DNA of 64,000 bases, from contig CAZTDD010000015.1 of assembly GCA_964612675.1 (NCBI GenBank), positions 6,300 to 70,299 of the forward strand. Direction: 5' to 3'. This document shows, piece by piece, positions 1 to 64,000 of this stretch; positions within the stretch are counted from its first letter, which is position 1, and each line of letters begins with the position of its first letter. The notes below the pieces were generated by a model that ran no database searches, was not told where the DNA came from, and saw only the letters and a list, made by a program, of their open reading frames with translations. The translations under genes were made by a program, and so were the position numbers. Source of the stretch: an uncultured bacterium. GTDB lineage: Bacteria > Hinthialibacterota > Hinthialibacteria > Hinthialibacterales > JAKPRU01.

Positions 1-214
1 AATTCTGTTATTCATCTGCTCTGAAGCCTTATGTTCTGAAGCCTCTCCGATATCGATTTTGCAGAATCTGAAAATTGAAAAGGGATTCAGCGCCATTCTG
101 CCGACAAGTAGGCGCACGTCAGTTTTTTCGGCTTGTAGCCGGGACAAACGATGTTTATACTGATGGCTCCGGAATTGAGCCGTTGACATTCCGTTTCAAA
201 CAGAAAGGAATCGC

Positions 215-565
215 ATGGTTGATCGTCCACGTCTTATCGAACGTCCGTGGGGAAGGTACCGGGAGTATGCCCGTAACGAGCCCTGCACGGTTTGGATTGT
301 CGAAATGAAGCCGGGGGAAGAGGGCAGCCTGCAGTCGCATCAGAACTTCGACGAACTCTGGATCATGCTGACGGATGGAGCGGAGGTTACTCTTGATGAG
401 AAGGTTCTCCAGCCGAAAGCGCAAGAGGAGATCTTCATTCCGCGTGGAACCAAACATCGTCTGCGGAATCCCAGTAAGGAATTGATCCGTATGATGGAAG
501 TCGCGTACGGCAATGTTCAGGATGACGACAAAGTGCGGTATGACGACAAATACGGTCGGGACTAA
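215..565 (+). CDS. cupin-domain protein (small RmlC-like cupin)
   Basis: 116-aa ORF with double-stranded beta-helix-like motifs (PGEEGSLQSHQNFDELWIML..., IPRGTKHRL). AAAGGA RBS about 8 nt upstream of the ATG. Confidence 0.5.
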   Translation: MVDRPRLIERPWGRYREYARNEPCTVWIVEMKPGEEGSLQSHQNFDELWIMLTDGAEVTLDEKVLQPKAQEEIFIPRGTKHRLRNPSKELIRMMEVAYGNVQDDDKVRYDDKYGRD

Positions 566-592
566 TACGATCCTGGATTCGACGGAAATTCG

Positions 593-1567
593 ATGAGTCC
601 ATCCCTTCTCCCATACAGGATTCTTTGTGTCGGTGACCTCGTGGCCGACATTTTTGCAAGCCCGGTGGGCCGTTTGCCGGAACCCGGTGAGCAGGTGCTG
701 ACAGAGAAGATCGCTGTGTTCCCCGGAGGCAACGCCCTCAACACCGCCATCGCGCTCAGGCGTCTCGGCGACCAGGTCGCCATAGCGGGCAGTATCGGGG
801 ACGATGCATTGGGCGATTTGCTGCTGGGCTCGATTCGGGAACTCGGACTGGATGTCACAGGGGTTTACCGTGAACCGGAAGAAACAACAGCTTCAACCTT
901 CATCTTGCGCGCCGAGGGAGAGGACCGGCGTTTCGTTCACGCTTTGGGCGTTGCCGCCGGTTTTACGGGAAACCACATATCAACTGATCTCATCCCAAGC
1001 GACGGTGTCGTCTTGGTCGGCGGATACCTCAAACTGGGTGCCTGGGACGACGAGATTCTGGCCGAATTTCTGACGTCGGCACAGAAGAAAAATTGCAGGG
1101 TTGTATTGAATGTCTGTCTCGCCAAGGGCAGCGGTGTCGATCCGAAACGATGTCTGAAACTGCTTGAACATGTTGATGTTTTTGTTGTGAATGAAGATGA
1201 AGCCCGGGTTATCACGGAAGAAACATCGCTTGTCCGCCAGGCACACGTCATCCGGGAATCGGGTGCGCGGGTCGCGGTGATCACACGCGGTTCGAGAGGA
1301 CTCCTTGCTGACGACGGCCATTCCACCATCGAGATGGGGGTGTTTCGTGTACCGCTTGTTGATCCCTCGGGCTGCGGAGATTGCTTCAATGCCGGGTTGG
1401 TTGCGGCGTTGGTCCGCGGCTGGGAACTGCCGCGCGTCCTTGAATTCGCTAGCGCAGTCGGGGCTTTAGGTGCAACTGCTCTGGGATGTACGAACGGTGT
1501 ACCGGTTTTCGCAGAGGTTGAACGCTTTCTTGAAGAAAACCGGCTCGAAGATATTTGTGCTCAATAA
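593..1567 (+). CDS. PfkB-family carbohydrate kinase (ribokinase/fructokinase-like)
   Basis: 324 aa. N-terminal GG motif region (FPGGNALNTAIALRRLGDQVAIAGSIGDD) and C-terminal PfkB signature DPSGCGDCFNAGLVAAL. Confidence 0.85.
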   Translation: MSPSLLPYRILCVGDLVADIFASPVGRLPEPGEQVLTEKIAVFPGGNALNTAIALRRLGDQVAIAGSIGDDALGDLLLGSIRELGLDVTGVYREPEETTASTFILRAEGEDRRFVHALGVAAGFTGNHISTDLIPSDGVVLVGGYLKLGAWDDEILAEFLTSAQKKNCRVVLNVCLAKGSGVDPKRCLKLLEHVDVFVVNEDEARVITEETSLVRQAHVIRESGARVAVITRGSRGLLADDGHSTIEMGVFRVPLVDPSGCGDCFNAGLVAALVRGWELPRVLEFASAVGALGATALGCTNGVPVFAEVERFLEENRLEDICAQ

Positions 1568-1653
1568 TCTTTTTTTATGATTCTCAACAAGGGATCGCCC
1601 GCTTGAGGGATTGCCGCGACAATGTATAAAACAAATGTATAAAACATATGCGT

Positions 1654-2277
1654 CTAGAAATCCTCAGCGCTCCCCGCCTGGCCTTGAAATCCCTGTCCGA
1701 GAATCCCCCCATCCGTTGTCATAATGTCCCCGACGCTCACAAGACCGTTCGAGGCATCGTATGCCATCCAGCTCATTACCCGTTGCGGCGAATGAATGTA
1801 CCACCGATCCGGACCGGGACTTCTGGCCACATAATGGGCCTGCGGATGAGCATCGTTTTGCGCGTTCTGCAAATTCCTCTCGCGCATCACATCGATGTTT
1901 CGGTAGTGATAGACGCCGTCCATTACCGCTTCCCACGCTGCCCCGCTGTGTGGATTCTCCTGCGGAATAAACGGGTCAAAAAACGCACTGCTCGAAATAT
2001 AACCTGTTGGGGTCGTGAGCGGCGACCACACCTGAAAACCGCGTTGATAAATCCCCGCGCTCGCCCACTCGTTTGGGTCGGGGATATTGCGATTGTAATC
2101 GATCTCATACATCCCCATCGCTGTCCGAATACTGCGCAAATCTCCCAACGCACGTGAGATTTTTGCTCTCACCTGAGCGTTCAGGAAATTCGGAACAGCA
2201 ATCGCCGCCAAAATCCCTATAATTGCGACAACGATCAGCAGTTCAATGAGCGTGAACCCCTTGCGTCTTGTTCTCAT
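1654..2277 (-). CDS. prepilin-type N-terminal cleavage/methylation domain protein (DUF1559 family, PVC-type pseudopilin-like)
   Basis: N-terminus KGFTLIELLIVVAIIGILAAIAVPNFLNAQVRAK is a canonical type IV pilin-like methylation motif followed by a hydrophobic helix. It is paralogous to the genes at 4806 and 5430. Confidence 0.8.
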   Translation of the reverse strand: MRTRRKGFTLIELLIVVAIIGILAAIAVPNFLNAQVRAKISRALGDLRSIRTAMGMYEIDYNRNIPDPNEWASAGIYQRGFQVWSPLTTPTGYISSSAFFDPFIPQENPHSGAAWEAVMDGVYHYRNIDVMRERNLQNAQNDAHPQAHYVARSPGPDRWYIHSPQRVMSWMAYDASNGLVSVGDIMTTDGGILGQGFQGQAGSAEDF

Positions 2278-2339
2278 TCGACGGCCTCCGTAATCGATGC
2301 CCTTAAGTCGGGGACGGCAAAACGGGCTGAATAAATCGA

Positions 2340-2865
2340 AAGCAGCTGCGATTTACAGAGCGCATCAGGGAGGGCGAAGCTCCAGGGAGGGCGAAGCTCC
2401 TGGGAGGGCGAAGCTCCTGCTGAGCCGATTCGTTCTTCTTTCGGCTCGTCGGGAGACTCGCCCTCCCAATAGACTGACGGTGCAGCAAAAAGTCGGGAGA
2501 GCTCTTCTCCCTCTCCCGGGGGGAGAGGGCCGGGGTGAGGGATCTTTGCATTTTGCGTCACCCCTCCCTCTGTACCTAATGAACTCCTGTCATCACAAAA
2601 ACCTTTTGCCTCTGCTTGATTTGCTGTCTCTGGCGAATACACAAGCGAATAATAATAGCCGAATCCAGTGCAATGATCGCCCCTCACCCTAACCCTCTCC
2701 CGGGGGGAGAGGGAACTTCCGATGCCAACTTCCGACTTTTTGCGACGGCATCCCTCTTGGGGGAGAAGACGCTGCAGACACGCTCGTCTTGAGCGACCGG
2801 GCACATGGGTAACACTTTTCCTCCCCCGAAGATCGGGGGAGGTGTAGGAGGGGGTTGAAATCTCT
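2340..2865. repeat. mosaic cluster of short palindromic interspersed repeats (REP/BIME-like)
   Basis: Contains a 17-bp tandem repeat x3 (2368-2418, gggagggcgaagctccW) that pairs with an inverted copy at 2442-2467 to form a roughly 26-bp stem hairpin. The palindrome ccctctccc-ggg-gggagaggg is at 2509-2529, with a near copy at 2694-2713. The palindrome cctcccccgaagatcgggggagg at 2819-2841 is followed by the gtaggagggggttgaaatc module. All have copies elsewhere in the window. Confidence 0.8.
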
Positions 2866-2909
2866 TTCGTGGACTTTTCGCCGTACCGTCATAGACTCTC
2901 CATGTCCCG

Positions 2910-4449
2910 TTACCGAATCATCCACTCCTCGATCAACGTCGGTGGACCGCCGAGATTAAGAACCCCATAGCTCGATTCCACGTGCGGTGTGCCTTGCCAG
3001 CGCAATTGGGAATCCGGCTCGGCTCCCGCCTCATCGTCATCGTCATCATTGACTGCCATATTGATGCCTACCTTGTCGACACTTACCAGAGTTTCCTTCT
3101 TGAAACGCATCTCACCGACCCATTCGCCGTCCACAATCGTTGCCCGCGCCCACCAATCGTCGGCATCCGTTTCGCCGATCATGACAAAGTCAGCCGGTGA
3201 TGTATTGGAATCGCGGGTCGCGTTCCCGGCGGTGATTACATACTGACCTTCGATCAGATCGGGGCTGCCGTAACGATTGTTGCTGGTATCCTCGCCATGA
3301 TTGAGGTCGTGATCGATGAAAACTTCCATCGAATCGTCATTCCATGTATTCCCATTATGGGACCCTTCAGGCTCGGTATCGATCACGATTTCGTCGTCCT
3401 GTACCACGACTCCGACATAAAGCCACGTATCATCGTGCATGATGTACGCATCGTACGACAGATCCTCGGGGGAAATTATCAACTGGTTGGCAACGTCGAC
3501 CCCTTGAGAGGGGGTGACCGTTTGCACGTCCGCTTTCTCCCAATCGGCTTCGTCCATCACGCCATCGATGGTGACCGGTCCGCCCACCAGAGGAGCATTT
3601 ATCTCACGCGGCCCGAAATAGAGAGTGCCGTAAGTGGACTCGCGGTGTGCCTCTCCCGCCCATCGCATCTGGTATCGAGCGGTGGTCTCATCGTCGTCGT
3701 CATTCACAGCGACATTGAATCCGATTTTCGACCCTTTTGTGGGATTGCCGATCTTGGAGAGCTTGATCTTGAACTCGGCCTCATATCCGGTATCGGTCCA
3801 TTCCACCCGTCCGTACCAGTCACCATTCTCACCGAACTCAGGGTCGCCGGCTTCCTTATCGCGCCTCGCGTTCACCGCGGTCAGGACAAATTGGCCGCCG
3901 GTTGCGAACTCTCTGGCCTGATCGTCGGCGGATGCCTGCGTGAGCGGAGTATCAAACCGGCTGTAATCCCCGTCAATGAAAATCTCGACCGAATCGTCGT
4001 TCCAGGTCTGCCCGTCTTCACTCTCCGGGTCCGCATCATTGGCCGCGACCCAGTCATCGGTTACACTGACGGCCAAGTATAGATACTCGTCATCATAAAT
4101 ACTGTACACCTCATAGGAACAATCGCTCGTGTCAAACGGCATCTCATCCGGCTTGATAGATTCCACTACCCCAGTCTGAAGAACCCCTTCGTAGTTCCAT
4201 TCGTAGTCCCACCGGACGTACCAATAGGAACCGGAGGCGCCCGAGCTATTGGGAGAGAATCGCCATTCCTCTGCATCGATGAACCCGTCTATCGTTGGGG
4301 CTACCGTTCCTTGGTCAGCGTAAAACGAGACCGGTCCCGTGGTCATATACGGCGTTACAGCAGCGAATGAGACAAATGGTACAGCTGCGCACAGAGATAC
4401 AAACACAACCGCTTTGACTACGCCTGAAAACCGGATACCATTCTTCATG
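2910..4449 (-). CDS. secreted protein with two CBM9-like / DOMON-like carbohydrate-binding domains
   Basis: Signal peptide MKNGIRFSGVVKAVVFVSLCAAVPFVSFAAV. Two internal repeats carry the motif TIDGxxDxxEW ... LYLxVxVxDD ... NDDSxExFID. The six-frame ORF extends to 4583, but MKNG at 4449 is the plausible start. Confidence 0.6.
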
Positions 4450-4586
4450 ATGCTTTTCCCTTTCCACCGAGTTTTGTCTTGTAACTGCCGCATCCAGGAT
4501 ACCGGCAGGTAAGAAGACGGATTTGTGATGGAGTCGTACGATCTATTTCTCACGACGATACTCCACTTTGTGCACCATGTCAATCA

Positions 4587-4619
4587 CCTGGTGAAAGCCT
4601 GGTGAAAGCCTGGTGAAAC
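4587..4619. repeat. 11-bp direct tandem repeat x3 (cctggtgaaag) in divergent promoter region
   Basis: cctggtgaaag cctggtgaaag cctggtgaaac read directly. It lies between the CBM9-like gene (minus strand) and the DUF1559 gene (plus strand). Confidence 0.7.
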
Positions 4620-4805
4620 CCGAAATAAGGACTTGAACTTCTTGGATTTTCGGCGTAAAAAAAACACAGATGCCAGTGGCAGGTTGGGCATCTGTCGGCT
4701 GAACTCGGCACATGGGGCATTCCCGGAGCCGAATTCAGAGCAATCCAGACCTTGCAGGTCGCGGTAACGAGGTCGATACAAAGGTCTCAATCAAAGGAGA
4801 GAACA

Positions 4806-5378
4806 ATGCGAGCCGGCTTTACTCTTATTGAACTGCTCATTGTAGTGGCGATCATCGGTATTCTGGCTGCTATCGCTGTTCCCAATTTTCTGAACGCGCA
4901 AATGCGGGCGAAAATCGCCAATGCGGAGTCCGATATGCGTTCGTTGGATACTGCGCTTGAAATGTACCGGATGGACAACAATCACTACCCCCTCTGGCGG
5001 GATTCCAGCGGGACAAACGTTAACCCGGTCAATCGCCGTTTGATCCCTCTGACCTCACCGATCTCGTACATCAGCGCTGTTCCTCAGGATCCCTTTGTCT
5101 ACGGCCCGCCGGGCGCACGTCTCGACAACGCACAACACGAAGCGTATGTGACTTACGACTACATTGAATCTCAGTCCCAGTTCAACCACGGAAACATCCC
5201 CCTCGGTCCCGCGTGGCGCTGTTCGGAATGGCGTCTCAACGGCTACGGTCCCGATGGGACCAACGATGTGGCGGCGCTGACCTATGCTGCGTCCAACGGA
5301 TTGAGGAGCCGGGGCGACCTGATCCGCCTTGGTCCCAAAACCAGTTACGCATGTGATGACTCATGGGTCGGATTGTAG
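4806..5378 (+). CDS. prepilin-type N-terminal cleavage/methylation domain protein (DUF1559 family)
   Basis: MRAGFTLIELLIVVAIIGILAAIAVPNFLNAQMRAK. AAAGGAG RBS 6 nt upstream. The six-frame ORF starts at 4752, but the ATG at 4806 fits the RBS. Confidence 0.8.
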   Translation: MRAGFTLIELLIVVAIIGILAAIAVPNFLNAQMRAKIANAESDMRSLDTALEMYRMDNNHYPLWRDSSGTNVNPVNRRLIPLTSPISYISAVPQDPFVYGPPGARLDNAQHEAYVTYDYIESQSQFNHGNIPLGPAWRCSEWRLNGYGPDGTNDVAALTYAASNGLRSRGDLIRLGPKTSYACDDSWVGL

Positions 5379-5429
5379 GCGTACCCTCCACTGTGTATGT
5401 TGGTACCATCATTCTCAGAAAGGCAGGCA

Positions 5430-6014
5430 ATGCAGTTTCGGAAGTATTTCCAATCCACTCGTACTCCTTTTTGTCACGCATTTACTTTGATTGAACTACT
5501 GATCGTCGTCGCAATCATTGGAATTCTTGCCGCCATCGCGGTTCCGAATTTCCTCAACGCTCAGGTCCGGGCGAAGGTTGCCCGCGCGGAAGGGGATCAC
5601 CGCTCCATTGCGACCGCATTGGAAACGTACCGATTGGACTACAATATGTACCCCTATAGATCCGAATTATCCATCGGCTCGCGGTTGGAGTTCTACCGGC
5701 GTCTTACCACACCCGTAGCGTATCTTTCCAGCGGAGTTCGGGACCCGTTTTATAAACTCACGTCAAAAGACGAAGGGATTCCCTGGGCGGATTATTATCC
5801 GTTTCAGGATCCGGACTATACGGACCAACAGAAGATCTCCGGTTACTACGATTACATGCCGGAAGAAAAGACTCGCCGAAACCGATGGGTCTTGTTATCC
5901 GCCGGTCCCGATGGCGACTACGACAACTCACCGACAAGCTACCGAGGCAAAATCCCCTACGACAGCTCCAATGGGGTGGGCAGTTTCGGCGACATTATGC
6001 GCTTCGGTCCCTGA
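5430..6014 (+). CDS. prepilin-type N-terminal cleavage/methylation domain protein (DUF1559 family)
   Basis: MQFRKYFQSTRTPFCHAFTLIELLIVVAIIGILAAIAVPNFLNAQVRAK. The C-terminal SAGPDGDYDNS motif is shared with the other two paralogs. Confidence 0.8.
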   Translation: MQFRKYFQSTRTPFCHAFTLIELLIVVAIIGILAAIAVPNFLNAQVRAKVARAEGDHRSIATALETYRLDYNMYPYRSELSIGSRLEFYRRLTTPVAYLSSGVRDPFYKLTSKDEGIPWADYYPFQDPDYTDQQKISGYYDYMPEEKTRRNRWVLLSAGPDGDYDNSPTSYRGKIPYDSSNGVGSFGDIMRFGP

Positions 6015-6188
6015 CGTTATATTCTCGCGTTGACTTTCTGATCAAGCCAATCGCAGGTTCTAACACTGTCCGCTCTTTTAAGACGAATATTGAGAGCCGG
6101 ACTCTCAAATCAATGCTATACTTGTTTTGTGGAAGACGTACCCGAGGATGAGCGGTTTGCCGTTCAACGCAACGGCGGGGTTGGTTCC

Positions 6189-6407
6189 ATGATTACATGT
6201 CTTCCCAAAGAACTGATTTTCATGGCAGCGGTCTTTGTCTGTCTCCACACCCTGTGGAACATCCCCAAAGACATTTCCACAATCGGTCGCCTGATTCAGC
6301 GCAAAGCACCGAAACGTGAGCTCGTATCCTCACTGATTGCGACGGCTCTCTTTTGGGGGATTACCGCTTTCGTTCTGTGGATCTTCCTTACGGAAATCTT
6401 CGATTAA
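6189..6407 (+). CDS. possible small two-helix membrane protein (hypothetical)
   Basis: MITCLPKELIFMAAVFVCLHTLW...LIATALFWGITAFVLWIFLTEIFD has two hydrophobic segments. Local GC is lower than the surroundings and there is no convincing RBS. Confidence 0.25.
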   Translation: MITCLPKELIFMAAVFVCLHTLWNIPKDISTIGRLIQRKAPKRELVSSLIATALFWGITAFVLWIFLTEIFD

Positions 6408-6752
6408 CGCCAACATATGCCTCAACGCATACCTTTCATTTTAGAAGGTGCCAACCCAGTTCCGCTTGTTGACCCGATGCACATTACTTTACGGGTAGCT
6501 CCGATTGCACAAGCGGTTAATAGAAACCTGCCGATTTCGGAAAGCTCTCTACTTGGAAGAATCCCGGCATTTCGGGGGATTCTTCAAAACGCCTGCACAA
6601 ACAGGTATATCTTGTCGGCTAAGTCAATCGGAGTGGCGAAGCCACAAGAGGCTAGCCAAATACGTTTCGCTTTGGTGCTCACAAGCTTCTCTCCTACCCC
6701 GTTGACTTTTTACCGCCGCGTCAAGCCTGATGGGACCGCAAAAAGTCGCGGG

Positions 6753-6937
6753 GGGTAAGAATAGAGAAGTATTCAACCCCCTCTTTATCTCCCCCAAACT
6801 TTGGGGGAGAAAACGCAGACGGACTTGGCTTGATACAGAGCTTGTTTCTTTTTCCTCCCCCGAAGATCCGGGGAGGAATCTCATGGCTTGCCGAAGGCAA
6901 ACATGAGAGCCGTAGAGGAGGTGGTTGAGATCTGTTT
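6753..6937. repeat. REP/BIME-like mosaic repeat cluster
   Basis: Modules, each with copies elsewhere: ggggggtaagaatagagaagtattcaaccccctc (reverse of the unit at 19941-19975), palindrome tctcccccaaactttgggggaga (6781-6803), palindrome cctcccccgaagatccggggagg (6854-6876), and the nested palindrome aatctcatggcttgccgaaggcaaacatgagagccgtagaggaggtggttgagatc (6877-6933). Confidence 0.8.
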
Positions 6938-7078
6938 TGCCTACGCCTTGTCGCTCCGCCTGGTGGCCGATTGAGTTGCTGTACCGCCGCCAATTCCGCA
7001 GACTCTGTGAAAGATCTTCTGCCTTCTCTTTGTGATTGGTATGATTGAATTGTCTCATATTCTTCTGTCTATACCGAT

Positions 7079-9595
7079 TTGCGTTCATCAGAAATCACCA
7101 TGGATCTCCTCAAAAACAAATCCTCCCGTTTCCTTGGAAATGAAGCCGACATTCTGTTCAGGAACTCTTCGGACTGTATTGCCGTTCTCTCCACCGAAGG
7201 AGTGATCGAATCGGTTAACCCTTCCTTCGCGGACTTCATGGCCGGTTCTGTCGAACAGTGGTTCGAAACGCGATTCCTCAACCACGTGCCCGAAGAAGAA
7301 CGAGAATCGGTTGAGCGATTTCTCTCCGATGTAATGCAGACTCCTCGCGGGCACTCTCTTCAAACCCGGCTCCTGACTCCTTCCGGTGAAGAACTCGAGG
7401 TTGACTTATGCGGTGCGCCGATTGTTGGAACCGAGCATGATGTTCACGTGTTACTCATCCTGCGTGATCGCACTGACCGAGACCGCCTTCGAGAGCACCT
7501 CCGCGAGCACGCTCACCAGCTGGCGGAACGTGTCAAAGAACTCGATTGTCTCTACGCAATTTCACGAGTCTTCGAAGAACCCACGGGGACATTTGACGAC
7601 AAGATGAATGCCATCGCCTCCCTTCTGCCACAGGGATGGCATTATCCCGAAATTACGTCCGCACGAATCAAACTCGGAGATAGGACGTACATGTCCTCCG
7701 GATTTCAGGAGACACCCTGGCGTCAACGCAGTCCCATCACGTTAAACGGAAACGTCATCGGAGAACTGGAGGTTGTCTATCGCGAAGAGCGCCCTCCCAT
7801 GGACGAAGGTCCATTTCTTCGTGAGGAACGAACGCTGATCGATTCGATCGCGGGTCGGATCTCACGTTTCTACGACCGTCATATCGCACACAAACGGTTA
7901 GAGGAAAGCGAAGCGAGGTATCGAAATTTCATCAACAACATACCCATTTCCGTGTGTCGAACGACGCCCGGCCCGAACGGCCGTGTGCTCATGGCCAATA
8001 CGCGCATGGCGGAAATATTCGGATATGGTTCGGTCGAAGAACTAAAGAAGATCCATGCGTCCGACCTGTACAGAAAGCCCGAACAGAGGGGACTGTTTTC
8101 GCAGAGCATGCTTGATCGAGGTGATGTTGTTTGGGAAGAAGTCGATATGCAACGCCGGGACGGTACGCTGCTCCGGGTTCGCCTCAGTGGTTCTGTCATT
8201 CGAAACGAGCGTGGCGATGTCGAGTATTTCGACTGCTTCATTGAAGACATCACGGCGAAACATCGTGCCGAACAGGAAAAGGCGATGCTGGAGGAGCAGC
8301 TACGGAACATGGTCGTTGAAGCGATCGTTACGGTCTCCGGCGACCTCCGGGTGCTCTCGCTTAATGACGCGGCCGCGGCTCTTTTCTCTCAAGAGGAGGA
8401 ACAGCTGGAAGGGCGCGATTTCCGGGAACTGTGTGGCGATGCGCTCGTCGGGCTGGCGGATACCGTAGAACGGGCTATGCGCGAGGGCGACTTTGTACGC
8501 GATTATCAGAGAACCGTGTTTCGTGAGGGAGTCGAGTATGTCTACTCGATCAATGTCACTCCTCTTCGATCTGAAAAACAGACACGCGGTATCGTTGTAG
8601 TCCGCGATGTCACACGTATCCGCGACCTCGAAAAACAGGTCTCGGGAAGATTCCCGGCCGTCACGATTGTTGGAAAAAGTCCGGTGATGACCCAGGTCTT
8701 CGAGATGATCCTCGACGTGGCCGACACCTCCACTACAGTGCTCGTCGAGGGCGAAAGCGGGACCGGCAAAGAACTGATCGCTTCCGCGATACACCATCAG
8801 AGTCCGCGCAAAGGCGGTCCTTTTGTCCGTGTGAATTGTGTGGCTCTTTCGGAAACACTTCTTGAAAGCGAGTTGTTCGGACACGTCCGCGGAGCGTTTA
8901 CCGGAGCGAACCGGGACAAAGCCGGGCGTTTTGAATTGGCGCACGGCGGGACGATTTTCCTGGATGAAATCGGAGACATCTCCCCCGCAATGCAGCAACA
9001 CCTGCTTCGCGTTCTTCAGGAGCGCGAAATCGAACGCGTGGGTTCTACACGGACCATCAAGGTCGACGTGCGGGTCATTGCCGCTACCAATCAGTCGCTG
9101 GAAACCCTGGTTCAAGCCGGACGCTTTCGAGAGGATCTCTATTACCGCTTGAATGTTGTCCGAATGCGTGTCCCTCCGTTGCGAGAACGACAGGAGGATA
9201 TTCCGCTGCTGCTGACTCACTTCCTGCGTCGCATCAAAAAACGCACGGGAAGAGAGGTGAAAGGAATCCTCCCGGAAAGCATGGAAATCCTCGTCAATTA
9301 CCATTGGCCGGGTAATGTGCGCCAACTGGAAAACGCACTCGAGCGCGCGGCGGTCCTCAGCCGTGACGGATTCATTCACCCGGATCACCTCCCCCCCGAA
9401 ATCCGAACAGGTCCTTCCGTCCCCGTGACCGACCAGACTCCGTTGGACGATTCTGCGGAGAAAGAAAAAGTCTATCGAGTGCTCGAACAAGCAGGATGGA
9501 ACCGCATGGAAGCGGCAAAACGTCTCGGTGTCAGCCGCTCCACTCTCTGGCGAATGATGAAAAAACACAACATCCACCATCCCGCCAAATCCTAA
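7079..9595 (+). CDS. sigma-54-dependent transcriptional activator with PAS and GAF-like sensor domains and a Fis-type HTH (no receiver domain)
   Basis: 838 aa with an N-terminal PAS, a GAF-like segment and two further PAS-like segments. It carries the AAA+ sigma-54 interaction domain (Walker A GESGTGKELIASAIH), the GAFTGA motif (GHVRGAFTGA) and a C-terminal HTH (AAKRLGVSRSTLWRMMKKH). Confidence 0.9.
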   Translation: MRSSEITMDLLKNKSSRFLGNEADILFRNSSDCIAVLSTEGVIESVNPSFADFMAGSVEQWFETRFLNHVPEEERESVERFLSDVMQTPRGHSLQTRLLTPSGEELEVDLCGAPIVGTEHDVHVLLILRDRTDRDRLREHLREHAHQLAERVKELDCLYAISRVFEEPTGTFDDKMNAIASLLPQGWHYPEITSARIKLGDRTYMSSGFQETPWRQRSPITLNGNVIGELEVVYREERPPMDEGPFLREERTLIDSIAGRISRFYDRHIAHKRLEESEARYRNFINNIPISVCRTTPGPNGRVLMANTRMAEIFGYGSVEELKKIHASDLYRKPEQRGLFSQSMLDRGDVVWEEVDMQRRDGTLLRVRLSGSVIRNERGDVEYFDCFIEDITAKHRAEQEKAMLEEQLRNMVVEAIVTVSGDLRVLSLNDAAAALFSQEEEQLEGRDFRELCGDALVGLADTVERAMREGDFVRDYQRTVFREGVEYVYSINVTPLRSEKQTRGIVVVRDVTRIRDLEKQVSGRFPAVTIVGKSPVMTQVFEMILDVADTSTTVLVEGESGTGKELIASAIHHQSPRKGGPFVRVNCVALSETLLESELFGHVRGAFTGANRDKAGRFELAHGGTIFLDEIGDISPAMQQHLLRVLQEREIERVGSTRTIKVDVRVIAATNQSLETLVQAGRFREDLYYRLNVVRMRVPPLRERQEDIPLLLTHFLRRIKKRTGREVKGILPESMEILVNYHWPGNVRQLENALERAAVLSRDGFIHPDHLPPEIRTGPSVPVTDQTPLDDSAEKEKVYRVLEQAGWNRMEAAKRLGVSRSTLWRMMKKHNIHHPAKS

Positions 9596-9649
9596 CTTCC
9601 TTTATTTGAGTGAAATACGTTGCATTTGAAACAAAACGTTTGACACGTA

Positions 9650-9665
9650 ATGTTTCATGAAACAT
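9650..9665. promoter_or_regulatory. 16-bp perfect palindrome atgtttcatgaaacat within an array of GTTTCA/TGAAAC motifs
   Basis: Read directly: tttgaaacaaaacgtttgacacgtaatgtttcatgaaacatcgtcagaatccgcacgttgaaacatc. It sits in a 360-bp gap between convergent genes. Confidence 0.3.
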
Positions 9666-9955
9666 CGTCAGAATCCGCACGTTGAAACATCGGATCGAGA
9701 GGAGCAACGGACCTTGCGCTTGATTGCGAAGAAGCCGGGATGTGACGGACAAGCCGGTTTCTTCCCGGATCGTCAAAGCGAGGGTTGGTGGAATATGGGG
9801 GGAGTCCGAAATGAAGAAAGGCCCCCACTTAGTTGTGGGAGCCTTTGAGAACGAAGCATGTGCAGGAGTGCTTGGGGAGAAAAGACTACATCGTACCGAA
9901 TATCCGCTTGTCGAGTATCCGCCTCACGGCGGATCGGAACACAGTATCGGCTTTG

Positions 9956-10555
9956 TCAGGCGGCCACGGCAGGGCTTTCGGGCTCTTCCACCACGGTCCT
10001 GACGCCGTAATTTCGGATGAGATGCTCCTCGGTATCTTCCGATAGACCCGCTTCGGGCTCGAAACGAAGACCGTAGAACGCCTCTTCCCGGCTCAAATCG
10101 ACATAGATCCGCCCCTCAGCGAGGGCGTATTCCTCTATCCAATGCGCGGGCAGGATGACTTTCTTTTTGGTTGAATCGCGCTGGATGTCGGCTACAAAGT
10201 ACGGAACAGTCCACCCCCGAGGATCGACGATCAAATCGGACAACTTGCCCGCAACTCCGTCTTCCCCGACTATCGACATTTCGCGCAGTTCAGCAAACGA
10301 CACGCTTTCCGGATCGGGCTGAATATCGGCGTTGAGGATCTGCTCTTCCGTCAATCCGATGGTCATCCCACGTGGATCGGAAAGTGGGTTCTGAACGCTA
10401 CGACTGTCAACAAAGGTCTTGCCTGTTCCCGTGTCGATTCCGAGAAACCGAACGTTTCCGTTCTTGCTATCGAAGACTATGTCGCGTACGACTCCGATCT
10501 CGCGATCGGCGGTTCGTGTGGTACGGCCTATCAGCTCGCTGGCTAGTTTCAACAT
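9956..10555 (-). CDS. PRC-barrel domain protein (two PRC-barrel-like repeats)
   Basis: LIGRTTRTADREIGVVRDIVFDSKNGNVRFLGID and SIVGEDGVAGKLSDLIVDPRGWTVPYFVADI resemble the PRC-barrel motif (L.G..V...DG..iG.V.D...D). Confidence 0.5.
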   Translation of the reverse strand: MLKLASELIGRTTRTADREIGVVRDIVFDSKNGNVRFLGIDTGTGKTFVDSRSVQNPLSDPRGMTIGLTEEQILNADIQPDPESVSFAELREMSIVGEDGVAGKLSDLIVDPRGWTVPYFVADIQRDSTKKKVILPAHWIEEYALAEGRIYVDLSREEAFYGLRFEPEAGLSEDTEEHLIRNYGVRTVVEEPESPAVAA

Positions 10556-10822
10556 TGGAATGAGCCTCCTTCCGTCTCCCGGGTTGGAATCGGAGATCGC
10601 TTATTTGGATTGCTTTGCGATTTCTCGTGTCCGGTGACGGCGATCTTATGTCTGGTTTTGTTGAACTTTCGAGTTCGCTTACTTGCTTATTGCTTCGTAT
10701 ACCCTCTTACTCAAAATGCGTGCCAGAAAAGGCTTTTGACTGCCGAATCTCTGAGAACATGTATTTGAATAAGAAGACCCTTGTCGAGTTGTTTCTGTCT
10801 CCCGATAGTCAAGCAATTTGCC

Positions 10823-12124
10823 TCAAACCGCTGTTCGTAGAATATCTTCTTCTCCGACAAACGGAGCGCCCTCGATAGGCCCGATCTCGGATGCCTGGTA
10901 TAGAATTTGACCCGCCTTGATGGTCAGCATTACTTCCAGACGTTGATTCAGGACAACAATGTCGGCGTCTTTGCCGACACCGAGAACGCCTCTGCGATTT
11001 TGCCAGGAGAGGACGCGGGCTGGATTCAGAGACGCCATTTGAACCGCCTGCTCCAGTGTTGTTTCTGCTCTCTGTACCATGGTTCGTACGGCTTCATCCA
11101 TGGTCAAAGTACTGCCCGCGAGTGTTTGAGGAGCGTCCGCCAGTCGGGCCTGATTGCGCCGGACTTTCACGTCTCGTCCGATGAATTGATAGACGCCTTC
11201 CGGCATACAGGCCGCGCGGATCGCATCGGTCACCAAAACGACGCGGTCTGTGCCCTTTGTCTTCACCAACAACCGCAGATTGGCCGGATGTACGTGGACG
11301 CCGTCCGCGATCACCTCGGCATACAGTTCGTCCCGCAAAAGGCTTCCCGCCAACACACCCGGTTCCCGGTGATGCATGGGCGGCATCCCGTTGTAGATAT
11401 GCGTGATGCCCTTGAGGCCGTTATCAATGGCCTCGTCCAGTTGTTCGTAGGTAGCCCGTGTGTGTCCGGCGGACAAATGGAGATGATTTGTGCATGGGTC
11501 GCCGCAGTCTATTCCGCAGCCCAGGGCGGCATCTCTCAAGACGTCCATAGCGCCGGGAATACATGGGGCAATGGTCATAATCCGAATCCACGGTCCACCA
11601 TGCTCCATAATGGCCTGAAATTTCTCAACATCGGCAGTCCACATGAATTCCGGACGCAGGACGCCCGGTTCGTCGGGATTCAGAAACGGTCCCTCCAAAT
11701 GGATGCCCTCGACAACGTTGTCCCGGTATCCTCTTTCGCAGTGACGGCGAATTCGCCGGATCGCCTTGAAGAACCCTTCCTCGGTTTGCGGGTAAAGGGT
11801 TGCCAGCGCCGAGGTTGTACCGTGAATCGCGTGGACATGACTGACGGTCTGAATCGCGTCTTCGTCTCGGTCCGAAAAGTCGGCCCCGCCGCCTCCATGA
11901 ACGTGAATATCGATGAATCCAGGGGCCACATAGCAATCGTCGACATCGATCCATGTCGCATTTCGAGGCGGATCGATGTTGTTGAGGTTTCCCATTGCCG
12001 CAATCCGGCCCGAGTCCAGAATCAGCGTACAGTTCTGTTCCCGGCGAAACGGCGTAATTGCCGTCCCACCTTTCAGCACGATCGGTTCAACGGGTTGCAC
12101 AACGGGTTGTATGTTCTTCCGCAT
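10823..12124 (-). CDS. nagA: N-acetylglucosamine-6-phosphate deacetylase
   Basis: 433 aa amidohydrolase with the metal-binding signature FIDIHVHGGGGADFSD and the overall NagA arrangement. Confidence 0.9.
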   Translation of the reverse strand: MRKNIQPVVQPVEPIVLKGGTAITPFRREQNCTLILDSGRIAAMGNLNNIDPPRNATWIDVDDCYVAPGFIDIHVHGGGGADFSDRDEDAIQTVSHVHAIHGTTSALATLYPQTEEGFFKAIRRIRRHCERGYRDNVVEGIHLEGPFLNPDEPGVLRPEFMWTADVEKFQAIMEHGGPWIRIMTIAPCIPGAMDVLRDAALGCGIDCGDPCTNHLHLSAGHTRATYEQLDEAIDNGLKGITHIYNGMPPMHHREPGVLAGSLLRDELYAEVIADGVHVHPANLRLLVKTKGTDRVVLVTDAIRAACMPEGVYQFIGRDVKVRRNQARLADAPQTLAGSTLTMDEAVRTMVQRAETTLEQAVQMASLNPARVLSWQNRRGVLGVGKDADIVVLNQRLEVMLTIKAGQILYQASEIGPIEGAPFVGEEDILRTAV

Positions 12125-12569
12125 TGGTCTTTCTCGACTTATCAGACGAGTTTAAGGAGACTCCTCCTATCCGAAAATGAAGCGAAGATCATGGAGAGCA
12201 AAGCCGACAGGATATTGAAAAAAAACACGAGAGTCTTCGGACGTTGGAACAGACTCCCCGTACAATTCGCACGAACCTGCGGCAAATCCTCCAAAACAGT
12301 TCTTTACACAGGAACTCAATGCAAAAGCAGTGCCAGAAACTCCATCGTTCTGCAATCGATCCTCCACGGATGGGGAATGCCGAACTCCGGGGATAGGCGG
12401 GAATGCGATCTTCGTGCTAGACTGCCCCTTGCCTGTCTGCAGCATGCGGTTTCGTTACGGAGCGCATTCGCTTTGCGAATGGGACGGTGTCGTTCTGGTA
12501 TCGGTTCTCTATTTCGCACTACCTTTGCTCTGTGAAGGAAGAATCCAGTAACTTTCGGAGATTGGTCAA

Positions 12570-13874
12570 ATGCGTGCCCTTACTTGTACGTTCTTATTCT
12601 CGTTGCTTGTCGCTTTCCACAGTTCCCAAGTCTGTAGTGATTCGCAATCGCACGACCGTGTCACCATACGGAAAGAGAACAGCGAGTGGCAACTGATTCG
12701 AAACGGGCAGCCGTTTTACATCAAGGGGGCTGTGGGGGGACGGTCCTCCGGGATGCTCAGCGAGTACGGAGGAAACGCGGTCCGGATACGAGCGAGACGG
12801 TCCGATCTCGACCGAGCGCACGAACACGGTTTGGCGGCGATGGTGAATCTTCCTGTGCGAGGCGAGCGCAACGATATGGACTGGGGCGATGAAGAGAAGG
12901 TCGCCGAGCAGACTCGGCGAGTCATCAACACTGTGAACGATCTCAAGGATCAGCCGGCGGTTTTGTTGTGGGCGATAGGGAACGAACTCGATTACATCCC
13001 GCCCGGCAAACCGCATCATCCGAAACTCTGGGATCGGCTGAACGACCTTGCGAAGGAAATCAAGCAAATCGATCCGGATCATCCTGTACTGACAGTTGTC
13101 GGCAGCGGACGATTTGAGACGAAGATCCAGCAAGTCGCGGAGCATTGCCCGGACATCGATCTGCTCGGGATCAATACATACGGCGATATCGCGAAGGTTA
13201 CTCGTCTGGCCCGCGAATATTGGCCGAAACCGTATGTGATTGCCGAGTGGGGACCGACGGGACATTGGCAGGTCCCGAAAACCGAATGGGGAGCGCCTAT
13301 CGAGCAAACCAGCACCGAGAAGGCCCGCGTTATCTTCGATCGATACGAGCAGATCATTCAGGCCGATCGTGCGCACTGCCTCGGGTCGTTTGTTTTTTAT
13401 TGGGCGGAAAAGCAGGAGACGACACACACATGGTATGGGTTATTCAGAGACGGCATGAAAACAGAATCGATCGATGCGATGAAATATCATTGGTCGGGCA
13501 GCTGGCCGGAGAACAGAGCCCCCGCTGTGATCGATGCGGTTATTGACGGATTTCTCGACAAGAACGGGATTTATCTTCGTCCGAATCACTCCTATTCAGC
13601 GCGTGCGTTCTGTTATGACTGCGAGTACGATTCGCTGACATTTACCTGGGATATCCGGCCGGAGGTAGTGATTCCCGAGGGATCGTATGCCGGTGGAATG
13701 GAGAAACCTGCTTTACCGATTCCGGGCTTGATCGAAACCGGACAGGGGGCGCGGATTGAGTTCAAGACGCCTTCCGACGAGGGGGCCTATCGACTTTTCG
13801 TACAAATTACCGACGGCGAAAACAACGCGGGCTACGCGAATGTGCCTTTTTATGTCGGCGACCGAGCTCACTAA
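12570..13874 (+). CDS. secreted clan GH-A (TIM-barrel) glycoside hydrolase-like protein
   Basis: Signal peptide MRALTCTFLFSLLVAFHSSQVCS. The conserved LLWAIGNELDY (NE acid/base motif of clan GH-A families such as GH5 and GH2) and 434 aa length fit. The family assignment is uncertain. Confidence 0.5.
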   Translation: MRALTCTFLFSLLVAFHSSQVCSDSQSHDRVTIRKENSEWQLIRNGQPFYIKGAVGGRSSGMLSEYGGNAVRIRARRSDLDRAHEHGLAAMVNLPVRGERNDMDWGDEEKVAEQTRRVINTVNDLKDQPAVLLWAIGNELDYIPPGKPHHPKLWDRLNDLAKEIKQIDPDHPVLTVVGSGRFETKIQQVAEHCPDIDLLGINTYGDIAKVTRLAREYWPKPYVIAEWGPTGHWQVPKTEWGAPIEQTSTEKARVIFDRYEQIIQADRAHCLGSFVFYWAEKQETTHTWYGLFRDGMKTESIDAMKYHWSGSWPENRAPAVIDAVIDGFLDKNGIYLRPNHSYSARAFCYDCEYDSLTFTWDIRPEVVIPEGSYAGGMEKPALPIPGLIETGQGARIEFKTPSDEGAYRLFVQITDGENNAGYANVPFYVGDRAH

Positions 13875-13896
13875 TTTCTTCTCGGAGTTATTCATT

Positions 13897-15165
13897 ATGA
13901 TTTATCGTTCTATTGTGATTTTCCTGTTTGTATTCACAGTTCTGACTTCTGTGGTTGACGGAACAGTCTATCGGATCGGTGCAGACCGAGAGACCAAGTC
14001 CCTGAAATCAATTGCGTCACGTCTCGAACCCGGTGACACGGTGGAGATCGATCCGGGCACGTACCGAGAGGCGCTAAAACTGACCGCAAACGGAACGAAA
14101 GACTCTCCGATCACTATCCGAGGGACTGGAGACTCGCGTCCTCTCTTTGACGGCGAAGGAGTGAATGTCTCCGGGCGTGGATCGATTCCACGGGCTATCA
14201 TTCAAGTGGAAGGTGAGCATTTAATTGTCGAGCATTTGGAGTTCAAGAATGCGCGGAATGGAAATAACGGTGCAGGGATACGTTTGAATGGATCGCGGAA
14301 CGCTGTCATCCGCGATTGTAAAATTACTTACTGCGACATGGGTATCCAGGGCGGGGATCGGGAGACGGTAACAATCGAGTCGTGCGACGTCGGCTTTAAT
14401 GGGACGCCTGAATATAGCGGGTATTCGCATAATTTTTATCTAACCGGGAACTGGGCGGTAGTGAGGAATTGTTATATCCATGACAGCCTGTATGGTCAGA
14501 ATTTCAAAAGCCGAGCCCATTACAACGAACTTTGGTACAACTGGATTGTCGACTCGAACGAGGGAGAGGTGGGACCGGTAGACGGCAAGGGAGCCACCGA
14601 CCGGCCGCACAGCAATGTTCTCATGGTTGGAAATGTCATCATCAGCAAGCCCGACCGAACCGGCAATAAGGCAAAGTATGTGCTATTCGGTTCGGAGCTG
14701 GGCGGCTCGCATCAAGGTACTTTGTATATGTTTCATAATATACTGATCGCACGCAGTCCGCGAAATATTTTCGTACAATTAGACGATCCGCAGGCTGGTG
14801 CGGTTATTTCCAGAAATATTTTTTATGGAAGCGATCATATCCTTGCCTTCGCGGAAAAGCCGGTCTCGGTGACCGGCAAACAGAACTGGGTTCCTAAAAC
14901 TGCGGATATTCCCGAAGAATTCAGACAGACCCTGACCGGGGTTCGTCCGGGTTTTGTGAGCATCGCAGAGCGGAATTTTCGCTTGAAACCCGATTCACCT
15001 GTCGCGGATCTCCCGTCGAGCGATTTGTATTACGTGGACGGAGACGGCGTCACACGCGACCTTTCCGTCGATGATAAGCGCTTACGCAAAGTCCGCGTGT
15101 GGTCCGAGAGAATGAGCGAGGTTTCGGAGTACGGGATTCACGATACAAAAGACGCAAATAAGTAG
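13897..15165 (+). CDS. secreted right-handed parallel beta-helix repeat protein (pectate-lyase-fold)
   Basis: Signal MIYRSIVIFLFVFTVLTSVVDG. Beta-helix repeats NARNGNNGAGIRLNGSRNAVIRDCKITYCDMGIQGGD and VGFNGTPEYSGYSHNFY. The six-frame ORF starts at 13756 and overlaps the upstream gene, so the ATG at 13897 is preferred. Confidence 0.65.
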   Translation: MIYRSIVIFLFVFTVLTSVVDGTVYRIGADRETKSLKSIASRLEPGDTVEIDPGTYREALKLTANGTKDSPITIRGTGDSRPLFDGEGVNVSGRGSIPRAIIQVEGEHLIVEHLEFKNARNGNNGAGIRLNGSRNAVIRDCKITYCDMGIQGGDRETVTIESCDVGFNGTPEYSGYSHNFYLTGNWAVVRNCYIHDSLYGQNFKSRAHYNELWYNWIVDSNEGEVGPVDGKGATDRPHSNVLMVGNVIISKPDRTGNKAKYVLFGSELGGSHQGTLYMFHNILIARSPRNIFVQLDDPQAGAVISRNIFYGSDHILAFAEKPVSVTGKQNWVPKTADIPEEFRQTLTGVRPGFVSIAERNFRLKPDSPVADLPSSDLYYVDGDGVTRDLSVDDKRLRKVRVWSERMSEVSEYGIHDTKDANK

Positions 15166-15225
15166 AATAGCCCGAGTTTATGTTTATTCTTTGTCTTAGA
15201 TATCCACATCAAAGGAGTTCAGACG

Positions 15226-16575
15226 ATGTCGAAACAGGTTTCTCGAAGATCGTTTATTAGGACAGGTACAGCGGCTGGTTTGGGAGTAGGTCTTTCCGGA
15301 ACCGGACTGTCCGGTTGTTCGACGGTCCCGAAGACCGCCCATGTGCCGATGACAGCGCCACCGATGGAGCGAGTGCGTGTGGGGTTTGTCGGCGTAGGAG
15401 GGATGGGTTCGAACCATGTCAGAAACTTGCTTCGCATTGACGGCGTCGAACTGCGTGCTGTTTGCGATATCGTCGAAGAAAGAGTTACGCGAATTCAGGA
15501 GTTGGTTGTCGAAACCGGGCAGCCGAAACCTGCCGGATACTCCCGAGGAGAGTGGGATTTCAAGCGGATGTGCGACCGGGACGACCTGGACCTGGTTTAT
15601 ACGGCGACGCCGTGGAGATGGCACGTTCCTGTGTGCGTGGCCGCGATGGAACGAGGCAAGCACGCTGCTACCGAAGTGCCTGCTGCAGTGACGCTTGATG
15701 AGTGCTGGCAGCTGGTGGAAACCTCGGAGAAGACACGCCGACACTGTGTCATGATGGAAAACTGTTGCTACGGGCGGAGTGAGCTCCTGGTTTTGAATAT
15801 GGTCCGAAAAGGTCTTTTGGGCGAATTGGTTCACGGCGAGGCGGGATATTTGCATGATTTCCGATACGGCCTAATCAGGAAAACCGATCCGCTGCCGTGG
15901 CGGACGATTCATGCCATCGAACGGGACGGCAACCTGTATCCGACGCACGGTCTGGGGCCGATCGCGCAATGCATGAATATCAATCGGGGCGATCGGTTTG
16001 ATTATTTGGTCTCAATGAGTAGCAAATCGCGAGGCCTCAATCTTGCCGCAGAGAAAGAACACGGGGTGGATCATCCGCTCGCAAAAATGGATTACGCGAT
16101 CGGCGACGTGAATTCAAGCCTTATTCGAACGGTGAATGGCGTGACGATCTCGCTAATTTACGACTGCGGCACCCCCCGTCCCTACAGCCGGATCAATCTC
16201 ATCCAGGGAACGAAAGGGATTTTCCGTGGATATCCCGACCGGATTTATATCGAAGACAAGAGTCCAGAGAGTCACACATGGGAATCGCCGGATCGCTATT
16301 TCGAGGCATACGAGCATCCTTTATGGAAAGCCTTGGGAGACAGCGCTAAGGGAGCAGGTCACGGCGGGATGGATTATATTGAGGACTATCGGCTGATCCA
16401 ATGTCTGCGGGAGGGGGTTCCTACCGATATGGATGTTTACGATGCTGCGGCGTGGAGTGCGGTTTCGGCGTTGAGTGAACGTTCCGTCGCGAATAGAAGC
16501 CGTCCGGTCGATTTTCCCGATTTCACGCGCGGGGCATGGAAGACAAGGGAGCCGTTGGGGATTATTGAGATATAA
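15226..16575 (+). CDS. Gfo/Idh/MocA-family NAD-binding oxidoreductase with TAT signal (GH109-like)
   Basis: Twin-arginine signal SRRSFIRTGTAAGLGVGLSG and a Rossmann motif VGFVGVGGMGSNHV. GGAG RBS upstream. It has the architecture of GH109-type alpha-N-acetylgalactosaminidase-like proteins. Confidence 0.8.
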   Translation: MSKQVSRRSFIRTGTAAGLGVGLSGTGLSGCSTVPKTAHVPMTAPPMERVRVGFVGVGGMGSNHVRNLLRIDGVELRAVCDIVEERVTRIQELVVETGQPKPAGYSRGEWDFKRMCDRDDLDLVYTATPWRWHVPVCVAAMERGKHAATEVPAAVTLDECWQLVETSEKTRRHCVMMENCCYGRSELLVLNMVRKGLLGELVHGEAGYLHDFRYGLIRKTDPLPWRTIHAIERDGNLYPTHGLGPIAQCMNINRGDRFDYLVSMSSKSRGLNLAAEKEHGVDHPLAKMDYAIGDVNSSLIRTVNGVTISLIYDCGTPRPYSRINLIQGTKGIFRGYPDRIYIEDKSPESHTWESPDRYFEAYEHPLWKALGDSAKGAGHGGMDYIEDYRLIQCLREGVPTDMDVYDAAAWSAVSALSERSVANRSRPVDFPDFTRGAWKTREPLGIIEI

Positions 16576-16626
16576 GATGATCGTGCCGTCCGGGGCTATC
16601 CCGAACGAAAAAAAGGACCCCGAATC

Positions 16627-18624
16627 ATGCACCGTCAAAAGATTCGCAATTTGATAATTCTCGTTATTCTCTCCGCGTTTGTTTGTCAGGTATCCGCTCG
16701 GAATCTGCGTTTGGTTGAGACAGACGGAGTCGACGCAACGAGTTTGAATTCCTTGGTTGAAACGGTCACTCAGGGTTGCGAGACAGATCGGGAAAAAATG
16801 ATCGCGTTGTGGGCGTATATCACGCGCAATCCGTTCTATCATTGGTGTGAAGCACGGGAGAATCCGGAGGGGATGACAGAGCTCGGTGTGGTTTACGATC
16901 CGATTATTGCGTTCAATGTGTATGGCACGGTGATTTGCTATCAGGTTGCCGATCTGCTCTCCAATCTCGCGGACGCCGCCGGAATTAAGACGCGCACGCG
17001 AGGTGTCCCGGGCCATAAAGTCATGGAGGCGTTTTATGTCGGTCAATGGCACCTTTTCGATGCGCAGTATGATTTGCAGGCATATTATGTAGCGGATGAC
17101 GGCAAGACGATTGTCTCCCTGGATGAATTGTGTAACGATCCAGGCAAATATATTCGCAATCCACAATATCCATCCGACCCGTTTTTTCAATTCGATCATT
17201 TCGGCGGGAACTTCTGGCCCTGGGAAGCGAAGGAATATGTTATTGAGCACTTCTTTCATCCGGATGTGCCTGCAGAAGCCTATATTTACGCGCCGTATAT
17301 TGCGCGTGGCCACACGATACACCTGGATCTCCGTAGAGGCGAAAAACTTATCAGGAATTTCAGAAATGAAGGCAAATGGTTCTGCTCGCCGGCATTCCAA
17401 ACAAGATGGAAAAGGGATCACACGCAACGATGGGTTGACGACGGGCCGCACGATCCCAGAAATCCGGAGAATACCTATGCGAACGGAGCATTGATTTACG
17501 AGCCCGATTGGAAGGCGAATGAACTGAATTTCTACGACGGCCTTTATGACGGCGAGAATTTTATTTTGGGGAACGGGAAAATACATCCACAAGGTGGCCG
17601 GGCAGGCACGGTCGTTTTTCGCGTTCAAAGCCCGTATCTCATCGTGGGCGATCCCGGCAAGTTGGACGTTGACGGCGATTCCCGTGACGGTGCCATCTTC
17701 GAAGCGGAATTCTTCCGCAAGGATGCGAACGCTTCAAACACAGTTGCCATATCGACAGACAATGGAATTTCATGGATACCCGTCTGGGAGAACGACAAGG
17801 TCGGAGAACGGACAATCCGACTGGATTTGACGAATTATGTCGAGGGGACCTACGGATATTTGATCAGAGTAACTCTGCGAGGTGACCGCACGGAGGATGC
17901 GAGTTTATCGAAAATGCGCCTCAGGAATTCGCTGTTTTTCTCTCCCATCCCGCTCCCGGCGGTAGAACCCGGCGAGAACGAATTCACTTTCGCTGTGGAA
18001 GAAGAAAAAGGCATCCTGGCTATTCGTCCGGATCTCGGGGACGCTGACAATTACCGGAGGTTCTTCTACGAATTAGAAGATTTAGACTACGATGAGAACT
18101 TCACGGGCCATCTATCACCAACTGAGCGCGAGGGGTATGCGCTTATCGAGGTTATCGGTCCCGATAATTCCACAATTGAATGGTTAACCGTCCACGCTTC
18201 GCTCGGCGTTACGGTGGGCGATAACCAAGGAGAAGAGGCCGAGATTCTCTACGCGACAGACCCCGAGGGTGAGTGGCGACCAGCGTGGCGGAGCGATTTC
18301 TCCCAACAAAACGATAAATGGCGCTGGGACGATTCGGTTGATATTCACTTGCCGCATCCCGCCCGAAAATGTTACGTGAAATTCCTCCTGAAACGCAACC
18401 GACGCATGTCTCTCAACATGGCGAGAATTTACGCACATTACATACACCCGGCACCGGCATTAGATCGCAACAGTGTTACGATCACGCATAAGTGGATTGA
18501 GGACGGAGAATCGAAAACTTACACGATTCAACCGATTCTACCAAACCAGGATTACGCAATTAAAACGACAGGAAATAGGATCGAGGATGAATCAATTGTA
18601 ATGGAGGTTGCGAACGATGAATAA
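16627..18624 (+). CDS. secreted transglutaminase-like (Cys-His-Asp papain-fold) domain protein
   Basis: Signal peptide. The core GTVICYQVADLLSNLADAAGIKTRTRGVPGHKVMEAFYVGQWHLFDAQYD matches the transglutaminase-like C...H...D pattern. It is followed by a long C-terminal region of unknown function. Confidence 0.5.
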   Translation: MHRQKIRNLIILVILSAFVCQVSARNLRLVETDGVDATSLNSLVETVTQGCETDREKMIALWAYITRNPFYHWCEARENPEGMTELGVVYDPIIAFNVYGTVICYQVADLLSNLADAAGIKTRTRGVPGHKVMEAFYVGQWHLFDAQYDLQAYYVADDGKTIVSLDELCNDPGKYIRNPQYPSDPFFQFDHFGGNFWPWEAKEYVIEHFFHPDVPAEAYIYAPYIARGHTIHLDLRRGEKLIRNFRNEGKWFCSPAFQTRWKRDHTQRWVDDGPHDPRNPENTYANGALIYEPDWKANELNFYDGLYDGENFILGNGKIHPQGGRAGTVVFRVQSPYLIVGDPGKLDVDGDSRDGAIFEAEFFRKDANASNTVAISTDNGISWIPVWENDKVGERTIRLDLTNYVEGTYGYLIRVTLRGDRTEDASLSKMRLRNSLFFSPIPLPAVEPGENEFTFAVEEEKGILAIRPDLGDADNYRRFFYELEDLDYDENFTGHLSPTEREGYALIEVIGPDNSTIEWLTVHASLGVTVGDNQGEEAEILYATDPEGEWRPAWRSDFSQQNDKWRWDDSVDIHLPHPARKCYVKFLLKRNRRMSLNMARIYAHYIHPAPALDRNSVTITHKWIEDGESKTYTIQPILPNQDYAIKTTGNRIEDESIVMEVANDE

Positions 18625-18702
18625 TTGTTTCCGACGTCGTATTCTCTTTTTGTGTGAGATATGATAGGAATTACCGTGGAATGATTTTCTGAGGAGATTT
18701 GT

Positions 18703-19668
18703 ATGAGTAGATACTTCTTTGCAGCTATTGTAATAAGTGCACTGGCGATGGTTGCCGGTGGAGCCGAGACCGGAATGGAGAAACCCGAGATTCGTAAACT
18801 GGGCACGATTGACTGCGACCTGGTGGAGACTACACCGATTGTCTTTGACGGGCGTCTGTATCGCTTCGAGTATGTCCGGGAGCGCTACAAGCCGAACACG
18901 ACCGGCGACTCATACTTCCGATTCATCAATACGGAGACAGGCAACCCCACCGCTGCGTTCGCGAAGGGATACAACCTCGGCTGCGCTTTCACTGAGAATG
19001 GAACAATGTATGTTTACGGCGTGAAAGGATGGGGGACAACCGTTATTTATCAATTCCAATCCAAAGATCTCAAGAACTGGACCGGCCAATCTGTTCTCGA
19101 AAAACAGAGTTGGGAGATATTTAATACCTCTGTCTGTAAGGGAGCGGATCGGTATGTCATGGCGATTGAATTCCGCGCAGACCGGGAGGAGTGCGGTGTC
19201 CCGTTCACGATCCGGTTTGCGGAATCGACGGATTTGAAAACCTGGAGACTCACGTCCGCCGATCATATTTACACAAAAGACCGTTATTCTTCCTGCCCCA
19301 CAATCCGCTTTCTCGATGGAATGTATTATATGATTTACGATGAAGCCCTGCCTGGGCCGACCTATGAGCCGTATATCGTGCGGTCCGAAGATCTTGTCCA
19401 ATGGGAGAGTAGTCCGTTGAATCCATTTATGATTCATTCAGAGACCGAGGATAAGAGAATCGCCAACCCCAGGCTGACTGCGGAGCAAATTGAGCATATT
19501 AAGGAATCCGTGAACATTAACAACGCCGATACCGATCTCTGCGAATACAAGGGTAAAACGATAATTTATTACACCTGGGGAAATCAGCAGGGCATCGAAT
19601 TTCTCGCGGAGGCCGTGTACGACGGTCCCATGGCAAAGCTGCTAAAGGGTTTCTTTCCGGGAAAATAG
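18703..19668 (+). CDS. secreted hypothetical protein, possibly a beta-propeller glycoside-hydrolase-like fold (GH43/GH130/GH117-like)
   Basis: Signal MSRYFFAAIVISALAMVAGG. It is about 320 aa with repeated aromatic/Gly blade-like segments (YVYGVKGWGT, DRYVMAIEF, DGMYYMIYDE). The family is not confidently recognised. Confidence 0.35.
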   Translation: MSRYFFAAIVISALAMVAGGAETGMEKPEIRKLGTIDCDLVETTPIVFDGRLYRFEYVRERYKPNTTGDSYFRFINTETGNPTAAFAKGYNLGCAFTENGTMYVYGVKGWGTTVIYQFQSKDLKNWTGQSVLEKQSWEIFNTSVCKGADRYVMAIEFRADREECGVPFTIRFAESTDLKTWRLTSADHIYTKDRYSSCPTIRFLDGMYYMIYDEALPGPTYEPYIVRSEDLVQWESSPLNPFMIHSETEDKRIANPRLTAEQIEHIKESVNINNADTDLCEYKGKTIIYYTWGNQQGIEFLAEAVYDGPMAKLLKGFFPGK

Positions 19669-19705
19669 CGATTTCCTTGCTGCGTCGTAGGTGGTTTTAC
19701 GTGTA

Positions 19706-19762
19706 AAAGCTAACGGTAGGGCCTTCGAGAACTTGTCAATCCGTGATCATAAGATCCCAACG
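19706..19762. repeat. direct repeat copy 1 flanking the REP cluster
   Basis: aaagctaacggtagggccttcgagaacttg...tcataagatcccaacg recurs at 19988-20080 with point differences and an internal insertion. Confidence 0.7.
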
Positions 19763-19814
19763 ATGTGTGCCAGTCCCAAGCTTGATGCAATCGCAAAAAG
19801 TCTGGAATACGAAT

Positions 19815-19978
19815 TTCAACCCCCTCCTAACCTCCCCCGATCTTCGGGGGAGGAAAAGGAAACGAGCGTGTCTCCAGCGTATTCTCCCCCAAGAGGGACA
19901 CGCTTGCGTGGCCGCTGTAAGGGGAGATTCAGAGGGGGTTGAATATTTCTCTATTCTTACCCCTCGCGACTTTTTGCG
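19815..19978. repeat. REP/BIME-like mosaic repeat cluster
   Basis: caaccccctcc, then palindrome cctcccccgatcttcgggggagg (19830-19852), then module cgagcgtgtctccagcgtattctcccccaagagggacacgcttgcgtggccgctgtaaggggagattcagagggggttgaatatttctctattcttacccctcgcg. The last module has copies at 25138-25205 and 29895-29962 and a reverse copy at 6755-6790. Confidence 0.8.
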
Positions 19979-19987
19979 GCGGCGTCA

Positions 19988-20080
19988 AAAGCTAACGGTA
20001 AGGCTTTCGAAAACTTGAGTTTATCCAGGTGATCGCAATTTGCGATCACCTTGTCAGTTTTTCATCATAAGATCCCAACG
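19988..20080. repeat. direct repeat copy 2 with embedded 23-bp palindrome
   Basis: Second copy of the 19706-19762 unit. It contains the perfect palindrome ggtgatcgcaa-t-ttgcgatcacc at 20028-20050. Confidence 0.7.
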
Positions 20081-20141
20081 GCGCAGATTCTCAAGTTACG
20101 CCCGGTTCAATTGAAACAGAGTATACCACCTTCATTTGGCA

Positions 20142-22052
20142 TCAGCCCCCGCTCTTCCGCCACACCTCGATCCCGGAGAAATTGGCTGCGCCGCCGTGGC
20201 TGGTAATTTGAATTGAACCGTCCGTGATTTTCGTGATCCACGGCCCGAGTCGATGCCATTCGCCCTGAACGCCGCTGTAATGTCGTTCCGCGACGCGATC
20301 TTCCAGTCGAATCGTAAACTGTTCTGGATTATTGTCTTCCCATACATAAACATAAACCGCGTATTCGCCGTCCGGGACCTGGGTCATCGTGAGTTTCGCC
20401 CTGCCGTTCCAGCGGAACGAATGAATCATTTTGGCGCGGGCTTTGTTTGTCGGCGGATGAAGCTCTACATTTCGCGTTACAAGCGGCTGGTCGTCACACT
20501 GGAAATTCGGCGCATCGTCGCCTTCCCATTGATTGCCGTCGATCTTGATAGGGGAGCCGTTGAGATTAATGCCTCGATAAAATTCCCACTTCCCGGTTTC
20601 CGCAGGCGGTCCTGAAAGTTTTTTGATCGGAGTTTTCAGATAGATCGGATCGCCGTCGGCACCCTGGGGCACTTTTTGCGGTTCGCCGCTGACGTTGAGG
20701 ATTACGCGACGATAGGCGCTCAACGGCGGGTCGCCATCGTCCGTAACTTTGAGAATGACGTGTATGGTTCTTCCCGACGCTTTGTTTGGCACAAGGACAA
20801 CAGCATCTGCTGTGTTTCCGCCGCGAATGGTGGGCTCTTCCCAGTAGCTCCCAGCATCCTCATATGTCCACCAGGAATAGGAGAGTTTGTTCCCGTCGGG
20901 ATCGGATGTGCCTGCCGCGCTGAGCCGAATCTCCTCTTCGGGGTCGGCGGAAATCTCGATGATGTGTTTCGTTCGATCACCGTTACAAATGACAACGGGG
21001 TTGTGGTTGCATTTATCATAGGGTTTTACACACCAATCGGCGCGTGCCGCCCAGTCGTTCTGAAAATCATCGGCCCAGCGTAAAATGGATTTGTAAATAT
21101 CGCGGTCGTCCGGTGCGGAGCGCCAGCGATTATCCCTTCGCATGAATCGTCCGCCCCAACCTCCATAACTCGGATGGACTTCACTGCCGAGCCCGACGTC
21201 GATCAAATGCATGAAGGCGGGTGAATCGCCCTCGGAACGGAATCGTCCATCCCCGTGCGCCTCATACATCGCACACAACGGTCCATGATTCTTTAAGATA
21301 TTTTTCTTCATCCATTCTGAGTCAAAATACTCCTGTTGTTCTTCGGTCATAATATCCTGCCACCTGTAGGCGATTGCACCGAAGGCGTTGCTTTGAATCA
21401 GCAAAATATCCGGCCACTTTTTCAGGATATAGTCGTTGCAGGTATCGTCCTGATTGGCGATAAGAAACAGTTTTGCTTTTTTTGTCACTTCAGCGACACG
21501 GTCTGGGTGTTTTTCCTCAATTGTTTTCAGTGCCCGGGCGATGGTGTTCGCGCCGCCCCACGCCTGTAGCCAAACCGGCGATGGATCGGGATCGAGTAAC
21601 ACCTCGACGATACGCTGAGAACCGGGCGTCGTTTTCTCCATCTCTCCTACATACCCGATATTGCCGATAAACACCTGCTTTCGAAGATACTCAGGTGTCG
21701 GAAAATCGGCGTGTTCTTTGAGATTGGGATACACTTTGGCATAGTTGTCGATCTGTTTGTCCAACCATGAAACGTGGTGCCAGTTGTGTTCTTTATGATT
21801 CTCGTCGCCTTTCCAGTGGTATTTCGAGCTGGAGTGGATCAGCCCCTCGATATCCCACTCGTTGGCATACATCAGAAACCGAATCATGGAACAGCGGTCG
21901 TCGATTTCACCGTCGGTCGTCGCGATTACCCGTGTTTTTTCGCTCCCCTGTGCATGCGTTTGAAAGCAAACCAAAAAACAAAGCAGACAAACGATCGCTG
22001 GAACTGTATAAAGTCGAATTGAGAAAAAAGGTGTTGGGTTACAAATATTCAT
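20142..22052 (-). CDS. secreted DUF1593-like (nucleoside-hydrolase-like fold) protein with C-terminal beta-sandwich / carbohydrate-binding-like region
   Basis: Signal MNICNPTPFFSIRLYTVPAIVCLLCFLVCFQTHAQG. N-terminal TTDGEIDDRCSMIRFLMYANEWDIEGLI resembles the DUF1593 / IU-nucleoside-hydrolase-like Asp cluster. The six-frame ORF extends to 22172. Confidence 0.5.
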   Translation of the reverse strand: MNICNPTPFFSIRLYTVPAIVCLLCFLVCFQTHAQGSEKTRVIATTDGEIDDRCSMIRFLMYANEWDIEGLIHSSSKYHWKGDENHKEHNWHHVSWLDKQIDNYAKVYPNLKEHADFPTPEYLRKQVFIGNIGYVGEMEKTTPGSQRIVEVLLDPDPSPVWLQAWGGANTIARALKTIEEKHPDRVAEVTKKAKLFLIANQDDTCNDYILKKWPDILLIQSNAFGAIAYRWQDIMTEEQQEYFDSEWMKKNILKNHGPLCAMYEAHGDGRFRSEGDSPAFMHLIDVGLGSEVHPSYGGWGGRFMRRDNRWRSAPDDRDIYKSILRWADDFQNDWAARADWCVKPYDKCNHNPVVICNGDRTKHIIEISADPEEEIRLSAAGTSDPDGNKLSYSWWTYEDAGSYWEEPTIRGGNTADAVVLVPNKASGRTIHVILKVTDDGDPPLSAYRRVILNVSGEPQKVPQGADGDPIYLKTPIKKLSGPPAETGKWEFYRGINLNGSPIKIDGNQWEGDDAPNFQCDDQPLVTRNVELHPPTNKARAKMIHSFRWNGRAKLTMTQVPDGEYAVYVYVWEDNNPEQFTIRLEDRVAERHYSGVQGEWHRLGPWITKITDGSIQITSHGGAANFSGIEVWRKSGG

Positions 22053-22370
22053 TCGTGTGGTACTCCTTCCAGAGGATTCATTCTTTCCGAACAAGTAGAT
22101 AATCGTTTCTCGCTGCCTGTCAACCCAGGCTACCATATATGTAGTGAATGCACTTGCTCTGATTCCTCGCATTGACCTGTCGCAGGATGGAGAGTATTGT
22201 CTGTATGATCTATATCATTGAGCGGTAGATCCCGGACAGCATTATTGGGGCAACCAGGGCTCTTCGAAACTGAGCCCCGCCCGCTATCCTGGAGAGACTC
22301 GGAGTTATTCACCGCTTTGCGCAATCTGCGTGTTCCGAAAAACGATCAGGCGGAGTGTATAACGAATCAA

Positions 22371-23798
22371 ATGAACCAGGATTCAACAAATCACGTTAGT
22401 TGGTGGCAGCCGGTGCTTTTCGCAGCGATGGCAGGCGGAATGGCCTGGGGGATCCGCGGCCAATACGGTCATGAGACCGGCGCCATGATCGCCGGTCTTC
22501 TTGTCAGTCTCACGTTGGCGTTCCTTCTCTGTCCAAGGGCGTCCCTGCTTAACGTTGCGCGTGCGGTCGCCCTGGGTACTGTGGCCATGGGCGTTGGCGG
22601 TTCGATGACCTACGGACAGACCGTCGGACTGACGCATGACGCGCCTCTGGTCGGCAATTGGGCGGCGCTCGGTTGGGGCATGTTCGGCCTGTCAATTAAG
22701 GGAGCGATCTGGATCGGTTTCGCAGGACTTTTCCTTGGAATCGGACTGGGAGGAATTCGTTATCGACCGCGTCACCTGCTACTGATCATGTTGGCGGCGC
22801 TGGTGGCGTATTTTATTGGTGTCTTCCTGTTGAACTCGCCTTTCGATCCTGCAAATAAGCGTCTTCCCATGATCTATTTCTCGGATCATTGGCATTGGGA
22901 ACCCGACTCGACTTTGAAACCGCGTTTCGAGTGTTGGGGCGGTCTTTTGTTCGCCTGGGCAACGATTTTCGTTTATGCGGGATGGATACGCAACGATCGG
23001 TTGGCGCGACGGCTTGCGTTGTGGGGTGTTCTAGGCGGCGCGCTGGGGTTTCCACTCGGACAAAGTCTACAAGCGTATCATGCGTGGAATGTGGAATCCT
23101 TTCGTCAAGGTTTTTGGGCGCAGCTCGATCCGCATATGAACTGGTGGAATATGATGGAAACGACGTATGGCGCTGTCATGGGCGCTATGCTGGGGCTGGG
23201 GCTTTGGCTGAACCGAAGGTTGATCAAGCCGGATGTCGATCCGGGGACGGTCTATTTGCCCTCCATTGCCGAGTGGATTTTACTGGTTATTCATCTTGCC
23301 TTGTTGATTGCGGTTGAATTTATGTCTCTCCGTGCCGTGGATGCAGTTTACGATCTTGGGCTCATTATGATCATTATTCCGGTTGTGGCTGTGGCGGGCG
23401 GACGATGGTGGCCGTACCTCGTTGTGTTTCCGATTACTCTGCTGCCAATCGCGGGGAAAACCGTGAGGCAGCTGGTGTATAACGAAGGGGCGATACAACC
23501 GGTCATTGGTTGGATTATTTATCTGATTATCCCGATGTTTGTTTGGACAATTGTCGCTGTCTGGTTCGCGCGTCAGCCGCGTGCACGCCAAACGGAAGGC
23601 GATTTTGCCCGCACCGCACTACTGCTGAATGTGTGGATGTATTTTCTGTTGAATTATGCCTTTTTCCGTTTTCCATGGCCGTGGGCCGAGTGGACGAGCA
23701 GGACGCCTAACGGGATTATTTTCACGATTTGTGCATTGGGTCTTACTGCGGCTGCGTTTGTCGGAGGGCGCTTTGCAGGAAATACCTCTTCGCAATAA
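22371..23798 (+). CDS. polytopic integral membrane protein (hypothetical)
   Basis: About 475 aa with at least ten hydrophobic helices, many Trp/Gly residues (WGIRGQYGHETGAMIAGLL...) and no recognisable family motif. Start chosen at MNQDSTN. Confidence 0.5.
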   Translation: MNQDSTNHVSWWQPVLFAAMAGGMAWGIRGQYGHETGAMIAGLLVSLTLAFLLCPRASLLNVARAVALGTVAMGVGGSMTYGQTVGLTHDAPLVGNWAALGWGMFGLSIKGAIWIGFAGLFLGIGLGGIRYRPRHLLLIMLAALVAYFIGVFLLNSPFDPANKRLPMIYFSDHWHWEPDSTLKPRFECWGGLLFAWATIFVYAGWIRNDRLARRLALWGVLGGALGFPLGQSLQAYHAWNVESFRQGFWAQLDPHMNWWNMMETTYGAVMGAMLGLGLWLNRRLIKPDVDPGTVYLPSIAEWILLVIHLALLIAVEFMSLRAVDAVYDLGLIMIIIPVVAVAGGRWWPYLVVFPITLLPIAGKTVRQLVYNEGAIQPVIGWIIYLIIPMFVWTIVAVWFARQPRARQTEGDFARTALLLNVWMYFLLNYAFFRFPWPWAEWTSRTPNGIIFTICALGLTAAAFVGGRFAGNTSSQ

Positions 23799-23869
23799 CG
23801 TCATTTGTATTTCAACCGGCAATCACGCATGAGTTGTTCAGATTTATTTACGAAAAGGGGTGAAACACG

Positions 23870-25069
23870 ATGACCGAGACAAACAGGATCGACCGCCGCT
23901 CATTTCTACGAGAGAGTCTGGTTGTAGGTGAAATCGCCGGACTGTCTTTGATGAATAGAACGGGGGTATCGGCCGATAATCGACCTTTCATTATTGATAA
24001 ACCCAGCGATGGCGGGTGTTACAAGATTGGTATTCTTGGGTGCGGGAATCGCAGCAAAGCTCACTTGTCTGCATTCAATGCGGTTCCGGAAATTGAAGTG
24101 GCCGCACTGTGTGACATTGTTCCTCATAAGATGGACCGGCTTGAGCCTCGGATACCCAGAGGAGGAAAACCAAGAAAATATACTGATTTAGAAGAAATGA
24201 TGCAGCAGGAAGACCTTCGTGCTGTGGCGGTGCTTCTTCCGAATTATTTACACAAAATGGGGGTCATCGCGGCCCTTGAGGCGGGCAAGCATGTGTTCTG
24301 TGAAAAACCGCTGGCTCTTACCGTGCGCGACTGCAACGAGATGATCGCAACCGCGGAACGCACACGCCGGGCGATTCAAATCGGTACACAGAGACGTCAC
24401 AGCGCGGATATGAAGACCGCTGTTGATACTATTCGCGGTGCTTCCGTTGGAAAGATTCTGTCGTCGGATATCAATTCGTATCGTCAAGACTGGCGCGTCC
24501 CGGAGCCGGATGAATATCCCGATGGCGTTGAGTATTGGCGTTTGGACCAAGACAAATGCGGCGGTGTCGTCTATGAAATGGGGGCTCATATTATTGATTT
24601 GAATAATTGGATTGTTGACAGCGAACCGCTGACTGTAGCCAGTCTTCAAAATGTCAATAATCTGTCACTGCGCTCGCGCGACTCGACGGACCATGGTGGT
24701 GTGCTTGTACGTTATGCAAATGATGCGTTTACGAATTACGGGGGCAATCTGTATACATACGGTCCCAGCGGATCGAATTATTTTTTTGCTGTAAATGGAA
24801 CAATCGAGCTCACAGGAGGACATGTGTCGATTCACTACGGCCGTCCGCGAGGCTTCGCGGCGCAGGGCGAGTTACCGAAACCTATCAAGAAGGATCTCCC
24901 TCGGGCTGACGGGACAGTTGAACAATGGAAGCACTTTGTGAAAGTGCTCGCGGGAGAAGCCGATCCGTATCCGGACGGCTATATCGGCAGGCAAACCGTC
25001 CAGATTTGCCAGGGTTCGGTTGTGTCCGCACGAGAGAAGACGATTGTAGATGTGCGGGAATTGGGATAA
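23870..25069 (+). CDS. Gfo/Idh/MocA-family NAD-binding oxidoreductase with TAT signal
   Basis: RRSFLRESLVVGEIAGLSL twin-arginine signal, Rossmann motif IGILGCGNRSKAH, and the EKP motif (VFCEKPLALT) typical of the family. GGGG RBS upstream. Confidence 0.8.
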   Translation: MTETNRIDRRSFLRESLVVGEIAGLSLMNRTGVSADNRPFIIDKPSDGGCYKIGILGCGNRSKAHLSAFNAVPEIEVAALCDIVPHKMDRLEPRIPRGGKPRKYTDLEEMMQQEDLRAVAVLLPNYLHKMGVIAALEAGKHVFCEKPLALTVRDCNEMIATAERTRRAIQIGTQRRHSADMKTAVDTIRGASVGKILSSDINSYRQDWRVPEPDEYPDGVEYWRLDQDKCGGVVYEMGAHIIDLNNWIVDSEPLTVASLQNVNNLSLRSRDSTDHGGVLVRYANDAFTNYGGNLYTYGPSGSNYFFAVNGTIELTGGHVSIHYGRPRGFAAQGELPKPIKKDLPRADGTVEQWKHFVKVLAGEADPYPDGYIGRQTVQICQGSVVSAREKTIVDVRELG

Positions 25070-25137
25070 TGGCTGGACGACGTAGAGTTGAGTCCGCGAA
25101 TGCGAACCGAAGCAATAAGATGCGAGTGCGATAGAGA

Positions 25138-25205
25138 ACCTTCTCCCCCAAGAGGGACACGCTTGCGTGGCCGCAGTAAGGGGAGATACAGAGGGGGTTG
25201 AATTA
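25138..25205. repeat. REP-like interspersed repeat unit
   Basis: accttctcccccaagagggacacgcttgcgtggccgcagtaaggggagatacagagggggttgaatt is a near-identical copy of the units at 19879-19947 and 29895-29962. Confidence 0.8.
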
Positions 25206-25319
25206 ACAAGACTTATATTCAAGACCAAACTCCCACCGAATAACTGTGTCATTTTGTCATAGGAGAATTCTCTTACGAAAATCGGGAGATTTTCCCGGTC
25301 ATTTTGTGACTTTCCCCTA

Positions 25320-25350
25320 TTGACATTTTCTCCCCACCCTCGCGTATAAT
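25320..25350 (+). promoter_or_regulatory. candidate sigma-70 promoter (TTGACA ... TATAAT) upstream of the LamG gene
   Basis: Perfect -35 TTGACA at 25320-25325 and perfect -10 TATAAT at 25345-25350, but the spacer is 19 nt, which is longer than optimal. It lies 85 bp upstream of the ATG at 25435. Confidence 0.35.
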
Positions 25351-25434
25351 GAACCCGCGTAGACGCGGGCAGAAACGTGTTCGTCATAGTAATCAGAAAG
25401 CCGTTATACATATTGAAGAAAAGGAGAACGCCAA

Positions 25435-26805
25435 ATGCGCGTAGCGGTGGGGATTTTCGTGGCAGTTTTCGCGATTACAGGTTCGGTTTCGGGACAGGAT
25501 ATGGAGGGCCTCGTAGCCTACTACAAGTTCGACGGCGACGGGACGGACAGCAGCGGTAATGGACGGGATGGAACAGTTCACGGGGCCGTTACGTCTGACG
25601 GGATACTTGGCGGATGTTACGAATTTGATGGGGTCGATGACTACATTCAGCTGCGTGTGCCGTTTGCGGGAAACCAACCAACGTTCACGGTCGAGCTATG
25701 GCTTCAACCCGATACTCAGGAACATTCGGATACGTATCCTTTCGCTGTCGTCAACGAAGGCATTTATTCAACCGGTATTCACACCAACAACGGCCGCATC
25801 AAGTATTACTTTTCCACTCCGGAAAAAGACCAAGTCGCCTTAGCGATGCCGCGATCTTTTGAGACGGGTCGATGGTATCATGTCGCAATTGTCGCCAACG
25901 GGCACGCGGTCAAGGCCTACGCCGACGGCATTGACATTGGAACAACCGAGCTAGGGGAAACAACGTTCAACTGGACAGAACCGTCTGATGCTTTCGTCAT
26001 CATCGGAACCGCATTTTCCCGGAAAACGGGGGAAAGCGTGCCGAGCCATTGCTACAAAGGCAAGATCGATGAGCTGAAGATATGGGACTGTGCCAGATCT
26101 CAAGATCAGATCCAGGAGTCCATATACGAAAGCATGGGTCTCGCAACGTACTACAAGTTCGATGGCGATGCGACGGACAGCAGCGGCAATGGACGGGATG
26201 GGACAGTCTACGGAGCCGCCGTTACATCCGAGGGGGTACTCGGGGCATGTTGTGAATTCGATGGAATCGATGATTATGTAAAACTGCCGGTACCATTCCA
26301 GGGAGACCACCCGACGTTCACGGTCGAAATGTGGCTTCAGCCGGATACCCAGGGTTATTCGGACACGTATCCTTTCTCTGTCGCTAACGGGGGCATATAT
26401 TCGACCGGAATCCACACCAACGATGGCGAGATCAAGTATTACTTTTCCATTCCGGGAAAGGATCAAGTCGGCTTAGCGATGCCAGGATCTTTTCAACCGG
26501 GTCAATGGTATCACGTCGCAATTGTGGTTGACGGTCACGCGGTCACCGCTTATGCGGATGGTGTTGAGGTCGCAACAACCGACTTGGGGGAAATTACCTT
26601 CAACTGGACAGAACCATCTGATGCTTTCGTCATCCTCGGAACTGCCTTTTCCTGGAGGACAGGAGCAAGTGTGCCGAGCCATTCTTATAAGGGCAAGATC
26701 GACGAGCTCAGAATATACGATCACGCACGGACGCAGACCCAGATTCACAAGTCTATAGACGAAGTTACGAATCCCAGTGCGGTAGAAGAATTTACCCAAT
26801 ACTAA
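25435..26805 (+). CDS. secreted protein with two tandem LamG / concanavalin-A-like lectin domains (Laminin_G_3-like)
   Basis: Signal MRVAVGIFVAVFAITGSVSG. Two roughly 210-aa repeats each carry YYKFDGDxTDSSGNGRDGTV, the CYEFDGVDDYIQL motif, WYHVAIV and YKGKIDEL, which are hallmarks of Laminin_G_3 domains. The repeats are about 80 percent identical at the nucleotide level by eye. Confidence 0.7.
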   Translation: MRVAVGIFVAVFAITGSVSGQDMEGLVAYYKFDGDGTDSSGNGRDGTVHGAVTSDGILGGCYEFDGVDDYIQLRVPFAGNQPTFTVELWLQPDTQEHSDTYPFAVVNEGIYSTGIHTNNGRIKYYFSTPEKDQVALAMPRSFETGRWYHVAIVANGHAVKAYADGIDIGTTELGETTFNWTEPSDAFVIIGTAFSRKTGESVPSHCYKGKIDELKIWDCARSQDQIQESIYESMGLATYYKFDGDATDSSGNGRDGTVYGAAVTSEGVLGACCEFDGIDDYVKLPVPFQGDHPTFTVEMWLQPDTQGYSDTYPFSVANGGIYSTGIHTNDGEIKYYFSIPGKDQVGLAMPGSFQPGQWYHVAIVVDGHAVTAYADGVEVATTDLGEITFNWTEPSDAFVILGTAFSWRTGASVPSHSYKGKIDELRIYDHARTQTQIHKSIDEVTNPSAVEEFTQY

Positions 26806-26839
26806 GAGGTCAAATCAATGAATTTGGAGGATTAAACTC

Positions 26840-27250
26840 ATGCCACCGCTTCAAGTCAAGATGGACGAAGATGAATTGTGGGAAGATTACCACAAGCACA
26901 AAGAATACTTGGAAAAGTGTAAGATACCGAGTGGTATAAGGGTGACCTTTTGGCGACACCCTGAATATCCGCCACAAGTGGAGCCTGGAGACACGGCATA
27001 TATAAGATGGGCTCGGAGGGAGAAATATCAGAAACAATTAAAGGGAAAAAGAATCGTCGCAGAAGTACTTGACGTAGTCAAAACACTCAAAGGCGATGAA
27101 AAAGACGGCCTGCACACAATTGAAGATTGGCTTCGAAGCCAAGGGATTACCAATCCGATAAGATTCCATGACCCCCCGCCTGCGTTGGAACGATGTGCAT
27201 CGGTCATTGTTTTGTATTGCCTGAGGTTGGAGCCAGCCTCTGAGAAATGA
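26840..27250 (+). CDS. hypothetical small protein (136 aa) in an AT-richer islet
   Basis: Strong RBS GGAGGattaaactcATG. No recognisable motif (MPPLQVKMDEDELWEDYHKHKEYLEKCK...). GC is visibly lower than in the flanks. Confidence 0.4.
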   Translation: MPPLQVKMDEDELWEDYHKHKEYLEKCKIPSGIRVTFWRHPEYPPQVEPGDTAYIRWARREKYQKQLKGKRIVAEVLDVVKTLKGDEKDGLHTIEDWLRSQGITNPIRFHDPPPALERCASVIVLYCLRLEPASEK

Positions 27251-27261
27251 CCCCTGCACGG

Positions 27262-27697
27262 CTCGGCGGGAGCCTCGCCCTCCCGGGGCCGGCGGGCAAC
27301 GCCCCTGGAGAGAAATTGTCAGAATCAGGATTGTCAGGATAGAAGGATGGACAGGATAAAAACCCTTTGGAATCCATCCTGAGTATCCTTTCATCCTGGA
27401 CATCCAGATTCAGACAATTCTTCGCCCCGTTGGGGCTTGGGCGATGTTGGCGTGTCGGTTTCCAGGGGCGGGTGCCCCTGGCTGTAATACATGACCCCTT
27501 CGGGGTCAACTGCACCGGCGCTTTTCTGCGTTCCCCAAAAACTGGTTTTAGTTTTTTTCAAAGGGCCTGCTTTCTGACCATGATATGTTCAACAGGCCAA
27601 CTCGACGGCTTGTCTCGGGAGGGCGAACCTCCTGGTGAGCCGTCTTCCTTTTTCCATCGAAACGGCTCGGCGGGAGCCTCGCCCTCCCCGAGAAGGC
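27262..27697. repeat. hairpin-repeat-bounded noncoding segment (gggagggcga family)
   Basis: gctcggcgggagcctcgccctccc at 27264-27287. The region 27612-27692 forms a long imperfect hairpin (gggagggcgaacctcctggtgagccg ... cggctcggcgggagcctcgccctccc). It is the same family as 2368-2467. Internal inverted repeats occur at 27338-27410. Confidence 0.65.
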
Positions 27698-27751
27698 GTG
27701 GTATGAATGGTGCATCCCCTTAAGCAAGGGCGGAAACAAAGGGAGATCATC

Positions 27752-29659
27752 ATGACCACAATCGACCGAAGACGATTCGTTAAGACAGCGGGCTTGACTG
27801 CTGCCGGTGCGGCACTGAGCGGGATGAGGATTCAGGGTGCGGAGAAAAGGACACAACGGCCCAATATTCTCTGGCTGACGGCGGAAGATCTGAGTCCGCA
27901 TCTCGGATGTTACGGAGATTCGTATGCTTACACGCCGAATTTGGATCGAATGGCCGCCCAAGGTGTCCGATACGATAATGCGTACGCGACCGCGCCGGTC
28001 TGTACCCCCGCACGCTCGAGTATCATCACCGGAGTTTACGCCAGCTCGCTCGGAACGCAACACCTGCGCGGTGAGATGCCACTCGCGAAGGATATCCACT
28101 GTTTCACCGAGTATCTGCGTGAATCGGGATATTATTGCAGCAATAATGTCAAAGAAGACTATAATTTCAAGACGCCCGACAATGCGTGGGATGAATCCAG
28201 CAATAAAGCGCACTGGCGGGGACGGAAAGCGGACCAACCGTTTTTCAGCGTGTTTAATTTCATGACCACACACCAAAGCCGTACGCGGTACCCGGCGGAG
28301 GAACTGGAAGAAGTCAACAAAACGCTTAAACCCAAAGAGCGTCACGATCCGGCCAAAGCTCCACTGCCGCCTTATTATCCCGATACACCGGCGGTACGAA
28401 CGAATGTTGCAGTGTTCTACACACAAGTGACTTTACTGGATAAACAGGTAAAGGAATTACTCGATCAGCTGGAGGAAGACGGACTCGCGCAAGATACAAT
28501 CGTGTTTTTCTACGGCGACCACGGCGACGGCCTGCCACGCGGGAAACGCTGGCTCCATGAAAGCGGGATGAAAGTACCTTTTATTATTCGATTCCCGAAG
28601 AAATATCAGCATCTGGCGCCCGGAAAGCCGGGAAGCGCTGTCAAGGAAATGATCAGCTTCGCCGATCTGGCACCAACCATGCTGAGTGTGACAGGAATCG
28701 ATATCCCGAATTATATCCAGGGAAGGGCATTCCTGGGCGAAGCGAAGAAACCGGAACCGGAATATTTGTTCGGCATTCGCGACCGTGTCGATGAAGTCCT
28801 CGAATTGAGTCGTTCCGTCCGAGATAAAAAGTATTTGTATATCCGGAATTTCTATCCCCACCGTGCTCGCATGCAGAGAAGCTTTTATGCGGAAATTACG
28901 CCGATTCGAAAAGAATTGCGCCGGCTCGATCAAGAGGGAGAGTTGTATGGCGATGAAGAATGGCTGATGCAGGACCATGTTCCTCCGGAGGAACTTTACG
29001 ATCTTGAGGCGGACCCGCATCAAATGAACAATCTAATTGATGCGCCTTATTCTTGGAATGTTCCTCAACGGTTCCGAAAAGAATTAATGAATTGGATTAT
29101 TGAAACGAAAGACACTGCGTTTTTGCCCGAGCAGGAAATGATCCGTCGTTCGAAAGGGGGATCGCCATACGATATGGCACGGAAGCCGGGCGTGTATCCA
29201 ATCGAACGGATTCTCGAAGTAGCGGATCGAATCGGACGAGGAAAAAAACATATCGCGGCTTTTCAGGAAGCACTGAAAGATCCGGATTGCGCTGTACGCT
29301 ATTGGGGAGCGAACGGCTTGGCTGCATCGGCGACGTTTAATCGAAACGCTGAACCGGCGATAGCGGATTTGCGTGAAGCGCTAAACGATGAATCCGCCCC
29401 GGTACGCTACGCGGCCGCCGAGGCAATGTGTAAATTGGGTCATGAAGATGAAGCCGTGCCGGTTTTGATCGAGGGGCTGGAAGATGACGATGTGAAGAAC
29501 AATTTGCATGCGTCCATGATTCTGATGGTCATCGGAGAGAAGGCGAAAGCGGCGGTTCCGCAGATGAAAGAGACATTGAAACGTTTAGAAGGACTACCGG
29601 ATCGCGCGTGGTATACGCGGGAGAATCTTCAGTTTATGATTGAGAAGCTGAGCGAATAG
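27752..29659 (+). CDS. TAT-secreted arylsulfatase-family sulfatase with C-terminal HEAT-like repeat domain
   Basis: RRRFVKTAGLTAAGAALSG TAT signal and the formylglycine motif PVCTPARSSIITG (CxPxR). The sulfatase core runs to about aa 450. The C-terminal AVRYWGANGL, PVRYAAAEAMCKLG and VKNNLHASMILMVIG segments look like HEAT/PBS-lyase repeats. RBS GGGAG. The six-frame ORF starts at 27707. Confidence 0.85.
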   Translation: MTTIDRRRFVKTAGLTAAGAALSGMRIQGAEKRTQRPNILWLTAEDLSPHLGCYGDSYAYTPNLDRMAAQGVRYDNAYATAPVCTPARSSIITGVYASSLGTQHLRGEMPLAKDIHCFTEYLRESGYYCSNNVKEDYNFKTPDNAWDESSNKAHWRGRKADQPFFSVFNFMTTHQSRTRYPAEELEEVNKTLKPKERHDPAKAPLPPYYPDTPAVRTNVAVFYTQVTLLDKQVKELLDQLEEDGLAQDTIVFFYGDHGDGLPRGKRWLHESGMKVPFIIRFPKKYQHLAPGKPGSAVKEMISFADLAPTMLSVTGIDIPNYIQGRAFLGEAKKPEPEYLFGIRDRVDEVLELSRSVRDKKYLYIRNFYPHRARMQRSFYAEITPIRKELRRLDQEGELYGDEEWLMQDHVPPEELYDLEADPHQMNNLIDAPYSWNVPQRFRKELMNWIIETKDTAFLPEQEMIRRSKGGSPYDMARKPGVYPIERILEVADRIGRGKKHIAAFQEALKDPDCAVRYWGANGLAASATFNRNAEPAIADLREALNDESAPVRYAAAEAMCKLGHEDEAVPVLIEGLEDDDVKNNLHASMILMVIGEKAKAAVPQMKETLKRLEGLPDRAWYTRENLQFMIEKLSE

Positions 29660-29669
29660 ATACGAAATA

Positions 29670-29965
29670 ATCAACCCCCTCCTCTACGGCTCTCATGTTT
29701 GCCTTCGGCAAGCCATGAGATTCCTCCCCCGATCTTCCTGAGTTTTACCCAGAAGTCATCGCGATCTGTGACCCTAATAAACTCAACCCCACCCGAACCC
29801 TCCCCAATCTTGGGGAGGGAAACTGAAACGGACGCCGATTCAAAGCAGCACAGGTTTCTTTCCCTTCCTCCCCCGGTCTCGGGGGAGGAAAAAAACGAGC
29901 GTGTCGGCAGCGTTTTCTCCCCCAAAGGGACCGCGCTAGCGTGGCTGCAGTAAGGGGAGATTCAG
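29670..29965. repeat. REP/BIME-like mosaic repeat cluster
   Basis: Contains an inverted copy of the ...catgagagccgtagaggagggggttgat module (29671-29745), the palindrome ccctccccaatcttggggaggg (29802-29823), the palindrome cctcccccggtctcgggggagg (29866-29887), and the gggaccgcgctagcgtggctgcagtaaggggagattcagagggggtcga module. Confidence 0.8.
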
Positions 29966-30011
29966 AGGGGGTCGACTGGATCGTAGCAGTTTTACGAGAG
30001 GTATGCTCACT

Positions 30012-33000
30012 TCAGAAATCACAAAGCCGGGCAACATATTCCTTGCTGCCGTCATTCGCCCACGGGTCCAACTGATCGGGATCTTTTAACTGCTGGCCGC
30101 GTAAACGGTCGACGGCAAGAAACCCACAGGAGATATCCGGCAGAGCGGTCATGTCGCTCCAAAGTTTCTCGAACTGGGCCACCGGGAAAACATCCTCCTG
30201 CCCATGCCCCCAGCGCCGCTTCACATCTTTGATCGTCACATACGTCGGCATCCGACGGGCCATGCGGCGAACGGCGGCGGTGATCTGCTCCGGCGAACCG
30301 CTGAGATCCTTACGCTCCAATCCGAATCGCGCCAGAAACGCATCCACCTCTATCCACGTGGTCATCGAATTGTAGAATCGCAACCTCAGTTCATCCTGCT
30401 CACGCGGCTGCGCGAGCCCCTCCAGCAGACGGACTTGTCCGTTGACCCGCGCCAAGCCTCCTCCCCGATCCACGATTCGACGGGGTACCACTTCGAACGT
30501 GAGTTCGTTCTCCGTTCGCAGGTGATGTCCCAAGGCGCGCGGATTGAGATCCGCTCCCAGCGTGTCGATGTTGTGAAGCATAATCGTATCGACCTTCGGA
30601 TGCTCGTCCAGCAAACGAGCCAAAACACCGTTGCTGAGAAGATTCGGGACTTCATACCAGTGCCCCAGCGGACTCAGCCTCTGCAGAGGGATGTTGTCTA
30701 CATAGTCGCTTGCCTCGCCTTTCGACCGTGCCCACTCCATCAGGGCTCCTCGGACGGCCTCGCGTACTTTCTGCTTCTGTTCGTCCAGGATCTCCTGCGG
30801 CATCTCTTCCCATAAGAACAGCAAGTCCCGCACCATCGGGATTAGCCGCTGACCGATCGCCCTCCCGGGCGAAAGGTACAGCGGACCGCTGAATCCATAG
30901 GAATCGTTCAGAGCGAGATGTTTCTCAATCGCCTGATGTGTTAAGAAACTGGTCGAGACAATGTGAGGCAGAGCGGCTCCATACTCTTTCGCGGCACGCC
31001 GTGTTTTCGCCAGATGGATCTCCAGAAAGGTACGATGCTTCCCGGCCAGCCAGATGAACGGGTTAACCGCCTTCACAACCCCTGCCCCGGTCGTCCAGCG
31101 GCTTCCGACTCCGCCCGCCAGCGATAGAACAGCAACACGGCCATCCTGGAGTGCTTTCTCGCCGAGACGGGCGTCGTCCTTTGAATCGGAGTCGAGCCAC
31201 GTGACATCCGTATCGCGCACATCTTCAATCTCGGTCTCGACGGGCAAGCGATTGTGGGCCAGACCGATACGGCCCGCCCGCAGGTCGGACCGGATTTGTT
31301 CGTGTTGAACGGAATCGAAACCGTATTCCGCCTTGACTCGGGAGACCTCGGCATCCCATGCCTGCCGTTCGCTTTGACCGGCGGGGTCATCGGCGCTCAG
31401 TAAACTCGTGACCAAACTGCGCAGCAGCCGGTGGGTATCGCCGCTGTCGCGAACCTGGGAGGTCACATGGTCCAGCTCCGCCCGACGAGTCGATGAAATG
31501 GATGCGCGTTCCTGCCTGACCATTTCAGGGATCTGTAAGGCGTGGTAGCGAATCGGCATGACCGCGTCTTCCCCGATACGCAGCCGGGCAACGCTGCCCT
31601 CATGATTAGTGCGGAAATCATAAACCACAGGATCCATCGCAAACGGAATCGCGTCCTCGAGTTCACGTTTAGTTTCCGTCATGATGTCGAGGATCTCGTT
31701 ACGAAACTTGGCCTGCTGCTCGGGCCGCACAAACATCGCCATACCCCCGCCGGACATCCCCCCGAGCATAAGAAAGCCCCAGAAGTCCGGACCGAACCGC
31801 TTCGAAGCTCGTTCGATGATTGTTTCGGTGAAGTGATTGGTAACCCAAGGAATAATCGTGCGGAGCGGTCCCGTGAAGTTTCTGGTCGTGCTCGCCGCAA
31901 GCGCTTTTACGTCGCCGTTAGCAAGCGCCTTAAGAATGTCCTCGAAAATCCCGTGCAGAGCCTGACGAGCCTCCCATTCGATCTTTCCCCGCAGTAGGTA
32001 CTTCTCGGTGACCATTTCGAGAATCGGTCCGACGTTCTGAGCCATGCCACCGTGAATCAGGACCAGTGAGTTCGCCAGGCGTTCCGGCATTTCCGGATGA
32101 ATATCCTCCTCGCCGAGAAGTCGATGCCGTGGCAGCAGACAACCTTTACTGATTCCATATTCCGGATCACCCGGTTCGGCGGCTGCTCCGGTAATCACTT
32201 TGAGCCCGGGCCAAATCCCGCCGGAGTCCTGCCACCCGCCGCCCGAGCCGCCCAGCCACTCGCCGAGGATTGCCCGCGATGCGGCAAGACGCCTTTCCTG
32301 TTCCCCTAGTCCACCTTCAAGCGATGCCGTCTGACTTGTCGCCCGCATCAACGCAGCGATAATCGACGCCAGCAGGTTTGTGGACACAGCCAGACGCGAG
32401 CCTTTCGGGATGTCATTGACCTGCGTCACCAGCTCCAAACCCAGGCCCGGCCCGACAACACTTCCCAGAATATCTTCGATGGTCTGATTCGTACCTTCAA
32501 ATGAAGGCGGTATCAACCCGGACGCGATCACACCGGCCTTCAACAAACTCAGGTAATCGTTGCCGAAGTTGAAGAGATCGCTCAGATCGCTAACGTCTTT
32601 CGTTGCCTCCAAATCGATGCTGGTGAGTCGAAGCAGTGGCTCCGGGATAACACGAATGTACGTCTCGATTGGCGGCTGTATCTCGCGGTCTCTACCATAC
32701 ACTCCCAAATCAACCGAAATGTTCAGCACCCTCGCCCCCTCGGGGTAGTCCATCCCCAGGAAGAAGATGTCCGACCACCCACTGTGGCTCAGATCCAATC
32801 GAACGGGGGTGGTTTCGCGAAGGATCGGGTACAGGGTCCCGTTCCCGGGACGTTCCAGGAGCTCGCGCCGAATCTGAAGCGGATGATCGACCGAATGACT
32901 CACCCGGAACATCCACTGATTCCCTCGTGAGGCTCGGACACTTCGACGTACCTGATCCGCGAGAGCCTGGAAGGCGAGCTGGTGATAGGTCTCGGCAAGT

Positions 33001-33371
33001 GCGCTGCATATTGTGCCGTTGGGCCTCGTATCCTGTATCGAGGAAAGAAATATGGAAAGCGCCTCTTCGAAACGGCGGGACAACAAATCGGTATACCCTG
33101 CGTAGGGGATTTCTCCTGAATGCGTCACGCCGGAGGACTCTGTCAGATAAAATCGATGAGCAGCGAAGAGAAACAGGCTGGCACGGACCCGGTCATACAG
33201 ATTCTCGGCCTGAGAGCGAAACGTCTCCAGTTCATGGCAGGCCTCTAGCAGATCCTCTGCGGACATCCCTTCACACAATTCGCTGAACGGTCGGTCCCGG
33301 ATGTTCGGATCGGAGCTGGTAATCGTCTCGACAAACCGATTCATGAGCCCTCCCCCGGTTTGCCGGTGCAC
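30012..33371 (-). CDS. large bifunctional-looking protein: GHMP-kinase-like domain (fucokinase/glucuronokinase-like) fused to a C-terminal UDPGP-family (UDP-sugar pyrophosphorylase-like) nucleotidyltransferase domain
   Basis: 1119 aa. GHMP motif 1 PVRLDLSHSGWSD (nt about 32769-32807), motif 2 PKGSRLAVSTNLLASIIAA (about 32352-32408) and motif 3 GFLMLGGMSGGGMAMFV (about 31727-31778). The C-terminal third has a UDPGP-like G-loop VAVLSLAGGVGSRWTTGAGVVKAVNPF (about 31090-31136). The start overlaps the upstream GalU-like gene by 31 nt. Confidence 0.6.
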   Translation of the reverse strand: MHRQTGGGLMNRFVETITSSDPNIRDRPFSELCEGMSAEDLLEACHELETFRSQAENLYDRVRASLFLFAAHRFYLTESSGVTHSGEIPYAGYTDLLSRRFEEALSIFLSSIQDTRPNGTICSALAETYHQLAFQALADQVRRSVRASRGNQWMFRVSHSVDHPLQIRRELLERPGNGTLYPILRETTPVRLDLSHSGWSDIFFLGMDYPEGARVLNISVDLGVYGRDREIQPPIETYIRVIPEPLLRLTSIDLEATKDVSDLSDLFNFGNDYLSLLKAGVIASGLIPPSFEGTNQTIEDILGSVVGPGLGLELVTQVNDIPKGSRLAVSTNLLASIIAALMRATSQTASLEGGLGEQERRLAASRAILGEWLGGSGGGWQDSGGIWPGLKVITGAAAEPGDPEYGISKGCLLPRHRLLGEEDIHPEMPERLANSLVLIHGGMAQNVGPILEMVTEKYLLRGKIEWEARQALHGIFEDILKALANGDVKALAASTTRNFTGPLRTIIPWVTNHFTETIIERASKRFGPDFWGFLMLGGMSGGGMAMFVRPEQQAKFRNEILDIMTETKRELEDAIPFAMDPVVYDFRTNHEGSVARLRIGEDAVMPIRYHALQIPEMVRQERASISSTRRAELDHVTSQVRDSGDTHRLLRSLVTSLLSADDPAGQSERQAWDAEVSRVKAEYGFDSVQHEQIRSDLRAGRIGLAHNRLPVETEIEDVRDTDVTWLDSDSKDDARLGEKALQDGRVAVLSLAGGVGSRWTTGAGVVKAVNPFIWLAGKHRTFLEIHLAKTRRAAKEYGAALPHIVSTSFLTHQAIEKHLALNDSYGFSGPLYLSPGRAIGQRLIPMVRDLLFLWEEMPQEILDEQKQKVREAVRGALMEWARSKGEASDYVDNIPLQRLSPLGHWYEVPNLLSNGVLARLLDEHPKVDTIMLHNIDTLGADLNPRALGHHLRTENELTFEVVPRRIVDRGGGLARVNGQVRLLEGLAQPREQDELRLRFYNSMTTWIEVDAFLARFGLERKDLSGSPEQITAAVRRMARRMPTYVTIKDVKRRWGHGQEDVFPVAQFEKLWSDMTALPDISCGFLAVDRLRGQQLKDPDQLDPWANDGSKEYVARLCDF

Positions 33372-34333
33372 GTGGCAGCATCTTCGACCAACATCTCGGT
33401 CACCGCCGCAAGGACCTCATGTCGTTCGTCGCCCGCAAGTCCGAGGGCGACCTGTGCCCGCAAAAGACCGAGCCGCGCACCGATATCAACACGCCGCCCC
33501 TGTACCTCCAGCGCCAGATACTTCTCGCGTTGCGCCAACTCGGACATGCAGGGGGTCAGCTGATAGCCACCGTTCCGTTTATCGCCTCCGGAGAGTGATT
33601 CCTCCAATAGTTCGAAAATCCGTGGCGTAAGGACATTCATGCCAAAGATACAGAGGTAATGACCGGCTCGGAGCCCCGGCGTAAGCAATTCCAACTCCGC
33701 CTGGCTGATGGACGGTTTCTCGATAATCTTCTCAACCTGATAGAGACCGGGCTGGTCATGTACGCGCTTGCCGGTAAGTGTCCCATACCGGCCGACAAGG
33801 TGTTCCCGTGTGGGGCTGACCGCAGAGACCGAGCAGGCTTCTTTGCGAGCGAGGTCAACCAGCTGAGCGGCGCAGGATTTGCCGGGAAGAGTGGAAATAT
33901 ATACATGGTCGCTCAGCATCAGCAACATCGCCTGATCTCCAACGAAATCCTTTGCGCAGTGGACCGCGTGACCGAAACCGAACGGCTCGGTCTGGACGGC
34001 AAAATGAAGCCGTTGAAGCAGCTCATCGATACGTGCAGCCTGCAGAGCGGCCCAGTCGATGCCGTGATAGCCCTCCATCAGATTCTCGCGCAGCGCCCGA
34101 AACTGGTTCAGGTACTGAGCCTCGTCGCCAGGCGCGCAGATAACACAGATCTCTTCAATGCCGCTGCTGAGCGCCTCTTCCGCGATGATCTGAATCGCCG
34201 GTTTCGGCAGTCCGTCCCGGTCGATCAACGGCAGCATCGCTTTCTGAACCGTATCCGCCGCCGGAAACAGCCGCACACCCCGGCCCGCGGCGGTAATGAC
34301 CGCTTTTCGCACTTCCATCGCCGATACCTCCAT
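33341..34333 (-). CDS. GalU-type sugar-1-phosphate nucleotidyltransferase (UTP--glucose-1-phosphate uridylyltransferase-like)
   Basis: N-terminal KAVITAAGRGVRLFPAADTVQKAMLPLIDRDGLPKPAIQ matches the G-x-G-T-R nucleotidyltransferase (PF00483) signature. 330 aa. Confidence 0.8.
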   Translation of the reverse strand: MEVSAMEVRKAVITAAGRGVRLFPAADTVQKAMLPLIDRDGLPKPAIQIIAEEALSSGIEEICVICAPGDEAQYLNQFRALRENLMEGYHGIDWAALQAARIDELLQRLHFAVQTEPFGFGHAVHCAKDFVGDQAMLLMLSDHVYISTLPGKSCAAQLVDLARKEACSVSAVSPTREHLVGRYGTLTGKRVHDQPGLYQVEKIIEKPSISQAELELLTPGLRAGHYLCIFGMNVLTPRIFELLEESLSGGDKRNGGYQLTPCMSELAQREKYLALEVQGRRVDIGARLGLLRAQVALGLAGDERHEVLAAVTEMLVEDAATCTGKPGEGS

Positions 34334-34440
34334 GAATCCACAGGCTTCTCGTATAGTATGGGCTCGATGGTTCCACTACCAGAGCACCACAGCGCGCGAA
34401 CCGATGACGATTCACCCCGCTGCTCCAGGAGTTGACCCAC

Positions 34441-34467
34441 TGGTCCAGGAGTTGAACTCCTGGACCA
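34441..34467. promoter_or_regulatory. 27-bp perfect palindrome (candidate operator) in the divergent promoter region
   Basis: tggtccaggagtt-g-aactcctggacca read directly. It is preceded by a direct repeat of tccaggagttga (34423-34434 and 34444-34455). A TTGACA hexamer is at 34490-34495. Confidence 0.6.
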
Positions 34468-34545
34468 GCGGAACTGCCGCAAAGACTATTGACAGCGACG
34501 ACGGAATGACCGATGCTCCCGTAATCGTATTTAGGAGCGTGTCCT

Positions 34546-36360
34546 ATGGCGTTAACCGGTATCGACTACGCAATCGTTATCATCTACCTGATCGGAACTG
34601 TCTTGTTCGGTATCTATCTGGGTCGCCGGATTAAGACGGGGAAAGACTACTTTCTCGGCGGGCGCAAATTGCCGTGGTGGGCGATCGGCATGTCGCTGGT
34701 CGTTAGCGATATCGGCGCGATCGATATCGTCGGGATTGCCGGTTCCGCTTTCTTGTACGGAATTGTGATGGGCAACTTCGATTGGATCGGATGTGTGCCC
34801 GTTATGATCATTGCCGGGTTCATCTTTATCCCCATGTTCTGGCGGGCGAATGTAACGACGGTCCCGGAATGGCTGGGCAAACGGTATAACGTCGCCGTTC
34901 GCACGATATCTGCTTTGATTTGGGGGTGTTTTCTTGCCTGCAATCTAGGGATCATGCTGTACGCGACCGCCGTAATGCTGAATGTCCTGATGGACCTGAA
35001 TCCGAAGGCGGTCATAGCGACTACCGATACCACTGTAGCCGAGAACGCTATCGAGATCGTCGGACCCAAAAAGTACGACTATTTTCATGCGCAAACCGTT
35101 GAAGAAGCGATAGCGCTCATTGAGGAACACAAACCGAATTTCGTGTTGGTAGAAGAGGAATTCCCGTTACGGGAAGACCTGACCGGACAAATCGCGGGCC
35201 TGGGGATCGAAACAGAAATACCGACAGTGGATTTCGAATCCGAAGAGGCGCCCGTTTCTCTTTTGGAACGTATAGAAGCACAGGCCAGGCCGCCCAGCTG
35301 GCCGCTGATCTATTCAATTGTCTTGATGGGCGGGTTGATCGGTCTTTATACCCTTTGCGGCGGGCTGAGAGCAGTCGTGTATACCGATGTCATCCAATGC
35401 ATCGTGATGGTTCTGGGGTGTTTGTTCATTCTCTTCTACGGGATTCATCAGCTCGGTGGCCTCGGTGCTTTTGTCAGTACAATCCAACAGATGGGTGAGC
35501 GTACCGCGGATCATTTCAAATTGATCTTGCCCGCCGATACGGAGACACCGTATCCGTGGTCGGGCATTTTCCTCGGACTGGGCCTTGTGCTTGCCAATGC
35601 GTACTGGATCGGGAATCAAAGCATCGTCCAACGCTCCCTGGGTGCGCGTTCTGAGGCGGAGGCAAAGGCCTCGTATATGTGGGGCGCCTTGATCAAGGTC
35701 CTAATTCCCTTTGCCGTTGTCGTCCCGGGGATCATCGCGTTAGCGCACAATCCCCAGGTCACCGATGCCGATAAGGCGATGGCGACACTTGTCCGAGATT
35801 TGATGCCCACTGGAGTCCTGGGCATCTTTTTCGCGGCGTTTTTGGCAGCCCTGATGTCGAGTGTCGATTCCTGTCTCAACTCAGCGGCCACTCTCTGGAC
35901 CAACGACATCTATCGGCGGTTCCTGCGACCCGATGCAGACGATACGCACTATCTTGTCGTCGGACGGATCCTGACATTTTTCTTTATCATATGGGGCATT
36001 TTATTCGCGGAGTATTCAGCCAATTTTGAGAGTATCTATACGCTCATTCAAACACTGATGACCCTGTTCCAAGGCCCGAGCCTGGCAATCATAGTCCTGG
36101 GCGTTCTTTGGTCGAGGACCACCGGCATCGGCGCGCTTGTGGGGCTTGTCGGAGGATTGTGTTGCTCGAGCGGGATGTTGTTTGTCAACAGTTACGCCAC
36201 ACGGCCGCTTTTTCAAATACAAGATCCGTTTCTCTATATCGCGTGGTGGTCCTTTGTCTTCTCGATCCTGCTGACGGTTGTAGTCAGCCTGGTTACACCG
36301 AAAGAACCCCCTGAGAAACTGCGCGGTACGGTCTATCGTTATCAAGGAGGGAATGCCTGA
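34546..36360 (+). CDS. sodium:solute symporter family (SSS/SGLT-like) transporter with a roughly 100-aa hydrophilic insertion
   Basis: GIDYAIVIIYLIGTVLFGIYLGRRIKTGKDYFLGGRKLPWWAIGMSLVVSDIGA is the typical SSS N-terminus and at least 12 helices follow. A hydrophilic segment at about aa 145-250 (nt about 34981-35296) is not part of canonical SSS cores. Confidence 0.85.
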   Translation: MALTGIDYAIVIIYLIGTVLFGIYLGRRIKTGKDYFLGGRKLPWWAIGMSLVVSDIGAIDIVGIAGSAFLYGIVMGNFDWIGCVPVMIIAGFIFIPMFWRANVTTVPEWLGKRYNVAVRTISALIWGCFLACNLGIMLYATAVMLNVLMDLNPKAVIATTDTTVAENAIEIVGPKKYDYFHAQTVEEAIALIEEHKPNFVLVEEEFPLREDLTGQIAGLGIETEIPTVDFESEEAPVSLLERIEAQARPPSWPLIYSIVLMGGLIGLYTLCGGLRAVVYTDVIQCIVMVLGCLFILFYGIHQLGGLGAFVSTIQQMGERTADHFKLILPADTETPYPWSGIFLGLGLVLANAYWIGNQSIVQRSLGARSEAEAKASYMWGALIKVLIPFAVVVPGIIALAHNPQVTDADKAMATLVRDLMPTGVLGIFFAAFLAALMSSVDSCLNSAATLWTNDIYRRFLRPDADDTHYLVVGRILTFFFIIWGILFAEYSANFESIYTLIQTLMTLFQGPSLAIIVLGVLWSRTTGIGALVGLVGGLCCSSGMLFVNSYATRPLFQIQDPFLYIAWWSFVFSILLTVVVSLVTPKEPPEKLRGTVYRYQGGNA

Positions 36361-36647
36361 TGGCTGCACCAGTTACAGAGACACCTGTTCTTACTCCGAT
36401 CGCGGATTTCTTCGCGTCGATTCTCCGTGTGCCGGGTCAGATCCTTCGCGATCTGGCGGTTTCCATCGATGTGACCGTCGCCAAGGGAATCTTTATCGCG
36501 TATTTTGTCCTGTTGATCCTCTGGGTTTTATCGCTGCGGAAAGAGGAGGTCATTGTCACCAACGAACGCAAGGGAACAAGCGTCAGCCTGCGACCGTACG
36601 CCGTCCTTGCCCTTCTGTCGCAGGTGGTCATCTACTTGGTGTTCTGA
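36360..36647 (+). CDS. small membrane protein translationally coupled to the SSS symporter (possible accessory subunit)
   Basis: Its ATG overlaps the symporter TGA (cctgATGgct). 95 aa with two hydrophobic helices (IFIAYFVLLILWVLSL and YAVLALLSQVVIYLVF). Confidence 0.5.
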   Translation: MAAPVTETPVLTPIADFFASILRVPGQILRDLAVSIDVTVAKGIFIAYFVLLILWVLSLRKEEVIVTNERKGTSVSLRPYAVLALLSQVVIYLVF

Positions 36648-36747
36648 GCGGTGATGGGCATGCCTGTACTTGTCTGATCGAGAAGGTCGTATAGTCTCTT
36701 CGAGGCGCTTTCTGGTTTGAGAAACAGAATTGAAACACGGGAGCTCC

Positions 36748-38067
36748 ATGATGAATGAACGAGAACGAGATAGGCTAATAGCGGGTGTAAAGATAGTCTC
36801 TGCAATTCTCCGATGGCCGAGTGAGGAGGTGTATAAGAAGGTAGAAGAGTACAGAGAAAAAGAGAAAAAAAGAGAGGTGGAGGAATATCTAAAAGATGAA
36901 AGTGCCTTTGTCCGTCCGGAGATTTACTCTAATCTAATTGAACAGTACTACGGGCCGTGTTCATCAAACAAGGACGTCAAAAGATACGTTCTAAGAGTGG
37001 CGGACAAGAATATAGCGACTACGATTTATACGAAAAACCAGTTTGTCGGTCTCGCTTCACGACTGGGGGACAAGCCTGAGGACAGTCACGGAGAATTGGT
37101 GAACTCGGTCTCCACACCTCCCCTCGAAGATGAACCTGCAGAACACATCAAGGCATACGCTCCGAAAATCATAGAACGATTGGAAAGAATGGGCGTCAAG
37201 ATTTGGGACGCACCACTATACCGGATAATCGAGGATGAAATTGCAGGAAAGATTTACTTTCGCTTCGCGGAAACAAGATTCCTGACTTATCGTTATACTG
37301 CCGGCTTGCTTGAGGATGAATTGACCGACGCGCTTATCGAAAAGCAAGGCGACGTAAGTCGCGTGCTGGATGAGAAGGGCCGCGTCCTCAAGATCAGACA
37401 CGATCTGCTCCCAGACATAGGCTCGTTTACGGATTACGATTCGCGGCTCTGTTGCGGAGGAATCGGTGTCGTGTTTGCGTTGGCACGCGGTGAAGAATTT
37501 GGAAACGATTTCGTGATACCGTTGCAGATCAGATCCTCCAAGGTCAGTGACGGACGGGGGCGATTAGCTGTCTTGCCAAAAGCATTTCATCAGCCTGTCG
37601 TCGGAGACGACGCTGAAGCGAATGTCTTCTGGACCGTATTCCGCGAGTTGTACGAAGAAGTGTTCGGCGGCAGCGAAGTGGAGAAAGAAGCCACACGATT
37701 GAAGTATGACTGGTATGTCGACGAGTGCCCGCCGGTAAGGTATTTCTGGGAACATGACAACGTCTTCGATTTGGAGGTTACGGGATACGGGATAAATGCC
37801 GTCGGTGGGAATTACGACGTAGCTATTCTCCTTGCGGTAAAGGACACGTGGTACTGGGACACCTATGGCAAAGAAATGTGTAAGTCATGGGAATCGGGCA
37901 CGACAATTCTTGTATCAACCAAGAACAGACAACAGATCGAAAAACTTCTAACGGAAGGTCAATGGTCTAGTGAGAGCTTGTTTCAATTTGTCGAAGGAGT
38001 ATTGCGTCTAAGGCAAATAGACGAAACACGCGTTGATCTGCCGGATATGGAACGAACGTTAGGATAG
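36748..38067 (+). CDS. hypothetical protein with C-terminal Nudix-like fold signature (degenerate Nudix box)
   Basis: GGGAG RBS 6 nt upstream of the ATG at 36748. The N-terminus is a charged coil (EEVYKKVEEYREKEKKREVEEYLKDE). The segment VGDDAEANVFWTVFRELYEEVFGG (nt about 37603-37672) approximates the Nudix box Gx5Ex7REUxEExGU with one-residue indels, flanked by beta-strand-like GGIGVVFAL. Confidence 0.55.
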   Translation: MMNERERDRLIAGVKIVSAILRWPSEEVYKKVEEYREKEKKREVEEYLKDESAFVRPEIYSNLIEQYYGPCSSNKDVKRYVLRVADKNIATTIYTKNQFVGLASRLGDKPEDSHGELVNSVSTPPLEDEPAEHIKAYAPKIIERLERMGVKIWDAPLYRIIEDEIAGKIYFRFAETRFLTYRYTAGLLEDELTDALIEKQGDVSRVLDEKGRVLKIRHDLLPDIGSFTDYDSRLCCGGIGVVFALARGEEFGNDFVIPLQIRSSKVSDGRGRLAVLPKAFHQPVVGDDAEANVFWTVFRELYEEVFGGSEVEKEATRLKYDWYVDECPPVRYFWEHDNVFDLEVTGYGINAVGGNYDVAILLAVKDTWYWDTYGKEMCKSWESGTTILVSTKNRQQIEKLLTEGQWSSESLFQFVEGVLRLRQIDETRVDLPDMERTLG

Positions 38068-38114
38068 ATGTTCTCTGAAATGCGAAAAGACGGCCTTGCC
38101 CGGGTTCTTGTCTG

Positions 38115-39227
38115 ATGTCTTTTGAAATAGCAATCGACGGTTCGTCCCTAACGAAAGAAAAAGCCGGGATCGGCTTCTATCTGGCTCGGCTGCTCCAGGC
38201 ACTGGATAAGCTCCCCGGCGATGAACGCTACACAATTCTCTCGAACAAAGCGGTTCCCGAGCTCGGCCTGTCGGAACGCTTCAACACTGACGTTCAATCC
38301 ATCCCGAGTACGACCCTCTGGGCACAAACCTATCTGCGTTTCCGGCTGAAATCACTCAAACCCGATATATTCCACAGCGCCTCGATCGGTATGCCGCTGG
38401 GGTACCGGAAACCGTCCGTCCTCACCGTCCACGATCTGGCGTTTCTCCATTTCCCCCATCAGCACCAACTCACCACGAGAAACGCTTGGAAGTTCATTGT
38501 TCCTCGGTTGATTCATCAGTGCTCGCATATCCTTACAAACTCCAACTTTACGCGTACCGAATTGATCCATCATCTGAATGTACCTGGGGACAAAATTACT
38601 CCCACTCCACTCGCCCCCGACCCGATTTTTCAACCAATTTCCGACAGAGAAGAGATCCAGCCATTCAAAGAGAAACACGACCTTCGGCGTGACTACATCC
38701 TTACAGTGGGCACACTCGAACCGCGCAAAAACATCCCTTTCCTGATGCGTTGTTTTGCATCGTGCGTCCGCGACAACCGCATCGACGGCGACCTGGTGAT
38801 TGTCGGCGGCAAGGGGTGGCTTTACGATGAGATCTTCCAAACAGAACGCCAACTCGACCTCGGAGATCGAATCAGATTGGTGGGCTATGTCGGCGATTTG
38901 GAGGAACTGCGTAAGTACTACTGCGGATGCCGATTCTTCGCCTTTCCCTCGCTGTTCGAGGGCTTCGGATTCCCGCCGTTGGAGGCGATGAGCTGCGGTG
39001 TGCCGGTTATCGGTTCGACCGGCGGCTCCTTGCCTGAAGTCATCGGAGACGGCGGCCTGCTGCTGAACCCGGAAGACGGCATGGCATGGGAGAAGGCCCT
39101 GACTGAATGGTGGAACACCCCGGACCTTTCCCAGTGGAGGGAAAAGGCCCTGCGTCAGGCAGCTGGATTCTCATGGCAGCGAACCGCCGAACAGACCCTC
39201 GAAGCCTACAGACGAGTCGCAGACTGA
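38115..39227 (+). CDS. glycosyltransferase family 4 (GT-B, group 1 glycosyltransferase)
   Basis: 370 aa. The C-terminal EGFGFPPLEAMSCGVPVIGS is the GT4 E-x7-E region, and the N-terminal GIGFY motif is present. Confidence 0.85.
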   Translation: MSFEIAIDGSSLTKEKAGIGFYLARLLQALDKLPGDERYTILSNKAVPELGLSERFNTDVQSIPSTTLWAQTYLRFRLKSLKPDIFHSASIGMPLGYRKPSVLTVHDLAFLHFPHQHQLTTRNAWKFIVPRLIHQCSHILTNSNFTRTELIHHLNVPGDKITPTPLAPDPIFQPISDREEIQPFKEKHDLRRDYILTVGTLEPRKNIPFLMRCFASCVRDNRIDGDLVIVGGKGWLYDEIFQTERQLDLGDRIRLVGYVGDLEELRKYYCGCRFFAFPSLFEGFGFPPLEAMSCGVPVIGSTGGSLPEVIGDGGLLLNPEDGMAWEKALTEWWNTPDLSQWREKALRQAAGFSWQRTAEQTLEAYRRVAD

Positions 39228-39294
39228 GCGCTCAAAGGTACCGCACCTGCGAAATCCGTTTCTATCGCTTACACTACGCTCGGGTATTTGCGTT

Positions 39295-40416
39295 ATGGCT
39301 CTTCACATCGGCATCGACGGATCATGCATCATCGCCCAGAAAGCGGGGATCGGATTCTATGTTTCGCGTCTTCTACAGTCACTCGACGGGCTTCCCGGCG
39401 ATGAACGATACACCATTTTCACGAACAAATCACTACCCGACTTGAATCTCTCCGATCGCTTCACCATCGACCTGAGCCCCATCCGCAGCAGCACTCTCTG
39501 GGTTCAAACAATGCTGCGGCATCGACTCAGGAGAAGCCCGGTTGACGTTTTCCACAGCGGTTCCATCGGTGTCCCGCTCGGATACCGGGGAAAGACGATC
39601 ATTACGGTCCATGACTTAGCATACCTTCACTATCCGGCTCAAAAGGACATTGCAACCCGAATCCTATGGACATTCTTCGTCCCTCGGATGATCCGCCAGG
39701 CGAACCATATTCTGACCGATAGTACATTCACAAAAGAGGATGTGGTCAGTCATCTGAATGTGCCCTCCTCACGGATCACAACCATCCATCTCGCCGCCGA
39801 TCCGGTGTTCCGTCCAGTGACGGACCGAGACAGACTCGAAGAATTCCGCAAAGAGAACGGTCTAGAACGCGATTACATCTTGTTCGTCGGCACTCTTGAG
39901 CCGCGAAAGAACCTCCCGTTCTTGATGCGATGCTTCGCGGAATGTGTCCGTGAGAATAAGATCGACGGGGATCTTGTCATCGCCGGCAAACGCGGCTGGC
40001 TGTGTGAAGAGATCTTCAGAACTGCGGAAGGTCTGGAGATGGGCGAACGCATCCGGCTGATGGGCTATGTGCCCGATCAAGAACATCTGCGTCTCCTCTA
40101 TTGTGGCGCGCGCTTCTTCGTTCTGCCTTCCCTGTTGGAGGGCTTTGGATTGCCGCCATTGGAGGCAATGAACTGCGGCGTCCCTGTAATCGCCTCCAAT
40201 CGCGGATCGCTGCCTGAAGTGGTTGGAGATGCAGGATTACTTCTTGATGCGACAGATGAAGGCGCCTGGAAAGAAGCGATCGTTCGCTGGTGGAACGAAT
40301 CGGACCTGAGCGGGTGGCGAGAAAAATCCCTGCGTCGCGCGGCGGAGTTCTCGTGGGAGCGGTGCGCAAAGCAAACCTTAGAAATCTATAGAGAGGTGGC
40401 TACGAAGAAGGAATGA
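39295..40416 (+). CDS. glycosyltransferase family 4, tandem paralog of the preceding gene
   Basis: 373 aa, about 60 percent identical to 38115-39227 by eye ([28 protein letters not shown] versus [28 protein letters not shown]). [20 protein letters not shown]. Confidence 0.85.
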
Positions 40417-40556
40417 CGGGCACAGTTCGTGTCGGTCTAGCGTTCGCTTTTGTATGAGCCGTTTTCGCGGTTATTGCTGCTGTTCATGGCGCCCCCCGAT
40501 CGTTGGAGCCGATGATGTGAGGAAGAAACCGTGAGTGTTCGCAGCCGGTCACTTTA

Positions 40557-40640
40557 TCGTCATCGCGAGCGAAGCGTGGCGATCTCGCCGTTGTGTGTTG
40601 CGACAATGAGATTGCTTCGCTTCGCTCGCAATGACGATAG
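40557..40640. repeat. long inverted repeat (about 28-bp arms) of the gtcatYgcgagcgaagcRtggcgatctc family
   Basis: gtcatcgcgagcgaagcgtggcgatctc (40558-40585) and its inverted partner gagattgcttcgcttcgctcgcaatgac (40601-40628). A single related unit gtcatggcgagcgaagcatggccatctc lies at 53490-53517. Confidence 0.7.
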
Positions 40641-40654
40641 GTAGTGCGTCTACC

Positions 40655-41164
40655 TCAGGACTGCAACACTTCACGGATCTGCCGAAGAGCAAAACGGCCA
40701 TCCTCTTCGTTGAGACTCTTCGTGCATCCGTCAGGAATTTCAACCTCATATCCCCGCATGATCGCGTCCGCCGATGTATATAGAATACAGATTTCTGTGA
40801 CCACGCCGGTCACGATCAATTTCTCGACTCGGAGCGACTCGAGGCGTTGCTCCAAATCGGTTCGATAGAACGAATTATACTTCGTCTTCGGGATGTAGAT
40901 GTCGGAGGAAGATGGTTTGAGCTCGTCAACGATTTCGGCACCCGTCGTGCCTTTGACGGCGTGGGGCGGCCAAATCTTGAATTCGGGATCGTCCTCGGCA
41001 TGGGCGTCGCATGGATAGAGTATCGGCAAACCGTTTTGACGCGCTTTGTCGATCTGTTCCCGAATGCAAGGGATGATCTCCTTTCCGCCGCGTACCTGCA
41101 GCTGCGCACCGTCCAACAGGAAGTCATTCAGCATGTCAATCACCAAAAGCGCCGTATTCGCCAT
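40655..41164 (-). CDS. isochorismatase-family cysteine hydrolase (nicotinamidase/pyrazinamidase-like)
   Basis: LLVIDMLNDF (catalytic Asp), K in IPKTKYNSF and Cys in GVVTEICI form the D-K-C triad. 169 aa. Confidence 0.75.
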   Translation of the reverse strand: MANTALLVIDMLNDFLLDGAQLQVRGGKEIIPCIREQIDKARQNGLPILYPCDAHAEDDPEFKIWPPHAVKGTTGAEIVDELKPSSSDIYIPKTKYNSFYRTDLEQRLESLRVEKLIVTGVVTEICILYTSADAIMRGYEVEIPDGCTKSLNEEDGRFALRQIREVLQS

Positions 41165-41286
41165 GGCAGCACCTCCACCAATGAGTCCGTTTCTATAATG
41201 AGATTACGAAAGCCTCGGCTCGGTCCAAACGGAACGTTTGGATGTCCCTTTCGATAAACCGGATCATGCTTTCGCATAAAGAGCGA

Positions 41287-42117
41287 CTATTCGTTCGCCA
41301 AATCTTTGGAAAGCGACTCTCTCGTGGGATGGGGCGAACCTCGGTGACACATGCTGCACGAGATCGCATTCGCCTGGACGATCTTCTTCGGGTACGCCGC
41401 CTCCATAAGCAACCGGTTGAGGCGAATGAGTTGGACACCGCGTGGCTGACTGGCAATCAACGCCTGGATATCATCGCTCAGCTCGATACCTGTGAATCTC
41501 CTATCGCTGTAAAGACTGGGGCCTCTCAGTATCCGATTCAACTCGAGAATCAACGCTTCCCGCATGAGTTTCGAGGCGGGTGCGGTCTCGTCAAATTCGT
41601 TGAGCAGCTCCTGCGTATCCTCGTACAGCTGTTCATAAATGTATTTGGATAACGGGTCGTTTTCATCTGCTTCCCGCAGTTCGACGGCGAGTCCTGCGGC
41701 ATCCCGCAAATCCCCCATCTCAAAGAGCGAATACCCGATCAGGCCGCTGAGATAATCGTCTTTTTCGAAGTACTCATTGACTCCATATACCATACGGATC
41801 ATTTTCCGAGTCGCATTCTTGTGCTCAGCGCGGTTCAGTCTCGGGTCATCCACAGCGAAATCATCGAGGTTGTGACAGTAAACACAGCTGACTCCGAGGG
41901 TCCTCATGATTCCTTGCATATACGCGAGTAGATCGTATTGGTCGTCATATGGGAGGACTTTGAGATTCTCGCCTGCGCCTCCGACCCGGCCCACAGGAAC
42001 TGGAGTGTCGTCAAACCAGGAAAAGGGCTTCTCTTCCTGCGCACCCACTTGCACAAACGCGAAGCAAGCGAGGATGAGCAAACCGAAACACAGCACCATA
42101 CGAGTCATAGTACACAC
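41287..42117 (-). CDS. secreted diheme c-type cytochrome
   Basis: Signal peptide MVLCFGLLILACFAFVQVGA. Two CxxCH heme-binding motifs (CVYCHN and CSMCHRG). Confidence 0.65.
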   Translation of the reverse strand: MCTMTRMVLCFGLLILACFAFVQVGAQEEKPFSWFDDTPVPVGRVGGAGENLKVLPYDDQYDLLAYMQGIMRTLGVSCVYCHNLDDFAVDDPRLNRAEHKNATRKMIRMVYGVNEYFEKDDYLSGLIGYSLFEMGDLRDAAGLAVELREADENDPLSKYIYEQLYEDTQELLNEFDETAPASKLMREALILELNRILRGPSLYSDRRFTGIELSDDIQALIASQPRGVQLIRLNRLLMEAAYPKKIVQANAISCSMCHRGSPHPTRESLSKDLANE

Positions 42118-42397
42118 CTCAGAATCCCATCATGTCCTTTGAAAGGCACAGTATCCGAAGCGTTTTGATATGTCAAAGCCAGAAGGAATGCGATCAGTTT
42201 GTTTGGTCGTGTACCTGTGTGGGCTTCGTCCGTCTTGACCGTCTCCGCAGCATGACATACGCTACGAAACCGATATGTTGTTAAACGATTAGCTATAGTG
42301 AAATCAGCCGAATAGGAAAGAGTCGGTCCTGTTTCCGGTCGCCGAAAGACGATAATTCAGAAACCGGACACCAAACCGTTCGAAGAGAGAACATACA

Positions 42398-43699
42398 ATG
42401 GATGTACCGATATATCGTTGGAAGAAAACCTCCGACGCCGACAAAGAACGAATCCTTCGCCGGTCCGGAGAGGATATTGAGCGGTTCGAGGAAGATGCTC
42501 GAAAGATCATCGAGGAAGTCCGCCAGAAAGGTGACGAGGCCCTTATCGATCAAGCCAAACGGTTCGACCGGGCGGATTTGAGCGGCGGGGGCATCCGCGT
42601 ATCCGAAGCGGAAATCGAGAAAGCCGCCGGTCGTCTCGATCCCAAGGTCAAAGACGCCATCGACCGTTCCTATGACAACATCCGCCGGTTCCACGAGTGC
42701 CAGAAACCGGAGGAGTACTGGACAACGGAGGTTGAGCCCGGCCTATTCGCGGGCGAAAAGGTCACTCCGATTCCAAGCGTCGCGGCGTATGTTCCACGGG
42801 GAACAGCGGCGTATCCCTCTGTCATGCTGATGCTTGGCATCCCAGCCGCCGTCGCGGGCGTCCCGCGTATCGTTGCGGTGTCCCCGCCCTGCGAGGACGG
42901 AACCATCGACGATGGAACGCTGTATGCCGCACAGAAAATCGGAATCACGGAAATCCTACGTATGGGGGGCGCGGGCGCGGTAGCGGCCTTGGCGTTTGGA
43001 ACGGAGACGGTTCAACCCGTCCTCAAACTCGTTGGACCGACCAATATTTACGGAGCAGCCGCGAAAAAACTGCTGTACGGAAAGATCGACGTCGGCACAC
43101 CCGCGGGTCCCAGCGAGGCGATCATTCTAGCCGACGACAGCGTCTCTCCGAAACTGGCAGCCTCCGACCTGTTGATCGAAGCGGAACACGGTCCTTATTC
43201 AGCCGCGCTGCTCGTTACGCCGGATGAGTCCTTCGGCAGAGAGGTCGCCAAAGAGACTACAGAACTCATCAACCAATTGCCCGAGAAGCAGCAAGAGTTC
43301 ACGTCTCGCGTCCTGACCAATTATGGAGGAATCGTTTTGGTCGATACTTTGGACGAGGCCTGCGACTTCGTGAACGAGTACGCCCCGGAACACCTAGAGG
43401 TTCTCACACGCGAACCGCATGCCTTGCTCGGGAAGCTCACCAACGCCGGCGAGATCATGCTCGGGACCTATACGGCCATCTCGCTATGTAACTTCTCCGT
43501 GGGTGTGAATGCGATCCTGCCGACGGGTGGAAGAGCCAAAACGTCGTCGGTCGTCACGGTTCACGATTTCATGAAGCGAACGTCCGTAAGTTATGTAACA
43601 AAAAAGGGTTTTGTATCGCTCAAAGATTGCGTTCAGACGTTTGCAACGTTCGAGGGATTTCCGGCGCACGCCAGAGCCCTCGACGCGAGAGAGGTTTGA
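42398..43699 (+). CDS. hisD: histidinol dehydrogenase
   Basis: 433 aa with HisD blocks (AAYVPRGTAAYPSVMLMLGIPAAVAGV, LVGPTNIYGAAAKKLL, AEHGPYSAALL). Confidence 0.95.
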   Translation: MDVPIYRWKKTSDADKERILRRSGEDIERFEEDARKIIEEVRQKGDEALIDQAKRFDRADLSGGGIRVSEAEIEKAAGRLDPKVKDAIDRSYDNIRRFHECQKPEEYWTTEVEPGLFAGEKVTPIPSVAAYVPRGTAAYPSVMLMLGIPAAVAGVPRIVAVSPPCEDGTIDDGTLYAAQKIGITEILRMGGAGAVAALAFGTETVQPVLKLVGPTNIYGAAAKKLLYGKIDVGTPAGPSEAIILADDSVSPKLAASDLLIEAEHGPYSAALLVTPDESFGREVAKETTELINQLPEKQQEFTSRVLTNYGGIVLVDTLDEACDFVNEYAPEHLEVLTREPHALLGKLTNAGEIMLGTYTAISLCNFSVGVNAILPTGGRAKTSSVVTVHDFMKRTSVSYVTKKGFVSLKDCVQTFATFEGFPAHARALDAREV

Positions 43700-43735
43700 C
43701 TCCCTGACCATAGACTCCTGATTGGAGAAAGAGCC

Positions 43736-44365
43736 ATGTTCAACTTCCAACCGGTCACGAAAACGCGAACATCGCAGGAAAGCAACATCACTGTCACGCT
43801 ACGAGACGGAGACCGCGATCCGGATCTCAAAGCGAAAATCAAGACACCGATCAATTTCTTCAACCACATGATTGAACAGTGGGTTTGGCGCGCCTGCCTG
43901 AATCCGGAGATCAGCGTCGAACTAACCGGGTATCGCCTCGATCACGTAATCTGTGAAGACACCGGAATTTGTCTTGGTGAGTGCCTGGCGGGCGTTGTAG
44001 AACAGATTTTCGAGGCTGACGGAGCCAACGGCAGCGGTGTGGCATATGGCATGATCGATGAAGCGATGGCTCGAGCGGGGATTTCGTTCGAGTATCGGGT
44101 TGGTTTCATCCTTCGGGGGGGAGATGTCCGAATCCCGGATCGGTCGGAGGATATCGCCTCGGCCGATCTGATCGCCTTCCTGGGAGGCATCGCACAGGGC
44201 GCAAGGGCCACGATTCAAATCGACCTGATGGCGGCCGAAGATCCACACCACTTGTGGGAAGCGGTGTTTCGTGCGGTGGGCGAAGCGACACGAGCCGCCC
44301 TATCTCCCTGCCCCTGGCGCAAAGGTACCCGGCCGGGCGTTGCGGGGAAGATTCAGACAGAATGA
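43736..44365 (+). CDS. hisB: imidazoleglycerol-phosphate dehydratase
   Basis: IGPD signatures (FFNHMIEQWVWRACLN, EDTGICLGECLAG, HHLWEAVFRAVGEATRAAL). 209 aa. Confidence 0.9.
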   Translation: MFNFQPVTKTRTSQESNITVTLRDGDRDPDLKAKIKTPINFFNHMIEQWVWRACLNPEISVELTGYRLDHVICEDTGICLGECLAGVVEQIFEADGANGSGVAYGMIDEAMARAGISFEYRVGFILRGGDVRIPDRSEDIASADLIAFLGGIAQGARATIQIDLMAAEDPHHLWEAVFRAVGEATRAALSPCPWRKGTRPGVAGKIQTE

Positions 44366-44402
44366 AGCGTTAAAGGATGGAGAACCCGGGAAGGCAACTC
44401 TA

Positions 44403-44660
44403 TCACTGTCTATCGAGTACGTCGTGCGTTCCAATCGTGTGCAAAACGTAAGTATCGCCCTCCATCTCAAACAGAAGACGATAATGGATTGTCACGCGCA
44501 GTTCCCAGCGATTCGAGCGTCCCTTCAGTTTTCGGACCCGCAGTGACGGATGATGCGGATCGTCAAGCAGCAATCTGATCTGCTTTTTTGTCCTTTCTCT
44601 GATCTCGGGTGGAAGTTTCTTGTAAAGCGAGTTGAACCTCTTCGTTCGGCGTATTCGCAT
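44403..44660 (-). CDS. type II toxin, RelE/ParE superfamily
   Basis: 85 aa: KKLPPEIRERTKKQIRLLLDDPHHPSLRVRKLKGRSNRWELRVTIHYRLLFEMEGDTYVLHTIGTHDVL has a RelE/ParE-like profile. It lies 8 nt downstream of the antitoxin gene. Confidence 0.75.
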   Translation of the reverse strand: MRIRRTKRFNSLYKKLPPEIRERTKKQIRLLLDDPHHPSLRVRKLKGRSNRWELRVTIHYRLLFEMEGDTYVLHTIGTHDVLDRQ

Positions 44661-44668
44661 CCGCTTAC

Positions 44669-45109
44669 TCAGGCTTCGCTTTCGAGTTTCTCCAGATCCG
44701 CAATGAGTTCGTCCGCCGACTGAGCGTCCCCCTCAAAGCGACCTTCTTGTTTGTCGCGCTCTGAGGCACGTTCATTCTCTTGCCATTCTTCCGTCCAGAA
44801 ATACGCCTGATCGTGCTCAATCAACCCGGCCTTTATTGCAGCCTCGATCTCTTCTCTCTCCAGTCCACGCGAGTTTAGAGGATCATCGTTGATTCTCTTT
44901 ATCTTCTCAGTAGCGGACGCAAGAAGCTTGTTTTCGTGCGGAGAAAGTGTTGGGCTATCACTAGAAAAACAGGATTCTTTCGGAGTTAACACGATCTTGC
45001 CATGTTCCACTTCCGCATCCAGAATATCGCCTTCCTTGAGTCCCACCATGCGGGAGATATCTTCCGGAATCGTGATCTTTCTTTTCGAAGAAACTCGGAT
45101 GGTCGACAT
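44669..45109 (-). CDS. antitoxin with N-terminal SpoVT/AbrB (MazE-like) swapped-hairpin domain and acidic C-terminal extension
   Basis: MSTIRVSSKRKITIPEDISRMVGLKEGDILDAEVEHGKIVLTP is the AbrB/MazE DNA-binding motif. The C-terminal half is acidic. Confidence 0.65.
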   Translation of the reverse strand: MSTIRVSSKRKITIPEDISRMVGLKEGDILDAEVEHGKIVLTPKESCFSSDSPTLSPHENKLLASATEKIKRINDDPLNSRGLEREEIEAAIKAGLIEHDQAYFWTEEWQENERASERDKQEGRFEGDAQSADELIADLEKLESEA

Positions 45110-45225
45110 CAACACATGCTCCTCGGTCGAAGAACGCTTAATACAGTCTATGACTTCGCCTCGAAAGAGACTCTCGACTCCTATGGTACCACCCCGGATA
45201 CACTCCGTTAACTGTCAGACTTTCC

Positions 45226-46647
45226 TCACCGCAACAGCTGCCGTTTCGCCTTGTCCATTATCTCGTCGAGGGCTTCATCCGACGGGGCTTCAACATAGAC
45301 CCGGAACAAGGGTTCCGTTCCCGACGGGCGCAGCAAAAGCCAGCTTCCGTCCTCCATAAAGTACTTGAAGCCGTCGATGGTAAGTGTACGTTCGACCTTG
45401 CGCCCGGCGATGCTCTTGACCTGCTTCGAGTTCAGCTTGTCGAGAACGGTTTCCATCTTCTCCGGCGTCAACCGGGAATCCTCCCGCCGGAACGCGTGAT
45501 ACCCGATCTTCTTGTACAATTCTTCGCGGATCTGCGACAGCGGTTTCTTGCGCATCGCCATCATCTGGAGAATCAGCAGCGCAGCAAGCGATCCATCACG
45601 CTCGGGGATATGCCCTTTCATCGAGTATCCCCCGCTCTCTTCGCCGCCAATCAACACCTCGCGCTCCAACATCAGATCGCAAACATACTTGAAGCCCACT
45701 GCAACTTCTTGCAGCTCCAGACCGTACACCTCGCAAAGCCTGTCGAGCATGCTTGTGCTCGATACTGTTTTGACTACTTCACCGGACATTTTCAAGTCTT
45801 CATAAACATGCATCAATAACAGAGCGAAGACATCCTGAGTCGTGAGCCAATTTCCTTTCTCATCTACGACCCCGATCCGGTCCGCGTCTCCATCCAAAGC
45901 GAACCCAACATCCGCTTTGGATTTTTTCACAGCGTCACAGAGGGGTATTAGGTTCTTTCCGATTGGCTCCGGGTGCAGTCCTCCGAAGGATGGATTGTTC
46001 TCCCCATGAATCTCTTCGACGTCTAATCCCCAGGAAGCCAGATGGGGCGCAAGGAGGCCGACACCTGAACCATACATCGCATCCACCACAACTCGAGGCT
46101 TGAGACGCTTAATCCGCGATACCTTCACAAAACCCGTAATTGCCTTCAGATAGCGTTCTTTTGGATCGAAAAACTGAACGAGTTTCCCCTTTTGGGCTTC
46201 GTCGATGGGCATCCAGCCGGGGAGTTTTCCTTTTTCACGAAGCTCGTTCGCGCGTTTTTCAACCTTACGTGTAATATCCGGGCTGATAGGTCCACCGAAA
46301 GGCCCTTTGAGCTTGATGCCGTTATACTCTGCAGGGTTGTGACTGGCTGTCACCATAAATCCACCGACTGTTTTTCGTGTGTAGGTTTCGAGAGAAAGGG
46401 AAGGCGTTCCCGAGACATCGTCGGACACGATAGTCCGCAATCCTTTCGCTGCTGCGACGCCGGCGATTTCATGGGCATACTCGCGGGAAAGAAAACGGCG
46501 GTCATAACCGATCGTCGCAGGTTTGCCCTTTCCAGAGCGTTTGAAATACTCCGTAGCAGCAGCAGCCACATAGCGCACATTATCAAAGGTAAACTGGCGG
46601 CTGATGACAGCGCGCCATCCATCGGTACCGAAGACGATGTTGTCCAT
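45226..46647 (-). CDS. phosphoglucomutase/phosphomannomutase family protein
   Basis: FGTDGWRAVI N-terminus. The active-site Ser loop TASHNPAEYNGIKL is present. 473 aa. Confidence 0.9.
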   Translation of the reverse strand: MDNIVFGTDGWRAVISRQFTFDNVRYVAAAATEYFKRSGKGKPATIGYDRRFLSREYAHEIAGVAAAKGLRTIVSDDVSGTPSLSLETYTRKTVGGFMVTASHNPAEYNGIKLKGPFGGPISPDITRKVEKRANELREKGKLPGWMPIDEAQKGKLVQFFDPKERYLKAITGFVKVSRIKRLKPRVVVDAMYGSGVGLLAPHLASWGLDVEEIHGENNPSFGGLHPEPIGKNLIPLCDAVKKSKADVGFALDGDADRIGVVDEKGNWLTTQDVFALLLMHVYEDLKMSGEVVKTVSSTSMLDRLCEVYGLELQEVAVGFKYVCDLMLEREVLIGGEESGGYSMKGHIPERDGSLAALLILQMMAMRKKPLSQIREELYKKIGYHAFRREDSRLTPEKMETVLDKLNSKQVKSIAGRKVERTLTIDGFKYFMEDGSWLLLRPSGTEPLFRVYVEAPSDEALDEIMDKAKRQLLR

Positions 46648-46775
46648 CCTATTCCTCCGTGGGTCAAACGCTTTATGATAAGCCTCTTAAGGGAAACGAT
46701 AGAGTAAGTCTCAAGGGAACTGAAGTCCGACGCGAGTCGGTCGGCCCGCTTAAGCTGAGTCGAAAGGCGTTTGCC

Positions 46776-47795
46776 ATGTGTACGGACGATCTATCCTACG
46801 TATTGGAAATGTGGCCGATCTCCGACGATACGGACGATCACATCTCCTCCCATCACTTGCTTCTTAGAGACCATGTTCGGAACCAGGCGTTCCAGCGAGC
46901 AATTCACCGAACGGTGAATCCGGGGGATATCGTCGTTGAGATCGGCGGAGGAACAGGAATTCTCTCGGCATTTGCGCTCCAGGCCGGAGCGAAACATGTC
47001 TACCTGATCGAATCGGAGGATGTGATCTCGTGTGCGCAAAAGATTCTGCGCAGAGGCGGCTGGAAGAAACGCATCACCTGCATTCGAAGCCGGGCGGAAG
47101 CTGTTCGGTTCACCGGACGTCGCGCAGACGTAATCATCGCCGAGCTGATTGGCTCCTTCGGCGTGGACGAGAACATTCTCGAGGTTGTGCCGCTTGTACG
47201 AAATCGCGCTTTGAAGAGAAAAGGCACAGTGATCCCAAACCGTCTACAGCTCTTCATCGCCCCAATCTCCTACCCACCATTGGAGCAGGAACTGGAGCTA
47301 TATCGGAGTGTCCGGCACGGGGTGGATTTGTCGCCTTTAGCGACTCTGGCAGACAATAATCTGTATATGGTCGATCTTCGCAACGCGCAGTTTTTAGCCG
47401 CCCCCGTTCAGCTTATTGAATTCGATCTTCTTACATGGTCCGACAATACGTTTGAGCGTAGCGTCCGTTTCACTATCGACAGACCAGGTACTCTGATCGG
47501 TTTTGCCGGTTGGTTTGAGATGTCTCTTTCCGAAGGAATCTCACTCTCGAATGAGCCCACAGGCAACCAGACCCATTGGGATCAAGTCATCTTTCCCATC
47601 GGAGACCCCGCGCGTCTGAAGAAAAACGACCGCGTCTCGTTTCATTTGCATTACGAAACTCCAAAAGGAGGCGACGAGTGGAAATGGTCCGGGACTATTC
47701 AAAGTCGTGAAGGCAAACGCCGTTTCTGTTTGTCAAGCGAGAACCGCTTCCCATTTACGAGAATCAGCTCGCGAAAGACCTTGCGAATGGGATAG
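46776..47795 (+). CDS. protein arginine N-methyltransferase-like (PRMT-type class I SAM methyltransferase)
   Basis: Motif I VVEIGGGTGILSAFA, double-E-like loop ADVIIAELIGSFGVDE and THW loop THWDQVIFPI. The six-frame ORF starts at 46659, but the ATG at 46776 is preferred. Confidence 0.65.
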   Translation: MCTDDLSYVLEMWPISDDTDDHISSHHLLLRDHVRNQAFQRAIHRTVNPGDIVVEIGGGTGILSAFALQAGAKHVYLIESEDVISCAQKILRRGGWKKRITCIRSRAEAVRFTGRRADVIIAELIGSFGVDENILEVVPLVRNRALKRKGTVIPNRLQLFIAPISYPPLEQELELYRSVRHGVDLSPLATLADNNLYMVDLRNAQFLAAPVQLIEFDLLTWSDNTFERSVRFTIDRPGTLIGFAGWFEMSLSEGISLSNEPTGNQTHWDQVIFPIGDPARLKKNDRVSFHLHYETPKGGDEWKWSGTIQSREGKRRFCLSSENRFPFTRISSRKTLRMG

Positions 47796-47831
47796 ATCGT
47801 CTTTCGAAGATGCGCCTTTCAACGGAAGACC

Positions 47832-49985
47832 TCACCCAACACGCGACGATAGAAACAGATTCGCTCCGTGATAGACCAGAAATGAAGTCACCCAGGCAAG
47901 GACCAACGCATACCCAACGGCAAAGACAGTCCACTTCCACGATCCCGTTTCGCGACGCATAACTGAGATGGTGCCGAAACACGGCACATAGACGAGAACG
48001 ATTACCATCAGCGCCAAAGCGGAAGCGGGCGTCAGTCCCGACTCCCGCAGTGCGGTCCGTAGACCTTCGTCACGTTCGTCGACACCTTCAGTGGCCTGGT
48101 AGAGAACTCCGAGCGTGCTTACAACCGTCTCTTTCGCCGCCACGCCGGTGAGTAATGCGAGCCCGGATTTCCAGTCAAGCCCCATGGGCCGAATAACGGG
48201 GGCTATCAGCTTCCCGACACGGCCGGCGAAGGAATGCTCTAAACGGGTTTCTTCATAGAGCGTCCTGAGTCGATTGAGTTCGGCGCGTTCTATGGGTGTC
48301 ACCTCTCCGGAGCCCCGCGCTTCGATCTCCGCCTTCAATTCCTCGGAACCGGGAAACTGACGAGGAAACGCACAAAGCCCCCAAATCAGGATCGAGGCGA
48401 CTAGAATGACACCACCCACCTTGCGAATGAATATGTACGCGCGGTCCCACATGTGGATCAATACGCTGCGAAGCAAAGGAATTCGATACGGGGGAAGTTC
48501 CATCACAAACGGCATCGCTTCACCGCGAAACAGAGTACGACGGAATACTTGACCGACGATCATCGCAAGGAAAACACCCAGAGCGTAAATTCCAAGAATG
48601 ACCCAGGTCGCATGAGATTTGAAGAAAGTGCCTGCGAGGAGAATGTAGACCGGCAAACGGGCGCTGCAACTCATAAGTGGATTGATGAGGATCGTCAACA
48701 GCCGGTCGGAGCGGTTCTCCAACATCCGCGTTGCCATGATGGCAGGCGCATTGCAGCCGAATCCCATCACCATCGGAATGAACGATTTTCCGTGTAAGCC
48801 GAGCGCATGCATCACCCGGTCCATAATGAATGCCGCGCGGGCCATGTATCCCGTGTCTTCGAGCACGGAAATAAAGAAAAAAAGGATCAGGATATTCGGC
48901 AGAAATACGATCACACTCCCCACGCCGTTGATCGCCCCATCCACAACGAATCCCTTGACGATCCCGTCCGGCAGCAGACTGGAAACTGACGCAGCGACAA
49001 ACCCCACTACGGTCTCGATCCACTCCATGGGTATGGCCCCAAGGGTAAATGTTGCCTTAAACATCACATAGAGAAAAAAAACAAAAATTGGGATTCCCAG
49101 CCACCGGTGAGTAACGACGGCGTCGATGGAGTCGGATCGCCTCATCTTCTCTTCCATCGAGAGGCTCACCGTTTCCCGCACAGCGCCTCGAACAAAACCG
49201 TAGCGGCGCTCCGAAAAAAGACTCGTCAGATCGTCCTGGTGACGCGACTCGAGTCGTTGGACCGAGTGGTCGCGCACCCGAAGAATGTCTTCGCCATGCG
49301 GAGTCGGCGCAACGACTTCTTCGATGGTTTTGTCTCGTTCCAGCAAACGAATCGCGAGCCATCTGCGCCCATAACGGGAGATCAGGTCTTTGGCGGAGGC
49401 CAAAGCTTCCTCAACATTCAGAATCTCCTGTTCAAGATCTTCGCCGTAGTTAACCGTGACTTGATGTTGAATCGGGCTTGTTCCCGCCGCCACTTCCAAT
49501 GACATAGTCAGTAGTTCACGTGTTCCAAAACCCCGATTGCCTATAGTCGGAACGATTGGAACTCCCAGCAATTGTCCGAGTTTCTCATGATCGATCGCCA
49601 CACCCTGATTTCGCGCCTCATCGCTCATGTTCAGGGCGACCACAGTATTCACACCGAGTTCAATAAGTTGGGATGTGAGGTACAGATTTCGTTCGAGGTT
49701 GGTCGCATCCACAACATTGATAACAACATCAGGCCGCTGATCGATCAGATACGACTGGACGATCATCTCTTCGAGTGAATGGGCGGTAAGACTGTATGTA
49801 CCCGGCAAATCCACAAGCAGCAATTCGAACTCATCCAGACGGGCGGTACCTTCTTTGATCGCAACAGTCACTCCCGGGTAATTCCCGACTCGCTGCCGAC
49901 TGCCGGTCAGCATATTGAACAGACTCGTCTTACCGGAGTTCGGATTTCCTACCAACGCACAAGAAAGCTGACGTGGCTTGTTCAT
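47832..49985 (-). CDS. feoB: ferrous iron transport protein B
   Basis: N-terminal G-protein domain (LVGNPNSGKTSLFNMLTG, DLPGTYSL) followed by a polytopic membrane domain. Start chosen at MNKPRQL. Confidence 0.95.
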   Translation of the reverse strand: MNKPRQLSCALVGNPNSGKTSLFNMLTGSRQRVGNYPGVTVAIKEGTARLDEFELLLVDLPGTYSLTAHSLEEMIVQSYLIDQRPDVVINVVDATNLERNLYLTSQLIELGVNTVVALNMSDEARNQGVAIDHEKLGQLLGVPIVPTIGNRGFGTRELLTMSLEVAAGTSPIQHQVTVNYGEDLEQEILNVEEALASAKDLISRYGRRWLAIRLLERDKTIEEVVAPTPHGEDILRVRDHSVQRLESRHQDDLTSLFSERRYGFVRGAVRETVSLSMEEKMRRSDSIDAVVTHRWLGIPIFVFFLYVMFKATFTLGAIPMEWIETVVGFVAASVSSLLPDGIVKGFVVDGAINGVGSVIVFLPNILILFFFISVLEDTGYMARAAFIMDRVMHALGLHGKSFIPMVMGFGCNAPAIMATRMLENRSDRLLTILINPLMSCSARLPVYILLAGTFFKSHATWVILGIYALGVFLAMIVGQVFRRTLFRGEAMPFVMELPPYRIPLLRSVLIHMWDRAYIFIRKVGGVILVASILIWGLCAFPRQFPGSEELKAEIEARGSGEVTPIERAELNRLRTLYEETRLEHSFAGRVGKLIAPVIRPMGLDWKSGLALLTGVAAKETVVSTLGVLYQATEGVDERDEGLRTALRESGLTPASALALMVIVLVYVPCFGTISVMRRETGSWKWTVFAVGYALVLAWVTSFLVYHGANLFLSSRVG

Positions 49986-50096
49986 GCCGCGTTGGCGTAT
50001 TGATGTCTCCGCAGATAGATAATCCATAAATCGTTACCGTTCGATTCTCGAAGTCTCCGTACCGCTCGAGAGGTAACAAAGATCGTTTTGCAGGTG

Positions 50097-50837
50097 TCAG
50101 GACGTCGGTACCTCTCCATCCAGAAGAACTTCAACCGCGGAGGCCTCGGCCTTGCGTAGTGAAAGGTTGTACCCTCGGATATGTATCTCGATGGGGTCGC
50201 CCAACGGAGCTTCCCGCATAAATCGTACTCGCTCTCCCCGGATCACTCCCATCTCCATCAGACGTCTCCGGATCGGCCCGGTCTCACGAATACGTCGAAC
50301 GATGCCTTCCTGGCCCGGCTGCATGTCGGAAAGAGCGAGAATCTCTCCTTCCACTTTGGCAGATGAAGGCCGATACAGCGTCTCCGTCAGCTGACGTTCA
50401 TGGTCCGCGTACTGCTCAAAAAGCTGAATCGATTTGGCACGCTGTTCCGGATCGGAATTCACGTACCCCATGAACGTGATAAGCCGCGCCATTGTGTTCC
50501 GACTCAGGTTATGTTCGATGGCACATGCGTCCTTTTCGGCCGTTTCCGGGTCAACCCGCAACACATCGGTCAAAAAACCCGAAATGATCCGATGGCGATT
50601 GTGAACCTCCTGGGCAATACGAGACCCGTCTTGCGAAAGCTGCACATCCTCATAGCGCTCATGCTTGACCAGGCCACGCTCATTGAGGAGACGCAGCGTC
50701 TCTGAGACCGTAGGGGCTTTTACACCGATATCGCTCGCTATATCGCGAACGCGGACAACACGTTTCTGCATCTGGAGACGGTAAATCGACTCCAGATAAT
50801 CCTCCATCGCACGTGATATTTCCGGAAGTTTGCTCAT
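50097..50837 (-). CDS. DtxR/MntR-family metal-dependent regulator fused to a C-terminal FeoA domain
   Basis: DtxR HTH and metal-binding core (LEDYLESIYRLQ..., RDIASDIGVKAPTVSETLRLL..., ISGFLTDVL). C-terminal FeoA/SH3-like domain (LSDMQPGQEGIVRRI...GERVRFMREAPLGDPIEI). It is immediately upstream of feoB on the same strand. The start is ambiguous between 50837 and 50864. Confidence 0.8.
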   Translation of the reverse strand: MSKLPEISRAMEDYLESIYRLQMQKRVVRVRDIASDIGVKAPTVSETLRLLNERGLVKHERYEDVQLSQDGSRIAQEVHNRHRIISGFLTDVLRVDPETAEKDACAIEHNLSRNTMARLITFMGYVNSDPEQRAKSIQLFEQYADHERQLTETLYRPSSAKVEGEILALSDMQPGQEGIVRRIRETGPIRRRLMEMGVIRGERVRFMREAPLGDPIEIHIRGYNLSLRKAEASAVEVLLDGEVPTS

Positions 50838-50866
50838 ATAACCAATGTTAGAGCCTCCCAACATTT

Positions 50867-50880
50867 TTGGCAAGTGCCAA
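50867..50880. promoter_or_regulatory. 14-bp palindrome TTGGCAagTGCCAA upstream of the DtxR-FeoA gene (candidate operator)
   Basis: Perfect 6-2-6 inverted repeat read directly. It lies about 30 bp upstream of the preferred start codon, in the region divergent from the GT2 gene. Confidence 0.4.
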
Positions 50881-51002
50881 CCCTATCTTCAGCGAATATA
50901 ATTCGTTACCGCGAGGCTTTTCTAACGGATAGGCTTTGTGTTTATCGTTCGACGGCTTACACTGGTGTGGTCTGATCTCATTTCGAATGAGGGGTTTACT
51001 CG

Positions 51003-51863
51003 ATGCGCCTGTGGAAAAGAAAGTCGGAGCCGGAAGAGGTCCTGGAAGACGACGAGGACCTGGAATTGCCGACGGATGAGGAGCTGGAAGACCGGCCGGG
51101 GATCGATGAATATGAAGAACCCGAAGAACCACTTCCCGAGATTCAGACGCCGTGGCGGCGGGTGGCGGTCTTGATCCCGTGTTATAACACCGGACAGGTC
51201 ATCTTGGATACTGTAACAGATGCCACACAGTATGCGGGCTTGATTCTCTGTGTCAACGACGGCTCGACAGACGATACACTCTCATGGATTCGAAAATCCG
51301 GTGCTGAATTCATCTCCCTTCCCCGCAACAAAGGGAAAGGACACGCGCTAACCGCAGGATTCAATTATCTGTGGCAACGGACCGAATGGGATGTGCTGAT
51401 CACGATGGATGGTGACGGTCAGCACGAAGCCATCGATATTCCCTACCTGATTGAAGCCTACGAGGAGACGGGAGCGGATATTGTGGTGGGGGCGAGGGAT
51501 TTCCATGCGCCCGAAGTCCCATGGCTCAGGCGCTGGTCGAACCGTCGAAGCTCCAAATGGATCGCCAAAAAGTCGGGACTGCCGCTCAGCGATTTTCAAT
51601 GCGGGTTCCGGCTCTTCACGCGGCAAGCGATCAGGCACCTACTGACCCGTTTGACCGGTGGACTGTTCGAGATGGAAACGACCATGCTTATCCTGGCGGA
51701 CCGTCTGGGACTGCAGATTACTGAGACCCCTATCACAACGATATATACGAAGACTTCGGCCGGCCGATCCTCCTGGCGGGTCTTCCGCGACAGTCGCCGA
51801 ATCTACCGCGCACTGAAGAAGACGCTCAAAGAGACAGAGCATCTCGTCGCTGAACAGGAATAG
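51003..51863 (+). CDS. glycosyltransferase family 2 (GT-A) with acidic N-terminal extension
   Basis: VAVLIPCYN, LILCVNDGSTDDT and MDGDGQHE (DxD region) match GT2 dolichyl-phosphate-sugar-synthase-like enzymes. The N-terminal 50 aa are highly acidic (EEVLEDDEDLELPTDEELED). Confidence 0.8.
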   Translation: MRLWKRKSEPEEVLEDDEDLELPTDEELEDRPGIDEYEEPEEPLPEIQTPWRRVAVLIPCYNTGQVILDTVTDATQYAGLILCVNDGSTDDTLSWIRKSGAEFISLPRNKGKGHALTAGFNYLWQRTEWDVLITMDGDGQHEAIDIPYLIEAYEETGADIVVGARDFHAPEVPWLRRWSNRRSSKWIAKKSGLPLSDFQCGFRLFTRQAIRHLLTRLTGGLFEMETTMLILADRLGLQITETPITTIYTKTSAGRSSWRVFRDSRRIYRALKKTLKETEHLVAEQE

Positions 51864-51929
51864 AACGACCGGAACGAGGCGGGAATACTGCCGCCGGTTC
51901 TGTGGACACTCGTCTCACGGAGATCGTAT

Positions 51930-52391
51930 ATGCAGAAGATCGCAATTCTCGTCGCTATTATTCTACTTCACGCAGTCGGCTTCTACGTCCTGTACACTTA
52001 CGTACTCATCAGCGACGAGACACGGATCAGAAGGGTCATCGAAAAGGGGCGCAAAGCGATAGAAGAGGAATCGCTGCTGACTGCGGCGACTCTGATCGCG
52101 GACAATTACCGGGATGAATACGGTCAGGACAGGGGAACTGTTTTGGGCGGTTTGCGAAGTCTTTTTCAGTCGACGGAAAACCTGCAGATCGATATCCACT
52201 CGACAGAAATAACCGTCGACAATGAGGACGCCGAGGCGGTGGTGACGTTCTCCTTGTCCGGAGAGCACGGGGGTCACTCATTTCGCGACATTGCACCGGA
52301 CCGGAAAACAGGCGGCAGCGTCTATTTCGCAAAGGGGGACGGCGGCTGGAAAGTCGCCGGCACCTCCCGCTTTCGTCCGCTCCCGGATTGA
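51930..52391 (+). CDS. hypothetical N-terminally anchored protein (NTF2-like?)
   Basis: N-terminal helix MQKIAILVAIILLHAVGFYVLYTYVLI followed by a 120-aa soluble domain. No motif recognised. Confidence 0.4.
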   Translation: MQKIAILVAIILLHAVGFYVLYTYVLISDETRIRRVIEKGRKAIEEESLLTAATLIADNYRDEYGQDRGTVLGGLRSLFQSTENLQIDIHSTEITVDNEDAEAVVTFSLSGEHGGHSFRDIAPDRKTGGSVYFAKGDGGWKVAGTSRFRPLPD

Positions 52392-52397
52392 AGCAAG

Positions 52398-52931
52398 TCA
52401 GTCAAGATTCACTTTTCTGAGTTCCCCGGTCTTCGTATTGATAATCATTCCGTGCAGACGCAAATCGTTGGAGATCAAAGGACACGCACGTATCGCTCGA
52501 ATTGTGCTCCGAACATTCTCCTCGATGTCGTTCAGCGCCCCAAACCATTCCGAGACTTCTTTGTCCCCTGTCGCTTCATTTGGATCTACGCCCTGTTGTT
52601 TCAGTTGGTGTACCGTCTCACTCTCATCGAATTTCGACATACCGCAATCGGTGTGACCCAGAACAATAAAGTCTGCTAATGCCTGGTGAAGCACAGACAT
52701 GGAAATCGACCTGAGAACATCGTTGTTCTCAGGCAGAACCTGGTTCCCCGCGTTGCGCAAGACGACCACTTCCCCCGGCGCGAAGCCCATCGCCGGTTCC
52801 ACCACGCCGGTCAATCTCGGATCCATACAGTACAGAAGCCCAACCCTTTTGAAGTGATCGAAAGTCGGGATCTGTCCTTTCTTCTCGTTCACGTATTTTT
52901 GATTTCGTGCCAATATGTCGTCCAACAGCAT
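52398..52931 (-). CDS. beta-class carbonic anhydrase
   Basis: CMDPR (CxDxR) and LGHTDCGM (HxxC) zinc-ligand motifs. 177 aa. Confidence 0.9.
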   Translation of the reverse strand: MLLDDILARNQKYVNEKKGQIPTFDHFKRVGLLYCMDPRLTGVVEPAMGFAPGEVVVLRNAGNQVLPENNDVLRSISMSVLHQALADFIVLGHTDCGMSKFDESETVHQLKQQGVDPNEATGDKEVSEWFGALNDIEENVRSTIRAIRACPLISNDLRLHGMIINTKTGELRKVNLD

Positions 52932-53200
52932 ATCGTTCTCCTCACCACCGGTTTCTATGGTTGAGACCTCGCAGAAGTCGCTTTACCGGAGTCTCTTCGC
53001 CAACACTCCGAATCCACAACCGGTCGAGTATCGTAATGGAGAATGAGAGAAGATTGAACCTGAATCCACCTATACCGCCCGGATCTACTCTCCGGGCGAT
53101 TTTCTGAAACCCGCACCGCCCGGATTGACTCGGCGAACAAATCCAGGACCCTACCGAATGATGCCGTCGCAAAAAGTCGATGAGAGTGGAAAAACAGAAA

Positions 53201-53372
53201 TCCTCAACCCCCTCTTGAGCGACCCCAATCTTTGGGGGAGAAAAGAAGCCATGGTCCCGGTCACTCACAAACCAGCTGTGTTCGTTTCCTTTCCTCCCCC
53301 GAAGATCGGGGGAGGAGTCTCATGGCTTGCCGAAGGCAAACATGAGAGCCGTAAAGGAGGGGGTTGAAATCC
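53201..53372. repeat. REP/BIME-like mosaic repeat cluster
   Basis: ccccaatctttgggggaga palindrome (53226-53247), cctcccccgaagatcgggggagg (53293-53315) and the nested palindrome ...tcatggcttgccgaaggcaaacatgagagccgtaaaggagggggttgaaatc (53316-53372). It has the same modules and order as 6854-6933. Confidence 0.8.
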
Positions 53373-53583
53373 GTATCCCAAACTTTTTGCGACAGCGTCA
53401 CCGAATGGAGGGGGTCCGGCGTTTCTCCTTCGAATCCCGGACCGACACTGCCGCTGATTTGAGAAAGGAACCGCGATCTCCGTTGCCGTCATGGCGAGCG
53501 AAGCATGGCCATCTCGTTTTTCCGGTTCAATGCGGAAATTCCCACGTCGTTGCGCTCCTCGGAATGACGGATTCGCTCGCGTT

Positions 53584-54624
53584 TTATTTCGAGGCGAACC
53601 GTTCGAACAGGCCGAGTAGATCCTCCCCGATGGTCGGACGGTATTCTTCATACACCGGCTGAGCAGCTTCCCGCAGTAGACTGCGCATCCCCGGCGAGAG
53701 CTCTGTGATCACCATCCCCCGTTGCCCGAGAACGCGGCGATGAGTTTCCTCCCGCTCGATAACGTGCTGTCTCTGTTCTTTCGCCGCCTCTTGAGCGGAC
53801 TCCCGAAGAATCCTCTGTTGCTCCTCCGTGAGACCGTCCCATAGATCCGCATTCAAACATAAGACAATCGGGTCGAAGGAATAGTCCCAAATCGTAAGAT
53901 ATTTCTGTACCTCATACAGCCCAGCAGAGTGAATCACGTGGAGGGGGTTCTCCTGTCCATCCATGGTGCCTTCACGCAGGGCCTGAATCAGTTCACCAAA
54001 GTTCATCGAGCTGGGATCGGCATTCCAAAGCCGGAACAGCGTGATGTACATCTTAATGGAGGGAACACGGATCTTGAGGTCGCTGAGATCGTCAAGACTC
54101 GCGATTGGTCTCTTCGAATTCGTGATTTGACGGAACCCGTTAAAACCGTAGGCCAATCCGACAAGTCTCTTCTCGCGCAGCAGTTCGAGCATTCTCTCGC
54201 CCGGCTCGTTGACGCAAGCCTGCTCCGCCTCCGCATAATCGTCAAACATCCACGGCAGCGACCAAACCGTCCAGCGTGGATCGACCACCGACAGCAAAAT
54301 CGAGGATTCCCACGAGCCGCCAAGACTCCCGCCCTGGACCATATCCAACTCGGTCTGCTGGTTATTGCCGGAGAGAGAAGCGTTGGTGTACAGATGGATC
54401 AGGATGTCTCCATCGCTCCGCTCTTCAACCAATTCCTTCCACCGGACGGCACCGTAATGCCATTCCGAGGTCTCGCTGAGAATGTGGCTGAAACGGATCG
54501 TTAGGGGACCTTCTTCCCGATCGGAACATCCTGTGAGTGCATTGAGAAGCAGAAACAGTCCAACAGCGATTCCGATTTGCACCGGTTCGAATCTATCCGC
54601 TATCCGCCTTTCGACCTGTTTCAT
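53584..54624 (-). CDS. TRAP-transporter substrate-binding protein (DctP family) lipoprotein, apparently orphan
   Basis: Lipoprotein signal LLLNALTGCS. DctP-like core with the DGQENPL motif. No DctQ/DctM genes are visible in the window. Confidence 0.8.
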   Translation of the reverse strand: MKQVERRIADRFEPVQIGIAVGLFLLLNALTGCSDREEGPLTIRFSHILSETSEWHYGAVRWKELVEERSDGDILIHLYTNASLSGNNQQTELDMVQGGSLGGSWESSILLSVVDPRWTVWSLPWMFDDYAEAEQACVNEPGERMLELLREKRLVGLAYGFNGFRQITNSKRPIASLDDLSDLKIRVPSIKMYITLFRLWNADPSSMNFGELIQALREGTMDGQENPLHVIHSAGLYEVQKYLTIWDYSFDPIVLCLNADLWDGLTEEQQRILRESAQEAAKEQRQHVIEREETHRRVLGQRGMVITELSPGMRSLLREAAQPVYEEYRPTIGEDLLGLFERFASK

Positions 54625-54654
54625 GAACCTTCCCGCTCCATATATTCAAATGGT

Positions 54655-54927
54655 CTATTTCAGCTTAAAGACTTCCTCGAAAGCGCCTCCACCTCCCAGG
54701 CTCTGCATCAGAAGCAAGGCTGCGACGGTCAAAACAACCAAAATCACAAAGGCAGCAGCCGACCAAATCATATTCCGCTTCCTTTGAGACTTTGCGCGGT
54801 TACCGAGCTGCATGATCCTTGCTTGCATCGCATCTTCGTAACTCGTATCCACTTGAATGGTAGGATCGGCGCTAGACGCCGGCTTTCCCTCCACGGAAGA
54901 TGTTGTGGGTGATTCTTGTTCTGCCAT
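54655..54927 (-). CDS. small single-pass membrane protein (hypothetical)
   Basis: 90 aa with one TM helix (IWSAAAFVILVVLTVAALLLM) and a hydrophilic N-terminus. It lies 30 nt upstream of the TRAP binding-protein gene on the same strand. Confidence 0.35.
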   Translation of the reverse strand: MAEQESPTTSSVEGKPASSADPTIQVDTSYEDAMQARIMQLGNRAKSQRKRNMIWSAAAFVILVVLTVAALLLMQSLGGGGAFEEVFKLK

Positions 54928-55170
54928 GATTCTGTTTTCCTTCCCTGGAAATCGGGACAGCGTTTTCCAATTCTCTGGTCATCGCGCTGTCCATGGCTCA
55001 CCCACCTTCGTCTTTCCACTGAGAACCTGCCCAAGATACATCCCGGCCGCTATGACCGGGTTCCGGATAAAACATACAGATAGATTAACCACGATACCGC
55101 CCCAGACCGAGTGGAGTCCTACTCTTTCGTACGACACCCCCGTATCAAGAGTGACTATCTCTCGCATGCC

Positions 55171-56442
55171 TTAGTCGGTACTCACTTGTCTGTCGTGGGA
55201 AATGAGCTCCGCCTTGCAGGGAACATAGGTCGTGCCGCGCAATCCACGCCCTTTTACCCCGGGCCGAACCATAAACGGGCAAAGGGCTCTCTGATAGTCC
55301 GATCCCAATACAAAATTCATCGACGAGCCCGGCCCGGCCTCTCGCTGAGTCAAAGCGACGGACAAACTGTAATAGCCTTCCAACAGATTGAGTCCATCGA
55401 AATGAAAGCGGCAGACCCCCTTACCGTCTAAAGGTGGAAGATCGTCGCAATGAATGTGCGTACCCGTTGTAAAAATGGGAGTGCCGTCGTCATCATTGAT
55501 CGAGATGCCGAACACAGGGTCCTTGTAGTTTCCAGGAGCCTGATAATGAATGTCTACATGTACCGATTCACCGGTTTCATAGATGTATTTCTCCTGCCCG
55601 TCCCCGTCATACATTTTCACTCCGGTCAGAAGGGCCCGCATATCGCCGAATCGATTCGACAACGAAACATCCGGTGGGGGCGGCACGCCCTTTTTACGGC
55701 TCATCTCGAACAAGTGCTGACGATACAAACCGATCATTTCGTACGGGTGCCCCTCGCCGATGATTCTGCCCTGGTCCAATACAAGAGCACGTGTGGACAG
55801 TGACAGGAGAACATCCAGGTCATGCGAGACGAGAAGTACTGTCTTGCCGGAGTCGGCGACTGCGCGCAGATGGTTCGCGCACTTCCTCTGGAACATCTGG
55901 TCGCCGACAGCCAGGATCTCATCCACCAACAACAGACTCGGGTCAACATACGCCCCGATTGCGAATCCGAGCCGCAGATACATACCCGAGGAATAGTGCT
56001 TCACGGGGGTGTCGATAAAATCCTCGATGCCCGAGAACTCGATGATGTCGGGAACCCGTGCGTGGAGGGTCTCTTCGGGAATGCCGATCAGTGCTCCCGA
56101 CAGGTAGATATTCTCCCGACCTGTCAGCTCTGGATGAAAGCCAACACCGACCTCGAGCAGGGAAGCCACGGTTCCGCGTATGGTGCAGGTTCCGCTCGTC
56201 GGTTCTGTGATGCCTCCCACGATTTTCAAAAGCGTGCTTTTTCCGGAACCGTTGTCTCCGATGATGCCGAGGATCTCTCCCTTGCGCACCTCGAAGGAAA
56301 CGTCGCGTAACGCGTAAAACGGTTCGCTTTGCGCTCGCTTGAAGCGACGGCGCAGCAATTTCTCTTTCAGGGTCGGATACGATTCTCGGGATAAACGATA
56401 ACACTTGCTGACCCGATCCAGTTGGACGACCGGCTCGCTCAT
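55171..56442 (-). CDS. ABC transporter ATP-binding protein, Wzt/KpsT/TagH-like with C-terminal extension
   Basis: Walker A GDNGSGKSTL, ABC signature YSSGMYLRLGFA and Walker B LLLVDEILAVGD. An extra roughly 170-aa C-terminal domain resembles the Wzt O-antigen-binding domain. The start overlaps the argH stop by 4 nt. No permease gene is adjacent. Confidence 0.85.
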   Translation of the reverse strand: MSEPVVQLDRVSKCYRLSRESYPTLKEKLLRRRFKRAQSEPFYALRDVSFEVRKGEILGIIGDNGSGKSTLLKIVGGITEPTSGTCTIRGTVASLLEVGVGFHPELTGRENIYLSGALIGIPEETLHARVPDIIEFSGIEDFIDTPVKHYSSGMYLRLGFAIGAYVDPSLLLVDEILAVGDQMFQRKCANHLRAVADSGKTVLLVSHDLDVLLSLSTRALVLDQGRIIGEGHPYEMIGLYRQHLFEMSRKKGVPPPPDVSLSNRFGDMRALLTGVKMYDGDGQEKYIYETGESVHVDIHYQAPGNYKDPVFGISINDDDGTPIFTTGTHIHCDDLPPLDGKGVCRFHFDGLNLLEGYYSLSVALTQREAGPGSSMNFVLGSDYQRALCPFMVRPGVKGRGLRGTTYVPCKAELISHDRQVSTD

Positions 56443-57926
56443 GTCGGCAGGAACTCCCTCACGTTTTTTCGCACGCTGTCGAGGCGTCGCATCTCATCAG
56501 AACACCAACGATCCAATTCGTCCAGCTCAGCGGAAAGGGAGACAAACGTTTGCCGAACCGAGTCGGGATGGGGACCGTTTGCCTGTTTTCGACGACGCAC
56601 GTTTTGCCGCGGGTCGGCGATCCCGGCAAATTCCGATTCGCTCATCGGCTTTTGCCCGGCTTTCTCCAGGACGGTATTCACACGGTCCAGCACCAGGCGA
56701 CCTTCGTCCTCGCACGCGGCCACCGTATCGGAAACGATTCGATAAGCAGTTCGAAACGGCAGCCCACGCTCCCGAGCCAGCATGTCGGCCAAATCGACCG
56801 CCTCGATGAACCCTTCCCCTGTGGCTTCTTTCATCCTCTCCGCCTGAATATCGAGATCCTGAACCAAACTCGCCAGCCCGTCCGCTACACCGGTCACTTC
56901 GCGAACCGCGTCCATCAGTACGAATTTGGTCCACTGGGTGTCTCGATTGTAGCCCGACAGGTTACCGAGGTTGATCGCGAGTAACGACTGGGCGTAGCCC
57001 ATTACAACGCCCGCTTTGCCTTTGACGACCTCCAGCAAATCGGGGTTCCGTTTCTGCGGCATGATCGAGCTGCCGGTAGTCCATGCTTTCGGGAGTTTTA
57101 CAAACGAAAATGCGGGCATCGAGAATAGAATCAGATCCTGTGAGACTCGGGCCGCCCGTCTGAGGAATTGCGAGTACGCCACGACGACATCCGCTTCCAT
57201 TTCGCCCCGGCTTTCGACCGCATCCAGTGTATTGGCTTCCGGTTCAACAAAACCAAGCAAATCGGCGGTCCGCTCACAATCGATATTCCATGTTGTGCCG
57301 TAGCTGGCGGCTCCGCCGAGGGGCGACCGGTTCACACGACCGTATGTATCGCACAGTCGCTGAATATCCCGCATAAAGCCCACGGCATAGGAGGCGCACC
57401 AATGCGCCCATGTTGTGATCGTGGCAGGCCGGTGGTGCGTAAAGCCCGGCATCACCGTCTCAAAGTGGTTCTGAGCATGTTCCATGACTGCGCGGGGCAG
57501 CAGCAGCCACTCTTTCATCGAATTTAACACCGCATCTCGTAGGTACAGCCGTACGTCTGTCGCCGACTGATCGTTCCGGCTGCGGCCGGAATGGATGCGT
57601 CCGCTGATGTCCTCTCCCACCATCTGTGCCAGCTCGGTCTCGACACACATATGGACGTCTTCCAATTCGGGATCGAGATCCCATTCTCCACGCTCATGCC
57701 GGTCTTCTATATCTGCAAGAGCCCTGATCAGAGCCCCCACCTCTTGTTTCTTATAAAGTCCGATCTGACCGAGCATGATCGCCTGAGCTCGGTTTACCCA
57801 CAGATCATACGGGATCAGAACAGAGTCAGCCGCAGGCAATGTAGAAACATCCCGTCCCGCCGACAGCGCTACCATTCGCTCTTCGGCGCTTCCTTTTCCT
57901 TCTGTGGCCCACACTGCACGAGGCAT
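56439..57926 (-). CDS. argH: argininosuccinate lyase
   Basis: Fumarate-lyase signature GSSIMPQKRNPD and the ASL block SGRSRNDQSATD. AAGGAG RBS 7 nt upstream of the ATG at 57926. The six-frame ORF extends to 57989. Confidence 0.95.
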   Translation of the reverse strand: MPRAVWATEGKGSAEERMVALSAGRDVSTLPAADSVLIPYDLWVNRAQAIMLGQIGLYKKQEVGALIRALADIEDRHERGEWDLDPELEDVHMCVETELAQMVGEDISGRIHSGRSRNDQSATDVRLYLRDAVLNSMKEWLLLPRAVMEHAQNHFETVMPGFTHHRPATITTWAHWCASYAVGFMRDIQRLCDTYGRVNRSPLGGAASYGTTWNIDCERTADLLGFVEPEANTLDAVESRGEMEADVVVAYSQFLRRAARVSQDLILFSMPAFSFVKLPKAWTTGSSIMPQKRNPDLLEVVKGKAGVVMGYAQSLLAINLGNLSGYNRDTQWTKFVLMDAVREVTGVADGLASLVQDLDIQAERMKEATGEGFIEAVDLADMLARERGLPFRTAYRIVSDTVAACEDEGRLVLDRVNTVLEKAGQKPMSESEFAGIADPRQNVRRRKQANGPHPDSVRQTFVSLSAELDELDRWCSDEMRRLDSVRKNVREFLPT

Positions 57927-58061
57927 CGTTTTGGCTCCTTGGATTGTTTCTCGGCTCAGCCGTAGTAAAGCCGGAGTATTCAGCAGCATGTCAACTGTTT
58001 ATCAAGAAGTATAAGCGAAACACTGCAGGCTATTTAGAGCGGGTACATCGAGAAGGTTGAC

Positions 58062-58095
58062 AAAAATATCCCCGATTCAAATAAATCGGGGATAT
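58062..58095 (-). terminator. rho-independent terminator downstream of the tlpA-like gene
   Basis: Perfect 11-12-bp stem atatccccgat(t) (58066-58077) pairing with atcggggatat (58085-58095) around an 8-nt loop. On the minus strand it is followed by UUUU (plus-strand aaaa at 58062-58065). Confidence 0.6.
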
Positions 58096-58125
58096 TTCTG
58101 AAAGTAGCTTAACCGACGAAGCAGC

Positions 58126-58710
58126 CTATTCAGTCTCTATAAAATCGTCGGGCGAGTCATGTCCGGGAAGCATAATCGGTTCTTTGTCAGTGACGGAATC
58201 GATATGCTTCGGGATCAGTTCTTTCAGCCGTTCGCCGCGCGCCTGTGTGTCAATAATCTTCCCGTCGGGGCCGAGAAGAATCATCGTCGGAATGTATCGA
58301 ACGCCATATTCCTTCGAAAACTTGCTCTTGTACTGTGCCCCGTCAAGCACCTGCCTCCACGGCATATTATGCTTCTTCGCGAATTCCGTTACCGTCTCCC
58401 CTTCCTTATCAAGCGCAACTCCAATCACTTCAAACCCTTGCTTGTGATATTTCTTGTGAAGAGCCTTAATAACGGGAATTTCCTCACGACACGGCGGGCA
58501 CCAGGTCGCCCAGAAATCCAGCAAAACCAGCTTTCCTTTGTACTGGTCCAGCGTCAGTTTCTTTCCTTCCGTATCCTCCGCTGAAATCGGCTTGGCCTTC
58601 TCGCCCTTGTCTACGTTGAAACCAAGAGCGTCTTGCCCAAGAAACAGAACGGAAAGCAGGAAAGCCAGTGAGATAATCTCTATATACCTAACCAAACTGA
58701 ATTTACGCAT
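58126..58710 (-). CDS. TlpA/ResA-like thiol:disulfide oxidoreductase (thioredoxin fold, secreted or membrane-anchored)
   Basis: Signal/anchor MRKFSLVRYIEIISLAFLLSVLFL. Active site FWATWCPPCREE (CxxC). Confidence 0.85.
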   Translation of the reverse strand: MRKFSLVRYIEIISLAFLLSVLFLGQDALGFNVDKGEKAKPISAEDTEGKKLTLDQYKGKLVLLDFWATWCPPCREEIPVIKALHKKYHKQGFEVIGVALDKEGETVTEFAKKHNMPWRQVLDGAQYKSKFSKEYGVRYIPTMILLGPDGKIIDTQARGERLKELIPKHIDSVTDKEPIMLPGHDSPDDFIETE

Positions 58711-58902
58711 TGGATACCTCCTAACGAATGATCCGTATCTTGATTGATTTAAAGTTTACTCATTTGGTACATTATAACAAGTCTCCTCTGCTGTTTCTTA
58801 TGCGTCGGTCGTTAGAAGACACACGACTGGAGAACGGAAGCACTTGTTCGTCACCTGCCTGACATTGCCTTCTGTCTCAAAACGGGATACCGTGCCGCTG
58901 GC

Positions 58903-59415
58903 ATGAACGAAACAGAGCGGATACTCGGAATCGACCCAGGGGTCCAAGCCGTCGGATATGGGATTGTCGACGCGTGTGGACGCGACGCCAAACTTGTCGA
59001 ATACGGAACGATTTACACAGACGCCGGAGACACATTTTCCAACAGACTGCTGCATATCTACTCGACGCTTGAGGATATCATTGAGAAACACGGTCCCCAG
59101 CAAGCAGCGTTTGAGAAACTTGTCTACCATCGAAATGTCTCCATCGCCCTGAAGTTGGGGCAGGCGAGAGGAGTCGCGATACTGGCGACGGCACGGGCCG
59201 GTCTACCGGCCGAGGAATTCAGTCCGACGGAAATCAAGAACGCTGTTGTCGGAAAAGGCCGCGCGGACAAAGAACAGGTGCAGAAGATGGTCCAGCTGTT
59301 GCTCGGACTGCCGGAACCTCCCGACACGGAACACGCGGGGGACGCACTCGCGGTCGCGTTGACCTATATCCATTCCCGGCAAATGAAACAACTGATGAAA
59401 AGAGAACGCCGATGA
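58903..59415 (+). CDS. ruvC: crossover junction endodeoxyribonuclease RuvC
   Basis: ILGIDPG (catalytic Asp), AFEKLVYHRNVSIALKLGQARG and the C-terminal HAGDALAVAL motif. Confidence 0.95.
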   Translation: MNETERILGIDPGVQAVGYGIVDACGRDAKLVEYGTIYTDAGDTFSNRLLHIYSTLEDIIEKHGPQQAAFEKLVYHRNVSIALKLGQARGVAILATARAGLPAEEFSPTEIKNAVVGKGRADKEQVQKMVQLLLGLPEPPDTEHAGDALAVALTYIHSRQMKQLMKRERR

Positions 59416-60023
59416 TCGCCTTCCTGAAAGGGATACTGCGAGAGAAACGCGAGGATCGCGCCGTAATCGAGGTCAGTGGCGTGGGGTTCGAGGTGACGAT
59501 CCCTGTTTCCACGTATAGCCAACTGCCGGCTACCGGCGAATCCGTGATGCTGTATACCGTGTTCGTTCTGCGAGAGGACGAATGCAGGCTGTTTGGATTT
59601 TCGGCACCGGAAGACCGCGAATTATTCAACATACTGGTTCGCGTACCGGGCATCGGCTTGAAAATGGCCGTGGATATTCTCTCCACATTCACGCCGGAAC
59701 GGTTCGCCACAGCGGTAGGCGGTGGCGATCATGTAAGCCTGTGCCGTGTTCCAGGGATCGGCAAAAAGCGAGCGGAGCGATTGATTTTCGACCTCAAGAG
59801 CAACGAGGCGCTAATGGTCCTGAGGAAATCCATCGTGGTTCAGCCCGAACCGGAGACGACCGCACCGCCGGCGGCCAGTGTGACCGAGGAAGCGGTCGAA
59901 GCGCTGATCGCACTCGGCTGCAAACCCACAGTCGCTCACCAGGCGGTTAGCGAAGCGGGCAGGATTCTGGGAACCGACACCGGCGTGGAGGGGCTGATCA
60001 AAGAGGCGCTGAAACATCGCTGA
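59412..60023 (+). CDS. ruvA: Holliday junction branch-migration protein RuvA
   Basis: MIAFLKGIL...GVGFEV, helix-hairpin-helix LVRVPGIGLKMAVDIL, and a C-terminal RuvB-interacting domain. It overlaps ruvC by 4 nt. Confidence 0.9.
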   Translation: MIAFLKGILREKREDRAVIEVSGVGFEVTIPVSTYSQLPATGESVMLYTVFVLREDECRLFGFSAPEDRELFNILVRVPGIGLKMAVDILSTFTPERFATAVGGGDHVSLCRVPGIGKKRAERLIFDLKSNEALMVLRKSIVVQPEPETTAPPAASVTEEAVEALIALGCKPTVAHQAVSEAGRILGTDTGVEGLIKEALKHR

Positions 60024-60041
60024 GACACTACCGAATCCCTC

Positions 60042-60950
60042 TCACGACGAACAACTGACAACCCGGTTACCGCCTTTCGAAGAGGCACTCTCGGTCCGCT
60101 CGACAAGTTCATGTAGCAGTGTATCGCTTTTGAGCGGCGGCTCGCCCGGAAATGTAATCACACCGATGCTGACTGTGATACAGTCCTCCGGTCCGAAACC
60201 GGTGAACGAGTGTTTCTCGATTTTCTGCCGGAATCCATCCGCCCATTTTTCAGCCTCTTCGTTACCCGCATCGGGCAGAAGAACAGCCAACTGTCCCGCG
60301 CTGAATCGCACGGCGAGACCCGACTCGGAAAGCGATTCACGCAGTAGGCCGGAGATTTCCAACACAACGATATCGGCCCACATGTGTCCGCGCTCTTTGT
60401 TGATAACATCGAATTGGTCGAGATGGATAAGACAACAAGAGAACGGGCGGTCTTTCGTCGCACGGGCGGTCTCCGCTTCCAGCCGCAGCTCCAGAGTTGG
60501 GAACAAATAAAGTTTCGTCAGATCGTCCACATGTTCCTTGACATAAAACAGCGCTCCCAACCGCTTCAACTCATCGATCCGTCCCTTGATTCGCAGCTGC
60601 GCATGAACCCGCGAAACAAGCCGCCGGTCTTCGACATCGCGAGGGAGAACATCATGAGCACCGGTATGAAAATACGTATCTTCATAGTGAAGGTCGTCGG
60701 TGAGAATGATGACAGCTGCATCCTCCGTAGCCGGAGAAGATTTGAGCGCCTGGCACAATTCGTCAATGAGCTTGGTATTTCTGCCGTCCTCAAAGACCAC
60801 TACATCAGGCCATTGATCCTGCAACAGCGAATAGGATTCCGGAGTATTGGGCGAACAGACCACCTCTGAACCGCCGGCCCGAAGCGCGCCGACAACAGAC
60901 TGAAACCGCTCGGGATTCGCGGTCAGGAAATGGACAGACTGTCTACTCAT
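60042..60950 (-). CDS. receiver-like domain fused to a degenerate GGDEF domain (likely non-catalytic c-di-GMP-pathway protein)
   Basis: The N-terminal roughly 120 aa are CheY-like (DVVVFEDG, IILTDD). The C-terminal roughly 170 aa are GGDEF-like, but the GG[DE]EF position reads RFSAGQ. GGAGG RBS 6 nt upstream. Confidence 0.6.
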   Translation of the reverse strand: MSRQSVHFLTANPERFQSVVGALRAGGSEVVCSPNTPESYSLLQDQWPDVVVFEDGRNTKLIDELCQALKSSPATEDAAVIILTDDLHYEDTYFHTGAHDVLPRDVEDRRLVSRVHAQLRIKGRIDELKRLGALFYVKEHVDDLTKLYLFPTLELRLEAETARATKDRPFSCCLIHLDQFDVINKERGHMWADIVVLEISGLLRESLSESGLAVRFSAGQLAVLLPDAGNEEAEKWADGFRQKIEKHSFTGFGPEDCITVSIGVITFPGEPPLKSDTLLHELVERTESASSKGGNRVVSCSS

Positions 60951-60995
60951 TGTGGACCTCCAGCCGTAAATCTAGGAGATAGTGTTGCTTAGCGA

Positions 60996-61982
60996 TTATG
61001 AGAAGTGATCGAAGCCAGGCGTCGTTGTGTCAGGCAATCCGTCCACAACGAGATCGCCGGCGGTTGCGCGTATTTCGCCGATCTCGGACAAGGATAACCC
61101 GATATCCCCAGCCACCGAAAGAGCTCTCTCCCGATCTGCAGGAGCGAGCGTCAGAAGCAGTTCGTAGTCCTCCCCGCCCTCCCATGCCAACTCCGAAGAA
61201 TGGTCTTTCGAGAAATCACGCAACGCCTTACTCAGAGGGAGATCCCGGGCACGGATCAAGGCCCCGGTTTGTGAGCGTTCACAGATGGTTCGGACCGTTC
61301 TAGCCAACCCGTCGCTGATGTCCGACATTGCCGTCGGAATAACGTCTGCCGATAGAAGAGAACCGATTTCAGCGACACGGGGAACCGGACGGAAAAAACG
61401 ATTCAAAAGAAAACGTTCGGTCTCAGATGCGGATGAAGTCCTCCCGTCCTGTACAACCCTTAGCCCGGCGAGTGCGTCCCCTAGTGTCCCGGTGACATAG
61501 AGGCCGTCTCCGGGACGTGCCATATGATTAGGAACAATCGAATCGGCTAGGGGAGCCCCCCATACAAACACGTCAACGAAGAAAATAGGAGAGCGAACAG
61601 TGTCTCCCCCCAAAATGGGGCAGCTCCAGGGTTGATCCAGGGATACCCACGTCTCGTACATCGTCAAGATCCATTCGGCTTCCAAAGTACCCGGAAGCCC
61701 AAGCGTGATCAGCGCGCCGGCAGGTTTGGCTCCTTTGGCCGCCAAGTCGCTGACCGCTCCAGCGAGCGATTTCCAGGCGAGATCTTCGGGAGCCATCCAA
61801 TTGCGGTCGAAATGAGAGCCCTCCACCATTGCGTCCGACGAAAAGACTGTAGAATGGGAATGGGAAGGGACGGCGATGCAATCGTCGCCGAACGGAAGGA
61901 GCACTTCGACAGACTGCCGTCGCAGGATCGTGTTGATCTTGGCCAGCAATCCAAACTCTCCGATGTCTGAAACAGTAGTCAT
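60996..61982 (-). CDS. thiL: thiamine-monophosphate kinase
   Basis: AIR-synthase-related fold: GEFGLLAKI, FGDDCIAV, DAMVEGSHF, LAGAVSDLAAKGAKP. 328 aa. Confidence 0.8.
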   Translation of the reverse strand: MTTVSDIGEFGLLAKINTILRRQSVEVLLPFGDDCIAVPSHSHSTVFSSDAMVEGSHFDRNWMAPEDLAWKSLAGAVSDLAAKGAKPAGALITLGLPGTLEAEWILTMYETWVSLDQPWSCPILGGDTVRSPIFFVDVFVWGAPLADSIVPNHMARPGDGLYVTGTLGDALAGLRVVQDGRTSSASETERFLLNRFFRPVPRVAEIGSLLSADVIPTAMSDISDGLARTVRTICERSQTGALIRARDLPLSKALRDFSKDHSSELAWEGGEDYELLLTLAPADRERALSVAGDIGLSLSEIGEIRATAGDLVVDGLPDTTTPGFDHFS

Positions 61983-62151
61983 GAAGACCGCGTCCCGGGG
62001 TCAAGAAGCGACATGCCTTGACCGACTCAAAAGCTTTGAGAGAATAGACTTCTTCGTTGCGGATTCTATGCGTACTCTATACAAGTGTATTGTATACCAA
62101 ACCACCCGAGAGCATAAAGCACGGGGATAGAAAGGATTCTGGAGGAAATCC

Positions 62152-63159
62152 ATGGCTACAAAAATAGCAATCAATGGCTTCGGACGTATCGGCCGGTTGG
62201 TGGCGCGAGCCGCCTTGGAGCAAGGAAATACCGGTCTGGAACTGGTGGCGGTCAACGATTTGACCGATGCCAAAACACTCGCTCATCTGTTCAAGTATGA
62301 CACGGTCCACGGAATTTGGACGGAGGACGTGGCGGCGGCAAGCGATGGCCTGAAGATAGGATCGAAGACAATTAAAGTGTTTTCGGAGAAAGAACCCGCC
62401 AAGCTGCCCTGGAAAGACCTGGGTGTCGATATTGTCATCGAATCGACCGGCCGTTTTCGCGACAAAGATACCGCGGGCGGACACATTCAGGCTGGTGCAA
62501 AAAAAGTCATCATCAGCGCGCCCGGGAAAGAAGTAGACGCGACCTTCGTAATGGGCGTCAATGATGGCGACTACGATCCGGCAAACCACAATGTGGTTTC
62601 AAACGCTTCCTGCACGACAAACTGCTTGGCTCCGGTGGTCAAAGTGCTTCAGCAGTACGACATTCAATGCGGTCTGATGACCACCATCCACTCGTACACA
62701 AACGATCAACCCGTATTGGACTTCGTTCACAAAGACCTTCGACGTGCACGCGCCGCGGCTCTTTCGATGATTCCGACCAAAACAGGCGCTGCCGCTGCAA
62801 TCGGTCTGGTAATCCCCGAGATGAAAGGGAAAATGGACGGATTTGCGATTCGCGTCCCGACCCCGAACGTTTCCGTTGTCGACCTCAGCCTTATCGTCGG
62901 CAAAGAAACCAGCCCGGACCAGATCAACAGCGCGATGAAGTCCGCTGCCAATGGTGAACTCAAGGGTATTCTGGGCGTATCGGAAGAACCCCTGGTTTCC
63001 AGCGACTTTAACCACAATCCGCTGTCCTCGATCTTCGATGCCGAGTACACTCGAGTCGGCGAAGGCAAACTGGTTAAGGTCCTCTCGTGGTACGACAACG
63101 AGTGGGGCTACTCGAACCGCTGTATCGACCTGGCAAAACTGATGGCTTCCAAAGGCTGA
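62152..63159 (+). CDS. gap: glyceraldehyde-3-phosphate dehydrogenase
   Basis: [12 protein letters not shown]-binding motif and active site [10 protein letters not shown]. 335 aa. Confidence 0.95.
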
Positions 63160-63177
63160 TCGGAGGGAACGATCCCA

Positions 63178-64000
63178 ATGGAGAAAAAAACCGTTCGAGA
63201 CATCGATCCGAAGGGAAAACGAGTATTGATGCGGGCGGATTTCAACGTGCCGCTCGACGATAACGGGAAGATTACGGACGACACACGAATCGTCTCCACA
63301 TTGCCGACGATTAAGGACATCTTGGGGCGCGGGGGACGTCTGGTTCTCTGCAGCCACCTTGGACGCCCCAAAGGTGCCCCGGATCCCAAGTTTTCGCTCG
63401 CTCCGGTAGCTCAACGTCTTTCGGAGCTCTTGGGGCAGGATGTCCAAATGCTTCCAGACTGCGTCGGCGGCGAAGTCAAAGACGCCGTCATGAAACTCCA
63501 GGACGGTCAGGTGTGTCTTCTGGAGAACGTGCGGTTCCATCCGGGTGAAACGAAGAACGATCCCGAGCAATCGAAAAAACTCGCTGAACTCGGGGAAATC
63601 TTTGTCAACGATGCGTTCGGCTCTGCACACCGTGCCCAATGCTCGGTCAGCGGTGTCACAGATTATATCGACACTTGCGTGGCGGGATTCCTGCTCGAAA
63701 AAGAGATTCAGTTTCTCGTTCAGGCGATAGAGAATCCCGAACGTCCGTTTTTGGCGATCCTCGGGGGCGCAAAAATCAGCGGGAAAATCGACGTGATCGA
63801 GAACCTGCTGACCAAGGTGGATGCGATCCTGATCGGCGGCGCAATGGCCTACACGCTCCTCAAAGCGAAAGGCGTCGAGGTTGGCAAATCCCTGGTCGAA
63901 GAAGAACGGATCGACATGGCGCGAGAAACATTGAAGAAGGTCGAAGAAAAAGGCCTTCCGTTCCTCGTACCTGCAGATCACCTCGTCGCTCCGGAGGTCA
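63178..64000 (+). CDS. pgk: phosphoglycerate kinase (3-prime truncated by window end)
   Basis: [19 protein letters not shown] and [10 protein letters not shown] are PGK N-domain signatures. GGAGGG RBS upstream. The ORF is not in the six-frame list because the window ends before its stop codon. Confidence 0.9.

Follow-up and report, generated by a model that had tools for sequence, protein, structure and literature searches.

Prokaryotic MITEs, such as Correia/NEMIS of Neisseria, ERIC and Nezha/Chunjie, are defined by their size, inverted ends, direct repeats, absence of coding sequence, intergenic dispersal and stable folding, and are typically A+T-rich (PMC10969869). The stretch of DNA analysed here, 64 kb in length and hereafter called the window, contains repeats that resemble these elements (PMC10969869) in being non-coding and shorter than 500 bp and in having terminal inverted repeats (TIRs) and short direct repeats, and also in their dispersal between genes, in the long stem-loops predicted for their transcripts and in the occurrence of truncated and nested copies. 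Unlike those MITEs, they are G+C-rich instead of A+T-rich, a point that we counted against a MITE reading, and they are unrelated to them in sequence. Their inverted ends, counted with a spacer and the arm I described below, measure about 45-57 nt, which is unusually long; the interior consists of stacked, near-perfect C5/G5 hairpins into which modules are inserted, and the duplication is of 5 bp as opposed to the TA of Correia.

The pneumococcal BOX elements (Streptococcus pneumoniae), with the layout boxA-boxB(n)-boxC (PMC3049150, cited in PMC10969869), are similar to the present repeats in their modularity, with pairing terminal modules and a variable interior, as well as in clustering and in inserting into other repeats. 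The boxB modules are tandem, whereas the hairpin modules considered here lie at two fixed hot-spots, and both the phylum and the sequence differ. By analogy, the closest counterparts are the pneumococcal BOX for the architecture and the Correia-type MITEs for the mechanism.

Enterobacterial REP/BIME sequences and the tagged REP superfamilies (PMC3733652, PMC2817692) are likewise short, G+C-rich extragenic palindromes that occur in clusters and give rise to spurious ORFs. A REP is recognised by a GTAG or CGTC tag that is unpaired and sits at one side of the palindrome (PMC3733652) and a BIME by regularly spaced REPs in alternating orientation (PMC2817692). Unlike REP/BIME, the repeats of the window have no GTAG/CGTC tag, no RAYT nearby and no arrays of REPs in alternating orientation with defined linkers, and they do have target-site duplications. 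Elhai et al. (Genome Res, 2008) reportedly described small dispersed repeats that are nested in MITEs of cyanobacteria. In a similar way, the module b and the expanded loop of the module c considered here are precise insertions in a larger repeat, the overall fold of which is preserved; unlike the cyanobacterial nested repeats, they never occur outside one context in the window, and they behave as markers of subfamilies and not as independently mobile units.

We consider the palindrome clusters of the window as copies and decayed fragments of one MITE-like non-autonomous transposon family, a reading to which we assign a probability of about 0.7.

Identification of the repeats

Four palindromic modules (a, b, c and d) had been reported in a first-pass annotation of the window, and all of them were found where it had placed them, both by direct reading and by a repeat search, in which the modules correspond to the direct families D2-D8 and D11-D13 and to the inverted pairs I2-I13. 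With at most 1 mismatch allowed, TTCAACCCCCTC is found 8 times, whereas dinucleotide-preserving shuffles of the window give an expectation of 0.39. Between unlinked sites 23-46 kb apart, stretches composed of a, b and I reach 97% identity or complementarity over 67 nt, and module b is identical at 34 of 34 positions in all three window copies.

A sensitive self-search, in which five elements were used as queries, returned exactly six sites (2475-2891, 6704-6960, 19783-19987, 25140-25203, 29664-29976 and 53159-53400) and not the seven or more that had been claimed. All six are intergenic and flanked by Pfam-supported genes; the description of a dispersed, intergenic, hairpin-forming repeat family is correct, with a number of occurrences far above chance. 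The proposal that the repeats generate spurious ORFs was also confirmed: the ORFs overlapping them are all repeat-derived and without any Pfam match, and the peptide EGVEYFSILTPRDFL, said to be shared, is indeed encoded in the ORFs at 19743-20018 (+) and 6721-6993 (-).

The family appears as undescribed as the first-pass annotation had supposed. No Rfam family matches in the window, either at the gathering score or at E<=1, and the sequence strings of the repeat are in no paper found by a literature search, which returned only primers. A search of eight metagenome loci against Rfam gave only irrelevant miRNA matches.

Architecture of the element

The modules follow one fixed order, namely T, spacer, I, c (or expanded c), optional e, a, optional b, I', spacer and T'; the variation in order and orientation described at first is the inversion and truncation of whole elements. 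T is the outer inverted terminus (TGAYGCCGYCGCAAAAAGTC, about 20 nt); the terminal inverted repeats start with TGA and end with TCA. On the left, a long spacer of about 25 nt separates T from the inner closing arm I_L (TTCAACCCCCTC), the partner of which is I_R (GAGGGGGTTGAA); on the right, a short spacer of about 13 nt lies between I_R and T_R, the latter being the inverse of T. Within each complete copy the T ends match at 16-17 of 20 positions, and the inverted similarity runs on from T through the spacers into the I arms. The complete copies are 205, 242 and 417 bp in length.

The interior is non-coding and is composed of hairpins with G5/C5 stems. Hairpin c is TCTCCCCC-AAACTTT-GGGGGAGA or, alternatively, keeps this stem but has an expanded loop of about 30 nt; this second form is the sequence reported as module d, which is present in the DNA but is a version of c and not a module of its own. 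A variable spacer precedes hairpin a (CCTCCCCC-GAAGATC-GGGGGAGG, 23 nt), and hairpin b is an optional insertion of 37 nt. Hairpins a and c are flanked by TTTTC/GGTY on the 5' side and by TYAGG/AATCTC/AAAAC on the 3' side. The repeat DNA has no coding capacity, and the frame in which it is read changes from copy to copy.

Subfamilies differ in the presence of modules, precisely in having either c or the loop-expanded c, and in having or lacking e and b. There are two indel hot-spots, one between c and a and the other between a and I_R, as seen in the window and in the alignment of metagenome cores; modules b and d are confined to their one context in the window. In the 6 window copies and in about 110 metagenome copies, the loop of a has the same polarity with respect to I throughout.

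Copies in the window

The first complete copy (E1, 2475-2891, + strand, 417 bp) keeps both ends and carries a nested different palindrome and an extra T. The target-site duplication TAGAC abuts it on the left (2470-2474) and on the right (2892-2896). From left to right, E1 consists of T_L (2475-2494), the nested inverted pair CCCTCTCCCGGGGGGAGAGGG(N)GGGGTGAGGG of the different palindrome (2509-2545 and 2680-2713), the extra internal T copy (2734-2753), the 3' half of the expanded c together with e (2751-2790), hairpin a (2820-2842), I_R (2848-2859) with a short spacer next to it, and T_R (2872-2891). The cluster had been delimited as 2340-2865: the modules are in fact there, the right boundary is wrong and has to be moved to 2896, and the DNA at 2340-2470 belongs to an unrelated palindrome family.

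E2 (6728-6960, + strand) has a degenerate right terminus. Its T_L (6728-6747), long spacer (6748-6771) and I_L (6772-6783) are followed by hairpin c (6788-6810), hairpin a (6854-6876, with 1 mismatch), b (6881-6914) and I_R (6918-6929, with 2 mismatches). At 6688-6723 on the + strand there is the remnant of the right end of another copy, composed of a long-type spacer and T (GACTTTTTACCGCCGCGTCA), as seen by comparison with 19944-19987. This remnant is 4 nt from the left end of E2.

E3 (19783-19987, - strand) is complete and inverted, with a length of 205 bp. In + strand order it consists of T (19783-19802), the short spacer, I (19815-19826), hairpin a (19831-19853), e (19862-19880), the expanded hairpin c, i.e. 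module d (19883-19927), I (19932-19943), the long spacer and T (19968-19987). Its target-site duplication is AAGCT, at 19778-19782 on the left and at 19989-19993 on the right, in this case one base (19988) beyond the terminus.

Three fragments are on the - strand. Of the element, E4 (25138-25203) has kept two parts, the expanded hairpin c (25142-25186) and the arm I (25191-25202); hairpin a and the T termini are missing. E5a (29670-29737) corresponds to the right end of a copy with b and includes I (29670-29681), module b (29685-29718) and a truncated hairpin a. E5b (29782-29976) comprises an I-like arm (29782-29793), the hairpin CCCTCCCCAATCTTGGGGAGGG (29798-29819), an a-variant CCTCCCCCGGTCTCGGGGGAGG (29866-29887), e (29895-29913), then the expanded c, and I (29965-29976); it has no T termini.

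The last copy (E6, 53159-53400, + strand, 242 bp) is complete, and the duplication CCGAA abuts it on both sides (53154-53158 and 53401-53405). It includes T_L (53159-53178), the long spacer, I_L (53203-53214), a decayed hairpin c (53219-53241), hairpin a (53293-53315), b (53320-53353), I_R (53357-53368), the short spacer and T_R (53381-53400).

Insertion and mobility

Direct repeats of 5 bp flank all three copies that have both termini, abutting in E1 and E6 and with an offset of 1 nt in E3. Using random pairs of positions in the window, the chance of a 5-bp match was estimated as 0.0013 per element for abutting repeats and as 0.0026 when the offset is allowed, for a test that rests on three complete copies, one of which requires the 1-nt offset. 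Both outer T ends of E1 have the private variant TGACGGT, as would be expected if both ends were copied as a unit. TG...CA ends with duplications of 3-5 bp are typical of IS3-like and Mu/Tn7-like enzymes, and TGA...TCA termini with a 5-bp duplication are left by DDE transposases of the IS3 family and of the Mu/Tn7/Tn5053 type. In the window copies, a DDE transposase encoded elsewhere in the genome and acting in trans probably binds the T ends, and insertion would take place via a 5-bp staggered cut. New insertions would survive mainly between genes; the copies would then decay, become truncated, nest and recombine through their near-identical C5/G5 stems, with any host effect, for example the folding of read-through transcripts, as a by-product. 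The mosaic look of the clusters is explained by the subfamily differences at the two indel hot-spots, by truncation and nesting, and by recombination between interchangeable C5/G5 stems.

In a relative (L126, with an ArgH 85% identical at the amino acid level), a contig syntenic with window positions 46080-57926 contains none of the modules, E6 included, and the intergenic region from DctP to carbonic anhydrase is about 350 nt shorter than its E6-bearing counterpart in the window. The lack of E6 in L126 could reflect loss; the intergenic sequence is too diverged for an exact empty site. No modules were present in the 18 kb of a second relative (L127) either. The same organism is also represented by an independent Logan assembly, which matches the window at 100% identity over 6.4 kb and ends 86 nt from E6. 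Considering whole metagenome contigs among the matches listed, 28 of the 104 module-a matches are at most 100 nt from a contig end, against 8.2 expected, and this excess is the signature of a multi-copy repeat.

Neither a transposase nor a Y1 enzyme (Y1_Tnp domain) was found among the approximately 45 window ORFs scanned. The genes of the window are ordinary chromosomal genes (his genes, argH, ruvABC, feoAB, pgm, and genes for a sulfatase, glycosyltransferases and prepilin-like proteins). The named homologues of window proteins are in Planctomycetota (59%) and in Omnitrophica or Sumerlaeota (<50%). No autonomous IS with matching ends is present in the window, and the pattern of T plus I is also absent from the GTDB representatives. 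In the 120 metagenome loci listed there is no recurrent transposase beside the elements and, likewise, no recurrent RAYT (Y1) neighbour; the recurrent neighbours are prepilin-like and GFO/IDH/MocA proteins. The sole transposase seen near metagenome copies belongs to an IS4-family IS which is itself inserted into a copy. No pairs of presence and absence were found among these 120 loci, every one of which was chosen for carrying module a.

As regards the characters of MITEs, we found a length of <500 bp, the lack of coding sequence, terminal inverted repeats, 5-bp duplications at 3 copies, dispersed intergenic copies and absence at the orthologous site of one relative; the decay of the copies is uncompensated and there is no strand bias.

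Distribution outside the window

A restriction to the window, which would have indicated a local duplication, is contradicted by the occurrence of the modules on other NCBI contigs and on metagenome contigs. When the spurious ORF over E2 was used as the query of a protein search, two deposited proteins from other NCBI contigs (17.8 and 20.7 kb) were retrieved, P0121 and P0122. Both read T-I-b-a in the same spurious frame, and P0122 adds the expanded c and I, joining b with d in a combination unseen in the window. As for the pattern of T plus I, the 185,579 GTDB species representatives gave only four chance matches, all inside coding sequence. No family members were found on viral contigs with four patterns, and the plasmids yielded only three weak 38-nt Azospirillum matches to the core and none to E6.

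The exact 23-mer of hairpin a, nearly always followed by TYAGGWGGGGGTTGA, is present on at least 120 metagenome contigs. About 18 datasets contributed these contigs, activated-sludge assemblies among them. Among the matches listed, these contigs have no resemblance to the window elsewhere; after hairpin a most copies continue with TYAGGTGGGGGTTGA, i.e. the I_R arm, and the hairpin is often preceded by CAACCCCCTCTGTGTCTCCCCCAAACTTTGGGGGAGAGGTY, i.e. I_L plus c. The resulting I_L-c-a-I_R is a compact core of about 76-78 nt. Modules T, b, d and e are not in the hairpin-a loci among the matches listed and, apart from the modules read in P0121 and P0122, were seen only in the source genome among the material searched. 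What the window and the metagenome loci have in common are modules a, c and I together with three unrelated palindrome families. A chimeric c/a hairpin, an example of the recombination between C5/G5 stems, occurs in L100.

Among the matches listed, the carriers fall into two classes of GC content, 84 contigs having a value of about 55% and the other 36 one of about 69%, the latter with a G/C-extended version of the same architecture. In both variants the flanks are mosaics of other palindromes, in which no boundaries or duplications are definable. That genomes of both 55% and 69% G+C share an exact 23-nt hairpin is mildly surprising, and no other feature goes past routine. The occurrence of the core I-c-a-I on many metagenome contigs with differing outer flanks speaks against the MITE reading, and the inner core may have a history or a function separate from that of the T ends.

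A first alternative is that this inner core (about 78 nt in its compact form) is a DNA or RNA module of its own, old or horizontally spreading and recognised by a protein, which was captured or targeted by the transposons of different lineages. It is suggested by the presence of hairpin a across two GC classes, by the unrelated outer flanks and by the loop kept in a second stem. Precisely, the 7-nt loop GAAGATC, which contains GATC, is invariant in hairpin a and is kept in two stem variants, CCTCCCCC/GGGGGAGG and TTCCCCCC/GGGGGGAA, that are three complementary pairs apart. We regard a separate core as unlikely, even if it deserves some weight. The core has a much wider distribution than the T ends, and this, with the invariant loop, could reflect a common origin with horizontal spread; recognition by a protein is less likely than that.

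Comparison with REP sequences

The hairpins might also be extragenic palindromes of the REP/REPIN type, spread by a RAYT (Y1/HUH) transposase into BIME-like clusters. They are short (22-26 nt), G+C-rich, extragenic and clustered, and each of them folds stably; moreover, the PVC group (Planctomycetes-Verrucomicrobia-Chlamydiae) is among the deep phyla in which REPs occur (PMC3733652), which we counted in favour of this origin. We nevertheless consider it improbable, as no GTAG/CGTC tag is found beside hairpins a or c either in the window or in 124 metagenome copies among the matches listed, none of the approximately 45 window ORFs has a Y1_Tnp domain, and divergent intergenic regions show no depletion. 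The BIME organisation that had been proposed for the clusters is not supported, the hairpins being internal modules, in fixed order and not alternating as REPs, of a TIR-bounded unit flanked by 5-bp target duplications. HUH-mediated movement of REP/REPIN is not known to leave target duplications.

Folding and relation to genes

Single-strand folds of the whole elements and of the compact core, on either strand, have energies from -54 to -113 kcal/mol (z from -5.7 to -7.9), in accordance with the stable hairpins anticipated in the first-pass annotation; such folding is expected because nested inverted repeats necessarily fold in this way. These values, and the position of all six window sites downstream of at least one gene, with 0 between divergent genes, are what would be seen if the hairpin stacks were RNA elements selected by the host, acting as 3'-end stabilisers, terminators or processing sites.

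The remaining data argue against this selection. A terminator scan did not call hairpins a, b, c and d, which have no T-runs after them, and the terminator role suggested for them is not supported; within the modules only a weak 6-bp stem in e is called, and a distinct canonical terminator is found at 20027-20051, beyond the limits of E3. The elements fold equally on both strands. For the test of covariation, 12 metagenome cores were aligned with two window cores; one common frame, I-c-[spacer]-a-[b]-I, was evident, and compensatory changes were found in 0 of the 26 predicted pairs, with each deviation breaking a pair and an unfavourable covariation term (+0.51), so that the stems decay without compensation. 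The relative L126 lacks the element at the same site.

As for the position relative to genes, 71% of the 127 occurrences of module a among the matches listed are outside ORFs, compared with only 13% of the sequence. Among the intergenic copies listed, the upstream ORF is co-directional in 39 and opposite in 29, and the setting is convergent in 13 and divergent in 12. Module a has no bias of orientation relative to the neighbouring ORFs and no bias towards convergent or divergent settings; 90 intergenic metagenome copies among the matches listed are against host-selected RNA elements in this respect, an explanation that we consider quite improbable.

That the repeats are a multi-copy family of genes for structured non-coding RNAs, such as small or guide-like RNAs, is very improbable. 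The closed multi-branch fold and the conservation of the loop GAAGATC across the two stem variants would agree with it; on the other side, there is no Rfam match at E<=1, no promoter or terminator was found associated with the elements, strand bias and covariation within the subfamily are absent, and truncated and nested copies are common.

Lastly, attC-like recombination sites, proposed from the resemblance of the I arms to integron core sites (RYYYAAC ... GTTRRRY) around a variable structured centre, as in the ATTCAAC ... GTTGAAT of some copies (6771-6777, 19937-19943 and 25196-25202), are effectively refuted: the consensus is broken in most copies (e.g. GTTGAAA, GTTGAGA, GTCGACT, CCTCAAC), the I stem is fully paired in the predicted fold without any bubble or extrahelical bases, the window contains no integrase or cassette array and the sites are spaced 4-25 kb apart between housekeeping genes, and T ends and duplications lie outside the I arms. 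Two further candidates were dropped, namely a CRISPR-like array, as no regular arrays are present, and G-quadruplex formation, as four G-runs occur only in the 69%-GC variant.

Significance

The MITE-like family is newly delimited and undescribed and is of a well-known kind of selfish DNA, in an uncultured bacterium of wastewater type. A lineage without cultured members thereby gains a well-delimited MITE that has inverted ends and a 5-bp duplication, and a partner transposase is predicted. The practical consequences concern annotation and assembly. Together with the surrounding palindrome families, the elements produce spurious ORFs of up to 176 aa, at least two products of which (P0121 and P0122) have already been deposited as proteins, and the repeats cause breaks in metagenome assemblies. 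With a model of the element, gene calls could be cleaned up both in this poorly known lineage and in related MAGs from wastewater and digesters.

Neighbouring palindromes

The DNA on the left of E1 (2368-2468) belongs to a different palindrome family and is not part of the element. It contains a 17-nt tandem repeat with 3.1 units (GGGAGGGCGAAGCTCCT), which is the 5' arm of a hairpin with 2441-2468. The same palindrome family is also present at 27258-27285 and 27616-27688 in the window and at 5-7 metagenome loci.

Modules nested in and adjoining the element copies

Within E1 (2475-2891), one of the copies of the MITE-like, hairpin-rich element in the window, there is a nested inverted pair, consisting of CCCTCTCCCGGGGGGAGAGGG at 2509-2545 and GGGGTGAGGG at 2680-2713, whose arms are separated by about 135 nt of A+T-richer sequence. 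The pair may itself be another small element, which would have inserted into E1. The same CCCTCTCCCGGGGGGAGAGGG and GGGGTGAGGG module is also carried by 13-18 of the metagenome loci, i.e. the contigs with hairpin a (the 23-nt internal module of the element). An additional common module, GACCGGGCACATGGGTAACA, is located in E1 at 2797-2815, 5′ of hairpin a, and is also present in distant metagenome contigs (L050/L104 and L010), in which it adjoins interrupted copies of the element.

A 31-nt direct repeat with 90% identity (19705-19735 and 19987-20017) brackets the copy E3 (19783-19987) together with a unique 47-nt stretch to the left of E3; this repeat is far longer than the 5-bp target-site duplication.

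In two metagenome contigs, an element copy is itself interrupted, at the junction between hairpin a and the right inner arm, by an IS4-family insertion sequence (L086 1263-2830, identical in L061) that encodes a 434-aa DDE_Tnp_1 protein, has the ends CAATGTCATTAAGTTAAG and is accompanied by a 10-bp duplication, GGTCAGGTGG. Besides this insertion, the same locus contains a 143-nt local element twice in tandem.

Two palindromes of the CGTCATCGCGAGCGAAGCGTGGCGATCTC type face each other at 40555-40639 of the window, and one more is located at 53487-53518, next to the element copy E6 (53159-53400). Palindromes of this type are also present in 4-10 of the metagenome loci, directly beside the local version of the element.

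Repeats distinct from the element

A separate palindrome family, GGGAGGGCGAAGCTCC ... GGAGCCTCGCCCTCCC, was found at 2368-2468, 27258-27285 and 27616-27688; at 2368-2419 its 5′ arm corresponds to a 17-nt tandem repeat of 3.1 copies. This family is common to the window and 5-7 metagenome loci, and in the metagenome loci hairpin a is often immediately downstream of it.

The intergenic region 26805-27707 also contains an ATCCTG-rich repeat (…GGATGGACAGGAT… / …ATCCTTTCATCCTGG…) at 27320-27416, with a 41-nt counterpart (85% identity) at 5823-5863 of L126, a contig of a relative that is syntenic with another part of the window.

Two long repeats were considered and placed outside the element family: an inverted match of 141 nt (2135-2275 and 4799-4939) that links two prepilin-like genes, divergent in orientation, at their 5′ ends, and an internal duplication with a 630-nt period (25506-25884 and 26136-26517) within the Laminin_G_3 gene at 25435-26805.

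Hairpin variants at an orthologous gene end

At the orthologous gene end of two related metagenome contigs (L079 1760-1810 and L038 2272-2330) the hairpins are TTCCCCCC-GATCTTC-GGGGGGAA and CCTCCCCC-GATCTTC-GGGGGAGG, respectively. The loop is kept, whereas the stems differ by three complementary pair differences.

Follow-up and report, generated by a model that had tools for sequence, protein, structure and literature searches.

A widespread two-gene unit of a GalU-like protein and a GHMP kinase-UDPGP pyrophosphorylase fusion

The window analysed here, a 64,000-nucleotide stretch of DNA from an uncultured bacterium of the Hinthialibacterota, contains a two-gene unit in which a GalU-like gene is followed by a gene for a kinase-pyrophosphorylase fusion, and this unit is widespread yet unstudied. 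The fusion architecture, which the preliminary description rated a novelty, is not rare: at least 597 species have it, and database proteins of this kind number more than 8000; PGAP and the databases label the family UTP--glucose-1-phosphate uridylyltransferase (UGPase), and a literature search found no paper on it. The anti-phage defence models of PADLOC match neither the fusion nor its partner. We consider it somewhat better than an even proposition that the unit is a self-contained bicistronic cassette in which a single polypeptide takes a sugar through two steps to a UDP-sugar.

Both genes lie on the reverse strand, and an ORF check of the window recovered the four ORFs at the coordinates previously given for them. 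The partner gene (33341..34318) encodes 325 residues from an ATG at 34318, and its database copy (P0360) is 100% identical and also 325 residues long. The fusion gene (30012..33344), delimited by HMMs, PDB searches, homolog alignment and an AlphaFold (AF2) model, encodes 1110 residues plus the stop codon. Its start is the ATG at 33344 rather than the GTG at 33371, because the 100% identical database protein P0001 is 1110 residues long and the 146 aligned homologs begin MxxLIETITS. The corrected start replaces the length of 1119 residues first proposed and also the 31-nt overlap between the genes: in the sequence itself, the stop codon of the partner and the start codon of the fusion share a 4-nt ATGA (33341..33344, reverse strand), an arrangement of the kind typical of translational coupling. 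Overlaps of 4 nt also occur in Sumerlaeota, Acidobacteriota and P0128-lineage loci.

HMMs, solved-structure searches and the AF2 model (pLDDT 91.4, pTM 0.90) are concordant on the domains of the fusion, here listed with their reverse-strand coordinates: an N-terminal all-helical domain (residues 1 to 146, 32907..33344), a GHMP sugar-kinase domain of the fucokinase type (residues 173 to 592, 31569..32828), a linker of five helices seen in the AF2 model (residues 593 to 692, 31269..31568), and a UDPGP-family pyrophosphorylase domain (residues 693 to 1110, 30015..31268). The claim that a fucokinase-type GHMP kinase and a UDPGP-family domain follow each other on a single chain is thus borne out by PF01704, NF009948, the PDB matches and the model, in which both the kinase and the pyrophosphorylase folds are found. 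Among solved proteins, structure and PDB sequence searches place FKP and UGPases of the eukaryote type nearest to the fusion. The N-terminal helical domain matches no Pfam family and carries a conserved Arg-rich helix, QVRRSVRASRGNQWMF. Conservation is highest in the GHMP N-lobe (0.80) and lowest in the linker (0.57). Fusion homologs keep 55-72% identity across phyla; such identity, like housekeeping surroundings, is unexpected for a salvage enzyme.

The kinase half aligns with the fucokinase portion of the FKP model NF009948 (profile positions 613-942, E 2.8e-18) and has the two-lobe fold of the GHMP kinase superfamily, fucokinase subgroup. The protein is not itself an FKP: its NF009948 score is 65-68.5 against a cut-off of 721, the match covers the kinase part only (profile positions 613-949), and the N-terminal GFPP domain is absent. 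Motif I, RLDLSHSGWSD (32769..32801, reverse strand, as are all motifs below), bears the equivalents of FKP Arg592, Trp599 and Asp601, and its R182, D184, H187, W190, S191 and D192 are invariant in the 146 homologs. The stretch E362...GGGWQD373 (32226..32261) holds the residues equivalent to FKP Glu751, Gln761 and Asp762, the last being the general base. All six of these FKP residues (R592, W599, D601, E751, Q761, D762), whose roles and mutagenesis have been published (PMC11982464), are thus aligned and invariant. Motif III, GGMSGGGM (31740..31763), aligns to FKP GAGGGG and is invariant.

Motif II, the phosphate-binding loop, is where the preliminary description, which had counted all three GHMP motifs as present, holds less well. 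The loop reads PKGSRLAVST (32379..32408) and aligns to the consensus P-x-G-S-G-L-G-S-S-A, but Arg and Ala replace two glycines, Gly715 and Gly717 of the FKP loop PAGSGLGTSS. The counterparts of the metal-binding FKP Ser719 and Ser720, a Ser and a Thr, are retained and invariant; across the 146 homologs, 9 of the 10 positions of the loop are invariant, and K314 is conserved in 90% or more. In the model, the lowest pLDDT (67) falls on this block. Because the loop departs from consensus at two glycines, Pfam GHMP_kinases_N (PF00288) has no match on the fusion and GHMP_kinases_C reaches an E-value of 0.2 at best, ATP-dependent sugar phosphorylation by this domain is not assured.

These same features, the non-canonical loop and the missing PF00288 match, could mean that the GHMP domain is a pseudokinase serving sugar sensing or regulation, and that the protein is simply a UDP-glucose (or UDP-GlcNAc) pyrophosphorylase, as the PGAP family name has it. 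Housekeeping surroundings and very high conservation fit such a core enzyme, as does one Omnitrophota homolog that is translationally coupled to a protein with a UDP-Glc dehydrogenase-like domain. We nevertheless regard a pseudokinase as quite unlikely, since the equivalents of the general base Asp, the Arg, the Glu and the metal-binding Ser/Thr are invariant, no part of the protein is more conserved than the kinase N-lobe, and loss of activity usually relaxes these very positions; the near-invariance of the variant loop suggests a functional site.

The C-terminal half was recognized by Pfam UDPGP (PF01704) at 49.1 bits in the whole protein and 52.9 bits as an isolated domain, with a gathering cut-off of 22 bits, and contains the UDPGP catalytic-core fold; no NCBIfam model matches it. 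Its nucleotide-binding loop LAGGVGSRWTTGAGVVK (31071..31121) aligns to the UGPase loop LNGGLGTTMGCTGPK and corresponds to the UDPGP signature L-x2-G-x-G-T-x-M-x4-P-K, though it exceeds the UGPase loop by two residues and carries VK at the PK position. The PLGHWYE and HNID motifs likewise align to UGPase, and the key residues of all three segments are invariant. Among the 146 homologs, invariance extends to G745, R749, W750, G753, G755 and K758, to GH895, N925/D927 and D959/G961/G962, and to K1087 in the stretch QQLKD (30081..30095), which, from the UGP/UAP motifs, probably corresponds to the C-terminal catalytic Lys of the UDPGP family. The domain is roughly as close to UGP as to UAP or USP (15-20% identity). 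The domain ends shortly past the catalytic core, so there is no room for the C-terminal domain of eukaryotic UGP/UAP enzymes.

From this conservation we infer two activities and their order. In the first step, the fucokinase-type GHMP domain would transfer a phosphate from ATP to the anomeric hydroxyl of a sugar, possibly a sugar phosphate or a uronic acid, with Asp373 acting as base and Arg182 and the variant P-loop stabilizing the transferred phosphate. In the second, the UDPGP domain would convert the sugar-1-phosphate and UTP to UDP-sugar and pyrophosphate. Both helical parts, the N-terminal domain and the linker, would fix the mutual position of the two catalytic domains. Two observations on relatives agree with this scheme: both enzymes still occur together in a circularly permuted homolog (UDPGP, N-domain, GHMP), and the neighbors or fused domains of divergent Omnitrophota relatives (UDP-Glc/GDP-Man dehydrogenase-like, NUDIX, FBPase_2, ROK glucokinase-like and IMPase-like) belong to nucleotide-sugar or sugar-phosphate metabolism.

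Several invariant basic residues of the kinase domain are absent from FKP: K314 and R317 in the P-loop, and R334, R351 and R352. Such residues could accommodate an additional anionic group, as in a mutase bypass by the logic of NDP-heptose synthesis, in which the GHMP domain would phosphorylate C1 of a sugar 6-phosphate (or 7-phosphate) to a bisphosphate, a phosphatase would remove the distal phosphate, and the UDPGP domain would form the UDP-sugar. Relatives of the fusion offer some encouragement for such a route. The circularly permuted homolog has an FBPase_2 protein two genes downstream, and giant Omnitrophota proteins fuse the module to ROK glucokinase-like and IMPase-family phosphatase domains. 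Giant mixed fusions are common in Omnitrophota, however, which makes these fusions weak evidence, and the two-gene bacterial cassette has no phosphatase gene of its own and no phosphatase among its conserved neighbors. We therefore judge this bypass unlikely.

The partner, described previously as GalU-type, has the GalU fold without being a true GalU. It matches Pfam PF00483 (8.7e-17), and its AF2 model (pLDDT 90.2, with low confidence in loop 11-30) retrieves bacterial UGPases for all of the top 50 Foldseek matches, including YngB with a TM-score of 0.84. The VEKP motif, of which E205, K206 and P207 are invariant, is kept, and so are Asp142 and Gln114. Its TIGR01099 (galU) score of 147.9 falls below the equivalog cut-off of 326.8, and PGAP names its orthologs only ‘sugar phosphate nucleotidyltransferase’. 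The nucleotide loop is degenerate: AAGRGVRLFPAADTVQK stands against AAGLGTRFLPATKAxPK of GalU. With T20, R21 and K31 of E. coli GalU as reference, the Thr of GLGTR is missing in 77 of 77 orthologs, which together with the TIGR01099 score led us to reject the GalU assignment; the Arg is kept in 64 of the 77, and an 8-residue deletion removes the catalytic-Lys segment in 42. Some copies also lack the Gly-x-Gly and the Arg, and the loop of Akkermansiaceae reads AAGPTQQHLP. The GalU double substitution T20M/R21H lowers Vmax about 1000-fold (PMC4643126). The window's own copy, of the L-type, reads GRGVR...QK; with Arg21 and Lys31 still in place, some activity may be left to it.

The partner is an obligate companion of the fusion with a degenerate nucleotide loop, and is probably non-catalytic or regulatory. 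Its role is the weakest part of the proposed mechanism: contacts to sugar-phosphate and uridine (EKP, Asp142, Gln114) are kept, and loop residues needed for catalysis are lost in many lineages, from which we infer that it is most likely a non-catalytic subunit that binds a ligand or regulates the enzyme. Regulatory subunits with a nucleotidyltransferase fold have precedents in GMPPA, GlgD and GalF. One kinase with two pyrophosphorylases could also be accounted for by a cycle of the Isselbacher type, in which both nucleotidyltransferases are active in opposite directions: the kinase acts, the UDP-sugar is made and epimerized elsewhere, and the partner pyrophosphorolyses UDP-Glc, so that UTP and PPi are recycled. 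The retained EKP, Asp142 and Gln114 and the Arg21 and Lys31 of the window's partner agree with this cycle, but the 42 partners that lack the Lys-bearing segment, and those that have also lost Gly-x-Gly and Arg, do not, and no epimerase occurs among the conserved neighbors of the cassette. Such a cycle appears highly improbable.

Genomic neighborhood analysis of 80 genomes from about ten phyla places the partner directly upstream of the fusion in 78; the contigs of the remaining two are too short. The same arrangement is found in loci L001, L085-L087 and L090. Because this synteny is strict, the upstream gene is read as a dedicated partner rather than a housekeeping GalU. Besides the partner, no neighbor is conserved across the 80 genomes, and elsewhere the cassette often lies among housekeeping genes.

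In the window, the fusion operon is divergent from an SSS symporter, with a common intergenic region of ∼230 bp. The 95-residue ORF that follows the symporter overlaps its stop codon as TGATG and hence lies in another frame, not in frame as the small membrane subunit of the preliminary description. Domain searches support the neighboring sulfatase and GH109-like genes as real; these glycan-degrading surroundings, also part of that description, are not conserved elsewhere. Taken together with an MFS or sugar transporter near the cassette in two other loci, this layout would suit a model in which nearby glycan-degrading enzymes release a monosaccharide that enters through the symporter and is salvaged by the fusion as a UDP-sugar, the upstream gene being an ordinary GalU for UDP-glucose. 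The wider survey supports the partner and not the symporter: an SSS homolog is adjacent in 0 of the 80 genomes, and transporters are not enriched, MFS/Sugar_tr accounting for 2 of 115 immediate neighbors, which span 157 Pfam families. The symporter is thus outside the two-gene unit, and uptake drops out of the module. Since the partner, moreover, falls below the GalU equivalog cut-off, lacks the GLGTR Thr and is strictly syntenic, import and salvage of this kind seem very unlikely.

The two-step cassette can be taken further, as a tentative and rather doubtful extension, to a three-module ‘UDP-sugar synthase’ complex. Here a 1-kinase acting on a phosphorylated or anionic sugar would feed a eukaryote-type pyrophosphorylase on the same chain, and the pseudo-GalU would sense the UDP-sugar and control the enzyme, giving a core route independent of phosphomutase. 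If true, many Bacteroidota, Planctomycetota, Verrucomicrobiota, Chloroflexota and other lineages would possess a core, not salvage, route to a major UDP-sugar, and the complex would be a previously unrecognized and widely distributed one.

Among known systems, the nearest is FKP, the bifunctional L-fucokinase/GDP-fucose pyrophosphorylase of Bacteroides fragilis, with its counterparts FKGP in plants and AFKP80/FKP40 in Leishmania. As first described, the fusion differs in both order and pyrophosphorylase family: the kinase comes first, and a UDPGP domain, presumably using UTP, stands in place of the GFPP type of FKP with its left-handed beta-helix and GTP. The variant P-loop and the separate GalU-fold partner set it further apart. 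A GHMP sugar-1-kinase is similarly joined to a short nucleotidyltransferase of bacterial type in the zebrafish glucuronokinase DrGKUP, which carries a putative UDP-GlcA pyrophosphorylase (PMC3938481). Short in vitro assays failed to show pyrophosphorylase activity of its nucleotidyltransferase domain, a parallel to the degenerate partner. There, however, the nucleotidyltransferase is fused N-terminally, no UDPGP domain is present, the sugar is GlcA, and the protein is confined to eukaryotes.

The partner itself resembles GalF, GlgD, GMPPA and KONJAC, nucleotidyltransferase paralogs with impaired catalysis that act as regulators of active ones, in its degraded G-x-G-T-R loop and its genetic tie to an active pyrophosphorylase. 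Those proteins pair within one family, whereas the putative interaction here would be with a presumed catalytic mate from another family, UDPGP, that is fused to a kinase. The heptose pathway of HddA/WcbL and HddC/WcbM pairs an anomeric GHMP kinase, from the same structural subgroup, with a nucleotidyltransferase, but uses heptose 7-phosphate, the GmhB phosphatase and separate proteins to make GDP-heptose, and WcbL is similar in sequence to the fusion in the C-lobe only (E 2e-3). The chemistry proposed for the cassette is identical to that of two-enzyme salvage in plants, where GlcAK, AraK, GalAK or GalK is combined with USP (found also in Bifidobacterium): anomeric phosphorylation by a GHMP kinase, then UDP-sugar formation by a pyrophosphorylase of the UDPGP family.

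The four open reading frames of the preliminary description are all present in the window: 30012-33371 (-), 33341-34333 (-), 34546-36360 (+) and 36360-36647 (+). Its assignment of the first to a kinase joined to a UDPGP pyrophosphorylase is correct, since the ORF matches Pfam UDPGP (49.1 bits, cut-off 22), the fucokinase half of the NCBIfam model for FKP, the Bacteroides fragilis bifunctional fucokinase/GDP-fucose pyrophosphorylase (residues 187-556, profile 613-942, E 2.8e-18), and, in phmmer searches of PDB sequences, B. fragilis FKP (residues 187-397) and plant and fungal UGPases (residues 894-1013), all in the numbering of ORF 30012-33371. The database copy of this fusion, P0001, is 100% identical and 1110 residues long, and the 146 aligned homologs begin with MxxLIETITS, which places the start at the ATG of position 33344 (gene 30012..33344, - strand). 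Residue numbers below refer to this 1110-residue protein and are lower by nine than those used previously; coordinates were confirmed by translation. At the start (...GGCTCATGAATC...), an ATGA is shared by the upstream stop and the fusion start, and the overlap once given as 31 nt is actually 4 nt. Promoter and terminator scans returned sites no more numerous than in shuffled controls.

Structurally, an AlphaFold2 model of the fusion built on 146 homologs is confident throughout (mean pLDDT 91.4, pTM 0.90), which implies fixed domain packing. The model comprises a helical N-domain (residues 1-146), a GHMP kinase (about 173-592), a linker of five helices (593-692) and a UDPGP core that reaches residue 1110, leaving no space for the C-terminal domain of eukaryotic UGP and UAP enzymes. 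The Pfam scan finds no match in the N-domain or the linker, and fold searches with the whole model mostly retrieve relatives of the two catalytic domains. Foldseek against the PDB pairs the model with the fucokinase part of FKP (9iip, TM 0.81, E 4e-18), the heptokinase WcbL (TM 0.82) and many UAP, AGX and UGP structures. The kinase-domain profile aligns with FKP across the entire domain (E 1.4e-13), but with WcbL in the C-lobe only (E 2e-3). Assigning the sugar through the closest homologs was rejected: an NCBIfam scan of the isolated domains returns FKP alone, and the UGP, UAP and USP subgroups of the UDPGP family are about equally distant.

The catalytic or sugar-binding residues of FKP are Arg592, Trp599, Asp601, Ser719, Glu751, Gln761 and Asp762, the last serving as general base according to the crystal-structure paper (PMC11982464). 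These residues align to R182, W190, D192, S321, E362, Q372 and D373 of the fusion, none of which varies among 146 homologs that are 44-72% identical to the window protein. The phosphate-binding loop reads KGSRLAVST in the fusion family versus AGSGLGTSS in FKP, with two glycines replaced by Arg and Ala. This variant is itself invariant, except for a nearly invariant Lys; it is not recognized by Pfam GHMP_kinases_N and forms the lowest-confidence block of the model (pLDDT 67). The highest conservation in the fusion is found in the kinase N-lobe (mean top-residue frequency 0.80). Judged from the alignment, the kinase active site is probably modified rather than lost, and a pseudokinase joined to an ordinary UGPase is quite unlikely given the seven invariant FKP-equivalent residues and the high conservation of the N-lobe. 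The conserved FKP sugar contacts suggest that the substrate is a pyranose held much as in FKP, and the additional invariant basic residues K314, R317, R334, R351 and R352 hint weakly at an anionic group on it. The UDPGP half aligns to UGPase at the nucleotide loop LAGGVGSRWTTGAGVVK and at the GH, HNID and DRGGG motifs; the key residues of these elements are invariant, as is K1087 within QQLKD.

Genomic neighborhood analysis reveals a single constant companion. The GalU-like partner gene (33341..34318, - strand, 325 aa) has its counterpart immediately upstream of the fusion, on the same strand, in 78/80 genome loci, the two exceptions being contigs with too little upstream sequence; the arrangement also occurs in Sumerlaeota, Acidobacteriota, Phycisphaerae and one 47%-identical lineage. 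Neither all-against-all clustering of flanking ORFs, in which every family besides the partner is confined to at most 8 loci, nor a Pfam scan of the 115 immediate neighbors reveals a third conserved gene. The latter yields 157 families, led by Leu/Phe-tRNA protein transferase (4) and PGK (3), with MFS/Sugar_tr proteins in only 2 of the 115. Neighbors of the cassette in other genomes include DnaE, DnaA-DnaN-GyrB and ribosomal protein genes. The divergent SSS symporter, which the preliminary description had placed in the module, was rejected as a member because a BLAST survey of 82 loci finds no adjacent SSS at any of them. The unit is therefore a two-gene cassette, and the symporter and the surrounding glycan-degrading genes, formerly taken as functional context, are a local coincidence, no neighbor other than the partner being conserved across loci. 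Transporter-linked salvage, the model first proposed, is accordingly very unlikely. Two further candidates were set aside: recent horizontal acquisition of the cassette in this genome, for which composition gives no signal (GC3 0.66-0.67, versus 0.66 for hisD and 0.51-0.60 for the glycan-degrading genes), and a defense system, for which PADLOC returned no matches.

The flanking genes of the window have features of their own. The symporter (34546-36360, +) matches Pfam SSF in two pieces, and profile position 117 falls at residue 251, where the second begins. The stretch that separates them, residues about 150-250, is an acidic, soluble-looking insert of ~100 aa (…YDYFHAQTVEEAIALIEEHKPNFVLVEEEF…) that has no Pfam match and seems unusual within an SSS core. 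The 95-aa ORF that follows (36360-36647, +), previously described as an in-frame small subunit, overlaps the symporter stop as TGATG and thus lies in a different frame. It has two hydrophobic stretches, no Pfam match and a single marginal NCBIfam match (E 0.002, far under cut-off), and could be a small membrane subunit. Farther along, a 445-aa ORF without a Pfam match (36730-38067) precedes two GT4 glycosyltransferases, paralogs in tandem with lengths of 370 and 373 aa (38115-39227 and 39295-40416, +), both of which also match Pfam 'GT4-conflict'. The sulfatase (27707-29659, +) carries a weak, sub-threshold TAT-signal match and a C-terminal HEAT-repeat region (residues about 510-600).

The partner aligns co-linearly with bacterial UGPases (YngB, E 1.5e-35), and its model (pLDDT 90.2) retrieves only GalU-type structures among the best 50 Foldseek matches (YngB, TM 0.84). 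The GalU-type call of the preliminary description is thus retained for the fold, but the gene is not an ordinary GalU: the score against TIGR01099 is 147.9, below the cut-off of 326.8, and PGAP names the orthologs nothing more specific than 'sugar phosphate nucleotidyltransferase'. Across 77 orthologs, the EKP motif, Asp142, Gln114 and Gly119 are invariant, while the GLGTR loop is degraded: its Thr is present in none, being replaced by Q, E, A or V, and its glycines are variable. The Lys of PKEMLP is removed by an 8-residue deletion in 42/77, and Akkermansiaceae copies carry AAGPTQQHLP as the loop. In E. coli GalU, T20M/R21H cuts Vmax roughly 1000-fold, and the same positions account for the low activity of GalF (PMC4643126). 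The window copy is of a milder 'L-type' (GRGVR...QK), the loop being the low-confidence part of its model. In the alignment of orthologs (loci L003-L082), the family splits cleanly into L-type copies, which keep the Lys-bearing segment (Hydrogenedentota, Bacteroidota, Isosphaerales), and S-type copies with the 8-aa deletion (Verrucomicrobiota, Chloroflexota, Phycisphaerae, Acidobacteriota, Armatimonadota, Myxococcota); a family-specific insert, PGLRxGxYLCFFGMHVL, is common to both types and is not found in GalU. What lies upstream is not GalU but a degenerate, dedicated partner, and a system of two active pyrophosphorylases running in opposite directions is highly improbable. In the best-supported reading, which we favor with modest confidence, the GHMP domain would act as a sugar-1-kinase and the UDPGP domain of the same chain would then act as a UDP-sugar pyrophosphorylase, with the GalU-fold partner as a putative non-catalytic subunit in a ligand-binding or regulatory role.

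Database proteins that match the fusion number more than 8000, and a scan of one genome per species finds a relative encoded in 597/600 stretches examined, representing at least 597 species. Among the carriers are Hydrogenedentota (about 71% identity; the group from which the window probably comes), Bacteroidota (Hymenobacter, Spirosoma, Adhaeribacter, Pontibacter; about 62%), Planctomycetota (Singulisphaera, Tautonia), Verrucomicrobiota, Chloroflexota, Acidobacteriota, Armatimonadota and Myxococcota. In a library with clusters at 50% identity, 532 representatives match at E ≤1e-30, many of those listed looking like fragments. Source names of homologs are 'UTP--glucose-1-phosphate uridylyltransferase', 'galactokinase/mevalonate kinase-like predicted kinase' or 'hypothetical'. 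The family is widespread and uncharacterized, with a generic and probably incomplete annotation.

Omnitrophota possess the module without the partner, and a partner-family HMM detects no partner-like domain within their giant proteins or the neighbors of these. P0224 (Ca. Kaelpia imicola, locus L088 8001-11741) is circularly permuted, in the order UDPGP, N-domain, GHMP; it is set among successive very large genes that match no Pfam family, with NUDIX-containing and FBPase_2-containing proteins downstream. Two giants, P0138 (2318 aa) and P0147 (2939 aa; L083 6001-14820), are probably from Omnitrophota and combine the N-domain/GHMP/UDPGP module with a ROK glucokinase-like domain (3vov, E 1e-9), to which P0138 adds a domain of the inositol-monophosphatase family. 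The gene adjacent to P0147 encodes 7976 aa, including HAD and Glycoamylase domains. At locus L089, in an Omnitrophota MAG, an 1857-aa protein with UDP-glucose/GDP-mannose dehydrogenase domains (42-5615) overlaps the start of the divergent homolog P0134 (5612-9643) by 4 nt; this translational coupling points to a functional tie with the metabolism of UDP-Glc or UDP-GlcA in these bacteria. A 1292-aa homolog of the same architecture, P0146 (KAK2962578.1), is annotated in a eukaryote, the oxymonad Blattamonas nauphoetae, and probably reflects lateral transfer from bacteria. These divergent cases support a nucleotide-sugar or sugar-phosphate role for the module. They also leave room for a kinase acting on a phosphorylated sugar; a mutase-bypassing bisphosphate route of the heptose kind is, however, unlikely in our view. 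An apparent natural join of partner and fusion, P0187 (L084 6001-9291, single ORF), was discarded: many genes are broken up in its long-read contig (adh_short into four pieces, MR_MLE into two), and the join is probably a frameshift artifact at the ATGA overlap, where a one-base error would fuse both genes.

Three features point to a core, regulated step in the supply of nucleotide sugars, one that is absent from textbook pathways: very high conservation, housekeeping neighborhoods, and a degenerate GalU-like partner that is obligate. If the activities are confirmed, the fusion would correct an automated label, 'UTP--glucose-1-phosphate uridylyltransferase', on thousands of proteins in at least 10 bacterial phyla, and would find direct use in one-pot chemoenzymatic nucleotide-sugar synthesis; the partner would exemplify a pseudo-nucleotidyltransferase coupled with an enzyme of a different family. 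Our literature search found no paper on the kinase-UDPGP architecture or family. UDP or UDPGP architectures go unmentioned in a 2025 survey of FKP evolution, and according to a 2024 paper that describes engineered GalK/uridyltransferase chimeras, no natural bifunctional enzyme for the conversion of xylose to UDP-xylose was known (PMC11267548). Among the nearest known systems, plant sugar-1-kinase and USP pairs perform the same chemistry as proposed here, but as separate proteins. The zebrafish protein DrGKUP places its nucleotidyltransferase first and lacks a UDPGP domain (PMC3938481). In FKP and FKGP the domains stand in reverse order, the pyrophosphorylase is of another family, and GDP takes the place of UDP. 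The fusion, if its activities are confirmed, would provide a natural one-chain path from sugar to UDP-sugar that differs from FKP in both domain order and pyrophosphorylase family.
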